Part shown: positions 1 to 64,000 of the stretch, one piece after another
How positions within the stretch are numbered: position 1 is the stretch's first letter
Layout: the number at the start of each line of letters is the position of its first letter
The notes under the pieces: model-generated
What the model was told of the DNA's origin: nothing
Database searches by the model: none
Seen by the model: the letters and a program-made list of their open reading frames with translations, nothing else
Translations under genes and position numbers: made by a program
NCBI GenBank assembly: GCA_963843685.1
Contig: CAWJLO010000008.1
Coordinates: 202,027 to 266,026 of the forward strand
Direction of reading: 5' to 3'
Length of the DNA: 64,000 bases
DNA from: an uncultured Chloroflexia bacterium
GTDB taxonomy: Bacteria; Chloroflexota; Dehalococcoidia; DSTF01; JACRBR01

Positions 1-2
1 GC

Positions 3-542
3 ATGAAACGCCGCCTGGAGCTCGCCCGCACACTGCTTCCCGGTCCCGAGCTGATCCTGCTCGACGAACCCACCCTCGCGCTCGACCCGGACTCTCGCCA
101 GCGCTTGTGGCAACACCTGCTGGAGGCCAATTCAGATGGCTGCACGCTGCTGATCGCGACAAACGACGTCCATGAGGCCGAACGTTTCTGCGGCACCGTC
201 GCGCTGCTCAGCGACGGGCAGCTCGTCGCTCAGGGCAGCCCGCCTGAGCTCAAGCGCGACCTCCGGCGCGACGCCGTCCGCATCGAATGGAATCACGATC
301 CGGTAGCAGAAATCGCCATCATGCAGACGTGGAGCGACGTCGGCCATGTCCGCGTCGCGGGCCGCACTACGCACGTGACGGTCGATGCAGCCAGCCCGTT
401 CCTGACACGTATCTTTCAGCAGTCGGGGGATCTCATCCGCGGCGTCCAGATCGAAGAGTCGACGCTCGAGGATGTCTATTTTCAACTCGTCGGGAAGGGC
501 ATCGCGCCCCAGCCCGAGGCAGAGGCGGAGGGAACGCCGTGA
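3..542 (+). CDS. ABC transporter ATP-binding protein, partial (5' end outside window).
   Basis: Translation carries the ABC signature/Walker B region (LELARTLL...ILLDEPTLALD) and a C-terminal extension. Stop TGA at 540-542 overlaps the next start (GTGA). Confidence 0.85.
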   Translation: MKRRLELARTLLPGPELILLDEPTLALDPDSRQRLWQHLLEANSDGCTLLIATNDVHEAERFCGTVALLSDGQLVAQGSPPELKRDLRRDAVRIEWNHDPVAEIAIMQTWSDVGHVRVAGRTTHVTVDAASPFLTRIFQQSGDLIRGVQIEESTLEDVYFQLVGKGIAPQPEAEAEGTP

Positions 543-1318
543 GTCAGATCGACGCCGTCCTCGCCTTGCTCGCCCGCGATCTGCGAGCGTTCCTCCGTTC
601 GCGGTCGCAGCTCTACTCATCGGTAGTGTTTCCGCTGATGCTCCTCGCGATCTTGGGCACGGGTGTTTCAGACGGCCTCGATCCGAAGAAGATCAAGGAT
701 TACGTGACGTTCCTGACACCTGGCATGATCGTCATGACCGCGCTCTTCTCATCGACCTTCTCCAGCGCGTCCTATTACCAGGACCGGGACTCCGGCATCT
801 TGAAGGTGTTACTGGCATCGCCGCACTCGACGCGCGTCGTGCTCCTTGGCAAGACGCTCAGCTCCGTCGTCATCGGCGCGGCGCAGGCGCTACTCGTGCT
901 AGGCGTGGCGTCACTCATCCCGGCAATCCACTTCAATTGGCAATACGGCGTCCTGCCCAGCCTCGCCCTCGCCGTCTTCTCAATTGCGGTCATCAATTTC
1001 TTCCTATCGGGCCTGGGCCAACTCCTCGCGTCGAAGATCGGCTCGATGCAGGGGTTCCACCTCGTCATGAACCTCGTGTTGTTCCCGGCGCTCTTCTTCT
1101 CGGGCGCATTCTTCCCTCTCACGAACCTCCCCGAGTGGCTCAAGATAATGGGTCGTGCGAATCCCCTGTCGTACGGGGTCGACATGATGCACCTTGCCCT
1201 CTACGCCGACGGTTCGGGCGGCTACTTCGGGCTGCCTATCGACTTCGCCGTACTTACGCTGCTCGGTGCCGCCGCGTTCTTCGCGGGCACTGGCCGGAGC
1301 GTGAGTCCCGACAGATGA
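539..1318 (+). CDS. ABC-2 family transporter permease.
   Basis: GTG start overlaps the upstream stop (GTGA). Six predicted TM helices with ABC-2 permease-like sequence (VVFPLMLLAILGTG..., PLSYGVDMM). Confidence 0.8.
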   Translation: MSQIDAVLALLARDLRAFLRSRSQLYSSVVFPLMLLAILGTGVSDGLDPKKIKDYVTFLTPGMIVMTALFSSTFSSASYYQDRDSGILKVLLASPHSTRVVLLGKTLSSVVIGAAQALLVLGVASLIPAIHFNWQYGVLPSLALAVFSIAVINFFLSGLGQLLASKIGSMQGFHLVMNLVLFPALFFSGAFFPLTNLPEWLKIMGRANPLSYGVDMMHLALYADGSGGYFGLPIDFAVLTLLGAAAFFAGTGRSVSPDR

Positions 1319-2289
1319 GATTAGGTCTCGCGCTGGTGGCGCTCTCGCTCATCGCGTCGACGCTCGCGTCGTGCGGAAGCGCCTCGTCGGGCCCGTCGGC
1401 TGTCTCGTTCCCAACGGTTGTGACCCTCGGCGACTGCGAAGTGTGTCCAGCCATAAACAACACGTCGCTCGCAGTCGGAGACAACCGCGTCTCCTTCACG
1501 CTCACGGACAAGGACGACAACCTCGTGCTCGACGCCCATGTGCATGTTCGCTTCTTCGACCTCAACGGCGCGACCCCCGTCCTTCAGTCCGAGTCTGACG
1601 CCAACTTCGTGCCCGTGACGCTGGCATACGTTGACTCACAGCTTGGTAACAAGGAGACCACGAGTGGGGAGTCGGGAGTCTACGTCACACACGCGACGTT
1701 CGACCGCCCGGGCGATTGGGGCGTGCAGGTGATGGTCACGCGAGGCGGTACGTCACTCAAACCAATCCCGTATCGATTCACTGTCCTCGTGCGCTCCGTC
1801 GAGCCCGAGGTCGGCGATCCGGCGCCGGCCAGCGTGCAACAAACGCTTGCTACCGCGGCAAGCATCGAAGATATCGACTCGTCCTACCCGCCCCGCACCG
1901 CGATGCACACGATCACGGTCGCCGATGCGCTGAAAACGGGCAAGCCGTTGGTCATCGCGTTTGCAACTCCCGCTTACTGTCAGACGCGCACCTGCGCGCC
2001 AGTCATGGACACTGTCATGGATCCGCTCTATTCGAAGTACAAAGATGAGGCAATCTTTATCCACATCGAGCCGTACGAACTCGGACCCCTCCGCCAATCA
2101 AATGTGCAGCAGCCAGTGAGGGCGACACAGGAGTGGCAGCTCAGGAGCGAGCCGTGGGTCTTCGTGGTCGGGCGCGACGGACGGATCGCCGGGAAGTTCG
2201 AGGGAATCATGGGCTTCGGTGAGGTAGAGGACGTGCTCCAACAGGCCATCGCTTCGCCAGTGCCGGCGCCGTCCGCCACGCCCCGGTGA
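1315..2289 (+). CDS. Lipoprotein with an N-terminal YtkA/CtaK(FixH)-like domain and a C-terminal thioredoxin-fold (Sco/TlpA-like) domain; putative CuA assembly factor.
   Basis: ATG overlaps the permease stop (ATGA). Lipobox LASCGS. Motifs DAHVHVRFFDLNG (YtkA-like) and AFATPAYCQTRTCAPV (thioredoxin-fold Cys pair). It lies next to the cta operon. Confidence 0.65.
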   Translation: MRLGLALVALSLIASTLASCGSASSGPSAVSFPTVVTLGDCEVCPAINNTSLAVGDNRVSFTLTDKDDNLVLDAHVHVRFFDLNGATPVLQSESDANFVPVTLAYVDSQLGNKETTSGESGVYVTHATFDRPGDWGVQVMVTRGGTSLKPIPYRFTVLVRSVEPEVGDPAPASVQQTLATAASIEDIDSSYPPRTAMHTITVADALKTGKPLVIAFATPAYCQTRTCAPVMDTVMDPLYSKYKDEAIFIHIEPYELGPLRQSNVQQPVRATQEWQLRSEPWVFVVGRDGRIAGKFEGIMGFGEVEDVLQQAIASPVPAPSATPR

Positions 2290-2413
2290 GAAGATTCCGA
2301 AGCTGCGAAGGGCGGCCGTGCCCTAGTGCTTAGAGAGCCGGCTGGATAACATAGGCTGGCTTTGGGCCCCACGACTTGGGCCCAACTCCGTCGAGCGAGG
2401 GCATTCAGGTCAG

Positions 2414-3415
2414 GTGAGCATGGAATACGTACAAACGGTCATGGCCCGAGTGGCCGCGACGAAATTCGATAAGTCGCTCGAGCCGGGTGGCTTGATGTCG
2501 GAGCTCGAAGGGCACCGCGATTTCGTTGCGGGAACGCGCGGGTCGCGGGGGATGAGCGTCACACGCTCGGCGAACCCCGAAGGCGATGTCTTGGTCGTGG
2601 TTGAGACACGCTGGGCAAACAACAACGCTTTGGCCGATTACTCCGCGAACGAGCCGAACGCGGAGTCCATCTTCCGGCGGCACGAAGACCTCCTGACCTC
2701 CGATGGCCTTCAAGTACACCGCATGCAGTCCGAGGAGACCACATCAGGCGTATCACCGACGAAGGTATACGACCGCCTTGTGCTACCGTTGGCGATTCCG
2801 TTGGGAGTGCTTACATTCGCGCTTCTCGTCATCTACGGCCTCTCCCGCATCTACCTGACGCTTCCCGGTTCGTGGGCCACCCCACTCGCCGCCGGGATCG
2901 CGCTTGGCGTGCTGGGCGTGTCTTGGTACTTCGCGTCTCACCCCGCAGTGCCGCGCTGGCAGATCATGGGGGTGTTTGTCGTCGTGCTGGGCGCGCTCGC
3001 GATCGCAGGTACGGCAGCGGCGGTGTATGACAATCAGCATGCCGAGGTGAAGTCAGTCGAATCTCCCACTCCTGCGTCAGGTACACCCACGGGGAACCAG
3101 GTCATCGACATGGCCGATTTCCAGTTCGAGGACTCCACCGGAGCGAAGAACCCCACCATCACCGTGAGCAGCGGCCAGACGACCATCGATCTCACGAACA
3201 CGGGCGCGGCGAGTCACAACATGCACATATCCAGCGCGAGCGGAGACTACGACTCAAGCATCTGCAAGGTGGGCGGTACTGACCCCTGCTCAGATCCAGC
3301 CCTCATCACCGGTGGGCAGACTGGGAGCATCACGTTGAACCTCGCGCCGGGCACGTACAAGTACCGGTGTGACTTCCACCCGACACAGATGTTCGGAACG
3401 CTCATCGTCAAGTAG
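2414..3415 (+). CDS. Membrane-anchored cupredoxin (type-1 blue copper, auracyanin/plastocyanin-like) fused to an N-terminal ABM-like domain.
   Basis: N-terminal ~110 aa is ABM-like (VLVVVETRWANNNALADY). Three TM helices follow. The C-terminal cupredoxin carries His...Cys-x2-His-x4-Met ligands (HNMHI ... YRCDFHPTQMFG). Confidence 0.75.
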   Translation: MSMEYVQTVMARVAATKFDKSLEPGGLMSELEGHRDFVAGTRGSRGMSVTRSANPEGDVLVVVETRWANNNALADYSANEPNAESIFRRHEDLLTSDGLQVHRMQSEETTSGVSPTKVYDRLVLPLAIPLGVLTFALLVIYGLSRIYLTLPGSWATPLAAGIALGVLGVSWYFASHPAVPRWQIMGVFVVVLGALAIAGTAAAVYDNQHAEVKSVESPTPASGTPTGNQVIDMADFQFEDSTGAKNPTITVSSGQTTIDLTNTGAASHNMHISSASGDYDSSICKVGGTDPCSDPALITGGQTGSITLNLAPGTYKYRCDFHPTQMFGTLIVK

Positions 3416-3440
3416 CCGAGTCGACTCTCAGGTCGAAGGA

Positions 3441-3478
3441 CCGCTCAAGATTGAGCGGTCCTTCTGCCTTTTGCGAAG
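3441..3478 (+). terminator. Intrinsic terminator hairpin after the cupredoxin gene.
   Basis: Stem GAAGGACCGCTCA / TGAGCGGTCCTTC with loop AGAT, followed by TGCCTTTT. Confidence 0.6.
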
Positions 3479-3637
3479 CTTGGTGATGGGAGCTGCGTTC
3501 CCTCCGGCCTTGAGTTGGGTGCATTCGATGGACTCGGCTTCGTCTACTTGGCGCCGCATTGCCGGCCAAATGCATCGGATGTCCGCCCAATAGGCAAGGC
3601 CGGATCGAACACGAGCCCGGAGGAGGGTGACGGAGGG

Positions 3638-4051
3638 TCAGACGATGTTACCGCCGAGCGTCGTGAGCACGACGGCGAAGATCGAGAATGCGAGTGCAAA
3701 ACCCGCGACGAACGCCGTGCTGAACAGTCGGCTATCGAACTTCAGGTGCATGAAGAACAACACGACGAGTGCGAACTTTGCGGCGGAGAGCAGGATCAGT
3801 GCGGTGATGAACGGTTTGCGAGGCATGTCTACGTAGTAGATGGCGACTTCGATACAGGTGATGACAGCCAGCACGAGGCCTACCTGGACGTACTCCATCG
3901 GCCCGGGATGACCACGGTGCACTGGCGCCGTGCCTGCGGGCTGCGATGCGGGCACCAGCAACGACATCGCGGCTATCCCGCCGCCGATCAGCCCCAGGAC
4001 CAGCAGGGGAAGCCCAACCAGCAGCGCCGGGTCGTTGAAGAAGTCGTGCAT
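3638..4051 (-). CDS. ctaF: Cytochrome c oxidase subunit IV (prokaryotic CtaF family) with a ~50-aa N-terminal single-TM extension.
   Basis: C-terminal 86 aa (MEYVQVGLVLAV...FFMHLKFD...) match the Bacillus-type CtaF family with 3 TM. The AGGAG SD sits 8 nt upstream of the ATG at 4051. Confidence 0.75.
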   Translation of the reverse strand: MHDFFNDPALLVGLPLLVLGLIGGGIAAMSLLVPASQPAGTAPVHRGHPGPMEYVQVGLVLAVITCIEVAIYYVDMPRKPFITALILLSAAKFALVVLFFMHLKFDSRLFSTAFVAGFALAFSIFAVVLTTLGGNIV

Positions 4052-4060
4052 CCTGATCTC

Positions 4061-4174
4061 CTAGTACGGTCTCAGCCAGTAGGCGAACATCGCACCGATT
4101 GCTACAACGACGCCCGCAGCGCCGACCACGAGTAGGGGTATCCCCACAAGCAAAGATGGGTCGTCAAAGAACAC
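4061..4174 (-). CDS. Small 37-aa single-TM protein between ctaE and ctaF, paralogous to the ctaF N-terminal extension.
   Basis: GTG start is preceded by GGAGAG immediately after the ctaE stop. Its stop TAG is embedded in the ctaF SD. Sequence VFFDDPSLLVGIPLLVVGAAGVVVAIGAMFAYWLRPY resembles MHDFFNDPALLVGLPLLVLGLIGGGIAAM of ctaF. It is below the ORF-track size cutoff. Confidence 0.5.
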   Translation of the reverse strand: MFFDDPSLLVGIPLLVVGAAGVVVAIGAMFAYWLRPY

Positions 4175-4186
4175 CCAGACGCTCTC

Positions 4187-4777
4187 CTACCCGACAAGGT
4201 ACACAAGCGTGAAGATTACAATCCAGACAACGTCGACGAAGTGCCAGTACAGGCCGGCCAGCTCAACATTGAGCGAGCTCTCCTCCGTGATATGGCCTCG
4301 TAGCGACCCGGCCCATAACGACATGAGGATGAGCACACCGACGGTGACATGGGCGCCGTGGAAGCCGGTGAGGACAAAGAACGTGGTCCCGAACATGTTC
4401 TGATGGAGCGTCAAACCCTCTCGGTAAAACTCCGTGAACTCAAAGGCCTGACCAGACAAGAAGACGATGCCAAGGAATGAGGTCGCCAAGAGCCACACTC
4501 GCATCTGTCGCAAGTCGCCGCGCTGGATGGCCGCGAGCGCCAGTACCATGCTGAGACTGCTCATCAGCAGGACGAAGGTGCTCACCGAGGTAAACGGGAT
4601 GTCGTAGAGGTCCTTCGGATAGGGCCCCACGACGCTCCGATCGCGGTAAAGCAGGTACGCGGAGATGAACGAGCCGAAGAACAGGCACTCCGAGCCGAGG
4701 AAGAGCCACATGAGCAGCTTCCGGTTGTCAAGGCCGGTGCTGGTTTCCAGATGCCCTGCCGTCGACGCGTGCGCCAA
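4187..4777 (-). CDS. ctaE: Cytochrome c oxidase subunit III.
   Basis: 196 aa with 5 TM and COX3-like sequence (FFVLTGFHGAHVTVG, LYWHFVDVVWIVIF). Confidence 0.9.
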   Translation of the reverse strand: MAHASTAGHLETSTGLDNRKLLMWLFLGSECLFFGSFISAYLLYRDRSVVGPYPKDLYDIPFTSVSTFVLLMSSLSMVLALAAIQRGDLRQMRVWLLATSFLGIVFLSGQAFEFTEFYREGLTLHQNMFGTTFFVLTGFHGAHVTVGVLILMSLWAGSLRGHITEESSLNVELAGLYWHFVDVVWIVIFTLVYLVG

Positions 4778-4798
4778 GACGATTCTCCTCCCCGAACG

Positions 4799-6721
4799 CT
4801 ACTCCGCGGTGGCCGGCTCGAGCGCCCAGCCGTACAGGCCGACGATCGTCACAACGGCGCCCACCGCGACGATGCCGACATCGTAAATGAGCCCGAATGC
4901 GATGAGCGGGATTCCTACCGCCGACAGCAACGGGAAGTACGACGGCGACGGCAGGTGGATGCCGTGCCCGCCTCCTTCCCCGTGGCCGTCATCACTGTGG
5001 TCCGACGCACCGGCTGGAACAGGGACCGGCACGCCCGTCGGATCCTCTGCGTACTTCCGGTGCCAGAAATCATCAAGCGCATGCACTTGCGGAATCTGCG
5101 CGAAGTTGTAAGGCGGCGGCGGAGATGGGATCGTCCACTCAAGCGTGCGCGCATCCCACGGGTCGTCCCCGGCGATCTCGCCGCTGCGGAGGCTTCGGAT
5201 CACGTTCACGATGAAGACCAGGATCGAGAAAGCGATCAAGAACGCGCCGACTGTCGCCATCATGTTCCAGAAACCCCAGCCGTACCCAGCGTCGTAGGTC
5301 TGGATCCGGCGCGGCATGCCCATGATGCCGAGCACCATCATCGGCTCAAACGTGAGGTTGAAGCCAATCAACATCGTCCAGAAGTGCAACTTCCCCAGGG
5401 GCTCGTTCAGCATGCGGCCGGTGAACTTGGGGAACCAATAGTAGGCGCCAGCGAACAGCCCAAAGATGGCGCCGCCAAACAGGACCTGATGGAAGTGCGC
5501 GACGATGTAGTACGTGTCTTGCTGCTGATAGTCGGACGGCACGATTGAGTGCGTTACGCCGGTGAGGCCGCCAATCGTGAACATGGCGATGAAGCCGACG
5601 GCGAAGTACAGCGGCGTCTTGAAGCTGATCGATCCGCCGTAGAGCGTCGCGAGCCAGTTGAAGATCTTCACGCCCGTCGGCACGGCAATGAGAATGGTGG
5701 AGACGCCGAATGCGGAGTTCGCCACCGACCCGAGGCCCGTCGTGTACATGTGATGCGCCCAGACTCCCCAACTCATGAAGCCGATCGCGACTCCTGAGAA
5801 CACGACGAATGGGTAGCCAAACAGCGGTTTTCGCGCGAACGTCGGTAGTACCTCGGACACGATCCCCATCGCAGGCAAGATGAGGATGTACACCTCCGGG
5901 TGACCAAACAACCAGAACATGTGCTGCCATAGCAGGGGCGTGCCACCCGCGGCGGCGTTGAAGAAGTTCGCGCCGAACAGCCGGTCAAATGACAGCTCGA
6001 ACAGGGCGACCGCGATAACGGGCATCGCGAAAATGATCAGGAACGACGTGACGAGCGTCATCCAGATGAAGACCGGCATCCGGAAGAGGGTCATGCCTGG
6101 CGCCCGCATGTTCAGGATTGTGACGATGAAATTGAAGCCGCCGGCGAGGGACGCGACGCCAAGGATCTGGAGTCCCAGCATCCAGTAATCGATGCCGTTG
6201 TCAGGGCTGAACCGCGTCAACGTCAACGGCGCGTAACCAAACCAGCCACCTTCCGGGGCACCAAGGTCGCCTTTGAGAATGTTCCCCCCGGTAAAGAAGC
6301 TCACGTTGAGGAAGATCCCGCCAAAGAGGAAGAGCCAGTAGCTGAAAGCATTCAGGCGCGGAAACGCCACATCCCGCGCACCGATCATGAGCGGCACAAG
6401 CAGGTTGAAGAACGCCGCGCTCAGCGGCATGACAACCAGGAAGACCATCGTGGTCCCGTGCATGGTAAAGATGCGGTTGTATCGATCGGGGTTGAGGAAT
6501 TGCTCGTTTGGCGTGGCGAGTTGAATGCGGATGAGCAGCGCCTCGAGCCCACCTACCAGGAAGAAGAAGAAGGCCGTCACACCGTACATGATGCCGATGC
6601 GCTTGTGGTCGACGGTCGCGATCCAGCTCCAGATGCCCTTATAGGTCGCAGCGTCGTCGCGGATCTCGCGCATCGCCTGGCCCATGGTCACGCGTCGCGG
6701 TGTGTAGGTTGCGCCTGCCAT
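4799..6721 (-). CDS. ctaD: Cytochrome c oxidase subunit I with a C-terminal two-TM extension.
   Basis: Heme-copper oxidase subunit I sequence (WFFGHPEVYILILP, HHMYTTG, His ligands). The start is uncertain. ATG at 6721 has GGAG upstream and lies 2 nt after the ctaC stop. Alternative starts are 6685 or 6796. Confidence 0.85.
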   Translation of the reverse strand: MAGATYTPRRVTMGQAMREIRDDAATYKGIWSWIATVDHKRIGIMYGVTAFFFFLVGGLEALLIRIQLATPNEQFLNPDRYNRIFTMHGTTMVFLVVMPLSAAFFNLLVPLMIGARDVAFPRLNAFSYWLFLFGGIFLNVSFFTGGNILKGDLGAPEGGWFGYAPLTLTRFSPDNGIDYWMLGLQILGVASLAGGFNFIVTILNMRAPGMTLFRMPVFIWMTLVTSFLIIFAMPVIAVALFELSFDRLFGANFFNAAAGGTPLLWQHMFWLFGHPEVYILILPAMGIVSEVLPTFARKPLFGYPFVVFSGVAIGFMSWGVWAHHMYTTGLGSVANSAFGVSTILIAVPTGVKIFNWLATLYGGSISFKTPLYFAVGFIAMFTIGGLTGVTHSIVPSDYQQQDTYYIVAHFHQVLFGGAIFGLFAGAYYWFPKFTGRMLNEPLGKLHFWTMLIGFNLTFEPMMVLGIMGMPRRIQTYDAGYGWGFWNMMATVGAFLIAFSILVFIVNVIRSLRSGEIAGDDPWDARTLEWTIPSPPPPYNFAQIPQVHALDDFWHRKYAEDPTGVPVPVPAGASDHSDDGHGEGGGHGIHLPSPSYFPLLSAVGIPLIAFGLIYDVGIVAVGAVVTIVGLYGWALEPATAE

Positions 6722-6723
6722 AG

Positions 6724-7521
6724 CTACTGCACTCCGTGTAGCGCCAGTGTTGCGGGTGTACCGCCGCGCTGCGCGCTCGCTTGCTGCTGGAGCCAAGCGT
6801 CATAGTCTTGCTGTGACTCGACCACGAATGTGAAGCGCATGGTCGCATGGTCAAGTCCGCAGAATTCAGCGCACTGGCCGTGGAACGTACCCGTCTGCGT
6901 TGCCTTCAGCCACATGTGGTTGTCGCGTCCCGGAATAACGTCCGTCTTTCCTCCCAACTTGGGCATCCAGAAGCTGTGGATGACGTCAGCCGACTGGAGC
7001 TTGAATTCGATGTCACGATTGACGGGAATGTGGGCGTAGACTCCATCCGGGTCGTTCGCCAGGATCTGAATCGGCGACCCGCCGTTCGGATTTGGGTAAT
7101 CAAACTCCCAGAACCACTGGTGCCCGACGACGTTGACCGTCATGGCGTCCTTCGGCGTCTTGCCCAGATGCACGATACCCGAGATGGTCGGCGGAACGAA
7201 GAACGCGAGGAGCAGAACCGGCGCGATGGTCCAGCCGATCTCCAGCGCGTTGTTTCCGTGCGTCTGCGGCGGCAGACCGGGGTCGCCCTTCTTGCGCCGG
7301 AAGCGGATGAGGATGAACAAGAGCATCCCCTCTACCAGCACGAGGATGAGGAGCGCCGGCCACATCACAAAGAGGAAGAGATTCTTCTGGTCCTTGGCCA
7401 CAGTGCCGGCAGGGGCGAACGTGTTTTGCGGGCTCGAGAACACGCCGCAGCTCGAAAGCATTACGGCCAAGCCGATGAGAGAGAGAACGGCCAGAAGGCG
7501 CGGCAGACGGCGATCGCGCAC
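6724..7521 (-). CDS. ctaC: Cytochrome c oxidase subunit II (CuA centre only, no cytochrome c domain), lipoprotein.
   Basis: GTG at 7521 has a perfect GGAGG 9 nt upstream. Lipobox LSSCG. CuA motif HSFWMPKLGGK...HGQCAEFCGLDHATM. No CxxCH. Confidence 0.85.
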   Translation of the reverse strand: MRDRRLPRLLAVLSLIGLAVMLSSCGVFSSPQNTFAPAGTVAKDQKNLFLFVMWPALLILVLVEGMLLFILIRFRRKKGDPGLPPQTHGNNALEIGWTIAPVLLLAFFVPPTISGIVHLGKTPKDAMTVNVVGHQWFWEFDYPNPNGGSPIQILANDPDGVYAHIPVNRDIEFKLQSADVIHSFWMPKLGGKTDVIPGRDNHMWLKATQTGTFHGQCAEFCGLDHATMRFTFVVESQQDYDAWLQQQASAQRGGTPATLALHGVQ

Positions 7522-7740
7522 GCTAGAGAACCTCCGGCGCGCACACCACGGGTCGACAACTGGCGTCGGCCACGAGAGCTCGGCTGGCGCGGTGCCCGGG
7601 ACGCAGCATGCGGACTCCCTCGGTTCAAGTCGCCGACGGCGAATTATTCCCGCCGCATCGCGTACGGTCAAGGGTTCGTGACTTTTCCCACAATTGACGC
7701 GACCAACGAACGGCGCGTGCGGCCGAATCTGAGGCAGGCG

Positions 7741-8649
7741 TTATCTGAGGATGAGTTGGTCGAGCGCAACGGCGATGAAGAGGAAGGCGAGGTAGTAGAT
7801 CGAGACCCGGAACACACCCATCGCCGCTCCCGGTTCTTCGCTCGACTGCAGCATCCAAGCCTCCCGCACGAATGCCGCGCCAAGCACGACCGCGCTCGCC
7901 CCGTAGATCCAGCCCACGGTACCCGTGACCAGCAGTGAAAGCGACATGGGCACGAGCAATGCGGCGTAAACCAAGATCTGCCGCTTCGTTGAAGCCATAC
8001 TCGCAACAACCGGGAGCATGGGGACGCCCGCGCGGGCGTAATCGTCGCGATACTTGATGGAAAGCGACCAGAAATGAGGCGGCGTCCAGACAAAGATCAC
8101 GCCAAAGAGGATCACGGCCGGCAGGCCGACGCTCCCCGTCACCGCGGCCCAGGCGACGAGCGGGGGCACAGCACCGGCTGCGCCACCGATGACGATGTTC
8201 TGGGCCGTCGTACGCTTCAGCCACATTGTGTAGACGAAGACGTAGAACAGCGTAGCGCTCAGTGCCAGCAAGGCCGCGAGCACGTTCGACGAAAGCGCCA
8301 GCAGCGCGAATGCGGCAACCTCGAGCCCGACGGCGAAGATCAGCGCGCTCGCCGGCTCCAGACGACCGAGCGGCAACGGCCTTCCTTGCGTACGATGCAT
8401 GATCTGGTCGATGTCGCGATCGATATAGCAGTTGATCGCGTTCGCCCCACCGGCGGCGAGAGAGCCGCCGATCACAGTAGCTGCCATCAGCCAGAGCGAC
8501 GGCACCCCCTGCGCGGCGAGGACCATCGTCGGGATCGTGGTGATGAGCAGGAGCGATATGATGCGCGGTTTTGTGAGCGCGAGGTAGGCCGACGCAAGCT
8601 CACGCCAGGAGAGCGCGGGGCGACGAACGGCCGAACTTATCGCACCCAT
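7741..8649 (-). CDS. ctaB: Protoheme IX farnesyltransferase (heme O synthase).
   Basis: UbiA-family sequence (NCYIDRDIDQIMHRTQGRPLP...). The ATG at 8649 gives a 302-aa protein; the upstream in-frame extension is a GC-frame artefact. Confidence 0.85.
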   Translation of the reverse strand: MGAISSAVRRPALSWRELASAYLALTKPRIISLLLITTIPTMVLAAQGVPSLWLMAATVIGGSLAAGGANAINCYIDRDIDQIMHRTQGRPLPLGRLEPASALIFAVGLEVAAFALLALSSNVLAALLALSATLFYVFVYTMWLKRTTAQNIVIGGAAGAVPPLVAWAAVTGSVGLPAVILFGVIFVWTPPHFWSLSIKYRDDYARAGVPMLPVVASMASTKRQILVYAALLVPMSLSLLVTGTVGWIYGASAVVLGAAFVREAWMLQSSEEPGAAMGVFRVSIYYLAFLFIAVALDQLILR

Positions 8650-9587
8650 TGGGCCATCCGTTCCTGACCGGCGCGTTCGTCGGCGCCGGATTCGACATCG
8701 CGGCCCGGGAGGTAGAACGCCAACGCACTCGTGAGCACCGTTGCGCACCACAGAAGCGCCGCGAGCGAAAGATGCGCAACGACGACCCCCGCCGCGAGAT
8801 CGGTCCAGATGTTCGCGGCACCCAGGAGGGCTTGCGCGATAAACGCCATCCCGGCGAAGACGGTGAGCGCGATCAGCGCCGGTTGCCGGCGGCGCTCCTC
8901 GAAGGCCACGTAGATCAGCGCCAGCAGCAGTATCCCGAGCAACCCGGCGAGCAAGCGGTGGAGCATGTGCAGCCCGACGGCGCTGCCTCCGCCTGGCAGC
9001 ACGCTCCCGTTGCAAAGGGGCCAGCCGTGGCACGCAAGCGATGCGTCCGTGCCGCTGATGTAGGACCCGAGCACGAGAGTCGCAAAGGCGGCACCCGCGC
9101 TCAACATCGCGAGGCGGCCGAACGCGGTCTCCGACGTCAGCGGCAGGGCCCGCACCCCCCGTTCGCGCATCAACGAGATCGTCAATGTCACGATCATCAC
9201 TCCCATGAACGCCATAGCAGTCGCCAAGTGCGTAGCGACGATGCCGGCGGGAAGCTCCTTCTTGACTGTCACGCCGCCGAGGATGATCTGCGCAAGCAGG
9301 AGGACGCCGGCGGCAAATGCAAGCCAGAAAACGAGCGGATGCTTACGCTCGGTTTTGAACGTAAAGAAGGTCACGCCGAGGAAGAGGAGTCCAACCACGA
9401 ACGCGGCGGTCCTGTGGGAGAATTCGATGAGCGTGTGCTCGTCCGCGGAGGGGACGAACTTGCCGTGGCAGGTTGGCCAGTCGGGGCATCCCAAACCAGA
9501 ACCAGTGGCGCGTACCGTGCCGCCGACCACCACCAGGACGAACGTGGCCACGATGGTGATCAGGAGCAGCCGCTGGAAGGAGGTCAT
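8637..9587 (-). CDS. ctaA: Heme A synthase (COX15/CtaA).
   Basis: Eight TM with two Cys pairs (GCPDWPTCHG, CHGWPLCNG) and conserved His. It overlaps the ctaB start by 13 nt. The start at M59 (9587) was chosen because the upstream sequence is not protein-like. Confidence 0.8.
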   Translation of the reverse strand: MTSFQRLLLITIVATFVLVVVGGTVRATGSGLGCPDWPTCHGKFVPSADEHTLIEFSHRTAAFVVGLLFLGVTFFTFKTERKHPLVFWLAFAAGVLLLAQIILGGVTVKKELPAGIVATHLATAMAFMGVMIVTLTISLMRERGVRALPLTSETAFGRLAMLSAGAAFATLVLGSYISGTDASLACHGWPLCNGSVLPGGGSAVGLHMLHRLLAGLLGILLLALIYVAFEERRRQPALIALTVFAGMAFIAQALLGAANIWTDLAAGVVVAHLSLAALLWCATVLTSALAFYLPGRDVESGADERAGQERMAQWVR

Positions 9588-9814
9588 AGCCGAGCGCGCG
9601 CAAGAGACCGGCGCGGTTTCACTCCTGACTGAAGGTGCGATACGGACATGAGGCCGTTCGTGACCGCCATCACGAGTAACACGAGGCACGTGCGGGGTCA
9701 AGCGAGATGGGAGTTCATGAAGGATCACCCGCCGCGTTGACACTGAACCGAACGCCGCCAAGAATAACTCGGCCTGACGGAGAGCGCTGAACGGGGAAGG
9801 AAGGTTGACACAAC

Positions 9815-10927
9815 ATGACGACTGGTAAGGCTGCGGTGCTGCTCGGCCCAGGCAAGGGCTACGAGATCCAGGAGTTCGACGTACCGGCGCCGGAGCCGGA
9901 CGGGATCATGGTCAAGGTGTCGATGGGTGGGATCTGCGGCTCCGACCTTCACATCTGGCGTGGCGACTCGCCGCTGTTCGCCGCGATGGCCGGTTCGGTG
10001 GCGGGCCACGAGATGACGGGGCGCGTGCACGCGCTGGGCTCCAACATCAAGACGGATTCGCTGGGAAGACCGTTGAAGGAGGGCGACCGCGTCGCCTACG
10101 CGTACTTCTACCCTTGCAACCGTTGTTACCAGTGCAACAAGGGGGAGTTCGCTACCTGCCCAGCGAAGCTGGCCACGATGGGACCGACAATCAGCCGGTT
10201 CAGCGGCGCCTACGGCGAGTACTACTACGTCAAGCCTGGCGGCTGGGTCTTCAAGGTGCCGGACGAGGTAACGGACGAGATGGCAACGCCGGTCAACTGC
10301 GCGCTGTCGCAGGTGACGTACGGATTGCAGAAGGCGGGGCTGCGCTACGGCGACACTGTCGTCGTGCAGGGGGCGGGCGGCCTTGGGCTGAACGCGATCG
10401 CGGTGGCGAAGGAGATGGGCGCTGACGCGGTGATCGCTATCGACGGGGTGCCGAGCCGCCTCGCACTGGCGAAGAAGTTTGGCGCGGACGAGGTCATCGA
10501 TATCACCGAGAACCCCGGACCGATGGATCGTATCGCGAAGGTGAAAGGGCTGACGAACGGCCGTGGCGGCGATGTCGTGGTGGAGGTCGTCGGCGTGCCG
10601 GCGGTGGTGCCTGAAGGGCTCCAGATGCTGCGCGAGGGCGGCACGTACCTCGAGATCGGGAACATCTCGTTCGGGCGGACGACGGAGATCGACCCGTCGC
10701 AGCTGGTTTGGGGTTCGAAGCGAATCCAGGGCGTGATCATGTACGACCCTTGGGTGATCCCGGAGGCGCTCGACTTCCTGGTCCGGACGAAGAACAAATA
10801 CCCGCACGGGGACGTGGTGTCGCACAAGTTCAAGCTGGACGACATCAACGAAGCGTTCAACAACAGCGAGTGGATGCGCGAGGGCGAAGCGACGAAGGTG
10901 AATCGCGCCGTCATCACGATGACCTAA
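9815..10927 (+). CDS. Zn-dependent alcohol dehydrogenase (MDR superfamily).
   Basis: GHEMTG and GGICGSDLH zinc-ADH motifs, a GAGGLG Rossmann motif, and an SD GAAGGAAGG. Confidence 0.9.
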   Translation: MTTGKAAVLLGPGKGYEIQEFDVPAPEPDGIMVKVSMGGICGSDLHIWRGDSPLFAAMAGSVAGHEMTGRVHALGSNIKTDSLGRPLKEGDRVAYAYFYPCNRCYQCNKGEFATCPAKLATMGPTISRFSGAYGEYYYVKPGGWVFKVPDEVTDEMATPVNCALSQVTYGLQKAGLRYGDTVVVQGAGGLGLNAIAVAKEMGADAVIAIDGVPSRLALAKKFGADEVIDITENPGPMDRIAKVKGLTNGRGGDVVVEVVGVPAVVPEGLQMLREGGTYLEIGNISFGRTTEIDPSQLVWGSKRIQGVIMYDPWVIPEALDFLVRTKNKYPHGDVVSHKFKLDDINEAFNNSEWMREGEATKVNRAVITMT

Positions 10928-10930
10928 GCG

Positions 10931-11332
10931 TCAGGATAGAACGACGTCCTTGACGTGCGTCGCGAGCCACCACTCGTTGCCCCAGCGGTCCTTCAACCCG
11001 GCGCTGCGGTCACCGTACGATTGATCGGCAGGCTCGCGGAGCGACTCGCATCCCGCGTCGAGCGCCCGACGGTAGGCGGCATCTACGTCCGGGACATAGA
11101 GGTGCAGCATCGCGGTTTTCGTGCGGGCGGCGTCGGTGGCCGAGGCAAGCATTACTACCGAGTCGCCGATTTGCACCTCCGCGTGCATAATCGCACCCCC
11201 TTCGCCAGGCATCCGCATCCGCTCGGTTGCACCGAGCGCGCGCCCGAGGAAGTCGATGAACTCGGGCGCGTCGGGGACGATGAGATATGGCGTCACGGTG
11301 TGGTAGCCATCGGGGATCGGATTTACGGCCAT
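10931..11332 (-). CDS. VOC/glyoxalase family protein.
   Basis: 133 aa with glyoxalase-like betaalphabetabetabeta sequence (YHTVTPYLIV..., HAEVQIGD). Confidence 0.75.
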   Translation of the reverse strand: MAVNPIPDGYHTVTPYLIVPDAPEFIDFLGRALGATERMRMPGEGGAIMHAEVQIGDSVVMLASATDAARTKTAMLHLYVPDVDAAYRRALDAGCESLREPADQSYGDRSAGLKDRWGNEWWLATHVKDVVLS

Positions 11333-11334
11333 GG

Positions 11335-12573
11335 TCAGCGCTCCAGGATGTGAACTGCCATCGCGGCAGCCTCGCCGCGCATCATGCCGCCGCCGTTCTG
11401 GGTGAGGCCGATCTTCGCGTTGCCGCCCTTCACCTGGCGGTCGCCGGCGTCGCCGCGGAGCTGCCAGAAGATCTCGGTGAGCTGCGCGCAGCCGGTAGCA
11501 CCGATGGGATGGCCCTTCGAGAGCAGACCACCGCTGGGGTTCACGGGAATCCTGCCGTGGATGGCGGTGGTGCCCTCTTCGATCAGCTTGCCGCCTTCGC
11601 CAACCTTGCAGAGCCCCAGCTCCTCGTACTCCATGAGCTCAGCGGGGGCCGATGCATCGTGCAGCTCGATGACGTCGACATCGTCGGGGCCGACGCCGGC
11701 CATCTCGTAGGCCTTCCTGGCCATCCGGGTGGTTACGCCTGGCTCGCCGGGCGCGCGGTCCTTGCCCGACCCGAGGATTGAGGCGGTGACCCAGACGGGC
11801 TTGGTCGTGAGCTGGCGGGCCTTCTCTTCGGAACAGAGGACGAGCGCGGCCGCGCCATCGCCGATTGGCGAACACATGAGGCGCGTGAGCGGCTCGGCCA
11901 CCATCGGCGAGTTGAGGATGTCCTCGACGCTGTACGTCTCCCGGTACTGCGCGTACGGGTTGAGCGATGCATTCTGGTGACTCTTGACGGCGATCTTGGC
12001 GAATTGCACCGCCGTGGTCCCGTGGCGTTTCATGTGCTCGCGGGCGCTGGCAGCGTAGAAGTCCATGAACATCGAGCGCTTCTCGCCGGCGCCCTCGCCC
12101 GCGTCCGCGGGCTTGTCGCCCTCCTTGCGGCCGCGCGCAGCCGTGGCCTTGAGCAGATCCTGGATGGCGGTCATATCCACGGCGGAACCGATGGCCTGGA
12201 ATGAGCGCCGCTTGTCTTCGTGGTAGAGCTTCTCGACCCCGAGGGCGAGGACGCAGTCGTACATGCCGGAGGCGACGTACATCCACGCGAGGTGGAACGC
12301 CGTCGACGAGCTTGCGCAGGCGTTCTCGGTGTTGATCATCGGGATGTCACCGAAGCCCATCTCGCGAAGGATGACCTGCGCCTTGATCATCTCCTGACCG
12401 GTAATCAGGCCGGCGGTGGCGTTGCCGACGATCGCGGCTTCGATCGCAGGCTTGTCGACGCCTGCCTCCTTCATTGCCGCCTCAACCGCCTCACGGCCGA
12501 GGTCTTTGAGGGTCTTGTCCATCCACTTGCCGAAGCGCGTCATGCCGGCGCCGACGACTGCCACTCTGCGCAT
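11335..12573 (-). CDS. Thiolase-family protein (SCP-x/lipid-transfer-type thiolase).
   Basis: MRRVAVVGAGMTRFGK start with GGAAAGGA SD. Thiolase active-site Cys context (NTENACASSS) and GHPIGATG near the C-terminus. The longer upstream ORF is not protein-like. Confidence 0.8.
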   Translation of the reverse strand: MRRVAVVGAGMTRFGKWMDKTLKDLGREAVEAAMKEAGVDKPAIEAAIVGNATAGLITGQEMIKAQVILREMGFGDIPMINTENACASSSTAFHLAWMYVASGMYDCVLALGVEKLYHEDKRRSFQAIGSAVDMTAIQDLLKATAARGRKEGDKPADAGEGAGEKRSMFMDFYAASAREHMKRHGTTAVQFAKIAVKSHQNASLNPYAQYRETYSVEDILNSPMVAEPLTRLMCSPIGDGAAALVLCSEEKARQLTTKPVWVTASILGSGKDRAPGEPGVTTRMARKAYEMAGVGPDDVDVIELHDASAPAELMEYEELGLCKVGEGGKLIEEGTTAIHGRIPVNPSGGLLSKGHPIGATGCAQLTEIFWQLRGDAGDRQVKGGNAKIGLTQNGGGMMRGEAAAMAVHILER

Positions 12574-12928
12574 ATCAAAGGTCCTTTCCGAACCCGCGCT
12601 GTGCGGGCCTCCCGTCATCTTAGGACGGCCGAGGGTCGATCTGCTACCGCTCTGTGTCACCACGCCGTCCGGGCGCCACGCTGGCCGAGGGCGTGACGCA
12701 GACGCCGGGCAGAGAGCCCGCCTCCAGAGATTAGTTGACCGTATTATTACCCGTCGCGAGTCTGTAGTTGACAGATTACATTCGTTTGGCACTTTTTCAT
12801 TCTCCGTGGTCCCGGGCGGTCAACGGACCATCGCTTCGCGCCAAAGATACGCGAGCCGAGCATGCCATCCTCGCACACCTGCCGCGCGACCTCCGAGCGT
12901 TTCGTGACACTCACTCACGGGATACGAA

Positions 12929-12960
12929 CACGGCCCCGGAGCCGTGCTCCGGGGCCGTCG
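12929..12960 (-). terminator. Hairpin immediately downstream of the acetyl-CoA acetyltransferase gene.
   Basis: Perfect 11-12 bp GC stem CGGCCCCGGAG / CTCCGGGGCCG with a 5-nt loop. Confidence 0.5.
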
Positions 12961-12984
12961 CGTCATCAGTTGAGCGCGAGCTGA

Positions 12985-14136
12985 CTAGAGGCGCTCGATG
13001 ATGGTGGCGGTGCCGATGCCGCCGCCGCAGCACATGACCTCGTGGCCGTAGCGGCCGCCGGTGCGCTCCAGCTCGTGCAAGAGCGTCGTCATCAGTCGGG
13101 CGCCGGTGCAGCCGAGCGGGTGGCCGAGGGCGATGGCACCGCCGTTGACGTTCGTCTTCGCCAGGTCGTAGCCAGTCTCCTTCTGCCAAGCGAGGACGAC
13201 GGCGGCGAACGCCTCGTTGATCTCGACGCGGTCGATGTCGGAGAGCTTGAGGCCGGCCTTCTTCAGCACGGCCGGGGTGGCCGTGATCGGGCCGGTCAGC
13301 ATGAGGTGCGGGTCCGAGCCGACAACCGCCTGGGCAACGATGCGCGCACGCGGCTTGAGGCCAAGCTCCTTCGCCTTCTCGGCGGACATCAACAGTACGG
13401 CAGAGGCGCCATCGGTGATTTGGCTGGAGTTCCCGGCGTGGTGGAGGCCGTCCTCACCGAACGACGGCGCGAGGCTGCCGAGCTTCTCGAGCGTGGACTC
13501 GCGGATACCTTCGTCGACCTTGAAGACGCCCTTCACGCCCTCGTGCTCGACCTCGACGGGCGTGATCTCCTTCTCAAACTTTCCGGCATCGCGGGCGGCC
13601 TTCGCGCGCTCCTGGCTCTGGAGGGCGAACTCATCGAGCTGCTGGCGAGAGAGGCCCCACTTGCGGGCGATGTTGTCGGCAGCGACGCCCTGAGACGTGA
13701 GGTCGTACTCGGTGCGCATGTGCTCAGTGAAAGGGAAGCCGGCGACCTTGAAGTTCGAGCCCATCGGCACGCGGGACATCACCTCAGTGCCACCACCGAT
13801 CGCGACATCGACGACGCCCGAGGCGATGAGGTTGGCGGCGAAGTGGATGGCCTGCTGGCCAGATCCACACTGGCGGTCAACGGTGGTGCCGGGGATCTCG
13901 ATGGGGAAGTCGGCCTCGAGGACGATGTTGCGCCCGATGTTGGCGGCCTGCTCTCCGACCTGGGAGACGTTGCCCCAGACGACGTCTTCGACGATGCGGG
14001 GTTCGACGCCCGCGCGCTTGACAACTTCCTTGAGCACGTGGGCGCCGAGGGCGACCGGGTGCGTCCCAGAGAGCATGCCGTTGCGGCGGCCCATCGCCGT
14101 GCGCACGGCCTCGATGATGACTACGTCCTGAGGCAA
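12985..14136 (-). CDS. Acetyl-CoA C-acetyltransferase (thiolase II).
   Basis: 383 aa with classical thiolase motifs ([30 protein letters not shown]). Confidence 0.9.
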
Positions 14137-14270
14137 GGCGTTCCTCCTGTGTTCTCGGATTGGGATGATGAAGATTGCATTCCAGTGTACTACCGGCTGC
14201 GTATTCCGCCTACCCCCGTTTCAGGTGCGATGCGGAAAACGAAGGGAACCGGGAGACGAGTGCGGAGGGG

Positions 14271-15077
14271 TTGACACGTGACTATACAGTCACCTATTAT
14301 CACGTCGTGGCGGACGACGATGCCGTATTCAAGGCCCTGGCGGATCCGACCCGACGAGGACTCCTCGACCGGCTCTTCGAGCGTGACGGCCGCACGCTGC
14401 GGGAGCTGACGGACGAGCAGGAGATGACGCGATTCGGCGTCATGAAGCACCTGCGCGTGCTGGAGGAGGCGGGACTCGTCGTGGCGCGGCGCTCCGGACG
14501 CGAGAAGCGGCACTATCTGAACCCGGTGCCGATCAAGCTCATCCACGACCGATGGATCGAGAAGTACCGGGAGCCATACGCATCAACCCTGGCGGACTTG
14601 AAAAGAGATCTGGAGGAAGACGTGACCACGGCGACGGCAGCGACGGTACAGGTGTACCAAGTGTTCATCAAGGCGACGGCGCAGGCGATCTGGGACGGGA
14701 TCACGAAGCCGGAGTTCACATCGAAGTACTTTCACGGGACCCTGGTGGAGACAACAGGCGAGGCGGGGACGCCGATCCGCTATTACGCGGCGGACCGGAC
14801 GAGCCTGCTCTGCGACGACGTGGTGATCGAGTCGGATCCACCACACAGGCTCGTCACCACATGGCACGCGCTGTGGAGCGAGGAGACGGCCGCCGAGGAC
14901 GCGAGCCGCGTTACCTGGGAGATCGAAGAGCAGGATGGGGGCGTCTGCCTGCTGCGCGTGACCCACGACAAGCTGGAGAACTCGCCGAAGACGGCGGAGT
15001 CCGTGTCTGGCGGCTGGATGCACATCATCAGCGGGCTGAAGACGCTGCTCGAGACGGGCGAGCCGATGAGCGCGTAG
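14271..15077 (+). CDS. ArsR-family transcriptional regulator fused to an SRPBCC (AHSA1/Aha1-like) domain.
   Basis: wHTH region LADPTRRGLLDRL...MTRFGVMKHLRVLEEAGLV followed by an SRPBCC-like domain. The start is uncertain: TTG at 14271 with GGAGG, or GTG at 14308. Confidence 0.7.
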   Translation: MTRDYTVTYYHVVADDDAVFKALADPTRRGLLDRLFERDGRTLRELTDEQEMTRFGVMKHLRVLEEAGLVVARRSGREKRHYLNPVPIKLIHDRWIEKYREPYASTLADLKRDLEEDVTTATAATVQVYQVFIKATAQAIWDGITKPEFTSKYFHGTLVETTGEAGTPIRYYAADRTSLLCDDVVIESDPPHRLVTTWHALWSEETAAEDASRVTWEIEEQDGGVCLLRVTHDKLENSPKTAESVSGGWMHIISGLKTLLETGEPMSA

Positions 15078-15189
15078 CGGGCGTGGGCGGTTGGCGTTTC
15101 TTCCCGTCGCCAACCGCCCTCCGCCTCGCAGGTGGCCGCACTGATTCACACACCTTGTCCGAAGGGGCGGCCGAACGTACCTTGGCGGC

Positions 15190-15933
15190 ATGAGCGACCG
15201 CCCCATCGCTGACGCTGACGCGAACCCCAAGACGGTTCCGGCGCCCATCGACCCGATGGCGTATTACTTCCAGGATGTGCTGCTCCTGAGCAAGAAGGAC
15301 GCGGTACGGCTGTACTTCATCCGGCACGGGCAATCCGAGAACAACCAGGCACGCGTCGAGGGGCGGCTGGGGACGTTCGACCCGCCACTGACGAAGGTCG
15401 GTGAGGCGCAGGCCGAACGCGTCGGCGAGCGGCTCGCGGCGTACGGTGTCGACGCGATCTACGCGAGCCCGCTGAAGCGGGCGTACGACACGGTGCTGCC
15501 GATCGCCAAGCGCACGGGGCACGAGATCCAGGTGATCGAAGACCTGCAGGAGATCAACGAACCGACGAAGGAAGGCAGCATCGACCCGAACGAGAACCGG
15601 ATGGACGCTGACCACCGGGCTATCAAGGCGCGATTCGAGCTGGAGCCGACGTGGGACAACCTTCCCGGCGGCGAGTCTACGTCGCACTTCCGGGATCGCA
15701 TCGGGCGGGCCGTAGCGCAGATCGTGGAGGAGTGCCCGGGGAAGCGAGTGGCGATCGGCTGCCACGGCGGCGTCATCCAGACGTACGTGGCGATGGTGCT
15801 GGGGCTCGAGAAGAATGACTTCCCGTTCTATGCGTTCAACGGCTCGATCACGTCGATCCGGGCCTGGCAGGACAAGCGAGCCCTCTGGCGGCTGAATGAT
15901 CTCGGCCACCTGGAGGGCGTGCAGATGACGTGA
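15190..15933 (+). CDS. Histidine phosphatase family protein (phosphoglycerate mutase-like).
   Basis: RHGQSENN catalytic motif and a CHGGVIQ motif. Confidence 0.85.
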   Translation: MSDRPIADADANPKTVPAPIDPMAYYFQDVLLLSKKDAVRLYFIRHGQSENNQARVEGRLGTFDPPLTKVGEAQAERVGERLAAYGVDAIYASPLKRAYDTVLPIAKRTGHEIQVIEDLQEINEPTKEGSIDPNENRMDADHRAIKARFELEPTWDNLPGGESTSHFRDRIGRAVAQIVEECPGKRVAIGCHGGVIQTYVAMVLGLEKNDFPFYAFNGSITSIRAWQDKRALWRLNDLGHLEGVQMT

Positions 15934-15999
15934 GGAGCCGGCCGGCTCTCAGCAGTTCAGCCTGTCAGCACTTCAGACTGTTGGCCACGTCGCAGGTCC

Positions 16000-16767
16000 A
16001 TGGCTGAGATCGCCTCCGCAAAGCTCAGCATCCGTCCCGACCTGCTGCCATCCGGGCCAGAGGCCCGCGTACTGGACGTCGGCTGCGGCGACGGTCGCCA
16101 CATCCTGGAGGCGGCGCGGCGCGGCTGCTTCGCCGTGGGTGTCGATTACGACGCGGGCGAGCTGGCGAAGGCACGGCTGCGGCTGCGAGGCGTACGCGTG
16201 GACCTGATGGCGGCCGATGCGTCGCGTCTGCCGCTTCGGGATGGAGTCTTCGACGCAACGATCTGCACCGAGACGCTGGAACACCTCCCGGACGACGAGG
16301 GGGCGATGCGCGAGATCGCCCGGACGCTGGCCGCGGGCGGGACGCTGCTCGGGGCTGTGCCGTCGCACTTCACGGAGATGGTGTACTGGAAGTTGTCACG
16401 CGGTTACTGGGACACGCCAGGCGGGCACGTGCGCGTCTACAGGCCGCGCGAGCTGGCTTCGAAGCTGCGCCGCGCGGGGCTCTCGATAACGGGCGTACGT
16501 TACGTCCACTTCATCGACTCGTTGATCTGGCTTCGGTTCTGCATCGCGGATTTCCTGCGGCGCGACAGGCCACGCTCAGGCTTCGAGGCGGCGGTCATGC
16601 TCGCAGAGGCGGCGGAGCAACCGGTCTCGACGTGGCGGACGCGACTTCGCGCCGCGGTGAGCACGTCGCGACTGATCGCGCTGATCGATGCGGGGGGAGC
16701 GTTCGTGTGGCCGAAGAGCCTGACGTTCGTCGCGCGGAAGGACGGGCGACCCACCGTCACACGTTGA
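16000..16767 (+). CDS. Class I SAM-dependent methyltransferase.
   Basis: VLDVGCGDGR glycine-rich SAM motif. Confidence 0.8.
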   Translation: MAEIASAKLSIRPDLLPSGPEARVLDVGCGDGRHILEAARRGCFAVGVDYDAGELAKARLRLRGVRVDLMAADASRLPLRDGVFDATICTETLEHLPDDEGAMREIARTLAAGGTLLGAVPSHFTEMVYWKLSRGYWDTPGGHVRVYRPRELASKLRRAGLSITGVRYVHFIDSLIWLRFCIADFLRRDRPRSGFEAAVMLAEAAEQPVSTWRTRLRAAVSTSRLIALIDAGGAFVWPKSLTFVARKDGRPTVTR

Positions 16768-16850
16768 GACATACGGCGGGGCTTGCCGGCTGTCGAGACT
16801 GCTATCATGGACGGACGCCACCATCCCGCCCGTCTCGTCACGGAGGTGAG

Positions 16851-18291
16851 AGTGACTGACGCCGGACACCTGTCCGAGGCCTTCTTTCGAGACCGCTACG
16901 CCATCGACCCGGCGGTCGCTTCCGACCTCCTCGGCGTGGCGCTGAGCCGGGGCGGCGAGCACACCGAGTTGTTCTTCGAGCATCGGCAGGGATCGAACAT
17001 CACGTTCGAGCAAGAAGCCGTGAAGTCGGCATCGCGCAGCACGACGCAGGGTGTCGGAGTACGGGTGATCCAGGGCGACGCGATCGGCTACGCGTACAGC
17101 GAGGACCTGAGCCGGGAGTCGATGCGGCGGGCGGCGGACACGGCTGCGCGGATCGCGTCGCGCGGCGACCGGCCGCAACCCGTCGACGTGATGCACTACG
17201 AGTCGGCGGACTATTACCAGCCGGCGGCCAGCACCGTGAGTGTCGCGCCGGCGGACAAGGTGGAGCTGATCCGACGGGCCGACCGGGCGGCGCGGGCGTT
17301 CGACGCGACGATCGCGCGGGTGGACATCAATTTCATCGACGAACTGAAGCACGTGCTCATCGTCTCCAGCGATGGGCGGATGACGGGCGACGTGCAGCCG
17401 CTGGTCCGGTTCAACGTGAGCTGCCTCTCGGAGAAGGAGGGGAGCCGGCAGACGGCGCGCTGGGGCGGCGGCGGCCGGATGGGGATGCGCTACTTCGAAA
17501 CGAGCACGCCGGAGTCGCTGGCGCAGGAGGCAGCACGCCAGGCCGTCGTGCTGCAGTCGGCAATCGAGGCGCCGGCGGGCACGTTTCCGGTGGTGCTGGC
17601 CGCGGGCGACAGCGGGATCCTCCTGCATGAGGCGATTGGCCACGGGCTGGAGGCGGACTTCAACCGAAAGAAGACGAGCAACTACAGCGACCAGATCGGC
17701 AACGTGGTCGCTTCTCCGCTGTGCACGGTCGTCGACGACGGCACGATCGAGGACAGCCGTGGCAGCATCAACATCGACGACGAGGGCAACCTGCCGGGGT
17801 ACAACGTGCTGATCGAGGACGGCGTGCTGCGCGGATACCTGCAGGACCGGATGAGCACGAAGCACTTCGGCGTGGGTCCGACGGGCAACGGGCGGCGGCA
17901 GTCGTTCAAGCATCACCCGATGCCCCGGATGACGAACACGTACATGCTGGCAGGAGAGTCGTCGCAGGAGGACATCGTCCGCTCCGTCGACCGGGGGATC
18001 TACTGCGTGTCGTTCAACGGCGGCAGCGTGAACATCAGTAACGGCGACTTCGTCTTCAGCGTGACCGAGGGGTATATGATCGAAGGCGGACGCGTGACAG
18101 CACCGATCCGTAACGTGAACCTGATCGGCAACGGACCTGACGTGCTGCGGAAAGTGACGGCGGTCGGCAGCGACTTCAAGCTGAGCGACGGGCGCTGGAC
18201 GTGCGGGAAGGACGGGCAGTCGGTACCGGTCGGCGTGGGTATCCCGACAACGCTGATCAGCGGGATGACGGTCGGCGGCACGGCGGCGTAA
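16851..18291 (+). CDS. tldD: TldD-family metalloprotease.
   Basis: HEAIGHGLE motif. GTG at 16851 is preceded by GGAGGTGA and gives ~480 aa. Alternative starts are TTG at 16783 or ATG at 16807. Confidence 0.85.
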
Positions 18292-18357
18292 CGAAGAGCA
18301 GATCGGCGGCGTTTCCGCCGAACAATGAATCGAACGTACCGGGAAGGGAGTCTAGAC

Positions 18358-18463
18358 ATGAAGAAGCTGGTTATTCTCGTAGCACTGATCGCGATCGCGG
18401 CGTTCGCGTTCTCGAAGTTCAGCGGCGGCGGCGAGCAGGAAGAGCACGAGTTCGGCGCGTAGC
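18358..18463 (+). CDS. Small 34-aa protein (MKKLVILVALIAIAAFAFSKFSGGGEQEEHEFGA) between tldD and pmbA.
   Basis: Strong SD GGGAAGGGAG 8 nt upstream of the ATG. It has a hydrophobic N-terminal segment and an acidic tail. It is below the ORF-track cutoff. Confidence 0.5.
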
Positions 18464-18548
18464 CCGCATCACTCTGCATTGTCCCGGATAACTTCCGCGC
18501 GACGAGCGCGCTGCGCGTCGGCGTGAGCCGTGTGCGCATCGGAATCGT

Positions 18549-19901
18549 ATGAGAGAAGACCTCCTGTCCATCGCCAGCGACATCGTCGAACGAGCGCGGT
18601 CGCTCGGCGCGGACGAGGCCGACGCATACCTGCTGAGCGGGATCGAGTCGACAGTCACGGTGCGCAAGGGCGAAGTCGAGAAGCTCTTCGAGGCTGGCTC
18701 CCGCACGGTCTCGATCCGCGTGATCAAGGACAAGCGAACGGCCGTCTGCAACACGTCGGACTTCACGCCGAAAGCGCTGAGCGAGATGGTGCGCACGGCG
18801 GTGGATCTTGCGCAGATCAGCGAGCCGGATGAGTTCGCGGGGCTGCCGGCGAAGGAAGACCTCGCGATCGAGATGGGTTCGCTGCTGCAGCTCTACGACG
18901 AGCGCGTGGAGTCGATCAGCGTGGACGAGATGAAGGAGATCGTGCTACGCGCTGAGCAGGCGGCGTTCGACTTCGACAAGCGCATCACGAACTCTGAGGG
19001 GGCGGAGTTCGGCGCGGAGCGCGGCGACCTCGTGCTCGCCAACACGCTGGGCTTCGCCGGAAGCTATCCCTACACGGCGGCGAGCTTCTCCGTCGCGGTA
19101 ATCGCGGACGAGGCTGACGGCAAGAAGCAGAGCGACTACTGGTTCAGCGCCGAGCGGATGTTCCACCGGCTCGCATCGCCAGAGGACGTGGGCCGCCGTG
19201 CAGCCGCGCGGGTCGTGCGCAAGCTCGGTGGGCGGAAGATCAACACGCGCGAGGTTCCCGTCGTGTGGGATCCGGCGATGACGGCAGGGCTGCTAGGCGT
19301 GGTGGCGGGAGCGGCGAGCGGCGAGTCGCTGTTCAAACGCTCGACATTCCTGGCGGACGCCGAGGGGCAGCAGGCGCTTTCGCCGCTCGTGACGATCGTC
19401 GACGACCCGACGCTTCCCGGGCAGCTTGGATCGCGGCCGTTCGACGGCGAGGGCGTGCGAGCGCGGCGTAACCAGATCGTCGAGAGAGGCGTCTTTCAAC
19501 AGTTCCTGTTCGACAGCTACTACGGTCGCCGCATGGGGAGGCGGACGACAGGCAACGCCGCACGGGCCGGCGACAGCATCACTGTCGGCGGGAGCAACCG
19601 GCAGTGGCTCGGCGGAGACTCCGATCCAGCCGCGCTCGTGGCGGACGTGAAGGACGGGCTGTATCTCACGGACTTGATGGGGTTCGGGATCAACCAAACA
19701 ACAGGCGATTTCTCGCGAGGTGCGGCCGGCGTGTGGATCGAGGGCGGCCAGCTGACCTATCCGGTCGTGGAGATCAACGTATCGGGCAACCTGAAGCAGA
19801 TGCTCCGGGACATCGACGGCGTCGGCAACGACGTGCAGTGGTTCGGGGGGAGCGCGGCGCCCACGATCCGCATGTCGAACTTGATGGTGAGCGGACTCTG
19901 A
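18549..19901 (+). CDS. pmbA: PmbA/TldE-family protein (TldD partner).
   Basis: 450 aa with PmbA/TldD-family sequence throughout. Confidence 0.85.
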   Translation: MREDLLSIASDIVERARSLGADEADAYLLSGIESTVTVRKGEVEKLFEAGSRTVSIRVIKDKRTAVCNTSDFTPKALSEMVRTAVDLAQISEPDEFAGLPAKEDLAIEMGSLLQLYDERVESISVDEMKEIVLRAEQAAFDFDKRITNSEGAEFGAERGDLVLANTLGFAGSYPYTAASFSVAVIADEADGKKQSDYWFSAERMFHRLASPEDVGRRAAARVVRKLGGRKINTREVPVVWDPAMTAGLLGVVAGAASGESLFKRSTFLADAEGQQALSPLVTIVDDPTLPGQLGSRPFDGEGVRARRNQIVERGVFQQFLFDSYYGRRMGRRTTGNAARAGDSITVGGSNRQWLGGDSDPAALVADVKDGLYLTDLMGFGINQTTGDFSRGAAGVWIEGGQLTYPVVEINVSGNLKQMLRDIDGVGNDVQWFGGSAAPTIRMSNLMVSGL

Positions 19902-19993
19902 GTTCCAGACAGGTGCCAGCCCTCTCTTAAGGGTTCTCCCAGACGACGAAACAGACTCGATGGCGCCTGCGCCGGATCACGTGCGCATCCGCG

Positions 19994-20581
19994 ATGTCTT
20001 TGGCGAGCCGCATTGACACGATGACGAAACGCTTCTTGTTCCACGACGCCTTCTGGTTCCGCGTGCCGCTGAAGACGGTGGTCGTCGGACTCTGCGTGTT
20101 CGGAATTCTGACGCTATGGCCAGCGTTCTGGCGGAACGACGCGCACGACCAGGCTCGGGCGGCGTTCGGACTGGTGATCATGGTGGCGTTCGCCCTGCTG
20201 GCGAGCATCTTCACAGTCGCAGTGAACGACGGATACGTGGAGATCGACGACGACGAGCTGTTGATCCGCTTCGAGGCGTTCTTCAACGCGCGCGTGGCAT
20301 TGACCGACATCGTCACGGTGGGGCTGGTCGATCCCCGGCCGCACTGGCGGTACCGATTCGGGCTGTCGACGAATTTCGTCGATCGCATCTCATGCAGCCA
20401 CGGTGGAGCGCTCGTCGAGATAGAGCTGGCGCAGGCCTGCGTCACGAAGCTGTGGCCGCGGCACATCCCCGTGCGGCGGTTCTGGCTCGGCGTGCGGGAG
20501 CCGGAGACGTTCATCGCGAACCTGCGGGAAGCCGTCGGGCAGGCACAGGAGACCGCGCGATACGAGCGCCGAGCAGCCTGA
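19994..20581 (+). CDS. Hypothetical membrane protein (2 TM plus a bacterial PH-like domain).
   Basis: Two N-terminal TM helices followed by a soluble domain. No catalytic motif was recognised. Confidence 0.55.
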   Translation: MSLASRIDTMTKRFLFHDAFWFRVPLKTVVVGLCVFGILTLWPAFWRNDAHDQARAAFGLVIMVAFALLASIFTVAVNDGYVEIDDDELLIRFEAFFNARVALTDIVTVGLVDPRPHWRYRFGLSTNFVDRISCSHGGALVEIELAQACVTKLWPRHIPVRRFWLGVREPETFIANLREAVGQAQETARYERRAA

Positions 20582-20623
20582 TCGGTCGAGTCGACCCTGT
20601 ATCATGAGATCCCGAGGCATCAC

Positions 20624-22807
20624 ATGATTCAACGCGGTGCGTCCCGCGGCATCACTCGTACGACTGCAGTCGCGTTCGGCGTGGCACTCGCGGCGCTATT
20701 GCTGATCGCGCTCTTTCCGATCTTCCCGCGGCAGTTCAGCGTGCGGGTGGGCGACACAGCCTCGCGGACGCTGCGGGCGCCGCGGGCGCTGTCGTTCGTG
20801 AGTGCGTCGCAGACCGCGGCAGACAAGAAACAGGCGGAGGACGCTGTGCCTCCGACGTATGTGTACGACCCCTCGATCCGCACGGCGCAGCTCGCGGAGT
20901 ACGACAAGACCGTCGCGCAGATCGACGAGATCCGCACCGAGAACGCCGACTATCAGCACAAGAACGACGCCCTGGCCCGACTGCAGTTGTCGCCGCGCAG
21001 CATCGACACGGCGATCGGACTATCGGATGAGCGCTGGCAGGCCGTGGCCGCGGAGGGGCGGCGCGTGCTCTCGCAGGTCCTGAACGCGTCGATCGACGAC
21101 GCCAGCGTAGCCGCCACGAAGGACAGCGTCGACTCGCAGATTGCGCCACAGTTCATCGCGGATGAAGCACTCCTAGCGGCGGAGCTGGTCCGACCGCTCA
21201 TCGTTTCAACACAGAAGGTGGATCCGGACAAGACGCAGCAGGCGAAGGCGGCGGCGAGCGCGGCCATCCCGCCGCACGTGGTCAGCGTGGAGAAAGACGA
21301 GACCATCTTGCAGCCCGGCAAGCCCGTCGACGCGCTGACCGTGGAGAAGTTGAAGGAGGAAGGGCTGCTCTCGAACCGCATCGTGATCCGCAACGTGATT
21401 GCGGTCGCGATTGTATCGGCGGTGATCGCGGCGTGCCTGGCGGCATATCTCGTCGTGCTGCGGCCCAAGGGGATCGATTCGGAGCGCCACCTCCTAGCGC
21501 TGGCGCTGGTGGTCGCCTTGCCGCTGCTCGTTGCGAAGTTCTATCTGCCGCTGGTGCTTCCGGACGAGTCGAGACACTTCCTGGCGTTCATGCTGCCGGT
21601 GGCGGTTGCGCCGATCCTGATCGCGGCACTGCTCGAGACGGACGTGGCGGTCGTGGTGTCGCTGGTGATCGGGGCGTTGATCGCGTTCGTGAGCGCGTTC
21701 CTACCGGACATTTCCCTGGTGGCGTCTGTCGGCCCGCTGGACTCGATGCGCCTGATGCTCGTGTACGGAGTCGCGCCGCTGGTGGGCGTGTTCCTGGTGC
21801 ACAGGGCCGACCGGCTCAATCGCTTCCTCACCGCGGGGCTCGCCACCGGCGCGGCGAGCGGCGCTCTACTGGTGGCGACGTGGCTCATCGACGGGGACAG
21901 GACCAACGTCGACCTGGCGTGGATTGCGTTCGCGTGCGGCATGAACGGCGCGGTCGCGGGAGTGCTGGCGGCGGGCGTGTTCGTCACGCTCGGGGTGCTC
22001 TTCGGCGTCACGACGCGGATCCAGCTCATGGAACTGTCGCAACTCAACGCGCCGCTGTTGCGGCGGCTGCAGGACGAGGCACCGGGCACCTTCCACCACA
22101 GCATCATCGTCGGGAACCTGGCTGAGCGCGCGGCGGACCTGATCGGGGCCGACGCGCTGCTGACAAGGGTCGGCTGCTATTACCACGACATCGGCAAGGT
22201 GATGCAGCCGGGAATGTATATCGAAAACATCGCGGGGGCGGAGTCGCCGCACGACGGGATGTCGCCGGAGGAGAGCGCGAGCGTGATCCAGCAGCACGTG
22301 CTCGGCGGCGTGGAGTTGGCGCGGCGGCAGCGGCTGCCGGCGCGGGTACAGGCGTTCATTCCGGAGCATCACGGCACGAGGTTGGTCGCCTTCTTTTATC
22401 GCAAGGCGGCGGAGAAGAACCCGGAGGTAGACCCGGCCCTGTATCAGTACCCCGGGCCGAAGCCACAGTCACGTGAGACCGCAATCGTGATGCTGGCGGA
22501 CTCGACGGAGGCAGTGATCCGCGCGAGTGAAGACCGGTCGACGGAGCGCATCAACCAACTCGTAGACGAAGTGATCGCAGAGCGCGTGGCAGAGGGGCAG
22601 TTGGACGAAAGCGACCTGACACTGCGAGACCTGCGGACGATCGCGGAGTCATTCAAGACGACGATGCGGGCGGTGTACCACCCGCGCGTGAAGTACCCGG
22701 AGCCGACGCCGATGGAGGCACGGCGGCGCGTCCTGCGGCTGCCGATGCGCACGCTGGGCGGGCAGCGGGTGGACGTGCCGGACCCGCGGCGCCGCAAGCT
22801 CGATTGA
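20624..22807 (+). CDS. 7TM receptor with intracellular HD/HDIG phosphohydrolase domain (PgpH/YqfF-like).
   Basis: Large extracellular N-terminal region, seven TM helices, and a C-terminal HD domain (HHSIIVGNLAERAAD...YYHDIGK). Confidence 0.85.
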   Translation: MIQRGASRGITRTTAVAFGVALAALLLIALFPIFPRQFSVRVGDTASRTLRAPRALSFVSASQTAADKKQAEDAVPPTYVYDPSIRTAQLAEYDKTVAQIDEIRTENADYQHKNDALARLQLSPRSIDTAIGLSDERWQAVAAEGRRVLSQVLNASIDDASVAATKDSVDSQIAPQFIADEALLAAELVRPLIVSTQKVDPDKTQQAKAAASAAIPPHVVSVEKDETILQPGKPVDALTVEKLKEEGLLSNRIVIRNVIAVAIVSAVIAACLAAYLVVLRPKGIDSERHLLALALVVALPLLVAKFYLPLVLPDESRHFLAFMLPVAVAPILIAALLETDVAVVVSLVIGALIAFVSAFLPDISLVASVGPLDSMRLMLVYGVAPLVGVFLVHRADRLNRFLTAGLATGAASGALLVATWLIDGDRTNVDLAWIAFACGMNGAVAGVLAAGVFVTLGVLFGVTTRIQLMELSQLNAPLLRRLQDEAPGTFHHSIIVGNLAERAADLIGADALLTRVGCYYHDIGKVMQPGMYIENIAGAESPHDGMSPEESASVIQQHVLGGVELARRQRLPARVQAFIPEHHGTRLVAFFYRKAAEKNPEVDPALYQYPGPKPQSRETAIVMLADSTEAVIRASEDRSTERINQLVDEVIAERVAEGQLDESDLTLRDLRTIAESFKTTMRAVYHPRVKYPEPTPMEARRRVLRLPMRTLGGQRVDVPDPRRRKLD

Positions 22808-22943
22808 CGGCAGACGCATGAGGCGAAGGGCGCGTGGATTACGGTTCGTTCACACGGCGCCTCGATTGAACCTGTTACACTTACTACGAACGTGGCGCTT
22901 TCAAGTGGGGCGCTGAATGAGGAGAGAGGTCCAAAGAAGATAC

Positions 22944-23810
22944 ATGGGTGCAACTGCCAAGACTCTGCTGCTGATGGGTGTGCTGACAGGCCTCCTCGGC
23001 GCGCTGGGGTACCTGTTTCTGGGCGGGTGGATTGGGCTGGTGTTCTTCCTGCTGATCGCCGGCGCTTTCAACATGTTCGCCTACTGGAAATCGGACTCGC
23101 TGGCACTCCGGATGGCCGGAGCGCACGAGGTGACGCCGGAGCAGGAGCCCCGCCTCCACCGCGTGGTGGAGGAGGTGGTGTCGCTGACGTCGCTGCCGAA
23201 GCCGAAGGTATACGTGGTGGACAATCCGTCGCCAAACGCGTTCGCGACGGGGCGCAACCCGAAGCACGCGGTGGTCGCCGCGACGACGGGCATCATGAAC
23301 CTGCTCGACGACCGAGAGCTGAAGGGCGTGATCGCCCACGAGCTGGGGCACGTGGGGAACCGCGACATCCTCATCGGGGCGATCGCGGCGGTGTTCGCCG
23401 GGGCGATCGCGATGGTGACGAACATGCTCGGCTGGAGCATGATGTTCGGGGGCTTCGGCGGCGGGCGTCGCAACAACGACAACATGCTGCTGGCGATTGC
23501 GGCGATCATCCTGATGCCGATCGCCGCGAGCATCGTGCAGCTTTCGATCTCGCGGACGCGGGAGTACGAGGCGGACAAGACGGGCGCGAAGACGACGCAC
23601 GACCCGGAGGCACTCGCCGACGCGCTCGCGAAGCTGGAGCAGGGCGCCGCGGTGCGGCCGATGCAGGTGAATCCGGCGGCGGCGCACATGTACATCGTGA
23701 ACCCGCTTGCCGGGCTGCGGGGCGCGAACATGTCGGGGCTGTTCAGCACCCACCCGCCGATCGAGGAGCGGATCAAGCGGCTGCGGCAGATGGCGCGGAC
23801 AGGCGTCTAG
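22944..23810 (+). CDS. htpX: Zinc metalloprotease HtpX (M48).
   Basis: HELGHVGNRD HExxH motif with TM helices. The start at 22944 fits the HtpX N-terminus; the alternative is 22917. Confidence 0.85.
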   Translation: MGATAKTLLLMGVLTGLLGALGYLFLGGWIGLVFFLLIAGAFNMFAYWKSDSLALRMAGAHEVTPEQEPRLHRVVEEVVSLTSLPKPKVYVVDNPSPNAFATGRNPKHAVVAATTGIMNLLDDRELKGVIAHELGHVGNRDILIGAIAAVFAGAIAMVTNMLGWSMMFGGFGGGRRNNDNMLLAIAAIILMPIAASIVQLSISRTREYEADKTGAKTTHDPEALADALAKLEQGAAVRPMQVNPAAAHMYIVNPLAGLRGANMSGLFSTHPPIEERIKRLRQMARTGV

Positions 23811-23834
23811 TCCGCAGCACAGCGAAGTAAGCGT

Positions 23835-23866
23835 GGAAGGCCGTCGCGTCGACGCGACGGCCTTCC
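23835..23866. terminator. Bidirectional terminator palindrome between convergent htpX and rarA.
   Basis: Perfect inverted repeat GGAAGGCCGTCGCG-TCGA-CGCGACGGCCTTCC followed by a T-rich tract. Confidence 0.65.
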
Positions 23867-23889
23867 TGTTTCACTCCGCGGATCGGCAG

Positions 23890-25242
23890 CTACGACTGTT
23901 GCTCGCGCTCGGCCCGCTCGCGCTTGCGGCGGCCCTCCCAGCCCTGGTCGGTGGGCCGGTAGTAGGTGTGGCCGGCAACACGGTCGGGCAGGTGCTGCTG
24001 CTCGACGACGTGGCCCTCGTAGTCGTGGGCGTACTTGTAGCCAGCGCCGTAGCCCATCTGGCGCATGAGGCCGGTGACGGCGTTGCGCAGGTGCAGCGGG
24101 ACGGGGTCGTTGCGGGTGTTCTCCACGTCCTTGAGGGCGGCCCCGTAGGCGCTGCCGGTGCTGTTGCTCTTCGGCGCCAGGGCGAGATAGAGGGCGGTCT
24201 CCGCCATGGGGTAGAAGCCCTCGGGCAGCCCGATGAAATGCACCGCCTGCTGGCACGCGCTCGCGACGACCATGGCCATCGGATCAGCGAGGCCGACGTC
24301 CTCTGACGCGAGAATGACCATGCGCCGGACGATGAACAGCGGATCCTCGCCGGCCTCGATCATGCGGGCAAGCCAGTAGAGCGCGGCATCCGGGTCGGAG
24401 CCGCGCAGCGACTTGATGAAGGCGGAGATGGTGTCGTAGTGGGCGTCGCCCTGGCGGTCGTAGAGGTAGGTGCGGTGCTGGAGCGCCTCCTCGACGTCTT
24501 CGACGGTGACGCGGGGATTCTTGCCGCCCCGGGCCTCTGCGCCAACGACGGCCGACTCGATGGCGTTGAGGGCGATGCGGGCATCGCCGCCGACGGAGGC
24601 AGCGAGCGCGTCGACGGCGTCGTCCTCAACGGTCACGCCGCTGGCGCCGAGGCCGCGCTCTTCATCGGCGAGGGCCTGGCGGACGATGCGGGCGATGCTG
24701 TCCGGCTCGAGCATCTTGAGGGCGAAGACGCGGGAGCGCGAGAGCAGCGGTCCGATCACTTCGAACGAGGGGTTCTCGGTCGTCGCGCCGATGAGAACGA
24801 CGGTGCCGTCCTCGACGAAGGGCAGGATGGCGTCCTGCTGGGCCTTATTGAAGCGATGGATCTCGTCGATGAAGAGGACTGTGCGGCCGAGACCGGCGCG
24901 GAGCCGCTCGCGCGCCTCTGCGACCGCCTTGCGGAGGTCGGCGACGCCGGCTGAGACGGCGGAGACGGGCACGAACGTCGCCTTGGTGCGCGTGGCGATG
25001 ATGCGGGCGAGGGTGGTCTTACCGGTGCCGGGCGGCCCCCAGAGGATGATCGAGGGGAGGTTGTCCGCCTCGACGAGGCGACGGAGAATGCGGCCTTCAC
25101 CGACGAGGTGCTCCTGTCCGACGTACTCGTCGAAGCTGCGCGGACGCACGCGCGCGGCGAGCGGCGCACCGGGCTGCGGTGCACCGTCAGGACCGCGCTC
25201 GTCGAACAGGGGCGTCGACTTCGGGGTCGCGCGTCGTGGCAT
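23890..25242 (-). CDS. rarA: Replication-associated recombination protein A (AAA+ ATPase).
   Basis: Walker A GPPGTGKTT, LFIDEIHRFNK, and a C-terminal MgsA domain. Confidence 0.9.
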   Translation of the reverse strand: MPRRATPKSTPLFDERGPDGAPQPGAPLAARVRPRSFDEYVGQEHLVGEGRILRRLVEADNLPSIILWGPPGTGKTTLARIIATRTKATFVPVSAVSAGVADLRKAVAEARERLRAGLGRTVLFIDEIHRFNKAQQDAILPFVEDGTVVLIGATTENPSFEVIGPLLSRSRVFALKMLEPDSIARIVRQALADEERGLGASGVTVEDDAVDALAASVGGDARIALNAIESAVVGAEARGGKNPRVTVEDVEEALQHRTYLYDRQGDAHYDTISAFIKSLRGSDPDAALYWLARMIEAGEDPLFIVRRMVILASEDVGLADPMAMVVASACQQAVHFIGLPEGFYPMAETALYLALAPKSNSTGSAYGAALKDVENTRNDPVPLHLRNAVTGLMRQMGYGAGYKYAHDYEGHVVEQQHLPDRVAGHTYYRPTDQGWEGRRKRERAEREQQS

Positions 25243-25273
25243 GGGGGCAGTGTACTTCCGGAACGCGAGTGGG

Positions 25274-26060
25274 CTAGATGTTGTTGAAGCGACTGAGGCC
25301 GGGGATGTCGCTGAAATAGCCGTTGAACAGCGTCATCTCATTCGAGAACAGCAGGATGCCGACAAAGATGACGAGAGCGCCGGTGGCGATCTCCACGAGG
25401 GGCATGGCGCCGCGCATGCGGCGGAGGAATGCCGTCACGGGGACAACCGCGAGTCCGGTGATGATGAACGGGACTCCGAGGCCGAGCGAATACACGAGGA
25501 GCAGGTAGCTGCCCTTCGCGACGGATGAGCTGGTCGCCGAGAGCGTGAGGATCGCGCCGAGGACAGGTCCGATGCAGGGCGTCCATCCGACGGCGAACGC
25601 AGCGCCGACGCCGAAGGACTTCGTGTAGCCGAGGCCGTGCGCCACGCCGGTGCTCATCGCACTTCCGCGGCGGGCTCCCCCTCCCCCGCCGATGGCGATG
25701 GTGCCGCCGCCCGCAGTCGCGGTTTCGAGCGTAAAGCTCCGGTAGAGGAGTGGGATCTTGATGACGCCGAGGAGATTGAGACCCATCACGATGAGGAACA
25801 CGCCGCCGACCTTCTCAAGCACGGACAGGTGGTCGCGAACGACGTAGCTGGAGTCCTGGCTGAGCGAGGGCGCCGAGGAGCCCGGCGGAAGCGCCGATGA
25901 AGGTGAAGACGGCGGTGAAGCCGAGCACGAAGGACACGGCGTGGGTGACCGTCTCGCGGCGGGCGGAGCGGCCTTGCTCGAGCGTGGCGGTGGTGCCGGT
26001 GAGATGGGCGAGGTACGCCGGGACGAGGGGCAGCACGCAGGGAGAGAGGAACGAGAGCAC
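25274..26060 (-). pseudogene. ccdA: Cytochrome c-type biogenesis protein CcdA (DsbD-like), interrupted by a single-base frameshift near 25850-25870.
   Basis: N-terminus MLSFLSPCVLPLVPAYL (frame of ORF 25815..26060). The C-terminal portion SVLEKVGGVFLIVMG...GWTPCIGPVLG continues in the frame of ORF 25274..26116. Together they give a full-length CcdA. Confidence 0.7.
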
Positions 26061-26136
26061 GCCCGGCCGCGAAGGCGAAGGCGAAGCCCCACGGCCCCGT
26101 CAGAAACTGGACCCAACCCTCGGTCAATGTGCGCTC

Positions 26137-26361
26137 CTAGCCGAACGGCGAGTCAGCGACGTCGGGGATGCCGAGCAGCGCCAGGCGCGCCTTGTCGTAG
26201 CGCTCCTTGGCTCGCTCCTCGCGGTTCAGCAGCCCCTTGAACTGGTCGCCGACGAGCGTCTTCGTGCCATCGAGGAAGACGGCGTGGAGGTCCTGGAGCT
26301 GCTTCTGCCAGTCCTCGTAGGCCTTCAAGTACGCCTCGCGGCGCTCGTCGCTGACCTTCAT
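26137..26361 (-). CDS. Small hypothetical protein (74 aa, charged, helical).
   Basis: GGAGG SD 5 nt upstream of the ATG. GC3-biased codons. It lies between a secreted-protein gene and ccdA on the same strand. Confidence 0.55.
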   Translation of the reverse strand: MKVSDERREAYLKAYEDWQKQLQDLHAVFLDGTKTLVGDQFKGLLNREERAKERYDKARLALLGIPDVADSPFG

Positions 26362-26373
26362 CGTGCCTCCGGC

Positions 26374-26700
26374 TCACGTCAGGCTAGCGCGAGAAGCCGG
26401 CGCTCGGCCAGTTCGAGTCCGACTGCGGCGACGTCTCCGGAGCACCGACCGCCGCAGCGAGAGACCCATGGCGGCGCTCAAGGCGGCCACGCAGGCAACG
26501 TCTTTCATCGGGAGGTCCGGGCCGCCGGGCAGCGTCACGTCCTGCCCGACAGCCTGGGTTGGTATCGCCGGGTCACGGACGGCCGGCGAGTGTTGCGGCG
26601 CGGCATCGACGCTCTCGCCGCGCGCGGCCGGGAGTACGAACGAGAGGCCGGCGGCTGCGGCGAGGGCGAGCATCAGGACGACGAGGATCAGGGTACGCAC
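26374..26700 (-). CDS. Hypothetical secreted protein (~109 aa) with an N-terminal signal peptide.
   Basis: GTG start is preceded by GGAGGTGA. Signal-peptide-like N-terminus VRTLILVVLMLALAAAAGLSFVLPAARG. The C-terminal part is Arg-rich and low-complexity, so confidence is moderate. Confidence 0.4.
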   Translation of the reverse strand: MRTLILVVLMLALAAAAGLSFVLPAARGESVDAAPQHSPAVRDPAIPTQAVGQDVTLPGGPDLPMKDVACVAALSAAMGLSLRRSVLRRRRRSRTRTGRAPASRASLT

Positions 26701-26848
26701 GGATATCACCTCCGCATGCAGCCTCTTGCGAAGGACTGCGCCGTCGCCTGACGCGACGAAGGCGGCTGACCTACGGGACGCCGACGATGGGCGCTGTTGG
26801 CTGTAACGCGCGCTCGCTACGCTGTGCCGGGAACGAGAGGAGCGACCC

Positions 26849-28180
26849 GTGCCACAACCGCCGCGCATCGACTGGGACGCCGTCTCTGAGGAGGCGACTC
26901 GCCTGCTATCCGACTTCATCCGCATCGACACGTCGAACCCGCCGGGGCGAGAGAAGGCGGCGTGCGATTGGCTGGCGGGGCTGCTGCGGGCCGAGGGGAT
27001 CGACGAGATTGCCTTCTATGATGCGTCTGACAGCAGCGAGCACGGCGCCGAGCGGATGAACATGACGGCGACGCTCCGCGGGGACGGGCGGAAGGCGCCG
27101 CTGATCCTCCTCAGTCACACCGACGTGGTGCCCGTGGAGCGCCAGTACTGGGAGTTCGAGCCGTTCTCCGGGGCGGTCGTCGACGGCGTGATCTACGGGC
27201 GGGGCGCGCTGGACATGAAGTCGATGGGGATCATGGAGCTGATGGCGATGTTCCTCATTAGGCGGCACGGGATCCCCCACAGCCGCGATATCGTCTACAT
27301 GGCGCTGGCGGACGAGGAGGCTGGCGGCCGGTGGGGGATCGAGTGGATGGAGGCGCACCACCCCGAGCTGCTCGATGCGGAGTATGTGATCAACGAGGGC
27401 GGCTGGGGCAGCGCCGAGGTGTTCGGGGTGCGGCGTCCGGCGTTCAACTGCTCGGTCAGCGAAAAGGGGCCGCTCTGGCTGAAGCTGACAGCGGAGGGGC
27501 GCCCGGGGCACGGCTCCGTGCCACACCCGGACAACGCACTGGAGCGGCTGGTGCGGGCGCTGTACCGCATCCAGGAGTGGACGCGGCCGGTGGCGGTGGT
27601 GCCGGAGCTGCGGGAGTACTTCAACCGTCTGCACCGGGCGCAGATCATGGCGGGCGACGGGTCGCAGGCGGCGATGGAGAAGCTGGCGGCCGACAACCTG
27701 CTCGCTCGCGCGGTGCTTACGAACACCGTCAGCACGACCTCGGCGCACTCCGGCATGAAGCACAACGTCATTCCGGGCATCGCCGAAGCTACGCTCGACT
27801 GCCGGCTCCTTCCGGGGCAGGATCCAGCGGAGTTCACGCAGCAGGTGCGCGACATCGTCGCCGACCCGAAAGTGCGGGTAGAGTCGATCTTCGAATCGAG
27901 CACGCCGGCGTCGCCGATCCAGACGGAGCTGTTCGGCGTGATCGAGGACACGGTGCACGACCACATGGAGGAGGCGCTGGTGTTGCCCAGCGTATCGGCG
28001 GGGTTCACGGACTCGCGCGTCTTCCGCAAGCACGGGATCACGTCGTACGGCTTCATTCCGTACCTGTTGGAGCAGAATGAGGCAATGACGGTTCACGGGC
28101 ACAACGAGCGCATCACAATCGAGAACCTGAGACTGGGGACGCAGATCCTCTTCGAGACGGTGCGCCGGATCTGCTCCTGA
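26849..28180 (+). CDS. M20-family metallopeptidase (ArgE/DapE/dipeptidase-like).
   Basis: HTDVVPV, GRGALDMKS and the Asp/Glu/His metal-ligand pattern. SD GAGAGGAG before the GTG. Confidence 0.85.
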   Translation: MPQPPRIDWDAVSEEATRLLSDFIRIDTSNPPGREKAACDWLAGLLRAEGIDEIAFYDASDSSEHGAERMNMTATLRGDGRKAPLILLSHTDVVPVERQYWEFEPFSGAVVDGVIYGRGALDMKSMGIMELMAMFLIRRHGIPHSRDIVYMALADEEAGGRWGIEWMEAHHPELLDAEYVINEGGWGSAEVFGVRRPAFNCSVSEKGPLWLKLTAEGRPGHGSVPHPDNALERLVRALYRIQEWTRPVAVVPELREYFNRLHRAQIMAGDGSQAAMEKLAADNLLARAVLTNTVSTTSAHSGMKHNVIPGIAEATLDCRLLPGQDPAEFTQQVRDIVADPKVRVESIFESSTPASPIQTELFGVIEDTVHDHMEEALVLPSVSAGFTDSRVFRKHGITSYGFIPYLLEQNEAMTVHGHNERITIENLRLGTQILFETVRRICS

Positions 28181-28228
28181 ACACGGCGGCGCACACGAAA
28201 CGAGACGCAGGCATGTGGAGGCAAGGAC

Positions 28229-28978
28229 ATGACGGTCGAGGACATCAAGCTGGTCGGAGTGATGGGTGGCGGCGTGATGGGCGGCGGCATCGCGCAGACG
28301 TTCGCGGCGCATGGGTTCACGACGATCATCCGTGACCTGAACGACGAGCTGATCGAGAAGACGCGCTACTCGATGGTCGACGGGCGCTTCGGGCTGAAAG
28401 GGTCCGTCGAGCGAGGAAAGATGACGCAGGGCGAGTGCGACGCGGCTATCGCGCGATTCTCGTTCACAACGGACGTCAATGACCTCCGCGACTGCGATCT
28501 GATCGTCGAGGCGGTGCCGGAGAACCTGGATCTGAAGAAGGCGGTGTTCTCGGAGTTCGACGGGTTCGTGAAGAAGGACGCGACCTTCGCGACGAACACT
28601 TCGGGATTCGCTATCTCCGACCTGAACAAGGCGGTATCCCGGCGCCAGCGGTTCGTCGGGTTTCACTGGTTCAGCCCGGCGTTCATCATGAAGCCGATCG
28701 AGATCGTGTACGCACCGGAGACCTCGCAGGAGACGGTCGACACGATGCTCGCACTGGCGGAACGGCTCGGGAAGGTGCCGATCCGTGTCAAGGACGCACC
28801 GGGCAAGTATGGATTCGTGGCGAACAGGATCTACTTCGCGATGGTGGCCGAGGCGCGTAAGGTGCTGGACGAGGGCGTGGCGAGCGCGGATGACATCAAT
28901 GCGGCGATGCGGTTGGGGTTCAACTGGCCGGCGGGCCCGCTCGAAATGGTGACGGGAGCGCGCAAGGGATGGCAGTGA
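28229..28978 (+). CDS. 3-hydroxyacyl-CoA dehydrogenase family protein, apparently C-terminally truncated.
   Basis: NAD-binding domain GGGVMGGGIAQ and the start of the C-terminal domain. The protein ends at GPLEMVTGARKGWQ, about 35 aa short of typical homologs. Confidence 0.7.
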   Translation: MTVEDIKLVGVMGGGVMGGGIAQTFAAHGFTTIIRDLNDELIEKTRYSMVDGRFGLKGSVERGKMTQGECDAAIARFSFTTDVNDLRDCDLIVEAVPENLDLKKAVFSEFDGFVKKDATFATNTSGFAISDLNKAVSRRQRFVGFHWFSPAFIMKPIEIVYAPETSQETVDTMLALAERLGKVPIRVKDAPGKYGFVANRIYFAMVAEARKVLDEGVASADDINAAMRLGFNWPAGPLEMVTGARKGWQ

Positions 28979-29009
28979 CGCGCGACGACTCTCCCGTTGC
29001 CGTTCCTCC

Positions 29010-29603
29010 GTGCTGATTGACCTGCACACGCACACCAAGGTGAATTCGGCGTGCAGCGCTCTCACTCCGGAAGCGCTGGTACGTGCCGCGCGAGCGCGAG
29101 GGCTCGACGGCGTCTGCATCACCGAGCACGATGCGTTGTGGCCGCGCGCTGAGGCGGAGCGCGTGTCGCGCGAGACGGAGTTCCTCGTACTGCGCGGGAT
29201 GGAGGTTACGACGGAGGTTGGCCACGTGCTCGTATTCGGACTGGACTCGCATCTGCCCTCGATGGCCGCGCTTGGTGAGCTGCATCGGATCGTGCGGGCG
29301 GAGGGGGCGCTGATGTACCTCGCGCACCCCAGCCGACGCTACGGATCCCTGCCGCCTGATGACCTGGCGTCGATGTTCGACTCTGTCGAGGTGCAGAATG
29401 GAACAGAGGGTCTGTTGCAGAACGAGAACGCTGCACATCTCGCTCGCGGGCTGCCGCTGCCGGGAATCGGGGGCAGCGATTGCCACGGCGTTCGGGAAGT
29501 GGGAAGCTGCGCGACCGAGTTCAACGCCAGGATCATCGATCAAACCACGTTTATCGACGCGCTGCGCTCGGGAGCGTACCACGCTCGCCGGTTGCGGCAG
29601 TGA
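29010..29603 (+). CDS. PHP-domain metal-dependent phosphoesterase.
   Basis: LIDLHTHT N-terminal PHP motif, then ITEHD and GGSDCHG. Confidence 0.8.
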   Translation: MLIDLHTHTKVNSACSALTPEALVRAARARGLDGVCITEHDALWPRAEAERVSRETEFLVLRGMEVTTEVGHVLVFGLDSHLPSMAALGELHRIVRAEGALMYLAHPSRRYGSLPPDDLASMFDSVEVQNGTEGLLQNENAAHLARGLPLPGIGGSDCHGVREVGSCATEFNARIIDQTTFIDALRSGAYHARRLRQ

Positions 29604-29717
29604 TGCGGTGCGCGGAACGAGAATTGAGCTTGCGATCAGATTGGGTGTAGGAAAACGCCGACGAGCATGGTAGCCTAGCGAGCAAGTGGTGCGAGGGCGG
29701 GGACAAGGAGGTCACGG

Positions 29718-30872
29718 ATGGCGCACTACGACATCTCGCGACGTACCATCAATCGACGGCGGTTCCTGATCAGCGCGAGCGTGACGGCCGGCGCCGCTGC
29801 TGTGACGCTCGCGAATACGCAGTGCGACCCCGCGCTGATCCGAAGAATCCAACAGGCGAAGACGGCGACTCCACCGAAGCATCTCGTCTGGGTGTGGCAG
29901 TTCTCCGCAGACGGGTCGGCAGGCCAGATCGCGTCGTCGCTTCGGGCAAAGCGGCTTGGCGTCATCGTCAAGACGCACGACGGCGTCGAGTGGATGTCGA
30001 AGTACGATCACTCGTCGGATGCGATCAGCGGACCGAACCAGGTGCGCAAGATCGCCACGCAGTTCGAGCAGGCCGGTGTGCCATTCCATGCGTGGGCCGT
30101 GCTCAAGGGGGTGGACCCAGCGCAGGAGGCACAGATGGCCGCCGACGTGCTGGCGGCAGGCGCGCGCAGCCTCGTGCTGGACCTGGAGGGTTCGTCGGGT
30201 TTCTGGGTGGGGAGCGCCACGGACGCAACGCGCTTCGGCACGGAGCTGCGGACACGCACACCGTTCGGGCGGGTTGATCTCTCCATCGACCCGCGCCCGT
30301 GGCGCATCAACCTAGTGCCGATGCCAGAGCTGGTGGCGGCGACGGATGGAATCTGGCCGCAGCTCTATTGGGACACGTTCGACACGCCGGACAACGTCAG
30401 CCGCTACACGTCGAGCGGCTACCCCCCTCCCGGCGGGAGCATCACCCCGAGCTTTCTGATGGACGCCACGTCGAACGTGCTGGCCGCGTACGACCGCCCC
30501 ATGATTCCTGTTGGACAGGGTGCCGCTTCCGATCCATCGACGTGGCCGCCGTTCGCGCACGACGCGTGGGCGGCGAAGACGCCGTTCTTGTCCGTCTGGC
30601 GGTACGGCGTGACACGGGAGGAAACGCTTACGTACCTCGGCAACAATCCGCCCGGTCAGGAACCGACCGCGCCGCCGCCGACCGCAACGCCGACGGGGAC
30701 GCGCTCACCGACGCCGTCGCCGACACGCACGGTACGTCCGACGCGCACGCCATCGGCGACGCACACGGCGACGCCCACGCCGACCGGCACCGCGACGCGC
30801 ACGCCGACTCCGCAGCCGAGTGCGACGCGGACGTCGACGGCCACGCCGACAGCGGCAACGGCGACCCCGTAG
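29718..30872 (+). CDS. Tat-secreted hypothetical protein with a C-terminal Pro/Thr-rich low-complexity tail.
   Basis: Twin-arginine signal SRRTINRRRFLISASVTAGAAA. The ~300-aa globular domain has an unclear family. The last ~70 aa are TPTxT repeats. Confidence 0.7.
   Translation: MAHYDISRRTINRRRFLISASVTAGAAAVTLANTQCDPALIRRIQQAKTATPPKHLVWVWQFSADGSAGQIASSLRAKRLGVIVKTHDGVEWMSKYDHSSDAISGPNQVRKIATQFEQAGVPFHAWAVLKGVDPAQEAQMAADVLAAGARSLVLDLEGSSGFWVGSATDATRFGTELRTRTPFGRVDLSIDPRPWRINLVPMPELVAATDGIWPQLYWDTFDTPDNVSRYTSSGYPPPGGSITPSFLMDATSNVLAAYDRPMIPVGQGAASDPSTWPPFAHDAWAAKTPFLSVWRYGVTREETLTYLGNNPPGQEPTAPPPTATPTGTRSPTPSPTRTVRPTRTPSATHTATPTPTGTATRTPTPQPSATRTSTATPTAATATP
30660..30870 (+). repeat. Low-complexity ACGCCGAC-type coding repeat (the Pro/Thr linker) inside the Tat-secreted protein gene.
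   Basis: Reiterated gacgccgac/acgcgcacgcc units encoding TPTPT... Confidence 0.6.
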
Positions 30873-30908
30873 GGTGAGGGAGAGCGCTCTGACGGTAGAT
30901 GCGCGAGC

Positions 30909-31154
30909 CTAGCGATCCCGCCAGGTCGCGAGCTCATCCGGCATCGGCCGAAAGCGGCCCGTAGACGCCGCGGCGGCGGCCGGACTGAGCTGGTAGCGGC
31001 GAAAGCAACGCGTGCAGCGGTGGATGGATACGATGCCGCCGAGAGAGTGGCGCACGACGGCACCTCCGCAGCCTGGAACCAGGCAGACGGCGGGCTGCAC
31101 ATCGACTTCGAGCACAGTGCGCCCGTCGGGGATCGGAGCGGGGGCGTGCATCAC
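30909..31154 (-). CDS. Putative small zinc-ribbon protein (81 aa).
   Basis: Cys pairs CLVPGC and CTRC. High GC3. Weak AGGA SD. It is intergenic between two + strand genes. Confidence 0.35.
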   Translation of the reverse strand: MMHAPAPIPDGRTVLEVDVQPAVCLVPGCGGAVVRHSLGGIVSIHRCTRCFRRYQLSPAAAAASTGRFRPMPDELATWRDR

Positions 31155-31296
31155 GCGGCGATCCTAACGGATCAAGGTCGCTGTGCAAGCGATGATCGAG
31201 TTGACCAGGCGGAGTTTAACGATCCGTTAATGCGATCTGGTCTGTAGCACGACCGGCGCACACAATTCCGCTGTCAGACGTGATTGGGGAGGCACC

Positions 31297-32535
31297 ATGC
31301 CAGCAGGTCGTCTGGGGATCGGCTTCGTCGGGGCCGGCTTCATGAACCGGTTCCACGTCGCGAGCCTCATCGGCGTGCGCGACTGCGACGTGACGGGCGT
31401 CTTCAGCCCCACGCGGGCACACGCGGATGAGCTGGCCGCAACGTCTCGTGGCCTGGGGCTTGGCGACGCGGCCATCCACACATCGATCACGGACCTCGTG
31501 GCAGACCCGCACGTCGACGCGCTGTGGATCGCCTCGACGAACGATACCCGCGTAACGGTCGTCGAGGAGATCGTCGATGCGCTGCAAAGCGGCCGGGGCG
31601 AACTCGTCGGGTTGGCGTGTGAGAAGCCGCTCGCGCGCAACCTCGCCGAGGCGCGGAGGATGCTGGAGCTGGTCGAATCGACGCCGCTTCTGCACGGCTA
31701 CCTTGAGAACCAAGTGTTTGAGCCCGCAGTCGTGCGTGGCAAGGAGATCATCTGGCGGCGGGCGGTGCCGCTGGCGGGGCGGCCGTACCTCGCGCGGGCA
31801 GCCGAGGAGCACAGCGGGCCGCACATGCCCTGGTTCTGGAGCGGCGAGCGTCAGGGTGGGGGCGTCCTCAACGACATGCTTTGCCACAGCTACGAGGTGG
31901 CGCGCCACCTGCTCACGTCGCCGAATGAGCCGCGGGATTCGTTGCGCGTCGAAGAAGTGAACGCGCAGATCGCGTCACTCAAGTGGACGCGGCCGGAGTA
32001 CGTCGAGCTGCTCAAGGAGATGTCGGGCGGCCGGATTGACTACGGCAGAGCGCCGGCCGAGGACTTCGCGCGCGCAGCCGTATCGCTCCGGGCTCCGGGC
32101 GGTGAGCGGCTGCTGGTCGAGGCGACGACGTCGTGGAGCTTCGTCGGCCCAGCGTTGCGGCTGCGCGCGGAGCTGCTGGGGCCGGAGTACGCGATGCAGG
32201 TGGACAGCCTGAGCACGGACCTGACCGTGTTTCTGGGCCGGAAGGTGCGCGGTGAGGCGGGCGAAGATCTCGTCGAAAAGCAGAACGCCGAGCAGGGGCT
32301 GATGCCCGTGATCGCGGACGAGCCCGGCGTATATGGCTACACGAACGAGAACCGGCACATGGTGCAGGCGTTTCTCGCGGGACGGATGCCTGATGAGAAT
32401 TGGCGCGACGGCGTCGCCGTGACCGAAGTTCTGATGGCGTGCTACAAGTCCGCCGAAGAGGGACGCACCGTGCCGTTTCCCGTCGAGCTCGGCGACTTCG
32501 TTCCGGCGGTAGCCCGCGGCGCGTGGCAGGGCTGA
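31297..32535 (+). CDS. Gfo/Idh/MocA family oxidoreductase.
   Basis: N-terminal Rossmann motif GIGFVGAGFM, EKPLA motif, GGGAGG SD. Confidence 0.85.
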   Translation: MPAGRLGIGFVGAGFMNRFHVASLIGVRDCDVTGVFSPTRAHADELAATSRGLGLGDAAIHTSITDLVADPHVDALWIASTNDTRVTVVEEIVDALQSGRGELVGLACEKPLARNLAEARRMLELVESTPLLHGYLENQVFEPAVVRGKEIIWRRAVPLAGRPYLARAAEEHSGPHMPWFWSGERQGGGVLNDMLCHSYEVARHLLTSPNEPRDSLRVEEVNAQIASLKWTRPEYVELLKEMSGGRIDYGRAPAEDFARAAVSLRAPGGERLLVEATTSWSFVGPALRLRAELLGPEYAMQVDSLSTDLTVFLGRKVRGEAGEDLVEKQNAEQGLMPVIADEPGVYGYTNENRHMVQAFLAGRMPDENWRDGVAVTEVLMACYKSAEEGRTVPFPVELGDFVPAVARGAWQG

Positions 32536-32545
32536 CCCGGCGCGG

Positions 32546-33589
32546 TCAGGCCGGCTCGACAGCCACTTCGCGCCCCTCATCCGACGAGCGGTAGGCGGCT
32601 TCGATGATCCGCTGCACGTTGATGGTCTCCCTCCGCGCGACGATCGGCTGCTCCTGCCCGGCAACGACGCGGAGCCAGTGCCGCATCTCGCCCTCGTACG
32701 AATTCATCTGCTGGATCTGGAGCTTCTCATCGGCCGGGATGCCAGCATGATTTCGGTAGACCATCGCCGGGACGGTTGTCGCGCCCGCTTCCGTGCCGAC
32801 GACGCGCACGGAAAAGCTCTCTGCGTCGATGTGGGTGGCCCATGACGTGCGGAGCAGCAGCGTCGCCCCGTTTGCGAAGTGCACCAGCGCCACGGCGAAG
32901 TCCTCGACATCGAACTTCTCCGGATCCCAGGCGTTCCGCAGCTGCTTGGCGATCTCCGGGCGCGTGCCGAACTTACGCTCGGTCTTCGCGGAGACGCGGA
33001 CGGGATCAGGGTTGCCCATGAGCCAAACGGCCAGGTCGAGCATGTGAACGCCGACGTCGAGCAGCGCCCCGCCGTGCGACATCTCCTTACGGTGGAACGC
33101 GCCCCAAGTGGGGATACCCATACGGCGCATCGCCGTGGCCTCGCCGTAATAGATCTCGCCCAGATCGCCGGTATCGACGACGCGGCGGATGGCGCGCGAG
33201 CCGGCGTCCCAGCGCCAGTTCTGCGCGGCCATGAGCGCGCGGCCCGCCTTCTCGGCGGCGTCGAACATCTCGCGCGCCTCGCCGACGCTCGTCGCCAGCG
33301 GTTTCTCGCAGATGACGTTCGCGCCGGCCTGCAGCGCGAAGAGCGTCGGCTCGCGATGGAGGACATTTGGCAGGCAGACGCTGACGCTGTCCGGCTTCTC
33401 CGTTTCGATCATCTCACGATAGTCGGCGTAGACCTTTGGAATGCCGTACTGCGCGGCCAGGCGGTTCGCGGGCTCCGGGTTGAGATCACAGATCGCGGCT
33501 ACGGGGGCGTTCGCGGCCTTGAAGCCCGGCAAGTGACCGACGCGCGCCGCAAACCCCGCGCCGATGACGACGATCTTCGGGGCGGTCAC
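32546..33589 (-). CDS. Gfo/Idh/MocA family oxidoreductase.
   Basis: The GTG start overlaps the stop of the upstream isomerase gene (GTGA). Motifs VIGAGFAARVGHLPG and EKPLA. Confidence 0.85.
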   Translation of the reverse strand: MTAPKIVVIGAGFAARVGHLPGFKAANAPVAAICDLNPEPANRLAAQYGIPKVYADYREMIETEKPDSVSVCLPNVLHREPTLFALQAGANVICEKPLATSVGEAREMFDAAEKAGRALMAAQNWRWDAGSRAIRRVVDTGDLGEIYYGEATAMRRMGIPTWGAFHRKEMSHGGALLDVGVHMLDLAVWLMGNPDPVRVSAKTERKFGTRPEIAKQLRNAWDPEKFDVEDFAVALVHFANGATLLLRTSWATHIDAESFSVRVVGTEAGATTVPAMVYRNHAGIPADEKLQIQQMNSYEGEMRHWLRVVAGQEQPIVARRETINVQRIIEAAYRSSDEGREVAVEPA

Positions 33590-34377
33590 TGGAGGCGCTC
33601 CAGCAGCGCCTTGCACGCGAGTATGCCGTCACGCTCCGGCAAACGTTCGCCTTCGTACTCAATTCCGACGGAGCCGCGGTAGCCTGCCTCGTCAACGATG
33701 CCCATCATCCGGCCGAAATCGATCTTCGTCTCGTTGCCGCGCTCGTCGAAGTCGTAGCACTTGGCGCTCACGGCCTTGGCACGGGGCATCATGCGGCGGA
33801 CGGCGTCGTAGCGGTCGACGGTGTCGGGGAAGTTTCCGAAGTCCGGGAGCGTGCCGAAGCGCGGATGGTCGACGCGGGCCATGAGCTCCATCAGCCACGC
33901 CGGATCGGACGAGAGGCCCCAGTGGTTCTCGATGAGGACGTTGATGCCCGACGCGTCGGCGTATTCGACGAGAGCGGCGAAACTCTCGGCGCAGCGGTCG
34001 AGCGCGTCTGCATCCCCCTCCTGCGCGCCCGTGTTGCACCGGATCGAGTGGCATCCGAGGACGGCAGCGATATCGACCCATTTGTGGTGATTCTTCGCGG
34101 CCTGCATACGGCTGGCACGCTCAGGCCCGGCCATGCTGCCCTCCCCGTCGCACATGATGAGGAGGATCTCGACGCCGGCGTCCTCGGCACGCTTGCGGAG
34201 TTGCTTCAGGTAGGCGTACTGCGGGGAGGGGAAGAAGGTGTTGACCAGTTCGAGCGCACCGATGCCGACGTCGTGGCAGAGATCGACCATGCCGAGCTGG
34301 TCGATCTCCTTCGCAAAGAACATGCGGTGCATCGACCAAGCGGCCAGTGAGACGTCGAACTTCTTCGGGTCAGCCAT
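33586..34377 (-). CDS. Sugar phosphate isomerase/epimerase (xylose isomerase-like TIM barrel).
   Basis: 263 aa with AP-endonuclease-2/TIM-barrel-like sequence (INVLIENHWG, GIEYEG). Confidence 0.8.
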   Translation of the reverse strand: MADPKKFDVSLAAWSMHRMFFAKEIDQLGMVDLCHDVGIGALELVNTFFPSPQYAYLKQLRKRAEDAGVEILLIMCDGEGSMAGPERASRMQAAKNHHKWVDIAAVLGCHSIRCNTGAQEGDADALDRCAESFAALVEYADASGINVLIENHWGLSSDPAWLMELMARVDHPRFGTLPDFGNFPDTVDRYDAVRRMMPRAKAVSAKCYDFDERGNETKIDFGRMMGIVDEAGYRGSVGIEYEGERLPERDGILACKALLERLQ

Positions 34378-34452
34378 CGGATGCCCCTCCCGCGAAACGA
34401 ACGTGCGGAAGCGTACGCGATCGGGGCGTAAGGGTGAAGCCAGGGAGTGACG

Positions 34453-35154
34453 CTAGCTGAGCCGGGCCTGCACCGCGTCACTTCGGAGCTCGCGAAGGGC
34501 GTCGCGGGCGATCCAGCGACCGGCACGCGTGTCCGTCGCGAGGATCTGCTCGGCCGTCTTGATGGCGGCGGCGTTGAGGCGACGGTTGCGTTTGCCGATC
34601 TGGCGGAGCGCCCAGTTGACCGCCTTCTTGACGAAGTTCCGGTCGTCGCCCGACTCGCGCAGAATTACGGGCAGGAACTGGAGCAGGCTGGCGTCCGGCG
34701 CCTTCTTGTCGTGGACGGCGAGGGCCGCCATCAACACGAAGCCGGCGCGTTTCACGTACTCGCGCCTCGCCGCGCTCCACTGAAACGCCTTGTCGTAGGC
34801 GAACGGGGTCTTGTCGAAGAGCACGCTGCAGCAACCGTCGACGACGTCCCAGGAGTCGAAGTCAGCGGCCCAGCGGTCCATCTGGCGCCGCGTCACCTTC
34901 GCTGAATCGTCAACCATGGCCGCGAGGATGCGTGCCTCGTGGATGCCGCTGTCCCAGAGTTCGAGGGCAAGCGCATGGTTGCGGCCCAGGCGTTTCGCCA
35001 GGGCGCGCAGCGTCGGGATGGAGATGCCGAGCGTGTTGTTCGAACTGATGCCGTAGCGGGTCATGCCCTCGACGTTGCGCGGGTTCGCCTGCGAGCGCAG
35101 CTCCGCAATGACGGCGGCCACATCCATTGGCTCAGGGTACACGCGACGACGCAT
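34453..35154 (-). CDS. DNA alkylation repair enzyme (AlkD/AlkC-like HEAT-repeat glycosylase).
   Basis: HEAT-like repeats and sequence typical of the DNA alkylation repair family (ELWDSGIHEARILA, WALRQIGKRN). Confidence 0.7.
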   Translation of the reverse strand: MRRRVYPEPMDVAAVIAELRSQANPRNVEGMTRYGISSNNTLGISIPTLRALAKRLGRNHALALELWDSGIHEARILAAMVDDSAKVTRRQMDRWAADFDSWDVVDGCCSVLFDKTPFAYDKAFQWSAARREYVKRAGFVLMAALAVHDKKAPDASLLQFLPVILRESGDDRNFVKKAVNWALRQIGKRNRRLNAAAIKTAEQILATDTRAGRWIARDALRELRSDAVQARLS

Positions 35155-35169
35155 TGGAGCGCCCGGCAG

Positions 35170-37026
35170 CTACTGCCTGCGGGCGAGGCGGGCCCGGTCG
35201 ACCTGGGCGAGGGCACGCTTCCTGAGACGCAGGCTCGCCGGCGTCACCTCCAACATCTCGTCATCGCCGATCCACTCCAGCGCCTGCTCCAGCGACAGCC
35301 TGCGCACAGGCATGAGCTGGATGGCGATGTCCGACGTCGACGAGCGGATGTTGGTGAGCTTCTTCTCTTTGGTGATGTTGACGTTGATGTCGGACTCGCG
35401 GGCGTTCTCGCCGACGACCATGCCCTCATAGACCTGATCGCCGGGTTCCACGAACATCTCGCCTCGCTCCTGCGCGTTCTCGATCGCGTATCCCGTGACC
35501 TTGCCGTTGCGGTCAGCGACGAGCGCGCCGGTGATCCTGTGTTCGATCTCGCCCTGCCACGGCTCGTATCCGTCGAAGAGGTGGTTGAGGAGGCCGGTGC
35601 CGCGGGTATCGGTGAGGAACTGGCTACGGAAGCCGATCAGGCCCCGTGAGGGGATGCGGAACTCCAGGCGGACGCGGCCAGTGCCGTGGTTCACCATGTT
35701 GAGCATGCGGCCCTTTCGGATCGAGAGCTTCTGAGTGACGATGCCGACGTAGTCCTCGGGACAATCGACGACCAGGTGCTCCATCGGCTCGTGGCGCGCG
35801 CCATCAATCTCGCGTGTGATCACCTCTGGCTTGCTCACTGACAGTTCGTAGCCCTCGCGCCGCATCATCTCGATCAGGATGGCCATCTGGAGCTCGCCGC
35901 GGCCGGAGACCTTGAAGCTGTCCGTCGACTGGACTTCCTCGACGTGCAGCGCGACGTTGGTGAGGATCTCCCGCTGGAGGCGGTCACGCAGGTTGCGCGA
36001 CGTGACGAACTGGCCCTCTCGGCCGGCGAAGGGCGACGTATTGATGGAAAACATCATGCTCACCGTGGGTTCATCAACGGTGACGCGAGGCAGCGCGCGA
36101 GGATCGTCGGGGTCGGTGATAGTGTCGCCGATGTTGACCTCGTCAAAGCCGGCGAGCGCGACGATGTCGCCGGGGCCCGCCTCCGGCACCTCCACCCGCT
36201 CGAGGCCTTCGAATGCGTAGAGGTACGTGACACGTGCCCGGCCGACGCTGCCGTCTTCGCGCACGACACCGACGTCTCCCTTCGCGCGGACGTTGCCGTT
36301 CACGATGCGGCCAACGGCGAGGCGTCCAACAAACTCGGAGTAGTCAAGGTTCAACACCAGCATCTGCAGCGGGATGCCGGGGTGATAGGCAGGCGCGGGA
36401 ATGTTGCGAATGATCTCGTCGAAGAGCGGCTTGAGCTGGTGGTCCTCACCTTCCGGCGTGAGGCGACAGATGCCTTCGCGGGCGATGGTGTACAGCACGG
36501 GGAAATCGAGTTGGTCTTCGCGCGCGTCGAGGTCGATGAACAGGTCATAAATCTCGTTCAGCACCTCCTGGGTTCGCGCGTCCTTGCGATCGATCTTGTT
36601 GATCACGACGATCGGCGGCAGGCCGAGCTCGAGCGCCTTCTTCAGCACGAAGCGCGTCTGCGGCAGCGGGCCCTCGCTGGCGTCGACGAGCAGCAACACG
36701 CCGTCAACCATCTTGAGGGTCCGTTCAACCTCGCCGCCAAAATCAGCGTGCCCCGGCGTGTCGACGATGTTGATCTTGTACCGGCCGAACCGGACGGACG
36801 TGTTCTTGGCGAGGATCGTGATGCCCTTCTCGCGCTCGAGGTCGTTCGAGTCCATGACGCGCTCGACGACTTCCTGGTTCTCGCGGAAGACACCGCTTTG
36901 CCACAGCATGGCGTCGACCAGCGTCGTCTTGCCATGGTCGACGTGCGCGATGATGGCGATGTTGCGGATATCGTCGCGGACGGCGGAAGTCTGCTCCGCG
37001 GCGCTCGTCGTCTGGGGGTGGCTCAT
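35170..37026 (-). CDS. typA: Translational GTPase TypA/BipA.
   Basis: G1 [10 protein letters not shown]3 DTPGHADF, and an EF-G-like domain order. Confidence 0.9.
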
Positions 37027-37194
37027 CCTTCTCCTTCATGCGGTCGCGCGGACAGACGCCATCGATTGCGCGTGCGCACGCCGGTGGATTCGTAGCAGCT
37101 TCGCGGGGATCCGGCTATAGGGGGAACGGAGGAACCGCGGTCGCCATACAGTGCATCGATCATACCAGATGCGATTGGCACCTGCCGCAGTCAA

Positions 37195-37653
37195 TCACCG
37201 CAGCGTGGTCGCGCCACTGTAAGGGCCGCCGGGCGCCCACATGTTCCAGTGCGCTGCCGCGGCCCACGCCTGCGCGGCGTTGGCCCAATCGAGGTATTTG
37301 GCGTTATCACCGTAGTAGGCGGCCTTCGCTAGGCCGACGTACACCATGACAATGGAGATGTTGTACTCGGCGCCATCACTGCCGACGACGATCGGCGCAG
37401 CGAGATCACGTCCGTAACGGTCAACGCGTACGGCGTCGTAGTCGAGGCGGGCCTCGGTGCCCGGGGGAAGAAAGATGTTGTTGAGCGCGGCCTTCGCCCA
37501 TTGGCCTCCGCAATCGCTCAGCTCCTGGGCGTTGATCTGGAGCATGCGGACGTGCTTGCCGCCGATGCAGACGAAGGTATCACCGTCGATCACGCGTTCG
37601 ACGGTGCAGGTCGTCGGCGCGGCTTGCGCCTGACGCGGGGCACGCGCGAACAC
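37195..37653 (-). CDS. Thermonuclease (SNase-like) family protein.
   Basis: VIDGDTF motif and a TNase-like core. The in-frame upstream sequence looks like a signal peptide but lacks a canonical start codon. Confidence 0.7.
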   Translation of the reverse strand: MFARAPRQAQAAPTTCTVERVIDGDTFVCIGGKHVRMLQINAQELSDCGGQWAKAALNNIFLPPGTEARLDYDAVRVDRYGRDLAAPIVVGSDGAEYNISIVMVYVGLAKAAYYGDNAKYLDWANAAQAWAAAAHWNMWAPGGPYSGATTLR

Positions 37654-37778
37654 GGGCCAGACAAGGACGGCGGCGAGCGCAACGGCCGGCAGCGTCCATG
37701 GTCGGAAGGGGCCCTGCTTCCAGATCGGCGCGCGGCACCGCTGGTCGTCGGCATCTGGCCGCTCAGTCGGGCGTCTCG

Positions 37779-38306
37779 CTAGTCTTTCCAGATCGGGTAC
37801 TGCTGGGCACGGCGGAGCCGGAAGTCCGTCTCGGGGAGGCGGAATCCCAGCGCCCGAACTTTCTTCAGCGTCGCCTCGGCCTGCTTGCGCTCGGTCGCAT
37901 TCAGGGCCGCCTGGAAGAGCTCCCCGTACAACTCTTTCGTGATCTGCACGACCTCTTCGGCGATCTTGCGGCCCGACGGGGTCAGCTCAAGTCCGACGGC
38001 ACGGCGGTCGTCAGGATCGGGCTGCCGCTGCACCCATCCGCGCCCTTCGATGCGATGCAGGATGCCGGTGATGCTCTGCGTCTCCTGGAACAGCAACGTC
38101 GCGACTGCGCTTGGCTTGATCGGCTCGGACGAGAACATGAGGACCACGAGCACGCGTGCCTGCGAGGCGGAGACGCCGAGGTGATAGATGCGGCGCTCCA
38201 GGAGCTTCCACGACATCCAGTACACCTCACTGACGAGCGCCCATGGCATCATCGCCGGATCCATGAATGTCGGTGCAGACGCGGACGGCTGCGAACGCTT
38301 AGGCAT
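37779..38306 (-). CDS. MarR-family transcriptional regulator.
   Basis: wHTH (SASQARVLVVL...ITGILHRIEGRGWVQR). Confidence 0.8.
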   Translation of the reverse strand: MPKRSQPSASAPTFMDPAMMPWALVSEVYWMSWKLLERRIYHLGVSASQARVLVVLMFSSEPIKPSAVATLLFQETQSITGILHRIEGRGWVQRQPDPDDRRAVGLELTPSGRKIAEEVVQITKELYGELFQAALNATERKQAEATLKKVRALGFRLPETDFRLRRAQQYPIWKD

Positions 38307-38420
38307 GTTCAGGGCCTCCTTCAGCGATCAACCCTCATCGCATGGTCGATATGGCCGGCGTCTCAACCTTACCGCTGAGTGGTTCGCCGATCAGCGGTCG
38401 CCCAGGTCCGCGGCCGGCGC

Positions 38421-38498
<78 letters not shown>

Positions 38499-38604
38499 GC
38501 GATCCGCGCCAGTGTATCACTACGATCCTGCGCCTTCGATTGGGGGTGCGCCAGCCGATCTCGCGAGCGATGTCAACCGCACGACGCGCATCGGCGCGAC
38601 GTGC

Positions 38605-38820
38605 TCATCGCGCGGGCGCGGCGACGTTCTGCCTCTTGCTCGCTCGTGGCGTTGCGGTCAGGAGCGGCAACCTTCGCTCCGGGAAGGTGGCGGGTACGAC
38701 GGGCATTCCCATGAACGAGGTCGCCGCAAGTGCGGAGAACGGCTCCGGGACGGCTTCGTGCAGCTGCTCGGCGAGGGAGACCATGCGCTCCAGGGCGATC
38801 TGCTTGTTCAGGATCAGCAT
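38605..38820 (-). CDS. Possible small hypothetical protein (~71 aa).
   Basis: GC3-biased frame MLILNKQIALERMVSLAEQLHEAVPEPF... It has no clear SD and the C-terminal third is low-complexity. Confidence 0.25.
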   Translation of the reverse strand: MLILNKQIALERMVSLAEQLHEAVPEPFSALAATSFMGMPVVPATFPERRLPLLTATPRASKRQNVAAPAR

Positions 38821-38949
38821 CGCCGGGGACTTTCGCCGCCGGGGCGACGCGCCGCCATGCGGGAGAGCCCTTAGCCGAGGGGGAGATCGCATGGGGACGG
38901 CGGGGGGTTATCGCGCGCTAAGGATTGGGTGAATCTGACGGCTGCGACG

Positions 38950-39888
38950 TTATGTCGTGTGGGATTGGGCGGGGCGGGCGGCGGCCACGAGCTCGCGGAG
39001 GTGCTGGATCCTGTGGTCGCGGAGGTGGCGCTCGATGCCTTCGAGGACGTGGATGGGGGCGAGGGGGTCGCGGAAGGTGGCGGTGCCGACCTGGACGGCA
39101 GAGGCGCCGGCGAGCAGGAATTCGACGGCGTCTTCGCCGGTGGAGATGCCGCCGCAGCCGATGACGGGGACGTCGACGGCGGAGGAGACCTGCCAGACCA
39201 TGCGGAGGGCGACGGGCTTGAGCGCGGGGCCGGAGAGGCCGGCGAAGGTGCGGGCGATGCGGGGCTTGCCCGTCGCGGCGTCGATGGACATGGCCTGGAG
39301 GGTGTTGATGACGCAGAGGGCATCGGCGCCGGCTTCGACGACGCGGCGGGCGATGGCGACGATGTCGGTGACGTTCGGGGTGAGCTTGACGATGACGGGG
39401 AGCGAGCTGGCGCGGACGCAGGCGGCGGTGACGGCGGCGGCGACCTCGGCGTCCTGGCCGAACTCCATGCCGCCCTGCTGGGCGTTCGGGCTGCTGATGT
39501 TGAGCTCAAGGCCGGCGATGCCGGGGACGCCATCGAGGGCGGCAGCGCAGTCGCCGTACTCTTCGACGGTGCTGCCGAGGATGCTGACGATGACGGGCAC
39601 CTTCCAGCGCTCCCATGTGGGCGCCATGTCGCGGATGAGCTTGTCGACGCCGATGTTCTGGAGGCCGATGGAGTTGAGCATGCCGGCGGGGGTCTCGTCG
39701 ATGCGGGGGGCGGGGCTGCCGGCGCGGGGCCGGAGGGTCGTGGTCTTCGAGACGATGGCGCCGAGACGCTGGATGTCGAAGACGCGGGGCCAGTCGACGC
39801 CGTAGCTGAAGGTGCCGGAGGCGACCATCACGGGGTTGGCGAGCGTGAGGGAGCGCTTGCCCGAGGCGAGATCGACGGAGAGGTCCAT
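38950..39888 (-). CDS. pyrD: Dihydroorotate dehydrogenase (class 1 catalytic subunit).
   Basis: 312 aa TIM-barrel DHODH (NSIGLQN, active-site Cys in SSPN, GGISTGEDA). Confidence 0.9.
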   Translation of the reverse strand: MDLSVDLASGKRSLTLANPVMVASGTFSYGVDWPRVFDIQRLGAIVSKTTTLRPRAGSPAPRIDETPAGMLNSIGLQNIGVDKLIRDMAPTWERWKVPVIVSILGSTVEEYGDCAAALDGVPGIAGLELNISSPNAQQGGMEFGQDAEVAAAVTAACVRASSLPVIVKLTPNVTDIVAIARRVVEAGADALCVINTLQAMSIDAATGKPRIARTFAGLSGPALKPVALRMVWQVSSAVDVPVIGCGGISTGEDAVEFLLAGASAVQVGTATFRDPLAPIHVLEGIERHLRDHRIQHLRELVAAARPAQSHTT

Positions 39889-39954
39889 GTGCGCGGGGCC
39901 CTTCGGTGATTTGCCGGAGTATAGCGGGCGTGCGGCGTCGATCGATGGGAGGGG

Positions 39955-40020
39955 CGCTGCGCCCTCTGCACTTCCGCCTTGGCGCTCCGCGCCCTCCTCT
40001 CCCGTCGCCTCCGGCGCTCT
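39955..40020. repeat. Copy 1 of a ~70-bp direct repeat flanking the ABM gene.
   Basis: GGGAGGGGCGCTGCGCCCTCTGCACTTCCGCCTTGGCGCTCCGCGCCCTCCTCTCCCGTCGCCTCCGGCG is ~80% identical to 40476..40545. Confidence 0.6.
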
Positions 40021-40315
40021 ACGGCGCTGTAGCGGCGACGATGACTTCGCCGACGGTGCGAACCTGTTCGCTGGCGAGATGCGGGGCGACGTTCTGGGCG
40101 AACCAGCCGGGGCCGATGATGGCGCCGCCGTTCTGGGCGTCCGCCGCGGTGTCCCAGAGGATGACGACGGCGGCTCGATCGTCGGCTTCCTTCACGTAGT
40201 AGAAGGCGCGGAAGCCGGATAGGCCACGAATGAGGGGAAGGAGGCCGGACTCGAGCTTCGGGCGGAGCTGCTCTACGGGCATGTCGAGGTGGAGGTGGTT
40301 GATGACGGCGTGCAT
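40019..40315 (-). CDS. ABM/Dabb-like small protein (98 aa).
   Basis: ATG at 40315 with AGGAG 9 nt upstream. Sequence MHAVINHLHLDMP...AVVILWDTAAD is typical of ABM-fold proteins. Confidence 0.6.
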   Translation of the reverse strand: MHAVINHLHLDMPVEQLRPKLESGLLPLIRGLSGFRAFYYVKEADDRAAVVILWDTAADAQNGGAIIGPGWFAQNVAPHLASEQVRTVGEVIVAATAP

Positions 40316-40475
40316 GTGTGCGGCTCCTGCTGATGAGTGTTTTCGTACAGTATCCACGAAGGACGGGCGTGACCGCGACTATATGTTCTCAACATTTTCG
40401 CTTGCCTCACCCTGTTGTGCCGGGTGGTGGCGAGCTGAGGCGCGGATCGGTGGTGGGGGCGGAGCTGCCTTGCCG

Positions 40476-40545
40476 GGAGGGCGGCGCCTTCGGCATTTTC
40501 CGCCTTGGCGCTTCGCGCCGCCCTCTCCGGTCGCCTGCGGCGACA
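40476..40545. repeat. Copy 2 of the ~70-bp direct repeat, followed by a CTCTCCC-ACAAGG-GGAGAGGG hairpin.
   Basis: GGGAGGGCGGCGCCTTCGGCATTTTCCGCCTTGGCGCTTCGCGCCGCCCTCTCCGGTCGCCTGCGGCG. Confidence 0.6.
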
Positions 40546-40927
40546 CCCTCTCCCACAAGGGGAGAGGGAGGTGACGGCGGTGGGGCACGGCGGAGGAGCG
40601 GGGAGTGTGACCTCGCCGCCGGTCGGGTGGATCAGTGGCCGTGCGGAGTGGTCGCCGGTGCGTGGTTGACCTCACCCCCCGGCCCCCTCTCCAGCGGTCT
40701 GGCGAGGGGGAGCTTGTGTCGGGGCGATGAGGTGCGGTGTGGGGCTGGTGCGGCGGAGCGAGCGAAGGGGGCTCTCCTTCGGCGAGTGTGCCACGGGCAC
40801 GCGGGGCAGCAGCCGCTACCACGGACGGGAGTCTGCTCGTCGGGACGCGAGTGGCGATTTGCACGCGGGAGCGTGGCGGGGCGTCGTGCCATACTGGTTG
40901 CGGGGAGAGCACACAGGAGGAGCGACC

Positions 40928-41155
40928 GTGGGGCGGAAAGAGATCGAGGCGCTGATCAAGGTGTTGCAGCAGCAGCTGGCGGCGGGGCGCGACAGCGTGG
41001 TCACAGGATCGTGGCAGATCATCTACAGCCGGGACCACGACGCCTTCCTGTTCGAGAAGTGCGAGGTGGGGGGCGGGTACTGCGAGGAGCGGCCGAGCGT
41101 GGTGTCGGTGACGGGGAAGGTGCTGGACAAGGGCGGGCCGCTGCTGGGGAACTAA
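40928..41155 (+). CDS. Small hypothetical protein (75 aa).
   Basis: GTG with an excellent SD (ACAGGAGGAGCGACC GTG). Coding-like composition. Confidence 0.55.
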   Translation: MGRKEIEALIKVLQQQLAAGRDSVVTGSWQIIYSRDHDAFLFEKCEVGGGYCEERPSVVSVTGKVLDKGGPLLGN

Positions 41156-41386
41156 TCGTTCATCGTTTGCGGTGGACGGTGACGGGTGATGCAGTGTCCG
41201 CTGTCGCGTACCCTGCATCACCTTTGAAGCGGGCCGGGGGACACCCCCGGAGCCCCCCGGCAGGGGGCGCTGCGCTCCCTGCACCCCCGGCTATGGCGCC
41301 GGGGAGTCGAGGGTGAAGGACTGAAGAGGGGCGTTACCAGCGGGGATAACGGGCGGTTCAGCAGCGGATGAGAATCGGAGGAACGC

Positions 41387-41821
41387 ATGACGGTACAGGG
41401 TGAGTATGCGGCGAGTCCGCTGAAGTTTGCGGCGGACCAGGTGGAGTTGTACGAGCGGACGGGCGGGGCCGAGGGCAACCTGTTGATGGGGAAGCCTGTG
41501 GTGATCCTGACGACGCTGGGGCGGAAGAGCGGGAAGGTGCGGAAGACGCCGCTGATGCGGGTGGAGAAGGACGGGACGTACGCAGTGGTGGCGTCGATGG
41601 GCGGGGCGCCGAAGCACCCTGTCTGGTACCTCAACCTGATGGAGTCGCCGGAGATCACGCTGCAGGACGGCCCGGAGGCGCGCCCGGTGAAGGCGCGCGA
41701 GGTGCACGGCGAGGAGAAGGCGCGCTGGTGGGCGATCGCGTGCGAGGCGTGGCCGGCGTACGCGGACTACCAGGCGAAGACTGAGCGGGAGATCCCGGTG
41801 GTGGTGCTGGAGGCGCGGTAG
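41387..41821 (+). CDS. Deazaflavin(F420)-dependent nitroreductase family protein (Ddn/PNPOx-like split barrel).
   Basis: Motifs VVILTTLGRKSGKVRKTPL, YAVVASMGGAPKHPVWYLNL and ARWW are typical of the F420H2-dependent nitroreductase (DUF385) family. Confidence 0.8.
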   Translation: MTVQGEYAASPLKFAADQVELYERTGGAEGNLLMGKPVVILTTLGRKSGKVRKTPLMRVEKDGTYAVVASMGGAPKHPVWYLNLMESPEITLQDGPEARPVKAREVHGEEKARWWAIACEAWPAYADYQAKTEREIPVVVLEAR

Positions 41822-42130
41822 GGAACCGTGGGCGTTCTTCGAAGCATTCGCCCGCCGCGGCACGTGGCGGTCGCATTCTGCGAGTCGCACGACGCGGGCC
41901 AACAGGGACGATGAGCCTTCCGCCGAGCTCGCAGTGATTGCGTCAGCCGCGCTGTGGTGTGAGGGTGTAGATGTGGGTTTTAGAGGCATTCGCTGTCGTG
42001 GTTGGCGGTGACCCGTACACCACGACCCAACGCCCCGCATTCTCCTCGCTGACGCGGGAGACGAGCGCTCTCCGCTGATGCTCTTGGGTAACATGGGCTG
42101 GTAGATCCGTAGACCCAGTGCGGGTGCAAC

Positions 42131-42910
42131 ATGAACGACAACAAGGCGACGTGGACCCGACTCCGCTTGTTCAACGCGCTCATGGCGCTCGTTCACAGTG
42201 GCCAAGGCATCGCCATCCTCCTACTGAGTAACGAGGCCACGGTCCCAGTTCGGACGTCGTTTCTCCGCTTCAACGAGGGGCAGCAGGCACTCGAGACGTA
42301 CACGCGCGACGTGTTCGATCTGCAGCTGGCACCCCTGGTCGCGGCGTTTCTCTTCATTTCGGCGATCGCCCACGCCCTGGTCGCCCTTCCCCGGGTGTTT
42401 GGATGGTACGTCGCCAACGTGCAGCGCTCGATCAACTACGTCCGCTGGTGGGAATACGCCGCGAGCGCGTCTCTCATGATCGCCGTGATCGCGATGCTTA
42501 CGGGGATGTACGACCTTGGCAGCCTCATCCTCATCTTCTCGCTGAATGCGACGATGCTGCTGTTCGGGTTGTTGATGGAGACGCAAAACCGGCCCGGCAA
42601 CCGGGTCACGTGGCTCCCGTTCGTGTTCGGCTGTATGGCGGGTACCGTGCCGTGGGGCGTCATCGCCCTCTATTTGTGGTCGCCGGGCACGGGCCCCGGA
42701 GAGCCGCCCGCGTTCGTATACGCGATCTTCTTCTCTCTGTTTGTCTGGTACTCGCTCTTCGCCCTCAATATGTGGCTCCAGTATCGCCGCGTAGGCCCAT
42801 GGCGGGACTACGTGTTCGGCGAGTACGGATACATCGTACTTAGCCTGACGGCGAAGTCGCTCCTCGCATGGCAGGTCTTCGCGGGCGCCCTTACGCTACC
42901 CGTAAATTGA
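42131..42910 (+). CDS. Heliorhodopsin (7TM retinal protein, inverted topology).
   Basis: Block-by-block similarity to the prototype heliorhodopsin 48C12 (SINYVRWWEYAASASLMIAVIA; NATMLLFGLLME; LPFVFGCMAGTVPWG; FVYAIFFSLF; YIVLSLTAKSLLAWQVFAG carries the Schiff-base Lys in TM7). Length 259 aa. Confidence 0.9.
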   Translation: MNDNKATWTRLRLFNALMALVHSGQGIAILLLSNEATVPVRTSFLRFNEGQQALETYTRDVFDLQLAPLVAAFLFISAIAHALVALPRVFGWYVANVQRSINYVRWWEYAASASLMIAVIAMLTGMYDLGSLILIFSLNATMLLFGLLMETQNRPGNRVTWLPFVFGCMAGTVPWGVIALYLWSPGTGPGEPPAFVYAIFFSLFVWYSLFALNMWLQYRRVGPWRDYVFGEYGYIVLSLTAKSLLAWQVFAGALTLPVN

Positions 42911-43047
42911 CCCTGTTGCCGGCGCGCTCCCCAATACGAACGACCTGACCGCGAGCGGGCTCGACACAGCTTGTTCGCGAATCCGCGACGCCGAGCAGAA
43001 CGCGAAACTCAGGATCCACCCAGCTCCTCCGGCCAGCGCGCAATACT

Positions 43048-43944
43048 GTGCCGGTGAGGCGATTCGGAGTCCTGGTGTTGGCGCTGTCCCTGGCGGCGTG
43101 CACTCCGCAGGGGAGGCCGGCCTCTACGCCGGCCAATCCCACTACCGCGGGGACAACCGCGCGGCCGACGGAGGCGAGCGCGGGCACTGTGCCGCCACCG
43201 CGCTCCACCAGCACAACCGGCAGGGTCGTCGGTCCGATCAGCCAAGCAGAGGCACTTGACGGGCACCTGCCGATCCACGGACTCGCGCTCGTCTTTTCGA
43301 CCGGCGAGTTGTACCTGTTCACCAGTCTCAGCCCGACATCCTGGGCGGACGACGAGACAGTCGTGGCACCGTCGCCGCCTGAAGGGGGACAGGTCTTTCC
43401 CGGCGCCGCGCATCAAGGAGCGCATCTGCTGGGACTGGACGGCACCGACACGTCCATCGACGCGCGCCCTCCCGCGACGGCGGAGCCATACCCTCCATCG
43501 ACGACAAGCACGGATGGGCAGTGGCGACTTACGAGCGACGGGAGCGACGCTTACGTGGAAGAGATCACCAGTGGCCGGCGGGTGACGGTACCAGCAGCGG
43601 CAACCTACCTGTGGTCGCCGCTTGGTCATCTGCTCGCTATCGGTGGCGGGCGATGCGGCGACGTGCCACTGTACATCGTCGATCCCGACGGCACGACGCC
43701 GGTGCGGAAGGTCGAGCTGGGAGGAGGATCGATTGCCCGCTCGTACACGTGGCGACCAGATGCGAGCGGGTTCGCCCTCGCCACGCTGTCCACAATCGTG
43801 TTCGTCCGCGCAGACGATCTGGCGATTCGGCGGCTCGCGCCGGTTGCTCCCGCAACCCTCCTCGGCGAGCCGGTCTTCGGCCCGTGGAGCCCGTCGGGCG
43901 CATACCTGCTGTTCGGTCTGTACTTCGGCCGCGCGTGTCCGTAG
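43048..43944 (+). CDS. Hypothetical lipoprotein, possibly a beta-propeller fold.
   Basis: GTG start, lipobox LSLAAC, and a Pro/Thr-rich linker before the globular domain. Confidence 0.6.
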   Translation: MPVRRFGVLVLALSLAACTPQGRPASTPANPTTAGTTARPTEASAGTVPPPRSTSTTGRVVGPISQAEALDGHLPIHGLALVFSTGELYLFTSLSPTSWADDETVVAPSPPEGGQVFPGAAHQGAHLLGLDGTDTSIDARPPATAEPYPPSTTSTDGQWRLTSDGSDAYVEEITSGRRVTVPAAATYLWSPLGHLLAIGGGRCGDVPLYIVDPDGTTPVRKVELGGGSIARSYTWRPDASGFALATLSTIVFVRADDLAIRRLAPVAPATLLGEPVFGPWSPSGAYLLFGLYFGRACP

Positions 43945-44043
43945 CGGGCCCGCGGGGAGGCGCGCCATAGGGGCCGGCCGGCGAACCCACCTGTTTCGAG
44001 CGTGGTCTGCCCCTGGTCTAGCCGCTCCCTCGCCCCTGCAGAG

Positions 44044-44140
44044 CGTGCGGCGATGGCGCGATGGACGTTTTGGGTCGTTGCGTTCGTGCCAGGGGCGGTG
44101 TTCGCGGCGACGGTGGCGCAGAGGTGGCGGGGTCTCGACA
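44044..44140 (+). repeat. ~100-bp degenerate duplicate of the tauE 5' end (start codon plus first ~30 codons).
   Basis: ATGGCGCGATGGACGTTTTGGGTCGTTGCGTTCGTGCCAGGGGCGGTGTTCGCGGCGACGGTGGCGCAGAGGTGGCGGGG is ~85% identical to 45088..45185. Confidence 0.65.
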
Positions 44141-44278
44141 GGCGACATGGCGGTCTCGGAGGGAGTACCTTACCTTTGAACCGCCTAATCCGGGATCGGC
44201 AGGCTGTTCCGAGGCGCCGGGAATCGAGCGGCGCCCAGTGTTCGAGCAAGGTCGTCGTGAACTAGCGGAGGGACGGAC

Positions 44279-45013
44279 ATGAAGTGGGGCCGCAGACTGA
44301 CGATCGCCTTCTTGCTGGTGGCGCCGATCTTCCTGCTGGGCGCACGATGCATCGACCACGAGAGTCTACGAAAAGGCCCTGACGGCGATTGGCACCTGTA
44401 CGGTGAGATCCACAACGACACGAACGTCCAGGGCACGCAGATCCTCCTCCAGGGGACGCTGTACGATCCCTCCGGCAGGGTGATGGCTGTCGGTCAGACG
44501 TATATCTGTCCAGGGGATCTGTCGCCGGGCACGTTTTCGGTCTACGACATCCGGTTCAAGGACTCTTCGGCGATCGTTGGGCCCTTTGCACGCAAGATCA
44601 ACGTGCTGAGCGGCAAGGCGGTCCCAGAACATCTTCCGCCGCTGCCGGTGACCGACGTCAACTTCACGACCACGGCAACCCGAGCCTTCGACGGATCGGT
44701 GAACTGGGAGATCGTCTTCAAGTACTCACCGCCGCTGACGGGCCCGGTTTCGTCGGGGTCCATGGCTGGCTGCGTGGCGTTCTACGATGCTTCGGGCAAC
44801 GTCGTTTCGGTGGAGGGTCCGGACACACCGGGTATCGGAGGGTTCCACATCTCGGGTTACAGCCAAATCGTACGTGACATGGACCCGACCGTCCCGGCCG
44901 ACGCGGTTTCCTTCCGCGGGTTGTTCTGGTTTCCCCATTCGGACAGCGCTTTCTTCGAGTCCGACTATGCGCCCGTGATCTCCGACGCGGTCACGATCCC
45001 GGCAGAACCGTAG
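44279..45013 (+). CDS. Hypothetical secreted protein (244 aa).
   Basis: Signal peptide MKWGRRLTIAFLLVAPIFLLGARC. SD GAGGGACGGAC ATG. Beta-rich composition. Confidence 0.65.
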   Translation: MKWGRRLTIAFLLVAPIFLLGARCIDHESLRKGPDGDWHLYGEIHNDTNVQGTQILLQGTLYDPSGRVMAVGQTYICPGDLSPGTFSVYDIRFKDSSAIVGPFARKINVLSGKAVPEHLPPLPVTDVNFTTTATRAFDGSVNWEIVFKYSPPLTGPVSSGSMAGCVAFYDASGNVVSVEGPDTPGIGGFHISGYSQIVRDMDPTVPADAVSFRGLFWFPHSDSAFFESDYAPVISDAVTIPAEP

Positions 45014-45096
45014 CGCCGACTCTGTCCTCGGCCTGACGCCCAGCCGCCCGGCGGACGGCGCTACCTTCGCGTGAGCGCATCCGGCAGTATGGCGCG

Positions 45097-45837
45097 ATGG
45101 ACGTTTGGATCGTCGTGGTTGTGCTGGCGGCAGTGTTCGTGGCGACGGTGGCGCAGACGGTGGCGGGGTTCGGGTTCGCGCTGATCGTGGTGCCGGCGTT
45201 CGTGGCGGTGCTGGACGTGCGGGACGCGATCGTGCTGACGACGCTCGTCGGGATCATCAACAACGGCGTGCTGGCGTTCACGACGCGGCGTCACGTGCCG
45301 TGGGGGACGGTGACGCCGATGCTGCTCGGGGCGGCCGCGGGGATGCCGGTGGGGCTGGCGGTGCTGCTGCTGGCGCCGGCGGACGCGATCCGGATCAGCG
45401 TCGGGGTGGCGACGATCGTGATCGCGGGGGCGCTGGCGCGCGGGCTGCGGTTCCGGGACGCGAGCGTGGTGGCGGCGGCGACGGCGGGCGGGATCTCGGG
45501 GCTGCTGAACACGAGCGTGGGGATCAACGGGCCGCCGGTGGCGCTGTACCTGCAGGGGCGGGAGCTGCCGCACGGCGAGTTTCGGGGGGCGCTGGCGGTG
45601 TTCTTCGTCGTGAGCAACGTGATCGCGATCGCGATCTTCGTCGTCTCGATGATCATCACGTCGACGGCGCTGGCGCTGTGGGCGGCGGCGGTCCCGGCGG
45701 TGGGTGTGGGGAGCTTCGTGGGGCACCGGCTGGTGCATCGGGTGAACCCGGTGGTGTTCCGGCGGCTGGTGTACGTGTTGCTGCTGGCGTCGGCGCTGTC
45801 GGCTATCGGGTCGTCGGTGGCGCGAATGGCGGGGTGA
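45097..45837 (+). CDS. Sulfite exporter TauE/SafE family membrane protein.
   Basis: Eight TM helices with the TauE-type internal repeat (VAGFGFALIVVP..., GGISGLLNTSVGINGPPVALYL). Confidence 0.8.
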   Translation: MDVWIVVVVLAAVFVATVAQTVAGFGFALIVVPAFVAVLDVRDAIVLTTLVGIINNGVLAFTTRRHVPWGTVTPMLLGAAAGMPVGLAVLLLAPADAIRISVGVATIVIAGALARGLRFRDASVVAAATAGGISGLLNTSVGINGPPVALYLQGRELPHGEFRGALAVFFVVSNVIAIAIFVVSMIITSTALALWAAAVPAVGVGSFVGHRLVHRVNPVVFRRLVYVLLLASALSAIGSSVARMAG

Positions 45838-45937
45838 GGGCGGCCCTTCCGGAAGATGAGAATCTCATCGGAAGGCGGCGTGTGCGGGCGGGCGCCGTGA
45901 GGTAGGATGTGGTGCTTCACGTTTCGCGGGAGTCTCC

Positions 45938-46823
45938 ATGGCGCCACTTCTCCTCCATCTCGGCGGAACGTCGACGACCACCTGGTGGCACTGGCCGGTG
46001 CGAGCCGACGTGATCATGACGTGCCTCGTCATGCTGGCGGCGTACTTCTACGTGATCACGCAGCTGCGGGAGGTCTGGTCGGACGCGGGGCGCGTGCGGC
46101 GGTCGCAGATCGCGTGTTTCGTGACGGGCGTGCTGGTGATGTACCTGGCCACCGGCTCGCCGATCGACACGGTAGGCGACAACTTCCTGTTGGCGGCGCA
46201 CATGCTGCAGCACATGCTGCTGCTCTTCGTGGTGGCGCCGCTGCTGCTCGCGGGGACGCCAACGTGGGTGTGGCAGCGGATGCTGCGGCGGCCGAGCCGT
46301 GCTGCGCGTGGCGAAGGTGATCGTGCATCCGGTGATGGCGCTGGCGATCGTCTCAGGGACGTTCATCGCGGTGCACCTGCCGGCGGTGCTGGACTTCCAG
46401 CTACAGCACGACTCGGCGCACCTGTTCGGGCACATCGCGCTGACGGCGGCCGGGTTCGTGCTGTGGTGGCCGGTGCTGAGCACGGTGCCGGAGTTGCCGC
46501 GGAGCTCGTACCCGGTGCAGATCGCGTACCTGTTCGTGCAGTCGCTGGCGCCGTCGATCCTGGCGTCGTTCGTCACGTTCGCGGACGGGGCGGTGTACTC
46601 GTTCTACGCGCAACAGCCGCGGCTGTGGGGGCTCTCGGCGGTGACGGACCAGCAGATCGCGGGGGGCATCATGAAGCTCTTCGGGCTGGTGGCGACGTGG
46701 TGGTTCATCGCGCTGGCGTTCCATCGCTGGTATCGCCTGGAGACGCAGGAGGCGGAGAAAGAGCCGCTCTGGAGCGAGGTCGAGGAAGAGCTGCAGAGCA
46801 TGGGGCTGACGTCGGGGCACTGA
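45938..46823 (+). pseudogene. ctaG: Caa3-type cytochrome c oxidase assembly factor CtaG (Bacillus type), split by a single-base frameshift near 46290-46300.
   Basis: N-terminal 120 aa in the frame of ORF 45938 (...HMLQHMLLLFVVAPLLLAGTPTWVWQRML). The C-terminal 175 aa in the frame of ORF 46299 (VLRVAKVIVHPVMALAIV...) continue the same family. Combined length is ~295 aa. Confidence 0.65.
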
Positions 46824-46939
46824 GCCGCTGGCGGGCTCGTCACTCCACTGACACACGACACTTCTTCTCCGCAGGGCCGGGGCCCTACTTCCGAATACAC
46901 TATGTCGATGATCCTGCTCACGACACACGCGAGTCGCGC

Positions 46940-48061
46940 GTGATCGCGCTGGCGCCGCTGGGCGTGGCGATGATCGGGCTGGTGCTGTGGGACGCGTTCG
47001 AGACGGTGGTGCTGCCGCGGCGCGTGGACCGGCGATTCCGTCCGGCGCGGTGGTTCTATCGCACGTTCTGGCGGACGTGGCGGCTGGGCGCCGAGAAGAC
47101 ATCGGGCGATCAGCGAGAGTGGCTGCTGGCGGTGTTCGGGCCGCTCTCGGTGCTGATGCTGTTCGTGTTCTGGGCGTCGCTGTTGATCCTGGGGTTCGCG
47201 TTGGTGCAGGTGTCGGCGGGCTCGGGGCTGATCGTGGGCGGGCGCGAGGCGAACTTCGGGACGGCGATCTACCTCAGCGGGACGACGTTCTTCACGCTGG
47301 GGCTGGGGGACGTGGCGCCGACGACGGGGTTCGCGCGGGCGATCACGGTGATCGAGGCGGGCACGGGGTTCAGCTTCCTGGCGCTGGTGATCGGCTACCT
47401 GCCGATCCTGTACCAGACGTTCTCGCGGCGCGAGCTGAACGTGACGCTGCTGGACGCGCGGGCGGGATCGCCGCCGACGGCCGGGGAGATGCTGCGGCGG
47501 TACGGCGCATCCGGGGACGGAGCGTCCAAGGACGCGACGGAGCTGGAGCGGCTGCTGCTCGACTGGGAGCGTTGGGCGGCGGAGCTGCTGGAGAGCCACG
47601 TTTCGTACCCGATCGTGGGGTACTTCCGGTCGCAGCACGACCACCAATCGTGGCTGGGGGCCGTGACGGCGATGCTCGACTTCTCGGCGCTGGTGCTGGC
47701 GTGCGAGCGGGACAACCGGCTACGGCGTCCGGCGGAGCTTGCGTTCGCGATGTCGCGGCACGCGGTGGTCGACCTGATGCAGACGTTCAAGCTGGAGCTG
47801 CACGACCCGGAGCCGGAGCGGCTGGGGGTGGCCGACCGCGCGCGGCTGGAGCCGATGCTGGCGGCGGCGGGCATGTCATCGCTGGCGGACGGCGCAGCGT
47901 GGGCGCGGCTGACGGAGCTGCGGGCGATCTACGAGCCGTATACGGCGGCGCTGGGGCTGTTCTTCCTGATCGACCTGCCGCCGTGGCTGATCGACAAGCG
48001 GCAGGCGGACAACTGGCAGACGAGCGACCGCGGCTCGGTGCTGCCGGCGTCGTGGGGTTAG
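46940..48061 (+). CDS. 2TM ion-channel (K+ channel-like pore, Ion_trans_2) protein with a C-terminal cytoplasmic domain.
   Basis: TM1, a pore helix with filter TTFFTLGLGDVAP, and TM2. The start is uncertain: GTG 46940 or ATG 46970. Confidence 0.7.
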   Translation: MIALAPLGVAMIGLVLWDAFETVVLPRRVDRRFRPARWFYRTFWRTWRLGAEKTSGDQREWLLAVFGPLSVLMLFVFWASLLILGFALVQVSAGSGLIVGGREANFGTAIYLSGTTFFTLGLGDVAPTTGFARAITVIEAGTGFSFLALVIGYLPILYQTFSRRELNVTLLDARAGSPPTAGEMLRRYGASGDGASKDATELERLLLDWERWAAELLESHVSYPIVGYFRSQHDHQSWLGAVTAMLDFSALVLACERDNRLRRPAELAFAMSRHAVVDLMQTFKLELHDPEPERLGVADRARLEPMLAAAGMSSLADGAAWARLTELRAIYEPYTAALGLFFLIDLPPWLIDKRQADNWQTSDRGSVLPASWG

Positions 48062-48087
48062 CCGCCGCCCAAGGCACGAGCCCTCGT

Positions 48088-50583
48088 TTACGCGGCGCGC
48101 GGCTCGACCGTCCGGGCCGGCCGGCGTAAGCGCGCGCGGTCGATGACGGCGTACGTCGCGATCTTCACCCGGTCGTTGAAGGCGAACCAGGCGAGCGCGT
48201 AGGCCCACACGAAGGCGGCCCAGCCCCAACCGATCGGCGTCATGAAGAGGCCGGACACGGCGATCAGCGTCGCGACGACCTGCGTGCCGAAGACGGCGAT
48301 GAGGAGGATGTTGGATGGGCGGCTGGACCAGAACGGGCCGCGCGTGCGGGTGACGAAGATGGTCAGGTGGCCGGCCACGGAGAGTTTCAGATACATGAGC
48401 GTCCGAATGTGGTCATGATCGAGGCCGAACACGCGGTCGGCGAGGACGAACAGCGAAAACGACGCCATCACACCGGCGACGCCCAGCGCCGTCGCGACGC
48501 TGAGGACGAGGGACATGTCCCAGGCCTCGGGTCGGTGCGCATATTCGGCGCGGTCGTAGGCGATCGAAAGGATGGCGCCGTCGTTGAGGAGTGCGAGCAG
48601 CACGATCATGATCGCCGTGACGGGGAAGAAGTTGAAGATGAGGATGGCGAGCGTCATGAAGAGCAGGACGCGGATCGTCTCGGCGATGCGATAGATAGCG
48701 TAGCTGTTCATCCGCTGGAAGATGCGGCGGCTCTCCTGGATGGCGTCGATGACGATGCCGAGGCCGGGCTCGAGCAGCGTGATGTCGGCGGCGGACCTCG
48801 CGGCATCCGTGGCGCCGGAGACGGCGATACCGGCGTCAGCGCGCTTGAGTGCGGGCGCGTCGTTCACGCCGTCGCCCGTCATGCCGACGATGTGCCCGCG
48901 GCTCTGCAGCAGTCCGACGAGCGTGTGCTTGTGTTCGGGGAACACCTGGGCGAAGCCGTCCGCGGCCTCAATCTCGTCGATGATCTTCTCGTCGGGATTC
49001 TCCTCGTCGACCTGCGCGAGGAGGTCGGCCGGGAGGATGTCAGCGCCGAGGCCCAGCTCGCGGCTCACCTCCTGGGCGATGGCGACCTGGTCGCCAGTCA
49101 CCATCTTCACGTCGACACCCATGTCCCGGGCCGCCTCGATCGTCGAACGCGCGTCGTCGCGAGGCGGATCGAAGAGCGGGAGCACGCCGAGTGCCTGCCA
49201 CTGACCCGTCGCGTCGGTGCGCGCCACGCCAAGTGAGCGGAACCCTCTTTTCGCGAAGGCGTCCACGGCGGCGTCGACGTCGTGCTGGACGGCGGAGGCG
49301 TTCGCGGACATCGCCATGACGACCTGCGGCGCGCCCTTCGCGACCCGAAAGGCGACACCGTCCGGGCCGGTCACGGTAGCCTCGGTGCGCTTCACGACGG
49401 GATCAAATGGCACGAATCGCGTGACTCGATAGCCGCGATCCTCGAGGGGCTGGTGGACGGCGCCGAGCACGGCGAGATCGATCGGGTCCTTATCTTCGGC
49501 ACGGGAGGCGAGGGCGGCGGATGCGATCAGCTCGTCCGGGCTCAGGCCGGCGACGACGAACGGCTCGCCGAGCGTGAGCTTGTTCTGCGTGAGCGTGCCG
49601 GTCTTGTCGGAGCAGAGGATGTCCACACCGGCCAGCTCCTCGACGGCGGCGAGCTTGGTGACGATCGCCTGGCGACGGGCGAGCAGTCGCGCGCCGACGG
49701 CCATGGTGACGGAGAGCACTGTGGGCATCGCCACGGGGATGCCGGCGACAGTCAGCACAAGGCAGAACTGCAGCGTGGAGATTACGCCCTCGTGGCGGGC
49801 GATCGACACGACGATGATCAACGTCACGAGGGCGAGGGCGAGCGCGATCAGGTAGTTACCGATCTGCAGGACGGCGCGCTGGAAGTGGCTGGTGGTGTGC
49901 GTTGTCTCGACAAGGAGGGCTGTCTCGCCGAAGTAGGTGTCGCGCCCGGTCGCGTAGACGACGCCGTCGATCTCGCCGCGCTTGATGATCGAGCCGGAGT
50001 ACACGGGGTCGCTTTCGCCGCGCGAGACGGGCAGCGACTCGCCCGTGAGCTGGGACTGATCCACTTCGACGGGATCGCCATCGAGGAGGCGCGTATCGGC
50101 CGGCACGATATCGCCGATGCGGAGGCGGACCACGTCGCCAGGCACGAGCTCGCGCGCGGCGATCGAGGTCCAGGCGCCGTCCCGGCGCACGCGCGCTCCG
50201 AGTGAGAGGCGCGCCTTGAGCGCAGCGATGGCGTTCCCCGCCTGGTACTCCTCCCAGAAGCCGACGCCGGCGTTGGCGACGAGCAGAGTGAGGATGATGC
50301 CGAGGTCCGGCCAGCGCCCGACGAGCCCGGAGAGGAGTGCGGCGATCTCGATCATCCAGGGGATCGGGCCCCAGAAGTAGGACAGCAGGCGCAAGACGGG
50401 ATTGGGGCGATCTTCGGGCAGCTCGTTTGGGCCGTGCTCGGCGAGGCGGCGGGCGGCCTCGGCGCCGCTGAGCCCCTCCGGCGACGTGTTTAGCCGCGTC
50501 TCGAGCGCCGCGAGATCGATGCTCGTGAGGTCGCCCTGCGCGGACCCCTTCCGGGACTTGTTGACGCCGCGGGCGAGCCTCAT
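48088..50583 (-). CDS. P-type ATPase, type IIIA (plasma-membrane H+-ATPase-like).
   Basis: CSDKTGTLTQNKL and MTGDGVNDAPALKRADAGIAV, with an H+-ATPase-like N-terminus. The ATG at 50583 overlaps the upstream methyltransferase stop (ATGA). Confidence 0.85.
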   Translation of the reverse strand: MRLARGVNKSRKGSAQGDLTSIDLAALETRLNTSPEGLSGAEAARRLAEHGPNELPEDRPNPVLRLLSYFWGPIPWMIEIAALLSGLVGRWPDLGIILTLLVANAGVGFWEEYQAGNAIAALKARLSLGARVRRDGAWTSIAARELVPGDVVRLRIGDIVPADTRLLDGDPVEVDQSQLTGESLPVSRGESDPVYSGSIIKRGEIDGVVYATGRDTYFGETALLVETTHTTSHFQRAVLQIGNYLIALALALVTLIIVVSIARHEGVISTLQFCLVLTVAGIPVAMPTVLSVTMAVGARLLARRQAIVTKLAAVEELAGVDILCSDKTGTLTQNKLTLGEPFVVAGLSPDELIASAALASRAEDKDPIDLAVLGAVHQPLEDRGYRVTRFVPFDPVVKRTEATVTGPDGVAFRVAKGAPQVVMAMSANASAVQHDVDAAVDAFAKRGFRSLGVARTDATGQWQALGVLPLFDPPRDDARSTIEAARDMGVDVKMVTGDQVAIAQEVSRELGLGADILPADLLAQVDEENPDEKIIDEIEAADGFAQVFPEHKHTLVGLLQSRGHIVGMTGDGVNDAPALKRADAGIAVSGATDAARSAADITLLEPGLGIVIDAIQESRRIFQRMNSYAIYRIAETIRVLLFMTLAILIFNFFPVTAIMIVLLALLNDGAILSIAYDRAEYAHRPEAWDMSLVLSVATALGVAGVMASFSLFVLADRVFGLDHDHIRTLMYLKLSVAGHLTIFVTRTRGPFWSSRPSNILLIAVFGTQVVATLIAVSGLFMTPIGWGWAAFVWAYALAWFAFNDRVKIATYAVIDRARLRRPARTVEPRAA

Positions 50584-51239
50584 ATGCCGTCTTCGGCCTT
50601 CCGCGCCAACACGATATCGGCGGGCAATCCCCACACACCGATCCGACGCACCGTGCCGATCTCGAAGCCGGCGGCGGCGGCGCTGCTTGCCGCGTAGATC
50701 GGGCGACAGTCAAGGAGGCGAGGGAAGAGCGCATGCCCGCGCTCGTACAGTCGAGTCATGAGGTTGGGCGAGTCGCGCGTCAGGCTGAGGTTGACGAAGC
50801 GTCCGCCGGGCTTCAGCACGCGTCGAATTTCAGTCAGGGCGATCGCGATGGCGTCCGTGGGGAGGAGCTCCAGCACGAAGCTCATGAACACGAGGTCGAA
50901 CCGGTCACCTGCGACAGGCAGCCGCGTTGCGTCGCCGAGCGCGAGCATGGCGTGGCCGTCACAGCGGCGCCGGGCCTCGCGCAGCATGCCGGGGGCGAGG
51001 TCAACGCCGACGGCGGCGCCGTTGGCGCCGACCGCCGCGGCGAGACGGGCGAGCGCGCGGCCGGGGCCCGGCCCGATTTCGAGCGCGGCCTCGCCCGGGC
51101 GCGCAGCGGCGAGATCGACGGCGCGGCGGATGGCGGATCTCTCGAACACGCCTTCCGTGCGATCGTAGATGCGGCTGAGACGGTCGTAGGTGCGCTGCGC
51201 GTCGCGCGAGGTGGTGCGGACGGGCAGGATCTCGGGCAT
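50580..51239 (-). CDS. Class I SAM-dependent methyltransferase.
   Basis: ALEIGPGPGR SAM motif. Translationally coupled to the P-type ATPase. Confidence 0.8.
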   Translation of the reverse strand: MPEILPVRTTSRDAQRTYDRLSRIYDRTEGVFERSAIRRAVDLAAARPGEAALEIGPGPGRALARLAAAVGANGAAVGVDLAPGMLREARRRCDGHAMLALGDATRLPVAGDRFDLVFMSFVLELLPTDAIAIALTEIRRVLKPGGRFVNLSLTRDSPNLMTRLYERGHALFPRLLDCRPIYAASSAAAAGFEIGTVRRIGVWGLPADIVLARKAEDGI

Positions 51240-51280
51240 GTCTTACGCCCCTGTGGCACGACGCGGTCGTCGCGGCATCG

Positions 51281-51694
51281 CTACGATGCCTCCTCGGACC
51301 AGCGTACGAGGGTGACGGGCGCGACGCCGCTACGGACGATGTCTTCGGCGACGCTTCCCTTCGCCAGCTCCGACAACGGGGAGCGGGCGTGCGTTGCCAT
51401 GACGATGAGGTCCACGCGCTCCTCGCGGGCGACGTCGACGATGCCGCGCACGGGGTCGCCGGCCTTGCTGATGCGTCGCTCGACTGGGACGTCAGGGAGC
51501 GCGTCGGCCGCGGTGGAGAGCAGCTGGGCGAGCGTGCGTTCTTCGTCGCGCGCCAACTCGGGCGTCTCCGGAAGTTCGCCCACACAGAGCAGGACGACGG
51601 TTTCGGCGCCCATGCTCTGCGCGAGCCAGTTCGCAACAGGCAGCGCGGCCCGCGAACCGGCGGAACGATCGATCGGGATGAGGATCTTAGTCAT
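51281..51694 (-). CDS. Universal stress protein (UspA family).
   Basis: 137 aa with a USP fold (ILIPIDRS..., VDLIVMATHARS...). Confidence 0.8.
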   Translation of the reverse strand: MTKILIPIDRSAGSRAALPVANWLAQSMGAETVVLLCVGELPETPELARDEERTLAQLLSTAADALPDVPVERRISKAGDPVRGIVDVAREERVDLIVMATHARSPLSELAKGSVAEDIVRSGVAPVTLVRWSEEAS

Positions 51695-51902
51695 TGAGAG
51701 TCCAACTGTCCGTCATCAAGACGCGGCGCCAGCCGCGCGATCCAACCTTCGTGAAGAGCATAGCGCGCGTCGATTGCGGAAGACCCATGCCATTCGGACG
51801 GACTTGGCGAAGCGAACGTCCTTGTGATGAATTCTTCTCGAACAGCGATGTGCGGCGCACATTGGCGCCCTCTCACGTAGCGCGGGCGGTGCTACGGGCG
51901 TG

Positions 51903-52592
51903 CTAGCCGTCGAGGATGATGCGGAGGGCCGCATCGACGTCGGCGAGGTCCTCGATCGCGGTATCGGCGCCGGCGCCGCGGAGCTCCTCGATTGAGTTGC
52001 GGCCGGTGGCGACGGCGAGGGCGAAGGCGTCGTTGGCCTTCGCGGCGGTGACATCGTGCGGGGTGTCGCCGATGACGACGACGCGGCCGGGCCGAGTGCC
52101 GTTGGACATGCGATCGATGGCGATGCGGATCACCTCGTGGCGATCGTGGGAGTCCTCGCCGAAGCCGCCGGGGGTGCCGGGGAAGAACTCGGCGATGCCG
52201 AAGTGGCGGAGTTTCAGCTCGCCCCCGCGGCGGAGGTTGCCGGTGCCGAGCGCCTGCGTCACGCCGTCGCGGGCGTGCAGCGCCTCGAGAATCGCGCGGA
52301 TTCCGGGCATGAGGCGGCCGCCTTCGACTTCGCGCAAGGAGGCGGCGAGGTGCGGAATGTAGGCTTCGCGGAGGCGGGCCAGCTCCTCTTCAACGCGGCT
52401 GTCGTCGATGCCGTGCTCGCGGGCGGCGTCGCGGAAGATGGCTGTGTCGGTGCGGCCGGAGAACTCGACGCGGCGGAAGGCGTCGGGGACGCCGTAGAGG
52501 TCCTCGAAGGCGCGTGCCATGGCGAGGCTGCCGGCGCCGCCGGTGTAGAGGAGGGTGTTGTCGATGTCCCAGAGGATGAGGGTGTGGATCAC
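51903..52592 (-). CDS. HAD-family hydrolase (phosphatase).
   Basis: DxD motif LWDIDNTL and a C-terminal GDTPHD. Confidence 0.8.
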   Translation of the reverse strand: MIHTLILWDIDNTLLYTGGAGSLAMARAFEDLYGVPDAFRRVEFSGRTDTAIFRDAAREHGIDDSRVEEELARLREAYIPHLAASLREVEGGRLMPGIRAILEALHARDGVTQALGTGNLRRGGELKLRHFGIAEFFPGTPGGFGEDSHDRHEVIRIAIDRMSNGTRPGRVVVIGDTPHDVTAAKANDAFALAVATGRNSIEELRGAGADTAIEDLADVDAALRIILDG

Positions 52593-52720
52593 GGTGGGAG
52601 TCTACGGGTTGAGGTTATGGGGTGACAGTTTTCGTGATGCTTGAATCGTTTGCGTTCTCTCGCGACGGTGAGGGCGCTGCACTCCCTGCTTCTCCAGGTG
52701 GGGAACGACGGTGGGCGGCG

Positions 52721-52912
52721 CTAGTAGATCTCGACGCGCTCTTCCACTTCATCTTCGGTGCAGAGGCGTTCGGTGCCGAGGCGCGCAGCATCTTCACTTT
52801 CGACGTAGCGGAGGAGGATCTCGCGACCGTCGACCGTCTCGGCTACGACCTCGGCGATTGATTTGTCCGAGAGTCGAACGCGATCGCCCGGCTCCAGGTC
52901 GTACAAGTCCAT
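52721..52912 (-). CDS. Small hypothetical protein (63 aa).
   Basis: ATG at 52912 with GGAAG SD. Acidic, coding-like. The upstream extension of the ORF-track entry is not used. Confidence 0.45.
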   Translation of the reverse strand: MDLYDLEPGDRVRLSDKSIAEVVAETVDGREILLRYVESEDAARLGTERLCTEDEVEERVEIY

Positions 52913-52972
52913 GATCCGCTTCCTATCCAGGCACAGGCGGGGGCGCCTGTGCTCCATCGCGGCGGGCAAGGA

Positions 52973-53311
52973 TTACTCGACGGGGTGGCCGGCTTTGCGC
53001 CAGGCTTCGGTGCCGCCGTCGAGGGTGTAGAGGCGATCGGCGGGGAGGCCGGCGGCGGCGGCCATCTCGGCGGCGAGGGCGCTGCGCTGGCCGACGGCGC
53101 AGACGAAGAGGAGCTTGCCGTCCTTGGGGAGCTCCTCGCGGCGGTTCCAGACGCTGTTGACGGGGATGAGCGTGGCGCCGGGGAGGTGGCCACCGCTGAA
53201 CTCGTTCGGTTCACGCACGTCGATCACAGCGACGCCATCAGCGCCGACCATCTCGACCGCCTCCGGCACGTCGACGCGGTAGAAGGGCTCACGCTCGTCT
53301 TTCTTGGGCAT
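52973..53311 (-). CDS. Rhodanese-domain sulfurtransferase.
   Basis: Single rhodanese domain with the active-site loop CAVGQRS. Confidence 0.8.
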   Translation of the reverse strand: MPKKDEREPFYRVDVPEAVEMVGADGVAVIDVREPNEFSGGHLPGATLIPVNSVWNRREELPKDGKLLFVCAVGQRSALAAEMAAAAGLPADRLYTLDGGTEAWRKAGHPVE

Positions 53312-53472
53312 GTCGGCGGCGCTCCTCGCTCGTGTAAGTGGACGAATTCAGTCTGACAATTCGCGGGGTGGGCGGCAACGGACGGCGCGGGCCGGCGTTG
53401 TTGACCGCCTGCCGGGGTCGGGCTAGATTGGCCATGCCGCGATTCAAGCCAGATTCGAGTGAGGTATCGCCG

Positions 53473-55236
53473 ATGGACTACCCGATCATCCCGAAGCCGC
53501 CGATCGACCAGTTCAAGGTGCGCCCGAACCTGGACGACTACGCCAAGATCCGGGCGAGCTTCGTCTATCCGGACGTGGTGAAAGAGCTGGACGGGCTCGG
53601 CGGCGGCGCGCAAGGGGGCGCGGGCGGCGCGCTCAACATCGCGTACGAATCGATCGACCGGCACCTGAAGCACGGCGGGGCGGAGCGTCTGTGCTGGATC
53701 TGGGAGGGGAAGGACGGAGCGATCGAGCGGTACACGTACGCGGACGCGGCGCGGATGTCGAACCGGTTCGCAAACATGCTCGGGGCGCTGGGGATCAAGA
53801 AGGGCGAGCGCGTGTTCTGCTTCATGGACCGGGTGCCGGAGCTGTACGCGGCGGTGTTCGGGACGCTGAAGGCGGGGTGCGTGACGGGGCCGCTGTTCTC
53901 GGCGTTCGGGCCGGACGCGGCGGGGGACCGGCTGGCGGACGCAGGGGCGTCGGTGCTGGTGACGTCGCCGGAGCAGCGGGCGAAGGTGGCGCAGATGAAG
54001 CCGAACCTGCCGGAGCTGCGGCACATCATCATCGTCGACCACGGCAAGGAGCCGAAGCTGGAGCCGGGCGAGCTTTCGTGGAACGAGCTGTACGCCGCGG
54101 CGTCGGACGAGTACGAGATCGTGCGGACGGACCCGGAAGACCCGGCGGTGATGCACTACACGTCGGGGACGACGGGGAAGTCGAAGGGGGCGGTGCACGT
54201 ACACCAGGCGGTGCTGGGGCACTACGCGACGGGGAAGTACGTGCTCGATCTGCACCGGGACGACATCTACTGGTGCACGGCGGACCCGGGGTGGGTGACG
54301 GGGACGTCGTACGGGATGTTCGCGCCGCACACGAACGGCGTGACGTCGCTGATCTACGAGGGCGGGTTTTCGGCGAGCAAGTGGTACGAGCTGATCGACC
54401 GGCACAAGGTGACGGTGTGGTACACGGCGCCGACGGCGATCCGGCTGCTGATGAAGGCGGGCGACGAGATCCCGAAGAAGCACGACCTCTCGAGCCTGCG
54501 GTACACGATGTCGGTGGGCGAGCCGCTCAACCCGGAGGCTGTGGTGTGGTCGGACAGGGTGCTGGGGCTGCCGTTCCACGACAACTGGTGGCAGACGGAG
54601 ACGGGCTCGATCATGATCGCGAACTACCCGTGGATGCCGATCAAGCCGGGGAGCATGGGGCGGCCGATGCCGGGGATCGAGCCGGGGATCATCGACGACG
54701 ACGGGAACGTGAAGGCGCCGGGAGAGGAGGGCGACCTCGCGCTGCGGCCGGGGTGGCCATCGATGTTCCGGACGTACTGGAACAACGAGGCGATGTACAA
54801 GAGCAAGTTCCGCAACGGCTGGTACATCACGGGCGACCGGGGACGGATGGACGAGGACGGCTACTTCTGGTTCGTGGGGCGTTCGGACGACGTGATCAAC
54901 ACGGCGGGGCACCTGGTGGGGCCGTTCGAGGTGGAGAGCGCGCTGATCGAGCATCCGGCGGTGGCGGAGGCGGGCGTGATCGGCAAGCCGGACCCGGTGG
55001 CGATGGAGATCGTGAAGGCGTTCGTGACGCTGAAGGACGGGTACGAGCAGAGCGAGAAGCTGCGGCATGAGCTGATGCAGTTCGCGCGAAAGAAGCTGGG
55101 GCCGGGCGTGGCGCCGCGGGAGATCGACTTCATCGACGTGCTGCCGAAGACGCGCAGCGGGAAGATCATGCGGCGGCTGCTGAAGGCGCGGGAGCTGGGG
55201 CTGCCGGAGGGCGACACGAGCACGCTGGAGGATTAG
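53473..55236 (+). CDS. Acetyl-CoA synthetase-like AMP-forming acyl-CoA ligase.
   Basis: NIAYESIDRHL, YTSGTTGKSKG, WCTADPGWVTGTSYG, PKTRSGKIMRRLL and a C-terminal GDTSTLED all match acetate--CoA ligase. The ATG at 53473 has a GAGGT SD. Confidence 0.85.
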   Translation: MDYPIIPKPPIDQFKVRPNLDDYAKIRASFVYPDVVKELDGLGGGAQGGAGGALNIAYESIDRHLKHGGAERLCWIWEGKDGAIERYTYADAARMSNRFANMLGALGIKKGERVFCFMDRVPELYAAVFGTLKAGCVTGPLFSAFGPDAAGDRLADAGASVLVTSPEQRAKVAQMKPNLPELRHIIIVDHGKEPKLEPGELSWNELYAAASDEYEIVRTDPEDPAVMHYTSGTTGKSKGAVHVHQAVLGHYATGKYVLDLHRDDIYWCTADPGWVTGTSYGMFAPHTNGVTSLIYEGGFSASKWYELIDRHKVTVWYTAPTAIRLLMKAGDEIPKKHDLSSLRYTMSVGEPLNPEAVVWSDRVLGLPFHDNWWQTETGSIMIANYPWMPIKPGSMGRPMPGIEPGIIDDDGNVKAPGEEGDLALRPGWPSMFRTYWNNEAMYKSKFRNGWYITGDRGRMDEDGYFWFVGRSDDVINTAGHLVGPFEVESALIEHPAVAEAGVIGKPDPVAMEIVKAFVTLKDGYEQSEKLRHELMQFARKKLGPGVAPREIDFIDVLPKTRSGKIMRRLLKARELGLPEGDTSTLED

Positions 55237-55240
55237 ACGA

Positions 55241-56443
55241 GTGCCCGATTACGACATCATCACGGTGGGCGGGGGACTGGCCGGATCGTCGCTGGCGATG
55301 GCGATGGCGGGGCGGGGTTACCGGGTGCTGGTGATCGAGCGGGACACGGCGTTCAGGGACCGAGTGCGGGGCGAGCAGATGGCGGCGTGGGGCGCGGCGG
55401 ACGCCAAGGCGCTCGGGGTGTTCGACATCCTCAAAGACAGCTGCGGGCACCTCGTCGACCTGTGGGCGACACACATCGGGCCGATGGCGATCGGTGCGGC
55501 GCGGAAGCTGAGTGAGTCGACGGCGGCGGGAATGCCAAACGTCACGTTCTACCACCCGGAGATGCAGGAAGTGTTGATCGGCGCGGCGGAGGCGGCGGGG
55601 GCGACGGTGCTGCGCGGGGCGCGCGTGACTGGCATTGAGCCCGGGGCGACGCCCAGTGTCGCGTACGAGCGGAACGGATCATCGGAGCGGGCGAGCGCGC
55701 GGCTGGTGGCGGCGACGGACGGACGGAACTCGCCGGCGCGGAATTGGGGCGGCTTCGCGGCGAAGCAAGATCCGCCGCGATTGCAGATCGGCGGCGTGCT
55801 GATGGAGGGCGTCGACCTGCCGGACGACACGCTGCGGCTGCACCTCCAGCCGAACGAAGGGCGTGCCGGAATCCTGTTCCCGCAGGGGGGCGACAGGGTC
55901 CGCGCATATTTCGCGAGCGGCGTGGAACGTCCGCGGCTCTCGGGAGAAGCGGGCTTCAAGGCGATGATCGAACAGTTCGCGGCGATCGGCATCGACCGGG
56001 GGATCTTCGAGCGGGCGAAGATGATCGGGCCGCTGGCGACGTTCGACGGGGCGGACAGCTACGTTCCGTGGCCGTATCGGGAGGGCGTGGCGCTGGTGGG
56101 GGACGCGGCGGCGACGAGCGACCCGTCGTGGGGGCAGGGGCTCTCGCTGACCATGCGCGACGTGCGGACGCTGCGCGACAAGCTCATCGAGAGCGACGAC
56201 TGGGACGCGGCGGGGAAGGCGTACGCGGCGGCGCACGACGACTATTACGGGCGGCTGCACGAGTTCGAGGACTGGTTCACCACGTTCTGGTACAAGACCG
56301 GGCCCGAGGCGGATGCGATGCGCGCGCGTGCGATGCCCCGGCTGGCGGTGGAGGGACTCCCAGACCCGTTCCAGAGCGGGCCGGAATCCGAGGACTGCAG
56401 CCCGGAGGCGCGCCGGCGCTTCTTCGCGGAGGACGCGGCCTGA
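55241..56443 (+). CDS. FAD-dependent oxidoreductase/monooxygenase (geranylgeranyl reductase-like).
   Basis: GGGLAGSSLA dinucleotide motif and a GD motif. GTG preceded by GGAGGA. Confidence 0.75.
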   Translation: MPDYDIITVGGGLAGSSLAMAMAGRGYRVLVIERDTAFRDRVRGEQMAAWGAADAKALGVFDILKDSCGHLVDLWATHIGPMAIGAARKLSESTAAGMPNVTFYHPEMQEVLIGAAEAAGATVLRGARVTGIEPGATPSVAYERNGSSERASARLVAATDGRNSPARNWGGFAAKQDPPRLQIGGVLMEGVDLPDDTLRLHLQPNEGRAGILFPQGGDRVRAYFASGVERPRLSGEAGFKAMIEQFAAIGIDRGIFERAKMIGPLATFDGADSYVPWPYREGVALVGDAAATSDPSWGQGLSLTMRDVRTLRDKLIESDDWDAAGKAYAAAHDDYYGRLHEFEDWFTTFWYKTGPEADAMRARAMPRLAVEGLPDPFQSGPESEDCSPEARRRFFAEDAA

Positions 56444-56465
56444 GCGCCTGCCGCGTGGCCCAGCC

Positions 56466-57086
56466 ATGACGTCGATACGGCACGATCCGGAGGAGCACGC
56501 CAACACGCTCCGGCTGGAGGCGTTCAGCGACGGCGTGTTCGCGATCGCGATCACGCTGCTGGTGCTGGAGATCGGCGTGCCGCACGTCGATGCGAATCAG
56601 AGCCTGGGCGAGGCGCTGCGGCACCTGTGGCCGTCGTACTTTGGGTACGCGGTGAGCTTCCTGACGATCGGCGTGATGTGGATCAACCACCACGCACTGT
56701 TCAAGGACATCGACCGGCAGGACCACACGCTGCTGGTGCTGAACCTGCTGCTTCTGCTTGGCGTGGCGTTCCTGCCGTTCCCGACGGCGGTGGTGGCGGA
56801 ATACATGCGGGAGAGCGAGCACCGTCTGACGGCGGCGCTGACGTGGGGCTGCACGCTGGTAGCGATCGCGACGGCGTTCGACGCGCTGTGGCTGTACGCA
56901 TCGGTGGGGCGACGGCTGATCGACGATCATGTGAGCGACGCGCGGCTGAGGAGCCGGACGCGGCGCTATCTGCCGGGGCCGCTGATGTACCTGGTGGCGA
57001 TCGCGCTGGCGTTCGTGAGCCCGTGGATCACGCTGGGGTTGTTCGGGGCGTACGCGGTGTTCTGGCTGCTGCCGATCCCGGAGTGA
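56466..57086 (+). CDS. DUF1211/TMEM175-family membrane protein (putative K+ channel homolog).
   Basis: Signature RLEAFSDGVFAIAITLLVLEI and six TM helices. Confidence 0.75.
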   Translation: MTSIRHDPEEHANTLRLEAFSDGVFAIAITLLVLEIGVPHVDANQSLGEALRHLWPSYFGYAVSFLTIGVMWINHHALFKDIDRQDHTLLVLNLLLLLGVAFLPFPTAVVAEYMRESEHRLTAALTWGCTLVAIATAFDALWLYASVGRRLIDDHVSDARLRSRTRRYLPGPLMYLVAIALAFVSPWITLGLFGAYAVFWLLPIPE

Positions 57087-57218
57087 GCGGCGTGGCGTTT
57101 GGAAGGCGCCGCGCTGTGTTGCTAGGCTGCGGTGAACAGCTCCGGTGACAATACCCATCGGCTTGCGGGGATTGGGGTCGTGCATCGAGAGAACCAACGA
57201 GTTCACGACGGGCAACGG

Positions 57219-59348
57219 GTGCCGCTCCGTGCGGCCCAGGGAGTTGCGCTTGCGCTGCTTCTCACCCTCGCAGCCTGCGGCGGCGGGGACGACTCGGACG
57301 CCACTCCGAGCCAAGGACCCTCGACGAGCGAGCCAACCGCCGCCGCGACCTCCGACGCGGAACGGCCCGACGTCGCTCCGCTGAGGTGCCAGACGCTCCT
57401 GACGCAGAATGCGATCGACGACGCGCTCGACATCTGGAACCGGCCCTCCGGGGACATGGACACGATCGGCGGGGCGGGCGGCGAGGTGTGCCAGGAGACG
57501 GTCGCCTCGGACCAGGACGTGTTCGTGCGCATCGAGCCCGGGGAGCCGCAGGATTTCAAGCCGGGCGCACAGCTGCTCGGTGTCGAGGGAGAGCGCGTAG
57601 CGGGGATCGGCGACGGAGCCTTGTGGTTCGGGGGCGTGGATGCCGAGGGCGGCGGCAAGCGGGGCGTGCTTACGGTGGCGCAGGAGAGCTCCGTTGGGGG
57701 CGTGGTGTTCAGGATCGTGCTGGGGCGGCCGGATCTCGACAGCGCCGAGCAGCTCGCCGTCGCGAAGGCTGTGGCGGCGACGGCGCTGCCGCGGTTCCCG
57801 GGAGTGACGCTCGGTCAATCAACCGCCATCGAACATGAGCCGGCGGATCGGTCTGGCGAGAGCTTTACGGAGAACCTGCTGGCGCGGGAGGCGGACGGCG
57901 ACTGGACGCGCGGCGAAGGCCTCGTCGCGACGCTGCGGTACTTCGCGGGGGAGATTGATGCGAGCGAGGTGTTGCGCCATCCGCAGGTGCTTGATGGTTC
58001 GGGGACAGGCATCGTGAAGCTCGCGCAGGAATATGTGCAGACGAGCAGCAACGACGTACAGGTGGCAGAGATCAACCGGTTGCTGAAACTGCTCGCGATG
58101 CCGGAGCCGCGTCGCTCATCCGCTAACGCGCGACCGGAGTCCGCGGGATCGAGCGGGCGCTTTATGGCGGCACCCTCAACCCAGGCGGAAACGCCGGTAC
58201 CCGACAGTGGAGTGTGCTACACGGTCTGGCCGGACTACGGCGACCCGTGCTTCATGTCGACGGCCGCCGCCCCCGAGTTCGCCGGCAAGTACGTCTTCTG
58301 GTTCCCGGTGCTCGATCCGGGAGAGACGGAGTGGGAAGGGTGGACGTTCGGGCCTTCGACCATCCGAGACGCGATCCACAAGACCGCGGTGCAACTCGAA
58401 GGTATGGGCGGGGGGATGCCGCGCGTCTCGGTCGTCCTGGCGCCATTCGAGGGACACAGTTGGGTGACGCTCCGGCCCGACGGTTTGTGCGAGATCCTCC
58501 TCAACAAAGGCGCACAGGCGCTCCGGGACAAGGACCCGGCGCTGCTCCAGCAGGCGGTGGCCTCGACGATCGCCCGCTGCTACATCGACTGGAACTTCCA
58601 GTTGCCCGAGCAGTGGGAGGCACCGATCGCCTGGTACCTGAGCGACGTGGTGTATCCACGGGCGTCGATGGAGACGGTGATCCTGAAGATCCCGGAGACG
58701 CTGGCGAGCGAAGAGTTGAGCACGCCGGTGGACGAGCGCTCGCTGAGCAACATGGCGTTCTTCGAGTACGTGGACGCGGCGCTGGGGCTGCAGGGAACGA
58801 TGGACGCGGTCGGTACGTTCGCAGCGTCCGGCCTGGGGTCGGTACCGTCGATCGAGGGACTGCTGCACGAATACGCGAAGTCGCTCGCGGACGGCTTCAT
58901 CCAGGATCAAGCCGGGACTCACGTGTACGCACCTCCGGCGGAGCGTATGCCGCTCTCCCAGGGCCAGACGATCTCCGCGGACATCGCCGCGTTCGGCGTG
59001 GAGCGGATCCATGTCGTGGTCCCGGCGGGGAACTACGCCTGCCTGGAGTATCCGGACGCGTCCAACCTCGATATCTCCGCATCGTGGCGAGCGGGCGCAC
59101 CGGGCGAGAGCGGAGACTGGACAAGCGCCTTGCCGTCAACGATCCAAGGCGAAGGTGTGTTCGTCGTGACGGCAGCCGATCCGGGCGGATCGTTTTCGAT
59201 CAAGGTCACGGACCTCGATAACGACCCCAAGTGCGACGAAGACGAGGAGAGCACCCATCCGGCGATCCCGACGCCGTGTCCCTTCTGTGATCCGTCCCAG
59301 TACTTCTTCAAGTGGGGCAGCATCAGCAAGTATCTCATCGACGAGTAG
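57219..59348 (+). CDS. Large hypothetical lipoprotein (~709 aa).
   Basis: GTG start gives the signal VPLRAAQGVALALLLTLAAC (lipobox). There is an acidic linker and a Cys-containing C-terminus. No recognised catalytic motif. Confidence 0.6.
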   Translation: MPLRAAQGVALALLLTLAACGGGDDSDATPSQGPSTSEPTAAATSDAERPDVAPLRCQTLLTQNAIDDALDIWNRPSGDMDTIGGAGGEVCQETVASDQDVFVRIEPGEPQDFKPGAQLLGVEGERVAGIGDGALWFGGVDAEGGGKRGVLTVAQESSVGGVVFRIVLGRPDLDSAEQLAVAKAVAATALPRFPGVTLGQSTAIEHEPADRSGESFTENLLAREADGDWTRGEGLVATLRYFAGEIDASEVLRHPQVLDGSGTGIVKLAQEYVQTSSNDVQVAEINRLLKLLAMPEPRRSSANARPESAGSSGRFMAAPSTQAETPVPDSGVCYTVWPDYGDPCFMSTAAAPEFAGKYVFWFPVLDPGETEWEGWTFGPSTIRDAIHKTAVQLEGMGGGMPRVSVVLAPFEGHSWVTLRPDGLCEILLNKGAQALRDKDPALLQQAVASTIARCYIDWNFQLPEQWEAPIAWYLSDVVYPRASMETVILKIPETLASEELSTPVDERSLSNMAFFEYVDAALGLQGTMDAVGTFAASGLGSVPSIEGLLHEYAKSLADGFIQDQAGTHVYAPPAERMPLSQGQTISADIAAFGVERIHVVVPAGNYACLEYPDASNLDISASWRAGAPGESGDWTSALPSTIQGEGVFVVTAADPGGSFSIKVTDLDNDPKCDEDEESTHPAIPTPCPFCDPSQYFFKWGSISKYLIDE

Positions 59349-59419
59349 CGCGCTGATGACGGGCACTCACGGCGCCAGCCTCCCAGCTTGTGGGCGCTCT
59401 GCCACTACTGCTATAACGC

Positions 59420-59671
59420 GGCGAACGGCGATGACCGGGACGAGTAGCGGTTGACGTTCGGACGCAGAGAGGGCGCGGGGGTGCGAGCGCCTGTCGGACG
59501 AGCCGCGAAGACCACCCGCGATGCCGCATCCCGAAACGTTCGGTGACAGCGAGCGCGTAGGCGATGCCGATTGGCCCCGTTAGCGGCCACATGGAGCTCG
59601 CCTGACGGCGAGGAACCAGGGTGGAACCACGGAGCGCGCCTCCCGTCCCTGCACGGACGGAGGCGCGTTTT
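59420..59671 (+). promoter_or_regulatory. T-box riboswitch leader with an intrinsic terminator upstream of thrS.
   Basis: T-box sequence AACCAGGGTGGAACCACGG at 59614-59632. Terminator stem GCGCGCCTCCCGTCC / GGACGGAGGCGCG plus TTTT at 59634-59671. A candidate Thr specifier ACC sits near 59512. Confidence 0.6.
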
Positions 59672-59687
59672 GATTTGGAGGAAGACG

Positions 59688-61481
59688 ATGGCCCTCGAAC
59701 AACTGTCGAGAGAGGACCGGCTGTACCGGATGCGGCACTCCGCCGCGCACATCATGGCGGAAGCAGTGCTGGAGATGTTCCCGGAGGCGAAGTTCGCCAT
59801 CGGGCCGCCGATCGAGCACGGGTTCTACTACGACTTCGAACTGCCGCGGGCGCTGACGCCGGACGACCTGCCGCAAATCGAAGACTTGATGCATGCGCGG
59901 ATGAAGTCGGACGTGCCGTTCGATCACAGCGAGATGTCGAAGGCGGAGGCGCTGCGGGAGTTCGCGGGTCAGCCGTTCAAGATCGAGCTGATCGAGGGGA
60001 TCGCGGACGAGAAGGTCTCGCTGTACAGGCAGGGCGCGTTCCTGGACCTGTGCGAGGGGCCGCACGTCGAGCGGACGGGGCAGGTGCCGCCGTTCAAGCT
60101 GACGTCGGTGGCGGGCGCGTACTGGCGGGGGGACGAGAAGCGGCCGATGTTGCAGCGCATCTACGGCGCGCTGTTCGAGACGCAGGCGGAGCTGGACGAC
60201 TACCTGCAGCGGCTCGAGGAGTCGGCGAAGCGCGACCATCGCAAGCTGGGGCGCGAGCTGGGGCTGTTCACATCGAACGAGCTGGTGGGATCGGGGCTGC
60301 CGACGCTGCTGCCGAAGGGGGCGACGATCCGGCGGCTGCTGGAGGAGTACATCACGAAGCAGGAGCGGGACGCGGGGTACGAGCACGTGTACTCGCCCGA
60401 TCTCGGCAAAGTGGACCTCTATAAGCGGTCCGGGCACTGGGAGCACTACCGCGACAGCATGTTCCCGCCGATGGCGCTGGAGCACGAAGAGATGGTGCTG
60501 AGGCCGATGAACTGCCCGCACCACATCCTTGTGTACGAGGCCACGTTGCACAGTTACCGCGACCTGCCCGTGCGCATCGCGGAGCTGGGGAAGATGTACC
60601 GCTACGAGAAGTCGGGCGTCGTTGGCGGGCTTAGCCGCGTACGGGCGATGACGCTGAACGACGCGCACATCTTCTGCCGGCCGGACCAGATCAAGGCCGA
60701 GGTTTCAGGCGTGATGCGACTCGTGGAGCGGGCGTTCGCGACGCTGGGGATCACGGATTACACGTACCGGCTCTCGCTGGGCGACGCGGCGAACACCGAG
60801 AAGTACGTGCAGGACCCGGAGCTGTGGCGCGTGGCGGAGGCGGAGCTGCGCGACGTGCTGGAGTCGATGAAGCTGCCGTACTACGACGGGATCGGCGAGG
60901 CGGCGTTCTACGGGCCGAAGATCGATATCCAGATCCGCGACATGCTGGGGCGGGAGGAGACGCTGGCGACGATCCAGGTGGACCGGCACCTGCCGCGGCA
61001 GTTCGAGCTGACGTACATCGGCGAGGACGGCGCGCATCACCAGCCGGTGATCGTCCACCGGGGCATCATCGGGACGATGGAGCGCGTGATGGCGTACCTG
61101 ATCGAGCTGTACGGCGGTGCGTTCCCGACGTGGCTGGCGCCGGTGCAGGCGATGGTGATCCCGATCGCCGACCGGCACATCGACTACGCGCACGAGGTGC
61201 GGGCGGATCTGCGCGAGGCGGGGTTCCGGGCGGACGTGGACGCCCGGAGCGAGCGGATGAACGCGAAGATCCGCGACGCGCAGCTCCAGAAGGTGCCGTA
61301 CATGCTCGTCGTGGGCGACCGCGAGCAGGAGGGGCAGGCGGTGTCGGTGCGGACGCGGGCGGGCGAGGACCTGAAGTCGATGCCGGTGTTCCAGTTCATC
61401 GACCGGTTGCAGGACGAGGTAACGACGGCGATGGAGCCGGAAGATGCGGGGCCGGACGTGGGCGGGGAGCACGATGCCTGA
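59688..61481 (+). CDS. thrS: Threonyl-tRNA synthetase (short form lacking the N-terminal TGS domain).
   Basis: HSAAHIM editing/SAD region, class II motifs (FRDLPVRIAELG, ...), and an anticodon-binding domain. SD GGAGG before the ATG at 59688. Confidence 0.9.
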   Translation: MALEQLSREDRLYRMRHSAAHIMAEAVLEMFPEAKFAIGPPIEHGFYYDFELPRALTPDDLPQIEDLMHARMKSDVPFDHSEMSKAEALREFAGQPFKIELIEGIADEKVSLYRQGAFLDLCEGPHVERTGQVPPFKLTSVAGAYWRGDEKRPMLQRIYGALFETQAELDDYLQRLEESAKRDHRKLGRELGLFTSNELVGSGLPTLLPKGATIRRLLEEYITKQERDAGYEHVYSPDLGKVDLYKRSGHWEHYRDSMFPPMALEHEEMVLRPMNCPHHILVYEATLHSYRDLPVRIAELGKMYRYEKSGVVGGLSRVRAMTLNDAHIFCRPDQIKAEVSGVMRLVERAFATLGITDYTYRLSLGDAANTEKYVQDPELWRVAEAELRDVLESMKLPYYDGIGEAAFYGPKIDIQIRDMLGREETLATIQVDRHLPRQFELTYIGEDGAHHQPVIVHRGIIGTMERVMAYLIELYGGAFPTWLAPVQAMVIPIADRHIDYAHEVRADLREAGFRADVDARSERMNAKIRDAQLQKVPYMLVVGDREQEGQAVSVRTRAGEDLKSMPVFQFIDRLQDEVTTAMEPEDAGPDVGGEHDA

Positions 61482-62838
61482 GGAGCGCGGCGGCCGCGCG
61501 GTCGGCAGCGGGCGCGTGGGGCGCATGCTGCGTCCGGCGGCGCTGGCGGGGCGGACGGCGGCGCGATGGGCGGGGACGTACGCGTCGTGGGGAGACGCGC
61601 GGCGGCGGAAGCGCGAACGGTTCGCGCTGCACACGGCGGAAGACGTGCGCCGGACGATGGGCGACATGAAGGGCGTCGTCATGAAGTTCGGGCAGATCCT
61701 CTCGATGATGACGGGAGTACTGCCGGACGAGATGATGATCGAGCTGAGCAACCTGCAGTCGCAGGCGCCACCGATGGATTATCACCTGGTGCAGGAGGTG
61801 TTCGAGCGGGAGTTCGGGCGGTCGCCGCAGCAGGTGTTCCGGCACTTCGACAAGGAGCCGTTCGCGGCGGCATCGATCGGGCAGGTGCACAGGGCGACGC
61901 TGCATGACGGCACGCGCGTCGCGGTGAAGGTGCAGTATCCGGGGGTGAGCGACGCGATCGAGCACGACCTGGCGAACGTTGGGCTGCTGGTCGGCTTCGC
62001 GGGGGTGCTGTCGCGCGGGCTGGACGCGACGACGATCATCCGCGAGCTGAAGGAGGGCGTGGTCGCCGAGCTGGACTACAAGCGCGAGGCGGCGTCGCAG
62101 CAGCGGTTCTTCGACGAGTTCGCCGGGCACGCCTTCATCCGCATCCCGCGGGTGTACGACGAGCTGACGACGTCGCGGGTGCTGGTGCAGGAGTTCATCG
62201 AGGGGCGGCCGTTCTCGGCGGCGTACGCGATGAGCGACGCCGAGCGCCAGCGGATCGCAGAGATCGTCTTCCGGTACAGCTTTGGCTCGATCTACCGTCA
62301 CCGGCTGTTCAACGGCGACCCGCATCCGGGCAACTACCTGCTGCTCGGCGACGGCTCGGTGGCGTTCCTGGACTACGGGTGCGTGGCGGAATTCTCGGAG
62401 GAGAGCATCGTCGCGTTCAAGCGGATCATCAGCGCGCTGCTGGCGGACGACCGGGAGGCGTGGCGGCGCGGCGTCGAGGCGGCGGGGATCTTGATGGAGG
62501 ACGCGCCGTTCACGACGGAGCAGCTGTACGACCACATGCACTGGTACTGGGCGCCGATCCTGGAGGACGAGGTGCTGTTCACGCCGGAGCTGGCGGCCGA
62601 GATGGTGCGGCGGAACACGCAGACGCTGGGCGAGGGCGGGCGCATCAACCAGCACTGCAACGTGCCGGAGGGGATGGTGTTCCTGACGCGGATCAACTTC
62701 GGGCTGGCGGGGTTGTTCGCGACGCTGCGGGCGCGGGGGCCGTGGCGGGGGATCGTGCGGGAGTACATCGAAGATGCGGCGCCGTGCACGGAGCTGGGGC
62801 GGGTCTCGGCGGCGACGTCACGCGGGCCCTCCGTCTAG
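61474..62838 (+). CDS. ABC1/UbiB-family atypical protein kinase.
   Basis: FGQILS, AAASIGQVHRA and HGDPHPGNYLL motifs. The start overlaps the thrS stop by 8 nt. Confidence 0.8.
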   Translation: MPEERGGRAVGSGRVGRMLRPAALAGRTAARWAGTYASWGDARRRKRERFALHTAEDVRRTMGDMKGVVMKFGQILSMMTGVLPDEMMIELSNLQSQAPPMDYHLVQEVFEREFGRSPQQVFRHFDKEPFAAASIGQVHRATLHDGTRVAVKVQYPGVSDAIEHDLANVGLLVGFAGVLSRGLDATTIIRELKEGVVAELDYKREAASQQRFFDEFAGHAFIRIPRVYDELTTSRVLVQEFIEGRPFSAAYAMSDAERQRIAEIVFRYSFGSIYRHRLFNGDPHPGNYLLLGDGSVAFLDYGCVAEFSEESIVAFKRIISALLADDREAWRRGVEAAGILMEDAPFTTEQLYDHMHWYWAPILEDEVLFTPELAAEMVRRNTQTLGEGGRINQHCNVPEGMVFLTRINFGLAGLFATLRARGPWRGIVREYIEDAAPCTELGRVSAATSRGPSV

Positions 62839-62920
62839 ATAGTGTGTCAGGTGTCGTTGTGTCAGTGTGTCAGTCGCGATGCGCGCCGCAGGACGGCGGA
62901 AGTTTCGGCCCAGCTACCGA

Positions 62921-64000
62921 ATGACGACAACGAACACTGACCGTTTCGCTGCCCGATACCCGGGGCTGTCGTCGTCCGAGGCGGAGGAGAGCGCCCGCGC
63001 GGCCGGCGCCAACCGGTTCGCGAATGACGCGACGCGCTCGTACGTCCGCATCTTCATCGATAACGCGTTCCCGGCGGCGAACGTCGCGCTGATGGTGGTC
63101 GCCGTCGTACTCATCGCGCTCGGGCTGTTCGTCGACGCCTTCTTCACCGGCGGGCTGGTGCTGGGCAACATCATCGTCGGGATGTTCCAGGAGAGCCGCG
63201 CGAAACAGCAGCTCGACCGCATCGCCGTGCTGGCCCGCGCGCCGGCGCGCGTCATCCGCGACGGGCGCGAGCAGGCGCTCGATCCGGAGCAGATCGTGCA
63301 GGGCGACATCGTCGTCGTCGGCCCGGGCGACCAGGTGCAGGCGGACGGCACGATCCTGGCGGAGGAGCACTGCAGCATCGACGAGTCGCTGCTGACGGGC
63401 GAGTCGGACCTGGTGCGGAAGCGGGAGAGCGACGAGATCTACTCCGGCAGCTTCTGCATGACCGGGCAGGCGGTCTACCGCTGCGAGCGCGTGGGGCGCG
63501 AGAGCTTCGCAAACAGCATCGCCGCGACGGCGCGAGCGTTCAAGGTGGTGCGCACGCCGCTGCAGCGAGAGGTGGGATACGTCATCTGGGCGATGGCGGT
63601 CGTGGTCGCGCTGATCAGCGCCGAGGTGGTGGCGTCCGCGCCGAGCATCTACGGGCACGTGCCGCTCCGCGAGACGACCCGAGACGTGGCCGTGATCGTC
63701 GCGCTGGTGCCGCAGGGGCTGTGGGTGATGGTCACCGTCACGTACGCCATCGCGATCGTGCGTTTGTCGCCGCTCGGCACGCTGGTGCAGCGGCACAACG
63801 CGGTCGAGTCGATGAGCCACGTCGACGTGCTGTGCCTAGACAAGACGGGGACGATCACGACGAACGCGCTGACGCTCGAAGCGGTGCATCCGATCGGGAT
63901 CGACGAGGGGGAACTGAGGCGCCTGTTGGGTCGGTACTGCGCCAGCGTGTCGATCAGCAACCGGACGAACGACGCGATCAAGAGCGCGGTGCCGGCGGAG
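62921..64000 (+). CDS. Cation-transporting P-type ATPase, partial (3' end outside window).
   Basis: TGES motif region and LCLDKTGTITTN phosphorylation motif. No stop codon before the window end. Confidence 0.8.
   Translation, partial: MTTTNTDRFAARYPGLSSSEAEESARAAGANRFANDATRSYVRIFIDNAFPAANVALMVVAVVLIALGLFVDAFFTGGLVLGNIIVGMFQESRAKQQLDRIAVLARAPARVIRDGREQALDPEQIVQGDIVVVGPGDQVQADGTILAEEHCSIDESLLTGESDLVRKRESDEIYSGSFCMTGQAVYRCERVGRESFANSIAATARAFKVVRTPLQREVGYVIWAMAVVVALISAEVVASAPSIYGHVPLRETTRDVAVIVALVPQGLWVMVTVTYAIAIVRLSPLGTLVQRHNAVESMSHVDVLCLDKTGTITTNALTLEAVHPIGIDEGELRRLLGRYCASVSISNRTNDAIKSAVPAE

What the first reader, a model, noticed from the sequence alone, without database searches (positions are those of the whole stretch)
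1315..3415. Copper-delivery and electron-donor module beside an aa3 oxidase that has no cytochrome c domain.
A lipoprotein fuses a YtkA/CtaK-like domain to a thioredoxin-fold domain with an unusual CQTRTC pair. It is followed by a type-1 cupredoxin anchored by 3 TM and fused to an N-terminal ABM-like domain. Both lie downstream of an ABC ATPase/ABC-2 permease pair and face the ctaCDEF operon. CtaC has only the CuA centre (no CxxCH). A membrane cupredoxin (auracyanin-like) is therefore a plausible direct electron donor, and the fused lipoprotein a CuA-insertion chaperone. The ABC pair could be a NosFY-like Cu-handling transporter. I do not recognise the ABM-TM-cupredoxin architecture.
Basis: partly seen in the sequence, partly recalled or inferred. 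Interest (0 to 1): 0.7.

Follow-up and report, generated by a model that had tools for sequence, protein, structure and literature searches.

The report
Membrane blue-copper protein beside aa3 oxidase
Next to the oxygen-reducing aa3 oxidase genes of an uncultured Dehalococcoidia (Chloroflexota) bacterium sit a membrane-anchored blue copper protein of unusual build, probably an electron carrier or extra subunit of that oxidase, and a lipoprotein coupled to an ABC exporter that probably helps mature copper sites; both are new variants of known themes, not new kinds of system.

Summary
Window 3..3415 holds two units that face the ctaA/B/C/D/E/F cluster.

Unit 1 is a translationally coupled operon: ABC ATPase, ABC-2 permease and lipoprotein. 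The lipoprotein joins a YtkA-like beta-sandwich to a thioredoxin fold with an invariant CX4C.

Unit 2 is a separate gene for a cytoplasmic ABM fold, three TM helices and an outward type-1 cupredoxin. Its His-Cys-His-Met ligands are invariant.

The cupredoxin–cta link is the strongest signal. In 29 of 34 Dehalococcoidia species loci the genes are convergent neighbours, and all 28 CtaC there lack haem c. The three-helix anchor is a wider family. It carries one or two cupredoxins, some sulfocyanin-like. In Acidimicrobiales its gene overlaps ctaC.

An electron-carrier or subunit role at the oxidase is therefore well supported. "Substitute for the missing haem c" is not: the Acidimicrobiales CtaC has haem c. 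Relatives also have a Rieske/cyt b operon with a cyt c–cupredoxin fusion.

The lipoprotein lacks CtaK-type Cu ligands. It resembles TlpA/ResA reductases more than Sco. The ABC pair is DrrAB/NodIJ-like, with no NosD or NosY signature.

Verdict: a real new variant of known kinds, of moderate interest.

The parts
3..542 (+). ABC transporter ATPase, C-terminal part (the gene starts upstream of the window)
   Evidence: NCBIfam drrA 101 bits and NodI 86 bits; Pfam DrrA1-3_C and ABC_tran. Its stop overlaps the permease start (GTGA).
539..1318 (+). ABC-2 type permease (DrrB/NodJ-like, six TM helices)
   Evidence: Pfam ABC2_membrane 113.7 bits. ABC2_membrane_2 (NosY-type) reaches only 35 bits and CcmB 34.8 bits. 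NCBIfam drrB 153 bits.
1315..2289 (+). Lipoprotein, 324 aa. It has a lipobox Cys20, a YtkA-like beta-sandwich (about residues 30-158) and a TlpA/ResA-like thioredoxin fold (about 160-313). Its start overlaps the permease stop (ATGA).
   Evidence: The model has pLDDT 85.8 and pTM 0.83.
1978..1995 (+). CX4C motif (C222-Q-T-R-T-C227) at the active-site position of the thioredoxin fold
   Evidence: Both Cys are invariant in 30 close and 7 distant homologues, as are H250, E252, P253, P280 and W281. The loop 223-226 is modelled with low confidence.
2420..3415 (+). ABM-3TM-cupredoxin protein (331 aa from the ATG at 2420; the ORF opens with GTG at 2414)
   Evidence: P0001 (331 aa) is the identical database entry. 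A 125-nt gap separates it from the lipoprotein gene.
2420..2731 (+). Cytoplasmic ABM (dimeric alpha+beta barrel) domain, residues 3-106
2759..3040 (+). Conserved three-helix membrane anchor, residues 116-209
   Evidence: Invariant R121, P129, S144, R145, Y147, L148 and Q183. The module recurs without the ABM domain in hundreds of cupredoxin proteins.
3098..3412 (+). Extracytoplasmic type-1 cupredoxin, residues 229-333. The ligand codons are H268 (3215-3217), C319 (3368-3370), H322 (3377-3379) and M326 (3389-3391).
   Evidence: Pfam Copper-bind 35.2 bits and Cupredoxin_1 29.1 bits. The PDB profile search hits lipid-modified azurin (8.8e-8), plastocyanin, amicyanin and auracyanin A. The four ligands are invariant.
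3435..3464 (.). 13-bp GC-rich hairpin followed by a T-rich tail, between the convergent cupredoxin and ctaF genes (terminator-like)
3638..4051 (-). ctaF (prokaryotic oxidase subunit IV)
   Evidence: Pfam COX4_pro 44.9 bits.
4187..4777 (-). ctaE (subunit III)
   Evidence: ORF translation. tblastn to the COX3-annotated genes of L001 and L002 gives 81% identity.
4799..6796 (-). ctaD (subunit I; the likely start is ATG at 6721). It has a C-terminal extension like actinobacterial subunit IV.
   Evidence: ORF. The C-terminal 133 aa hit Pfam Cyt_c_ox_IV at 26.7 bits against a cut-off of 26.9.
6724..7671 (-). ctaC (subunit II; lipoprotein-type signal LSSC). It has a CuA site only and no CxxCH. The exact start is uncertain.
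   Evidence: TIGR02866 196.5 bits, Pfam COX2 and COX2_TM. The CuA motif CAEFCGLDHATM is present.
7741..9033 (-). ctaB (haem O synthase; the ORF start is over-extended)
   Evidence: ORF. 73-83% identity to UbiA-annotated genes in L002 and L004.
8637..9761 (-). ctaA (haem A synthase; the ORF start is over-extended)
   Evidence: ORF. 69-80% identity to COX15-CtaA-annotated genes in L002 and L004.

Best explanation
Two separate units sit beside the aa3 oxidase operon of an aerobic Dehalococcoidia-class bacterium.

**(A) The gene at 2420..3415**
- It makes a membrane-anchored blue copper protein.
- Shown: a complete His-Cys-His-Met type-1 site on a plastocyanin/amicyanin-like cupredoxin, a conserved three-helix anchor, an N-terminal ABM fold, and very conserved adjacency to ctaCDEF.
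- Inferred: the cupredoxin faces outward and works at the oxidase as an electron-transfer partner or supernumerary subunit. It passes electrons towards CuA of CtaC.
- Inferred: the electrons probably come from the Rieske/cytochrome b complex. In relatives the c-type subunit of that complex is itself fused to a cupredoxin and is followed by a lipoprotein cupredoxin, which would make a largely copper-based relay.
- Inferred: the cytoplasmic ABM domain is an accessory. It is absent from many homologues, and it most likely dimerises or positions the protein rather than catalysing a reaction.

**(B) The operon 3..2289 (ABC ATPase, ABC-2 permease, lipoprotein)**
- Shown: the genes are translationally coupled. 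The lipoprotein combines a YtkA-like beta-sandwich that lacks conserved metal ligands with a TlpA/ResA-like thioredoxin fold. That fold carries an invariant CX4C and invariant His250 and Glu252.
- Inferred: on the outer face of the membrane it acts through its Cys pair as a thiol-redox and/or copper-handling maturation factor for cysteine-ligated copper sites. The candidates are CuA of CtaC and the type-1 site and disulfide loop of the cupredoxin.
- The exporter is of the general DrrAB/NodIJ type and its substrate is unknown. A reductant or a metal is only a guess.
For: **Cupredoxin**
- Among 44 non-redundant full-length loci from GTDB species genomes, 29 of the 34 with at least 3 kb downstream have ctaF/E/D convergent within 6-8 kb. 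One more has the operon 6 kb away.
- All 28 CtaC in those loci lack CxxCH. Almost no CxxCH ORFs lie within 10 kb.
- The anchor module is a family of its own: 626 representatives at E<1e-3. It carries one or two cupredoxins, and some match the sulfocyanin SoxE model.
- In three Acidimicrobiales loci the homologue lies directly upstream of ctaC on the same strand. In L059 and L060 its end overlaps the ctaC start. It is preceded by a Cyt_c_ox_IV-like segment (18-24 bits, weak).
- Twelve related loci carry the operon cyt b, SU-IV-like, Rieske, cyt c::cupredoxin, lipoprotein cupredoxin. At least nine MAGs hold both this operon and the cta-linked gene.

**Lipoprotein**
- Fold and motifs.
- 4-nt overlaps with the ABC genes, in the window and in relatives.
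- The trio stays next to ctaF/ctaB/ctaA even where the cupredoxin is absent (L084).
- Of 80 metagenome loci, homologues with at least 49% identity mostly keep the order ABC, ABC-2, lipoprotein, cupredoxin, cta.
- Two distant homologues lie beside soft-metal genes: a P1B-ATPase, CsoR and HMA in one, and HMA, MerB and Redoxin in the other.
- No Sco or PCuAC family is listed among the called genes within about 8-10 kb in L001, L002, L003, L082, L083 and L084.
Against: - There is no direct evidence for electron transfer or for physical association with the oxidase.
- The Acidimicrobiales homologues precede a CtaC that has a haem c domain, so the cupredoxin is not simply a stand-in for haem c.
- Relatives have other cupredoxins in the bc operon that could reduce CuA directly.
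- Three or four full-length loci have no cta genes within 10 kb.
- The subunit-IV-like fusion signal is below Pfam thresholds. The pairwise match to the CtaD tail is not significant (E 0.46).
- Part of the synteny is shared housekeeping order, with nadE on the other side.
- The lipoprotein motif is CX4C, not the CXXC of TlpA/ResA or the CXXXC of Sco. The sequence matches to thioredoxin families are weak (Thioredoxin_2 at 14.8 bits). The loop between the Cys is modelled with low confidence.
- More distant homologues (33-44% identity) mostly sit in unrelated contexts such as gap-ffh.
- About half of the cupredoxin/cta loci lack the lipoprotein.
Confidence: 0.55

Rival explanations
1. The lipoprotein is a true copper chaperone: a natural fusion of the two Bacillus CuA-assembly lipoproteins, CtaK (YtkA domain) and Sco (thioredoxin fold). 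It binds Cu through Cys222, Cys227 and His250 and loads CuA. The ABC pair supplies or handles the copper, as NosFY does.
For: - The Pfam YtkA match is above the cut-off, and 29 of 30 homologues match.
- CtaK and Sco are reported to act together in CuA assembly (PMC9145763, PMC13344008).
- Two Cys and a His are invariant on a thioredoxin fold.
- The beta-sandwich has weak structural matches to the copper proteins PmoD and CrdA (Foldseek E about 1.5e-3).
- Two distant homologues lie beside CopA/CsoR/HMA or HMA/MerB genes.
- The gene sits next to cta.
Against: - The YtkA-like domain (residues 30-158) has no invariant His, Met or Cys, and there is no His-rich tail. The His-rich loop of distant homologues is missing in the window's clade.
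- The Sco signature CXXXC...H is not met.
- SCO1/SenC (PF02630) is not among the families listed for any of 30 members at E<=0.05.
- The ABC pair is best matched by DrrAB/NodIJ models. The NosY-type family scores only 35 bits, and there is no NosD.
Confidence: 0.25
2. The cupredoxin is not an electron donor. It is an AcoP-like accessory that stabilises or helps assemble the oxidase, or it belongs to a different redox pathway and is merely a conserved neighbour. The ABM domain would then be the functional part, for example a cytoplasmic enzyme or a haem- or quinone-binding sensor.
For: - The ABM and anchor parts are as conserved as the copper domain (mean column identity 62% over residues 1-215).
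- The bc operon of relatives already supplies two cupredoxins.
- The Acidimicrobiales CtaC keeps its own haem c entry point.
- AcoP is a cox-operon-encoded membrane cupredoxin. This is my own knowledge; the paper PMC4059628 was listed but not read.
Against: - A full, invariant His-Cys-His-Met site with the adjacent Asn is the hallmark of electron-transfer cupredoxins.
- The ABM domain is dispensable in many anchor-cupredoxin relatives.
- No catalytic ABM signature was found. The Trp is kept, but Tyr76 sits 9 residues after it, about where many ABM/IsdG proteins have a His (from memory, no direct alignment).
Confidence: 0.2
3. The lipoprotein is an extracytoplasmic thiol enzyme unrelated to copper. 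It could be a BCP/PrxQ-like peroxiredoxin, a family that also has a CX4C pair, or a ResA/CcmG-like reductase for cytochrome c maturation. The ABC-2 exporter would be an unrelated drug, lipid or polymer exporter.
For: - The CX4C spacing equals that of BCP/PrxQ (my own knowledge).
- The top Foldseek hits are ResA and related oxidoreductases.
- The best sequence hits are a Thermus thiol-disulfide isomerase and CcmG.
- The permease has a secondary CcmB match at 34.8 bits.
- Relatives do make c-type cytochromes.
Against: - AhpC-TSA is not among the families matched. Redoxin matches only 2 of 30 members at E 0.03.
- The Prx PxxxTxxC context is not present (the sequence is AFATPAFC).
- The conserved neighbours are cta genes, not resBC, ccsBA or ccm genes.
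Confidence: 0.15

Closest known systems
Sulfocyanin (SoxE) of the Sulfolobus SoxM terminal oxidase, and halocyanin of haloarchaea
   Same: Both are membrane-anchored type-1 copper proteins that serve as the oxidase-proximal electron carrier or subunit in place of soluble cytochrome c (my own knowledge). Some proteins with the same three-helix anchor match the Pfam SoxE model (P0274 at 36 bits, P0279 at 29.8 bits).
   Different: The window's copper domain matches Copper-bind and Cupredoxin_1, not SoxE. It is bacterial. It has a three-helix anchor and a cytoplasmic ABM domain. Its gene is not inside the oxidase operon but convergent to it.
Auracyanin A/B of Chloroflexus (the ACIII to oxidase carrier)
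   Different: The ligand loop here is C-x2-H-x3-M. From memory, that is plastocyanin/amicyanin-like rather than the longer azurin/auracyanin loop. The anchor is three helices plus an ABM domain, not a single helix or lipid anchor. Relatives pair it with a Rieske/cyt b complex, not with ACIII.
AcoP of Acidithiobacillus ferrooxidans
   Same: A membrane-bound cupredoxin encoded with cytochrome oxidase genes and associated with the oxidase (my own knowledge; PMC4059628 was listed).
   Different: AcoP has a single helix, a 'green' copper site and no ABM domain. No homology beyond the shared fold was tested here.
CtaK (YtkA) plus Sco of Bacillus subtilis
   Same: Both are lipoproteins on the outer face that cooperate in CuA assembly. 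One has a YtkA domain and the other a thioredoxin fold (PMC9145763, PMC13344008). The window's protein carries both fold types in one chain next to the cta genes.
   Different: The CtaK His/Met ligands and His-rich tail are absent. The thioredoxin domain has CX4C, gives no Sco sequence or profile match, and is structurally closer to TlpA/ResA.
TlpA / ResA / CcmG (DsbE) extracytoplasmic thiol:disulfide oxidoreductases
   Different: The active site is CX4C instead of CXXC. There is an extra N-terminal beta-sandwich domain. The gene is translationally coupled to an ABC-2 exporter.
NosDFY-NosL copper-delivery machinery of N2O reductase
   Same: An ABC ATPase, an ABC-2 permease and a lipoprotein are encoded together next to a CuA-containing enzyme.
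   Different: There is no NosD. The gene upstream in relatives is a P-loop NTPase. The permease matches the general ABC-2/DrrB models far better than the NosY-type family. The lipoprotein fold is unrelated to NosL.

Membership tests
Type-1 (blue) copper cupredoxins, plastocyanin/azurin family (PF00127) | Cupredoxin beta-sandwich recognised by the family model | tested here: met
Type-1 (blue) copper cupredoxins, plastocyanin/azurin family (PF00127) | Ligand set His ... Cys-x(n)-His-x(n)-Met | tested here: met
   H268, C319, H322 and M326 are invariant in 32 sequences. N269 follows the first His.
Type-1 (blue) copper cupredoxins, plastocyanin/azurin family (PF00127) | Copper bound, about 600 nm absorbance, high redox potential, extracytoplasmic location | not testable with these tools
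   Outward topology is inferred only from three predicted helices and the absence of a signal peptide.
Auracyanin | Azurin-type long ligand loop, and a single N-terminal helix or lipid anchor | tested here: not met
   The loop is CDFHPTQM (C-x2-H-x3-M). The anchor is three helices preceded by an ABM domain.
ABM / dimeric alpha+beta barrel superfamily (PF03992) | Ferredoxin-like beta-alpha-beta fold of about 100 residues | tested here: met
IsdG/HmoA-type haem-degrading monooxygenases | Catalytic Asn-Trp-His triad | tested here: inconclusive
   W67 is invariant. Tyr76 lies 9 residues after the Trp, about where ABM/IsdG proteins have a His (the triad and its spacing are from memory), and Thr8/Gln7 sit near the N-terminus. 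No direct alignment to IsdG was made. The JGI name 'HmoA' is only the COG label.
CtaK / YtkA-like (PF13115) | Lipoprotein with a YtkA domain | tested here: met
   Lipobox LASC20. PF13115 30.6 bits (cut-off 25.9), but only profile positions 59-85 of 85 align. 29 of 30 homologues match.
CtaK / YtkA-like (PF13115) | Conserved His and Met residues (His118 is essential in CtaK) and a His-rich C-terminal tail for copper | tested here: not met
   There is no invariant His, Met or Cys in residues 30-158. The tail is Pro/Ala-rich. The CxxC at 41-44 is present only in some members. The CtaK features are taken from PMC9145763.
Sco (SCO1/SenC) | Thioredoxin fold with CXXXC and a distal His; recognised by the family model | tested here: not met
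TlpA/ResA/CcmG-type thiol:disulfide oxidoreductases | Membrane-tethered extracytoplasmic thioredoxin fold of this subtype | tested here: met
TlpA/ResA/CcmG-type thiol:disulfide oxidoreductases | CXXC active site | tested here: not met
   An invariant C-x4-C occupies the same position. In the alignment to thioredoxin h, WCGPC lines up with FC.RSRTC.
BCP/PrxQ peroxiredoxins | PxxxTxxC peroxidatic motif with a resolving Cys five residues on; AhpC-TSA/Redoxin model match | tested here: not met
NosDFY(L) copper ABC system | NosY-type permease and NosF ATPase | tested here: not met
   PF12679 scores 35 bits against 113.7 for PF01061. The best NCBIfam matches are DrrA/DrrB, NodI/NodJ and PedC.
NosDFY(L) copper ABC system | Periplasmic beta-helix NosD encoded with the transporter | tested here: not met
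   In relatives the gene before the ATPase is a 438-aa cytoplasmic P-loop protein. The window itself is cut inside the ATPase gene.
A-type haem-copper oxidase (aa3) with a CuA-only subunit II | CtaC with a CuA motif and no CxxCH; ctaD/E/F plus haem A genes | tested here: met
   TIGR02866 196.5 bits. CAEFCGLDHATM is present and there is no CxxCH. ctaA and ctaB are adjacent. All 28 CtaC in related loci lack CxxCH.

The most novel reading that the evidence does not exclude
The ABM-3TM-cupredoxin, and more widely the three-helix-anchor cupredoxin family of Chloroflexota and Acidimicrobiia, could be an integral and so far unseen subunit of A-type oxidases. It would complete an almost all-copper electron wire: Rieske/b complex, then its cyt c::cupredoxin subunit, then the lipoprotein cupredoxin, then the anchored cupredoxin, then CuA. 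The cytoplasmic ABM domain would couple electron entry to a cytoplasmic cue or ligand. In parallel, the YtkA-thioredoxin lipoprotein with its CX4C, together with its ABC-2 exporter, would form a new exporter-coupled maturation system for cysteine-ligated copper centres.
Probability: 0.2. Interest if true: 0.7.

Novelty: new variant of a known kind. Interest (0 to 1): 0.45.

Why it matters
Aerobic Dehalococcoidia are abundant in soil, groundwater and the ocean but are almost all uncultured, so their respiratory chains are known only from gene lists.

The data point to three things:
- A conserved membrane blue-copper protein is tied to their haem-c-less aa3 oxidase.
- They have a Rieske/b complex whose cytochrome c is fused to a cupredoxin.
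- The three-helix cupredoxin anchor is shared with Acidimicrobiia.

If confirmed, this would describe a copper-rich alternative to the actinobacterial bcc-aa3 solution for life without soluble cytochrome c. It would also add an uncharacterised thioredoxin-fold lipoprotein and ABC exporter to the list of candidate oxidase or copper-site maturation factors. Nothing here overturns current concepts.

Tried and rejected
1. **NosDFY analogy.** A 438-aa gene precedes the ABC genes in 8 relatives and has the size and position of NosD. It turned out to be a cytoplasmic P-loop NTPase (GASGNGKTT motif; only weak AAA hits).
3. **CtaK-type copper site.** I looked for conserved His, Met or Cys in the beta-sandwich and found none. 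The CxxC at residues 41-44 is clade-specific. The original CtaK paper could not be read, so the CtaK ligand positions could not be mapped residue by residue.
4. **BCP/PrxQ idea from the CX4C spacing.** It has no family-model support.
5. **IsdG-type haem oxygenase reading of the ABM domain.** The JGI label is only the generic COG name. The triad was not confirmed.
6. **Direct look-up of the window's own contig.** Taxonomy therefore rests on the homologues' records, which are Dehalococcoidia/Chloroflexota MAGs.
7. **Fusion of the CtaD-tail motif HLPxPS to ABM-cupredoxin proteins (P0303, P0320).** The pairwise match is not significant (E 0.46). Only the weak Pfam Cyt_c_ox_IV hits remain.
8. **Rfam and tRNA scans.** Nothing in the intergenic regions; only tRNA-Pro at 38422-38498.
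9. **Promoter scan.** No sigma-70-like site in 1..4200.
10. **ThiX of the Corynebacterium supercomplex as an analogue of the lipoprotein.** The paper gives no thioredoxin function.
11. **Domain-specific structure search for the beta-sandwich.** This was not possible because models cannot be cropped. Foldseek gave only weak hits: PmoD, CrdA and Ig-like domains.

Full report
**1. What is in the sequence**

The + strand of window 1..3415 carries four genes.
- The C-terminal 179 codons of an ABC ATPase lie at 3..542.
- An ABC-2 permease lies at 539..1318 (Pfam ABC2_membrane, 113.7 bits).
- A 324-aa lipoprotein lies at 1315..2289.
- After a 125-nt gap, a 331/333-aa protein lies at 2420 (ATG) or 2414 (GTG)..3415.

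The first three genes overlap by four bases each (GTGA at 539-542, ATGA at 1315-1318). They therefore form one translationally coupled operon. The fourth gene stands apart. It is followed by a 13-bp GC-rich hairpin with a T-rich tail at 3435-3464.

Convergent on the − strand lie ctaF, ctaE, ctaD, ctaC, ctaB and ctaA (3638..9761).
- CtaC matches TIGR02866 at 196.5 bits.
- It has the CuA motif CAEFCGLDHATM and no CxxCH.
- No large ORF in the whole 64 kb has CxxCH.

**2. The cupredoxin protein**

- Pfam Copper-bind (35.2 bits) and Cupredoxin_1 (29.1 bits) match residues 246-333.
- A profile of 32 homologues hits lipid-modified azurin (8.8e-8), plastocyanins, amicyanin and auracyanin A in the PDB.
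- The four type-1 ligands H268, C319, H322 and M326 (CDFHPTQM) are invariant, and so is N269.
- The AlphaFold model (pLDDT 86.5) has three parts:
  - an ABM-type beta-alpha-alpha-beta-beta-alpha-alpha-beta domain at residues 4-106;
  - three long helices at 116-209;
  - the cupredoxin at 229-332.
- Pfam ABM is matched by 14 of 32 homologues, though not by the window copy itself.

There is no signal peptide and the helix count is odd. The ABM domain should therefore be cytoplasmic and the copper domain outside. This is an inference.

**3. Family and context of the cupredoxin protein**

- The protein belongs to a tight family: 179 clusters at 90% identity, all about 325-360 aa. They are annotated at most as "cupredoxin domain-containing protein" or with the COG labels "plastocyanin/heme-degrading monooxygenase HmoA". 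All named records are Dehalococcoidia/Chloroflexota MAGs.
- In GTDB species genomes I obtained 44 non-redundant full-length loci.
  - 34 of them have at least 3 kb downstream. In 29 of these, ctaF/E/D lie convergent within 6-8 kb. One more has the operon 6 kb away in the other orientation.
  - All 28 CtaC recognised in these loci lack CxxCH.
  - CxxCH ORFs are almost absent within 10 kb.
- Upstream, the deeper-branching loci have nadE directly before the cupredoxin gene. The ABC, ABC-2 and lipoprotein genes lie between nadE and the cupredoxin gene in part of the clade:
  - 16 of 34 loci have the lipoprotein;
  - 18 of 34 have the permease;
  - 3 have the ABC pair without the lipoprotein;
  - 1 has the lipoprotein without the ABC pair.

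The cupredoxin–cta link is thus the older and tighter one. The two units are separable.

**4. The anchor is a family of its own**

A profile of residues 1-215 was searched against 1.84 billion cluster representatives. It found 626 proteins at E<1e-3. Many match only profile positions about 105-211, which is the three helices with the RLxLPLLIP...YGLSRIYL signature. In those proteins the anchor carries one or two cupredoxin domains. Some of these match the sulfocyanin model SoxE (P0274 at 36 bits, P0279 at 29.8 bits).

Other proteins have extra N-terminal helices with weak similarity to actinobacterial oxidase subunit IV: P0313 at 23.7 bits and L059 at 18.3 bits, against a cut-off of 26.9. The window's own CtaD carries such a segment at its C-terminus (26.7 bits).

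In three Acidimicrobiales loci the anchor-cupredoxin gene lies directly upstream of ctaC on the same strand. In L059 and L060 its end overlaps the start of ctaC.

These facts argue that the family acts at, and probably on, the oxidase. The subunit-IV signal is sub-threshold. A pairwise match between the CtaD tail and P0303 is not significant (E 0.46).

**5. Two findings that limit the "substitute for haem c" argument**

1. The Acidimicrobiales CtaC that follows the homologue does have a C-terminal CxxCH domain.
2. Relatives encode a second set of cupredoxins in a Rieske/cytochrome b operon. Its order is cyt b (PF00033, 159 bits), an SU-IV-like protein, Rieske (34.7 bits), a membrane-anchored monohaem cytochrome c fused to a cupredoxin, and a lipoprotein cupredoxin.
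   - The operon occurs in 12 loci.
   - At least nine MAGs hold both this operon and the cta-linked gene.

The clade therefore does make c-type cytochromes. It also has several candidate copper carriers between complex III and CuA. The most economical reading is a relay in which the ABM-3TM-cupredoxin is the oxidase-side member. A stabilising or assembly role like that of AcoP cannot be excluded.

**6. The lipoprotein**

- It has a lipobox, LASC20.
- Pfam YtkA scores 30.6 bits (cut-off 25.9), but only over the last 27 of 85 profile positions. 29 of 30 homologues match.
- The model (pLDDT 85.8, pTM 0.83) shows a beta-sandwich at 43-158 and a thioredoxin fold at 195-313.
- Foldseek ranks ResA-type proteins first. 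For the sandwich it gives only weak matches, to Ig-like domains and to the copper proteins PmoD and CrdA.
- The profile search of the PDB finds a Thermus thiol-disulfide isomerase (E 0.0022), CcmG and thioredoxins, but no Sco at E<=10.
- Invariant down to 37% identity are C222 and C227 (AFATPAFC-x4-C), H250, E252, P253, R260, P280 and W281. H198 is nearly invariant.
- The sandwich has no invariant His, Met or Cys. By contrast, CtaK is described as having conserved His/Met residues, an essential His118 and a His-rich tail (PMC9145763).
- More distant homologues do carry a His-rich loop (HTH..H) that the window's clade has lost.

The "CtaK-like plus thioredoxin fold" description is therefore right at the fold level. 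The defining copper features of CtaK and of Sco are not met. A fusion of the two fold types that cooperate in Bacillus CuA assembly (PMC13344008) remains suggestive. A TlpA-like redox role, a Cys2-His copper site or both are possible.

**7. Context of the lipoprotein**

- Close homologues (at least 49% identity) in 80 metagenome loci mostly keep the order ABC, ABC-2, lipoprotein, cupredoxin, cta.
- In L084 the trio faces ctaF/ctaB/ctaA without any cupredoxin gene.
- No Sco or PCuAC family is listed among the called genes within about 8-10 kb in L001, L002, L003, L082, L083 and L084. A Caa3_CtaG gene is present in L001-L003.
- Homologues at 33-44% identity are mostly in unrelated places such as gap-ffh.
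- Two of about nine homologues inspected lie by soft-metal genes. One sits by a P1B-ATPase, CsoR and HMA. The other sits by HMA, MerB and Redoxin.

**8. The ABC pair**

- Best matches are DrrA/DrrB, NodI/NodJ and the PedC-type permease.
- The NosY-type family ABC2_membrane_2 (35 bits) and CcmB (34.8 bits) are only secondary hits.
- In relatives the preceding gene is a 438-aa cytoplasmic P-loop NTPase, not NosD.

The NosFY analogy rests only on the generic architecture. The substrate is unknown.

**9. Comparison, novelty and score**

Membrane-bound blue copper proteins that feed terminal oxidases are established; examples are auracyanin, sulfocyanin, halocyanin and the rusticyanin/AcoP systems. 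Thioredoxin-fold and YtkA-type lipoproteins in CuA assembly are established too.

Four things appear new:
- the ABM plus three-helix-anchor architecture and its near-universal pairing with a haem-c-less aa3 operon in Dehalococcoidia;
- the recognition of the anchor as a family shared with Acidimicrobiia;
- the cyt c::cupredoxin subunit of the Rieske/b operon;
- a YtkA-thioredoxin lipoprotein with CX4C that is translationally coupled to an ABC-2 exporter.

Full-text searches found no paper that describes these.

I rate this a new variant of known kinds, with interest 0.45. My confidence in the combined explanation is 0.55. It is higher for the cupredoxin's link to the oxidase and lower for the lipoprotein's precise chemistry.

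Noticed in passing
window 42131..42910 (+): A heliorhodopsin gene (Pfam PF18761, 322.6 bits, full length) lies in this Dehalococcoidia-like contig.
   Followed up: no
window 45986..46811 (+): The Caa3-type CtaG oxidase assembly gene lies 42 kb from the cta operon. It is split between two reading frames at about 46291-46293, which means a frameshift, a pseudogene or an assembly error. In relatives L001 and L002, CtaG sits between the cupredoxin gene and ctaF.
   Followed up: partly
window 4799..5200 (-): The C-terminal extension of CtaD resembles actinobacterial oxidase subunit IV (Pfam Cyt_c_ox_IV 26.7 bits, cut-off 26.9). This looks like a subunit I-IV fusion. A separate COX4_pro-type ctaF is also present.
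   Followed up: partly
L067 6551..10884 (also L057, L058, L061, L064-L066, L069, L072, L076, L077): Related Dehalococcoidia have the operon cyt b, SU-IV-like, Rieske, [TM + monohaem cytochrome c + cupredoxin fusion], lipoprotein cupredoxin. This is a complex III whose c subunit carries a blue copper domain.
   Followed up: partly
L059 9247..11381; L060 7291..9857; L081 2604..4679: In Acidimicrobiales a protein with subunit-IV-like helices, the three-helix anchor and a cupredoxin is encoded directly upstream of ctaC on the same strand. In L059 and L060 its end overlaps the ctaC start. The CtaC there has a haem c (CxxCH) domain.
   Followed up: partly
L134 8560..9831; L136 5554..6585; L147 8980..9951; L138 2382..3398; L158 about 1956..2843: Distant homologues of the lipoprotein (37-42% identity) carry a His-rich loop (HTH..H) in the YtkA-like domain that the window's clade lacks. 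The L158 copy lies next to a P1B-ATPase, CsoR and HMA genes. The L134 copy lies next to HMA, MerB and Redoxin genes.
   Followed up: partly
L002 5705..7021 (and 7 other loci): A conserved 438-aa cytoplasmic P-loop NTPase with no Pfam family above threshold precedes the ABC ATPase gene in several relatives. The window is cut before this position.
   Followed up: partly
window 46987..48061 (+) and 48088..50634 (-): An ion-channel-like ORF (Pfam Ion_trans_2) follows the CtaG remnant. From its translation alone (not checked against any family model), the large ORF next to it looks like a P-type ATPase.
   Followed up: no
window 20624..22807 (+): A 7TM receptor with an intracellular HD hydrolase domain (7TMR-HDED, 7TM-7TMR_HD and HD).
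   Followed up: no
window 1435..1446 (lipoprotein residues 41-44): A second Cys pair (CEVC) sits at the start of the beta-sandwich. It is present only in some family members; most have G-D-x-F there. Its meaning is unknown.
   Followed up: partly

What the first reader, a model, noticed from the sequence alone, without database searches (positions are those of the whole stretch)
4061..4174. Unannotated 37-aa transmembrane ORF wedged between ctaE and ctaF, paralogous to the ctaF N-terminus.
Immediately after the ctaE stop (TAG) comes GGAGAG, then a GTG ORF encoding VFFDDPSLLVGIPLLVVGAAGVVVAIGAMFAYWLRPY. Its TAG stop lies inside the AGGAG SD of ctaF. The ctaF ORF itself begins with MHDFFNDPALLVGLPLLVLGLIGGGIAAM, a clear paralogous segment, before the canonical subunit-IV region starts at MEYVQ. 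This pattern looks like a tandem duplication of a small single-TM oxidase subunit, with one copy fused to CtaF.
Basis: seen in the sequence. Interest (0 to 1): 0.55.

Follow-up and report, generated by a model that had tools for sequence, protein, structure and literature searches.

The report
Conserved 37-residue membrane peptide gene in oxidase operon
A real, conserved but uncalled 37-codon gene sits between two cytochrome oxidase genes of a soil Chloroflexota bacterium; it encodes a single membrane helix copied from the start of the next gene and is most likely an extra small subunit of the respiratory oxidase.

Summary
On the minus strand, a GTG-started 37-codon ORF (4174..4061) lies between ctaE (4777..4187) and ctaF (4051..3638). 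Each has an AGGAG Shine-Dalgarno overlapping the preceding TAG stop.

The peptide is a clear paralogue of the first ~30 residues of CtaF, an extra N-terminal helix I call TM0 (profile-profile probability 99.4%, E 2.5e-21).

It is a gene, not a relic. The same ORF, nearly always 37 aa and ending ..YW[ILV][KR]P[SY], occurs in the same slot in more than 20 related loci and about 40 protein clusters. Orthologue dN/dS is 0.06-0.5 with saturated dS. No Pfam, NCBIfam, PDB or Rfam match exists. It is not called in a near-identical NCBI assembly.

TM0-bearing CtaF is more widespread, and the loci with the free peptide form a clade nested inside it. The peptide therefore most likely arose by tandem duplication of the SD plus 5' end of ctaF.

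The outer halves of the two paralogous helices co-vary within genomes.

Best reading: a lineage-specific single-pass accessory subunit of the aa3-type oxidase. It resembles ba3 subunit IIa or CcoM in kind but is unrelated in sequence. Moderate interest.

The parts
4061..4174 (-). Micro-ORF 'S': GTG start, 37 codons plus TAG. Predicted single-pass membrane peptide: aromatic/acidic N-cap FFDDP, hydrophobic core at residues ~7-31, C-terminal YWLRPY.
   Evidence: sequence. (Kyte-Doolittle >1.6 for one stretch; GC1/2/3 0.66/0.39/0.68, coding-like). (orthologues). (dN/dS 0.06-0.5).
4184..4188 (-). AGGAG Shine-Dalgarno for S, overlapping the ctaE stop codon TAG (4189..4187), 9 nt before the GTG.
   Evidence: An SD-like purine run lies upstream of S in all six loci printed.
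4058..4062 (-). AGGAG Shine-Dalgarno for ctaF, overlapping the S stop codon TAG (4063..4061), 6 nt before the ctaF ATG. This is the duplicated junction.
   Evidence: The TAGGAG..ATG junction after S is conserved in window, L001-L004, L081, L086 and L088.
3947..4051 (-). ctaF codons 1-35: the N-terminal extra helix TM0 (MHDFFNDPALLVGLPLLVLGLIGGGIAAMSLLVPA), paralogue of S.
   Evidence: score 78 against shuffles 24 +/- 5. (hhalign 99.4%). (AlphaFold helix 8-30). (conserved in ~30 of 40 homologues).
3902..3946 (-). ctaF codons 36-50: Pro/Gly-rich linker ending in the invariant HPGP motif (H48, P49).
   Evidence: coil at residues 31-50, lowest pLDDT. (H48 invariant, P49 >=90%).
3638..3901 (-). ctaF codons 51-137 plus stop: canonical three-helix prokaryotic oxidase subunit IV (COX4_pro).
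   Evidence: PF03626, 44.9 bits, residues 57-124. (helices 51-73, 78-104, 108-136).
4187..4777 (-). ctaE, five-helix subunit III (CyoC/QoxC-like length). In the window it is in the same reading frame as S and ctaF.
   Evidence: PF00510; TIGR02842/NF050119 below cut-offs. (in-frame stop).
4799..7671 (-). ctaC (7671..6724) and ctaD (6796..4799), upstream genes of the same operon. CtaD carries a two-helix C-terminal tail.
   Evidence: (the only promoter-like site, 7671..7643, lies upstream of ctaC; no terminator-like site between ctaE and the 3' end of ctaF; one minus-strand terminator-like match lies inside ctaD at 5089..5074, and the two matches found are below the shuffle expectation of 3.7).

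Best explanation
S is a translated 37-residue single-pass membrane protein. It is encoded inside, and translationally coupled within, the ctaC-ctaD-ctaE-S-ctaF operon of an aa3-type (A-family) heme-copper oxidase in a Dehalococcoidia-like Chloroflexota lineage.

Origin (inferred). An ancestor's CtaF already carried an extra N-terminal helix (TM0) ahead of the three-helix COX4_pro core. A tandem duplication of about 120-126 nt copied the ctaE stop/Shine-Dalgarno (TAGGAG) plus the first ~37 codons of ctaF. The copied TAG ends the new ORF. The result is a free-standing copy of TM0, which then acquired its own cytoplasmic tail (..YW[ILV][KR]P[SY]).

Function (inferred, not shown). S is an accessory subunit of the oxidase. 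It inserts N-terminus-out and C-terminus-in, like TM0. It uses the same conserved small-residue face in the outer-leaflet half (L8, G11, L15, G18, G21) to pack either against TM0 itself or against an equivalent groove on CtaD/CtaE. This adds one more peripheral helix, for stability, lipid binding or a supercomplex contact.

Shown: the ORF is coding, conserved and under purifying selection; it is paralogous to TM0; its operon position is fixed; its outer half co-varies with TM0 within genomes.

Inferred: translation, topology, physical membership of the complex, and the packing partner.
For: Coding and conserved:
- Orthologous ORFs occupy the same slot in L001-L004 and L006, L081-L084, and 12 of the L085-L104 metagenome loci.
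- A profile search found 43 clusters, nearly all 37 aa, with invariant P6, L9, G11, P13 and W33.
- Window versus L001 shows 20 synonymous against 9 non-synonymous differences. dN/dS across all pairs is 0.06-0.53 with dS about 0.5-2.3, saturated in most pairs.
- An S-specific tail and a fixed length are conserved.

Signals: AGGAG overlaps the preceding stop at both junctions, with 6-9 nt spacing. There is no promoter-like or terminator-like site between ctaE and the 3' end of ctaF.

Not an RNA element: no Rfam hit, and fold z = -0.25.

Paralogy.

Direction of evolution: the S-bearing loci are monophyletic (78%), nested in a TM0-only clade (82%). Where S is absent, ctaE and ctaF abut, with a gap of about 0-50 nt. 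The two repeat units are collinear, TAG-GAG-xxx-xxx-ATG-TTC-TTT-GAG.., about 62% identical over 123-126 nt.

Coupled evolution: for residues 1-17, within-genome S-TM0 pN is 0.12 against 0.20 cross-genome (0 of 20,000 permutations reach the observed identity). Synonymous divergence is almost as high within genomes as between them (pS 0.55 against 0.61). Residues 18-29 cluster by type, not by genome.

Precedent: unannotated single-helix subunits inside oxidase operons are known, such as ba3 subunit IIa and CcoM (PMC3128077; PMC4742706).
Against: - There is no direct evidence of translation or of presence in the enzyme. All carriers are uncultured MAGs.
- GC3 of S (0.68) is lower than that of its neighbours (0.80-0.82), though this rests on only 38 codons.
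- Topology rests on the textbook N-in topology of CyoD-type subunit IV. The positive-inside rule is weak for some S variants (tails ..YWINPTPSQ..SWANPE).
- The within-genome co-variation could reflect old or episodic gene conversion rather than physical interaction. pS is somewhat lower within genomes (367 of 20,000 permutations). It is low in L094 (0.23), L001 (0.36) and L088 (0.38).
- The permutation test ignores phylogenetic non-independence.
- The tree is neighbour-joining on two proteins, with only moderate support.
- L006 was left out because of frameshifts.
Confidence: 0.6

Rival explanations
1. A free-standing single-helix subunit gene was ancestral between ctaE and ctaF. It duplicated in tandem, and the downstream copy fused to ctaF by loss of its stop codon.
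For: S and ctaF are in the same frame, separated only by TAG plus 3 codons, in window, L001-L004, L086 and L088. A single stop-loss would therefore fuse them. TM0-bearing loci are not monophyletic in the CtaD+CtaE tree (0% bootstrap), so TM0 has a complex history.
Against: No locus among more than 100 has S with a TM0-less CtaF, or S alone. TM0-only loci are more widespread and bracket the S clade. A fusion across a 4-residue spacer would have to create the ~20-residue linker de novo. The S-specific YWxKP tail is not found in the CtaF linker.
Confidence: 0.15
2. S is translated, but its role is regulatory or assembly-related rather than structural. Examples: an upstream ORF kept to couple ribosomes from ctaE to ctaF, a chaperone, or a competitor for the docking site of TM0 during assembly.
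For: The stop/SD overlap at both junctions is the classic arrangement for translational coupling. As a paralogue of TM0, S could occupy the TM0 site.
Against: Pure coupling does not need a conserved peptide. Here the amino-acid sequence, the length and a private C-terminal tail are all under purifying selection. TM0-only relatives manage with ctaE and ctaF directly adjacent. Nothing here distinguishes an assembly factor from a stoichiometric subunit.
Confidence: 0.2
3. S is a non-functional leftover of a duplication, or a chance ORF in GC-rich DNA. Any similarity is maintained only by gene conversion from ctaF.
For: S is not called by the annotation of a near-identical assembly. There is some signal of lower within-genome synonymous divergence. 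GC-rich genomes produce many spurious ORFs.
Against: The ORF is retained, with the same length and stop position, across lineages whose CtaF is only 52-75% identical. dS is saturated but dN is low. The C-terminal third, which is unlike CtaF, is the most S-specific and is conserved (W33 invariant; Y32 and P36 >=90%), so conversion from ctaF cannot maintain it. The other frames over this stretch lack a coding-like GC pattern.
Confidence: 0.03
4. S and CtaF are made as one protein by TAG readthrough, giving a CtaF with two N-terminal helices.
For: The same frame and a 4-codon spacer in most loci.
Against: In L006 and L090-type loci the S ORF ends ..KPSRGAR with TGA overlapping the ctaF ATG (ATGA), so the two ORFs are in different frames. 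A 4-residue spacer between two helices that should both run out-to-in is topologically inconsistent. An SD plus ATG for ctaF is conserved.
Confidence: 0.02

Closest known systems
Subunit IIa (CbaD/CoxIIa) of B-type ba3 oxidases (Thermus thermophilus, Aquifex aeolicus)
   Same: A 34-60 residue single-helix peptide encoded inside the oxidase operon, directly next to a core subunit gene. It is often not annotated, and it stands in for a helix that is part of a larger subunit in other oxidases (PMC3128077).
   Different: There is no sequence similarity (no Pfam hit for S at E <= 1). IIa sits upstream of subunit II in B-family enzymes, whereas S sits between subunits III and IV of an A-family enzyme. 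IIa shows no similarity to the helices it replaces, while S is a demonstrable paralogue of its neighbour's helix. IIa has been shown by mass spectrometry and in structures; S has not.
CcoM of Pseudomonas stutzeri cbb3 oxidase; CydX/CydS-type peptides of bd oxidases; subunit IV of Paracoccus/Rhodobacter aa3
   Same: Small single-pass accessory subunits of terminal oxidases that are dispensable for core chemistry and affect stability or assembly (PMC4742706; the others from general knowledge).
   Different: These are unrelated families in different oxidase classes. None is known to have arisen by partial duplication of an adjacent subunit gene. CcoM is encoded outside the cco operon (my recollection, not checked here).
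Prokaryotic oxidase subunit IV, COX4_pro (CyoD/QoxD/CtaF; PF03626)
   Same: The downstream gene ctaF is a member (44.9 bits). S is homologous to a clade-specific N-terminal add-on of that protein.
   Different: S does not match the COX4_pro model at all. The family's three-helix core is absent from S. The TM0 add-on lies outside the Pfam domain and is limited to some Chloroflexota.
Actinobacterial oxidase subunit IV (Cyt_c_ox_IV, PF12270) / the two-helix C-terminal tail of CtaD
   Same: Shares a G-x-P-x(4)-G motif and an aromatic-W-x-x-P end with S. Some small Chloroflexota proteins combine a TM0-like helix with a weak PF12270-like hairpin.
   Different: Profile-profile probability is only 13-22%. 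The alignment needs an 8-residue gap that would merge two antiparallel helices into one. Homology is rejected on present evidence.

Membership tests
COX4_pro (PF03626), for the downstream gene ctaF | Score at or above the Pfam gathering threshold over the three-helix core | tested here: met
   44.9 bits against a cut-off of 28.9, residues 57-124 matching model positions 3-70 of 72. AlphaFold gives three helices at 51-136.
COX4_pro (PF03626), for the micro-ORF S | Any match to the model | tested here: not met
   0 Pfam families at E <= 1 and 0 NCBIfam families. S is homologous only to the extension outside the domain.
caa3-type oxidase subunit IV (TIGR02229), for ctaF | Score at or above the NCBIfam cut-off | tested here: not met
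   33.5 bits against a cut-off of 37.25. It is the closest NCBIfam model but falls below threshold.
Known small oxidase peptides with Pfam models (ba3 IIa, FixQ/CcoQ, CydX/YbgT, COX4_pro_2, Cyt_c_ox_IV) | Sequence match of S to any such model | tested here: not met
   The Pfam scan of S at E <= 1 returned nothing. A PDB sequence search with the S profile gave only E >= 1 noise.
Accessory single-pass subunit of a heme-copper oxidase (functional class, not a homology family) | Gene inside the oxidase operon with conserved position | tested here: met
   Always COX3 - S - COX4_pro, in more than 20 loci.
Accessory single-pass subunit of a heme-copper oxidase (functional class) | One hydrophobic helix, with the peptide under purifying selection | tested here: met
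   Hydropathy. dN/dS 0.06-0.53. Invariant and near-invariant positions.
Accessory single-pass subunit of a heme-copper oxidase (functional class) | Physically present in the purified or structurally resolved enzyme | not testable with these tools
   Needs mass spectrometry or cryo-EM of the enzyme. No cultured carrier was found.
Tandem partial gene duplicate of ctaF 5' end | Collinear repeat units including the non-coding junction, with the derived state nested in the phylogeny | tested here: met
   Units of 123-126 nt, about 62% identical, both starting TAGGAG..ATG/GTG. The S clade is nested in the TM0-only clade. Support is moderate (78-82%).

The most novel reading that the evidence does not exclude
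S and the TM0 helix of CtaF form a co-evolving, pseudo-symmetric pair of parallel helices at the edge of the oxidase. Their outer-leaflet halves are kept matched by selection rather than by gene conversion. This would be a documented case of a new micro-protein subunit born by partial duplication of a neighbouring subunit's helix and then locked to its parent by protein-level co-evolution. It might create a lineage-specific docking site, for example for a supercomplex partner or for the adjacent membrane cupredoxin.
Probability: 0.25. Interest if true: 0.55.

Novelty: new variant of a known kind. Interest (0 to 1): 0.4.

Why it matters
Small single-helix subunits of respiratory oxidases are routinely missed by gene callers, yet they turn up in nearly every high-resolution structure. 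This one defines an undescribed 37-residue family with about 40 clusters in public data, all 'hypothetical' or uncalled. It is tied to the aa3 oxidase of aerobic Dehalococcoidia-like Chloroflexota, a group with no solved oxidase structure.

Its origin can be read directly from the sequence: a tandem copy of the SD plus the first helix of the next gene, with the copied stop codon closing the new ORF. That makes it a clean example of micro-protein gene birth and of helix 'fission' from a larger subunit.

Practically, it should be added to annotations and to the search databases used for metaproteomics and for modelling these enzymes. It does not change the understanding of oxidase chemistry.

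Tried and rejected
1. Homology of S/TM0 to the CtaD C-terminal two-helix tail (shared VGIPL / GxPxxxxG and ..YGWALEP against ..AYWLRP). The pairwise score of 48 needs an 8-residue gap, and hhalign probability is only 13-22%. Topology would also clash. Rejected.
2. Solved-structure relatives. Profile searches of the PDB with the CtaF alignment (no hit at E <= 1) and with the S alignment (noise only) were uninformative. Foldseek of the AlphaFold CtaF model against the PDB gave no hit with E <= 0.001.
3. RNA element or attenuator in the ctaE-ctaF gap. No Rfam match at E <= 1, and the MFE is no better than shuffles (z = -0.25). Rejected.
4. Readthrough fusion of S and CtaF. Rejected on frame in L006/L090-type loci and on topology.
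5. Recent gene conversion as the sole cause of S/TM0 similarity. In the window, pS between the two copies is 0.80 over codons 1-17, so there has been no recent conversion here. Older or episodic conversion cannot be excluded.
6. Literature. Searches found no description of this peptide: Chloroflexi + oxidase + subunit IV + cryo-EM (0 papers), small single-TM oxidase subunit + duplication, Dehalococcoidia + oxidase, and the peptide string FFEDPALL (0 papers).
It was repeated with the 41-aa stop-to-stop translation as the first row.
8. A look-up of the window's exact CtaF (P0171) for its source contig found no record. The 99%-identical P0001 was used instead.

Full report
**1. What is in the sequence**

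All the genes concerned are on the minus strand. The order is:
- ctaA (9761..8637, COX15-CtaA)
- ctaB (9033..7741 as the longest ORF, UbiA)
- ctaC (7671..6724, COX2_TM + COX2)
- ctaD (6796..4799, COX1)
- ctaE (4777..4187, COX3)
- the 37-codon ORF, here called S (4174..4061)
- ctaF (4051..3638, COX4_pro at residues 57-124)

S starts with GTG, the only possible start codon after the in-frame ctaE stop. It encodes (M/V)FFDDPSLLVGIPLLVVGAAGVVVAIGAMFAYWLRPY.

The ctaE stop and the S stop are both TAG, and both are the first bases of TAGGAG. An AGGAG Shine-Dalgarno therefore overlaps each stop, 9 nt before the S GTG and 6 nt before the ctaF ATG. In the window, ctaE, S and ctaF share one reading frame.

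The only promoter-like site in 3300..8000 lies upstream of ctaC. The + strand terminator-like hairpin (3435..3464) lies beyond the ctaF 3' end. A second, minus-strand match lies inside ctaD (5089..5074), and two matches is below the shuffle expectation. S therefore sits inside the operon.

**2. The similarity is well above chance**

- S aligns with CtaF residues 4-27 at a BLOSUM62 score of 78. Shuffles give 23.8 +/- 4.8, with a maximum of 50 in 2000.
- An HMM of the CtaF N-terminal segment was run over all 18,027 six-frame ORFs of the window and 80 related loci. It hit only CtaF N-termini and S-type ORFs (27-49 bits). The next hit scored 10 bits.
- Profile-profile comparison of the two families gives probability 99.4%, E 2.5e-21.
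- At the DNA level the two copies in the window are 69% identical over the first 17 codons, with pS 0.80. The duplication is therefore old, not an assembly artefact.

**3. S is a gene**

Conservation in relatives:
- A scan of one genome per GTDB species with the CtaF alignment returned 80 loci.
- S-type ORFs lie between ctaE and ctaF in L001, L002, L003, L004 and L006. Their CtaF is 52-75% identical to the window's.
- Each ends 3-4 codons before the ctaF start, or overlaps it as ATGA in L006.
- Twelve further pairs came from metagenome contigs and from contigs that carry database peptides.
- The context is always COX3 - S - COX4_pro.

Breadth of the family:
- A profile search of 5.8 billion proteins found 43 clusters. 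Nearly all are exactly 37 aa. None has a Pfam domain, and every name given is 'hypothetical protein'.
- The consensus is MFFEDPALLVGxPMLVLGxxGxxxALGAxVSYWIKPS. P6, L9, G11, P13 and W33 are invariant. F2, F3, E4, L8, L15, G18, G21, Y32 and P36 are at least 90% conserved.
- An exhaustive HMMER pass over 1.84 billion cluster representatives found only about ten S-like clusters, plus TM0-bearing CtaF proteins. The family is therefore small and lineage-restricted.

Selection:
- Nei-Gojobori counts between orthologues give dN/dS of 0.06-0.53, with dS mostly saturated. Window versus L001 shows 20 synonymous against 9 non-synonymous differences on 28 and 80 sites respectively.
- The C-terminal tail has no counterpart in CtaF yet is among the best conserved parts, so conversion from ctaF cannot be what preserves the ORF.

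Other checks:
- GC by codon position is coding-like: 0.66/0.39/0.68.
- There is no Rfam match and no unusual RNA structure.

**4. 'Unannotated'**

The window's exact CtaF is in the public protein collection (P0171; NCBI/ENA, 391.6 kb contig). The window's S, with either V or M as first residue, is not.

In the near-identical assembly GCA_964418935.1 (L108), S is present with one substitution (M29L). The called genes there go straight from COX3 to COX4_pro.

**5. CtaF and its extension**

Of 40 aligned homologues, about 30 carry the N-terminal FFExPALLxGxPLLxxGxxG helix. The rest start with a short polar segment such as MTLAEYRKKRGEP... All 40 share an invariant His48, in the HPGP motif just before the first core helix.

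AlphaFold (pLDDT 77) gives the following for the window's CtaF:
- a helix at residues 8-30 (TM0)
- a coil at residues 31-50
- three helices at 51-73, 78-104 and 108-136

**6. Which came first**

Loci were classified as follows:
- S + TM0: window, L001-L004, L006
- TM0 only: L005, L007, L008, L011, L015, L016, L018, L022
- neither: the remaining Chloroflexota and all Actinomycetota loci

Where S is absent, ctaE and ctaF are adjacent.

In a neighbour-joining tree of CtaD+CtaE:
- the S-bearing loci form a clade (78% of 200 bootstraps)
- that clade lies inside a clade with L005, L007 and L008 (82%)
- the other TM0-only loci form a separate clade (95%)

No locus has S without TM0.

The repeat units are collinear, including the non-coding junction: TAG-GAG-nnn-nnn-ATG-TTC-TTT-GAG-GAY-CCN... 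appears twice. Units are 123-126 nt long and about 62% identical.

The most economical history is that TM0-CtaF came first. A tandem duplication then spanned the ctaE stop/SD through about codon 37 of ctaF, and the copied TAG closed the new ORF.

**7. Concerted evolution of the outer half**

This analysis used 18 S/CtaF pairs.

| Segment | Comparison | pN | pS |
|---|---|---|---|
| Codons 1-17 | within-genome S vs TM0 | 0.12 | 0.55 |
| Codons 1-17 | cross-genome S-TM0, S-S and F-F | 0.20 | 0.58-0.61 |
| Codons 18-29 | within-genome S vs TM0 | 0.46 | 0.52 |
| Codons 18-29 | S orthologues (S-S) | 0.39 | 0.60 |

- For codons 1-17, none of 20,000 permutations of the pairing reached the observed amino-acid identity.
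- For the pS difference, 367 of 20,000 permutations were at or below the observed value.
- For codons 18-29, the copies group by type: S orthologues are more alike than S and TM0 of one genome.
- Examples of within-genome matching: L004 has GFWENPELLFG in both copies, and L091, L093 and L094 have ..GxPF.. in both.

The result is a mosaic. The N-terminal, presumably outer-leaflet, half of the two helices tracks within genomes, and the inner half has diverged. Two explanations remain open:
- selection keeps the two outer halves matched, because they share a partner or pair with each other
- short-tract gene conversion occurred in clade ancestors and was followed by synonymous saturation

A few loci with low pS (L094 0.23, L001 0.36, L088 0.38) suggest that conversion does occur sometimes. 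I cannot separate the two with these data. The permutation test also ignores shared ancestry.

**8. Likely mechanism**

Established knowledge: CyoD/QoxD-type subunit IV has three helices with the N-terminus in the cytoplasm. This is my recollection of the E. coli bo3 topology and structures, not tested here.

TM0 must therefore run from outside to inside. By homology, and given the acidic N-cap (FFED/FFDD) and usually basic tail (K/R35), so does S.

On a helical wheel, the conserved L8, G11, L15, G18 and G21 fall within an arc of about 140 degrees. This small-residue face is typical of tight helix packing, and it is kept in both paralogues (the wheel is my inference).

I therefore propose that S is an additional peripheral helix of the oxidase. 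It would be docked through that face either to TM0 or to an equivalent groove on CtaD/CtaE, anchored at the two interfaces by F2/F3 and Y32/W33.

Translation is probably coupled ctaE -> S -> ctaF through the stop/SD overlaps.

None of these functional steps is shown. Translation, membership of the complex and the partner are all inferred.

**9. Comparison with known systems**

The closest in kind is subunit IIa of ba3 oxidases:
- it is a 34-60 residue helix encoded in the operon and often unannotated
- it was proven only by intact-mass spectrometry and structures
- it replaces a helix that belongs to subunit II in A-type enzymes (PMC3128077)

CcoM of cbb3 (PMC4742706), CydX-type peptides, and the single-helix subunit IV of Paracoccus/Rhodobacter aa3 are further analogues.

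S matches none of them in sequence, so it is not a member of any described family. What sets it apart is its traceable origin as a copy of its neighbour's first helix, and its coupled evolution with that helix.

A tempting resemblance to the CtaD C-terminal tail / PF12270 hairpin was tested and rejected.

**10. Verdict**

- Novelty: a new variant of a known kind, namely a small accessory oxidase subunit, belonging to a new sequence family with an unusual, legible origin.
- Interest is moderate (0.4). It is worth annotating and worth a look by people who solve Chloroflexota respiratory complexes, but it does not overturn anything.

Noticed in passing
window 2414..3415 (+): A 333-aa membrane-anchored cupredoxin (PF00127 at residues 246-333, hydrophobic segments around 120-225). 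It is convergent on the cta operon and syntenic next to ctaF in most Chloroflexota loci. It is plausibly the electron donor to this CuA oxidase, whose CtaC has no cytochrome c domain.
   Followed up: partly
window 3..2289 (+): An ABC ATPase fragment, an ABC-2 permease (287..1318) and a lipoprotein-like ORF with a YtkA-like domain (PF13115; 1291..2289, with a C-terminal CxxxC-containing region). The same neighbours recur in L081 and L108. YtkA/CtaK is a CuA copper chaperone in Bacillus (from memory), so this may be an oxidase-maturation module.
   Followed up: partly
window 4799..4990 (-), CtaD residues ~605-665: CtaD has a two-helix C-terminal tail (HLPSPSYFP...GLYGWALEPATAE), conserved across all loci, with a sub-threshold match to actinobacterial subunit IV (PF12270, 22.5 bits against a cut-off of 26.9). 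It shares a GxPxxxxG motif with S/TM0, but homology was not supported.
   Followed up: yes
L105 126..482; L106 215..559; L107 356..700 (proteins P0189, P0193): Small (114-118 aa) Chloroflexota proteins that combine a TM0-like N-terminal helix (FFENPALLLGIPL.., MENPAYLLGIPF..) with a hairpin weakly matching PF12270 and the CtaD tail. In L105 the gene follows what looks like the end of ctaB. The TM0 module may be a portable helix attached to different oxidase small-subunit scaffolds.
   Followed up: partly
L010 ~85..549 and L013 ~4818..5285: These CtaF homologues carry a different hydrophobic N-terminal extension (MTAYPVIALTLATVAAAMAMSRWTPWPAVLF...), unrelated to TM0. N-terminal helix add-ons to subunit IV seem to have arisen more than once.
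   Followed up: no
window 3902..3910 (-), CtaF H48-P49-G50: His48 is invariant and Pro49 at least 90% conserved in 40/40 and 36+/40 CtaF homologues, including those without TM0. They sit just before the first core helix. The role is unknown, and the motif lies outside the Pfam COX4_pro match.
   Followed up: no
window 7741..9033 (-) and 8637..9761 (-): The longest ORF for ctaB overlaps ctaA by about 400 nt. The UbiA domain starts only at residue 162, so the real ctaB start is probably well downstream of 9033.
   Followed up: no
window 3435..3464 (+): A 13-bp GC-rich hairpin followed by a T-rich tail, in the gap between the 3' ends of the cupredoxin gene and ctaF. It is reported on the + strand only; it may also serve the convergent cta operon.
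   Followed up: no
L006 2271..4278; L081 and L082 COX1 region: Several long-read MAG loci show a fragmented COX1 (frameshifts). In L082 this also splits CtaF, so that its TM0 was called as a 34-aa 'protein' (P0162). Some database micro-ORFs of this type are assembly artefacts rather than S genes.
   Followed up: partly
PDB chain 9wqv_C residues 15-40: The N-terminal anchor of a photosynthetic reaction-centre cytochrome c subunit (ENPTDLMGPGILVGTVGGAVAVAAII) is the best, though non-significant (E = 1), PDB match to the S profile. Probably chance.
   Followed up: no

Follow-up and report, generated by a model that had tools for sequence, protein, structure and literature searches.

A conserved small gene between tldD and pmbA in a Dehalococcoidia lineage, predicted to encode a one-helix membrane micro-protein

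The tldD-pmbA locus and its small ORF

The features around a small open reading frame (ORF) in the window, by which we mean the whole 64,000-nucleotide stretch of DNA analysed here, are collected in Table 1. The gene upstream of the small ORF contains the first, second and third PmbA_TldD Pfam domains and gives its best NCBIfam match to TldD (471 bits); the HExxxH motif appears in its product as HEAIGH in the alignment. In the downstream gene the same three PmbA_TldD domains recur; within NCBIfam it matches PmbA best (298 bits), and HExxxH is absent from its translation. Three domains in both genes and an HExxxH in TldD only identify the two as a TldD/TldE pair (MEROPS M103). About 60% of bacterial genomes encode such a pair (PMC10885120). 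Neither TldD nor PmbA has a signal sequence or a transmembrane segment. For tldD, the listed TTG start (16783) is probably too far upstream, since in loci L008 and L017 the homologue starts about 22-24 residues later (MTTATDTGR...).

Table 1. Features of the tldD-pmbA locus, numbered by position in the window
Feature	Position	Strand	Basis or remark
tldD, M103 metallopeptidase, catalytic subunit	16783..18291	+	Pfam, NCBIfam, HEAIGH
GC-rich hairpin, 7 bp, UCGGCGG-CGUUU-CCGCCGA	18303..18321	+	just 3' of the tldD stop; no U-tract
Shine-Dalgarno box GGGAAGGGAG	18341..18350	+	7 nt before the ATG at 18358
Small ORF, 34 codons plus TAG	18358..18462	+	translation, conservation, purifying selection
Predicted transmembrane helix, residues 2-22	18361..18423	+	AlphaFold, alignment, Kyte-Doolittle
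Short acidic tail, predicted disordered, residues 23-34, GGGEQEEHEFGA	18424..18459	+	alignments; pLDDT 57-62
Spacer between small ORF and pmbA, 86 nt	18463..18548	+	no conservation, no terminator-like site
pmbA/tldE, non-catalytic TldD partner	18549..19901	+	Pfam, NCBIfam, no HExxxH
195-aa hydrophobic ORF 3' of pmbA	19994..20581	+	no Pfam match; weak sub-threshold WsfD match only in NCBIfam
7TM-HD protein	20624..22807		

The two genes and the small ORF lie in a syntenic block with the order thiolase, His_Phos_1, SAM methyltransferase, tldD, small ORF, pmbA, an ORF of about 190 aa and 7TM-HD. At the place of the ORF that follows pmbA, L018, L021 and L026 carry ORFs of 178-203 aa that match no Pfam family and stand just before the 7TM-HD (PgpH-like) gene.

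A preliminary description of the window had placed a same-strand small gene with a strong ribosome-binding site (RBS) between tldD and pmbA, at 18358-18463. The flanking genes assigned by Pfam and NCBIfam and the Shine-Dalgarno box GGGAAGGGAG bear this out. The start, the ORF and the translation had been given exactly; only the end was one base too far, as the TAG stop (18460-18462) ends at 18462. Read from the ATG, the 34 codons give MKKLVILVALIAIAAFAFSKFSGGGEQEEHEFGA. An in-frame ATG upstream at 18325 would yield a 45-aa version, whose extension has neither an RBS nor conservation; used as a protein-search query, the extended version retrieved only two matches, both near-identical. There is no second copy of the small ORF in the 64-kb window. 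An antisense ORF of 179 aa (18000-18539, minus strand), which overlaps the 3' end of tldD, the small ORF and the start of pmbA, is probably one of the spurious long ORFs typical of GC-rich DNA. An ORF of 34 codons, taken alone, is within chance in DNA of 66% GC, and dozens of spurious ORFs are listed here. The size of the small ORF being unremarkable, the question of chance is settled by comparison with relatives.

Conservation and coding signature of the small ORF

A scan of a genome collection with PmbA gave 16 loci, all from Dehalococcoidia/Chloroflexota metagenome-assembled genomes (MAGs). A homologous small ORF lies 3' of tldD on the same strand in all 12 relatives whose PmbA is at least 66% identical (L001-L011 and L015), that of L009 being the 3' part only, at a contig end. 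Further homologues came from 10 metagenomic or MAG loci and one contig listed without DNA; the contexts of nine divergent profile matches were inspected, and a metagenome scan with the small-protein alignment, which keyed on the hydrophobic N-terminal pattern, gave at least one further locus (L017). Conservation and synteny in relatives, which the preliminary description had put forward as the check on its reading, thus came out in favour of the gene, with a homologue in 12 of 12 close relatives and, flanked by genes of the TldD and PmbA families, in 23 of 23 related Dehalococcoidia/Chloroflexota loci besides the window.

Among the homologues the start codon alternates between ATG and GTG at one fixed position, and a GGAAGGGAG/GAAAGGA box stands 6-9 nt before the start in all 11 complete homologues of the genome scan. 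Length differences between copies are always multiples of three (in-frame indels). Values of dN/dS against the window range from 0.07 to 0.53, with a median of 0.25 over all pairs; the invariant residues K3, L4, F16 and A17 use several synonymous codons, the pooled pN/pS of the helix is 0.37, and GC3 of the homologues is 0.75-1.0. Both spacers around the small ORF are unalignable among relatives, whereas the RBS and the ORF align. Conservation, the RBS, dN/dS, in-frame indels, GC3 and the unaligned spacers together argue for a real protein-coding gene. On this comparative evidence the small ORF is a conserved protein-coding gene under purifying selection. The many spurious ORFs of like size in the region would suit an ORF that arose by chance in the GC-rich spacer DNA; sequence conservation, codon positions, the RBS and the in-frame indels together refute that reading, to which we give practically no weight.

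The neighbours of the small ORF vary. A PAP2 phosphatase gene stands between it and pmbA in L001-L007, L011, L018, L019 and L020, one contig has a DinB_2 gene in the place of PAP2, and in L010 tldD and the small ORF are separated by an unrelated ORF of 87 aa. Nothing is inserted in the window, L008, L015, L017, L021, L026, L028 and L030. The PAP2 genes encode 164-191 aa (2532-3101 in L001, 3416-3988 in L002, 5133-5708 in L018 and 5193-5687 in L019), and no such gene is present at 18463-18548 of the window. The possibility that this 86-nt spacer is the remnant of a deleted PAP2 gene was rejected, as it has no similarity to PAP2 and the window holds no PAP2 homologue. Two more distant Chloroflexota loci, L013 and L014 (identities of about 66% for TldD and about 52% for PmbA), lack the small ORF, their tldD directly adjoining or overlapping pmbA. 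Two loci have tldD and/or pmbA split over several frames (1777-3212 in L003; 2087-3524 and 4001-5356 in L015), most likely through assembly indel errors and not as pseudogenes; each has an unbroken small ORF.

Spacers and transcription signals

Scans found no terminator- or promoter-like sites inside the tldD-pmbA interval, and no Rfam RNA was found in the small-ORF region. The gap from the small ORF to the next gene is 2-17 nt in some relatives and up to more than 300 nt in others; it is pmbA that follows at 2-17 nt in L021, L026 and L028, and in L018 and L028 the next start comes 2-3 nt past the small ORF. From the short gaps and the lack of terminator- and promoter-like sites in the interval we infer that the small ORF is likely co-transcribed with tldD and pmbA.

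GC-rich hairpins of 6-8 bp occur 10-20 nt past the tldD stop in the window, L001 (2340-2358), L002 (about 3242-3259), L008 (about 3683-3702) and L015 (about 3533-3555); their sequences differ and none has a U-tract. The folding energies of the spacers were not better than those of shuffled sequences, so we take the hairpin as a positional observation only; it could reflect a weak terminator, a stabilising element or no function at all. An RNA element was likewise dropped as an explanation, given the empty Rfam, promoter and terminator scans and folds that do not improve on shuffled sequences. In L017 the spacer between tldD and the small ORF (3939-3990) is built of TAGGTT-like short repeats (taggtttaggttctaggtgttaggttgtaggttatagg), found in no other locus.

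The small ORF lies directly upstream of pmbA or PAP2, sometimes at the spacing of 2-3 nt seen in L018 and L028, and a hairpin follows the tldD stop. This arrangement would suit a leader or upstream ORF that needs only to be translated in order to couple or tune the downstream gene, the peptide itself being unimportant. We consider this very unlikely: selection is purifying on the amino acids and the invariant residues vary synonymously, the next gene follows after anything from 2 to more than 300 nt of unconserved spacer, and there is no terminator/antiterminator pair. The ribosome tunnel would hide the helix of a 34-residue chain until termination. Monitoring of the SecM/MifM type should not be able to work here, because the chain would end before the helix leaves the tunnel, and an arrest peptide was rejected on the same ground of chain length.

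Extent of the family and division into helix and tail

A phmmer search of 1.84 billion cluster representatives returned six matches, all belonging to the small-ORF family, and a profile search of a 5.8-billion-sequence collection returned about 100 clusters of it. Almost all of these clusters lack a name or are labelled 'hypothetical', and no Pfam domain is assigned to any of them. Searches of Pfam with the family gave no match, and those of NCBIfam gave only sub-threshold matches to hydrophobic N-termini. As far as these sequences tell, the family is restricted to one group of Dehalococcoidia (Chloroflexota).

Members are 28-38 aa long. Their conserved core is the helix, MKKLLIxVAxIGIAAFAFSK, which is near-unchanged even in distant members; K2, F16 and A17 are invariant in 40 aligned sequences. 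The tail of 8-18 residues is always acidic and variable in sequence, the forms seen including EEHEFGA, SHEPSID(AIDQV), SKEEAQ, RHEEEMP, TATDDPEFA and KGLDDREV; FSGGGEQEEHEFGA is an example of a tail fragment of the small-ORF peptide. The ending EE[HRFYQ]EFG[AGS] is kept only in the sub-clade of the window, and even inside it the His of the EE-x-EFG tail is not conserved, being replaced by R, F, Y or Q. Divergent tails appear at 82-84% TldD identity to the window, and copies that keep EE[HRF]EFG are equally distant. Because tails differ at equal TldD divergence, the helix appears to be the selected unit, with the tail required only to be short and acidic.

AlphaFold, run with the family alignment, predicted one helix over residues 2-22 (pLDDT 94), followed by a tail at pLDDT 57-62. 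The Kyte-Doolittle mean over residues 4-19 is 2.94, the N-terminal flank has a charge of +2 and the tail one of -3, and the helix is bounded by the N-terminal Lys-Lys and by Lys at position 20. The hydrophobic N-terminal segment and acidic tail named in the preliminary description are thus recovered (helix 2-22, pLDDT 94; tail charge -3), and its suggestion of a membrane-anchored micro-protein is, on the model and with this helix as the conserved core of the family, the best-supported reading. The 'GGG hinge' that it placed between the two parts does not hold for the family, occurring only in the window and L001 and partly in L007. As modelled, the peptide would be a generic single-pass micro-protein with one charge-flanked hydrophobic helix, at the short end of the range.

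The 16 uncharged residues between the lysines are short for a transmembrane helix and fit the h-region of a signal peptide too. An A-x-A-like site (AFA|FSK) is present in most copies; of the two candidate sites, the -3 position is Tyr in L008 and the -1 position is Met in L010. Such a Sec signal peptide, cut after AFA or AFS, would release an acidic extracellular peptide of 14-17 residues for signalling or metal binding, in the manner of Phr or AimP. The MKK n-region, an h-region of 13-16 residues and the small -3/-1 residues in most copies (A-F-A|F or A-F-S|K) fit this proposal, as do weak sub-threshold NCBIfam matches of a few members to Phr_nterm and AimP_fam and the His/Glu-rich EEHEFGA end kept in the sub-clade of the window. 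Conservation runs the opposite way, however: the hydrophobic part is near-invariant and the would-be mature peptide changes completely. There is also no helix-breaking c-region, the Tyr at -3 in L008 and the Met at -1 in L010 may depart from the -3/-1 rule, and no receptor, transporter or Rap-like gene lies nearby, so that a secreted peptide seems to us quite improbable. The pattern fits a single-pass membrane micro-protein, and neither a signal peptide with a secreted peptide nor a RiPP-like substrate. A lipoprotein was rejected for want of a lipobox or a conserved Cys, the sole Cys being at position 12 of L011, and a prepilin because the G-F-x-x-x-E motif is missing.

Small one-helix hydrophobic peptides with a charged C-terminus are also known as the Hok, TisB and Fst-type toxins, and by analogy the size, single hydrophobic helix and charged C-terminus of the small-ORF product might recall a toxin of a type I toxin-antitoxin system or another membrane-perturbing peptide. 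Type I loci are mobile and multi-copy, whereas the small ORF is single-copy at a fixed place in a housekeeping operon. Its RBS is strong, conserved and unoccluded, no promoter-like site is found on either strand, and the flanks that would encode an antisense RNA are not conserved; a toxin is highly improbable.

Relation to described families

The closest described family is DLW-39 (NCBIfam NF038356), which is actinobacterial and uncharacterised. Both families begin with MKKLL, have a single hydrophobic helix that ends in FA[FY]SK and finish with a short polar or acidic tail; DLW-39 proteins are about 38-39 aa long with an MKK start and one helix, and members of the small-ORF family have the same helix in 28-38 aa. 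The small-ORF family profile recovers P0099 from the 5.8-billion-sequence database at E=3.4e-4, and P0099 is a true DLW-39 member, scoring 36.5 bits against NF038356. An hhalign comparison of the two families gave 97% probability over the helix (columns 1-31), and 11 of 12 small-ORF family members gave sub-threshold matches to NF038356. The cut-off of 24 bits is not reached: the window scores 15.8 and the members tested 13.9-20.9. The D-L-W-type motif of DLW-39 (ADVWSQATD in P0099) is also missing, with no Trp and no D-[LV]-W in the 40 aligned members, and the contexts differ, P0099 following gyrB-gyrA-DUF3566 and the Chloroflexota members lying between tldD and pmbA. By these sequence measures the small-ORF family falls outside DLW-39. 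Homology is plausible and no more than that, because what the two families share is limited to a hydrophobic, transmembrane segment of biased composition. A literature search found no paper that mentions DLW-39 and none that describes a small ORF between tldD and tldE.

The only two profile matches outside a tldD/pmbA context adjoin gyrase genes (P0099 at 5001-5117 of L022 and P0100 at 1301-1477 of L024), P0100 standing directly after gyrB. P0100 (E=5e-4) was rejected as a family member, since it follows gyrB, is not near tldD and differs in sequence. TldD/PmbA originally entered the literature as 'modulators of DNA gyrase'; the agreement between that name and the gyrase-adjacency of P0099 and P0100 is probably a coincidence. 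The window contains no gyrase genes.

The SE2200 family (NCBIfam NF040843) resembles the small-ORF family in its MKK start and N-terminal hydrophobic helix, and all 12 members gave weak matches to it over residues 1-20. These matches reach 17-23 bits (17.7 for the window, at most 22.9 for relatives) against a cut-off of 30 bits, and SE2200 belongs to an unrelated phylum.

In build, the product is like KdpF, CydX, AcrZ and MgtS, which have about 30-50 residues and one helix, are operon-encoded and have their conservation concentrated in the helix. There is no sequence similarity to any of them, and they adjoin their own membrane complexes, whereas the neighbours here, TldD and PmbA, are soluble. 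By analogy, an accessory micro-protein of this type is most plausibly how the small-ORF product works. It would be a new, lineage-restricted case of the well-known operon-encoded one-helix micro-proteins, as judged from its sequence.

Relation to TldD and PmbA

The known roles of TldD/TldE are in microcin and CcdA processing. The small-ORF product has in common with McbA (the microcin B17 precursor), CcdA and RiPP leaders that it is a short peptide capable of being unfolded, encoded near tldD/tldE. To our knowledge, no known TldD/E substrate has its gene between tldD and tldE. TldD/E recognise substrates regardless of sequence and accept unfolded peptides of at least 15 residues, and the N-terminus of the substrate is the end threaded into them (PMC10885120). 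In the small-ORF product, by contrast with McbA, CcdA and RiPP leaders, that end is a membrane-seeking helix. The neighbours checked (His_Phos_1, SAM methyltransferase, TldD, PmbA, PAP2 or DinB_2, and 7TM-HD) include no RiPP-modifying enzyme (YcaO/McbBCD, LanB/PEARL or radical SAM), and no conserved Cys/Ser/Thr/Gly-rich modifiable core behind a soluble leader is found in the small-ORF family. The absence of modifying enzymes and of a modifiable core, together with the membrane-seeking N-terminus, disfavours a RiPP precursor or dedicated TldD/E substrate.

A broader proposal, raised in outline by the preliminary description as a substrate or partner of the protease pair, makes the small-ORF product a dedicated partner of TldD/PmbA in a three-component system, acting as a tether, regulator, built-in substrate or channel-threading inhibitor. 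In each of the 23 loci examined the gene keeps its place between tldD and pmbA despite insertions of PAP2, DinB_2 and the 87-aa ORF on either side, and because this co-location persists a functional link is possible; the gaps of 2-17 nt to pmbA in L021, L026 and L028 suggest co-translation. A 34-mer would moreover be a competent substrate, given the sequence-independence of TldD/E for unfolded peptides of at least 15 residues (PMC10885120). As the block of about 10 kb is syntenic in the lineage, positional conservation is a weaker argument for coupling, and the gene order may be partly inherited. The two proteins, moreover, lack signal and transmembrane segments, and the predicted topology, with the N-terminus in and the C-terminus out, would leave no more than MKK on the cytoplasmic side, the site of TldD/E action. 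The sole soluble part, the tail, is not conserved family-wide. The alignments of TldD and PmbA contain no indel that splits lineages with the small ORF from those without it, and no other large change that does so; PmbA has only 9 fixed substitutions between them. A docking adaptation in TldD or PmbA was accordingly dropped for lack of distinguishing indels. L013, L014 and most bacteria do without the small ORF, so TldD/E do not need the micro-protein, and a PAP2 gene parts it from pmbA in 10-11 loci. We regard a dedicated partner as unlikely, if worth keeping in view. Less likely still is the more specific form of the idea, a lineage-specific third TldD/PmbA component (tether, gate, substrate or inhibitor) that perhaps belongs to a DLW-39-like one-helix superfamily. 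A direct role with the soluble TldD/PmbA is possible, and the sequence gives no indication of one.

Proposed mode of action and annotation

The explanation that we favour, with moderate confidence and from sequence comparison, is a translated 34-residue single-pass membrane micro-protein of one Dehalococcoidia lineage, expressed from the tldD-pmbA transcription unit. By the positive-inside rule, its Met-Lys-Lys end would be cytoplasmic and its acidic tail translocated. The micro-protein would then act inside the membrane, its helix packing against a larger membrane protein or against itself, like KdpF, CydX and AcrZ. Action within the membrane seems most likely because selection falls on a face of the helix (I6, A14, F16, A17, F/Y18 and K20) and not on the tail. 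Candidate partners would be the product of the membrane ORF at 19994-20581, which may be a conserved but so far undescribed membrane protein, and the 7TM-HD protein (20624-22807); the PAP2 phosphatase encoded next to the small ORF in many relatives would be another. The membrane-protein neighbours vary, as only part of the loci have PAP2 and the rest, the window among them, do not.

The small ORF merits annotation as a gene. A micro-protein locked between tldD and pmbA in one lineage offers a concrete hypothesis on the localisation or regulation of TldD/TldE. Were it a mere operon passenger, it would still be a gene to annotate, and its conserved unit would be the helix alone, to the exclusion of both the 'GGG hinge' and the EEHEFGA tail. 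With about 100 clusters and neither a Pfam nor an NCBIfam model, the family joins the poorly catalogued small membrane proteins of bacteria. Two members already bear names in JGI, flagellar basal body-associated FliL and flagellar biogenesis FliO (P0054 and P0088, respectively); both are N-terminally over-extended calls of the micro-protein, and the names are evidently mis-annotations due to the hydrophobic helix.
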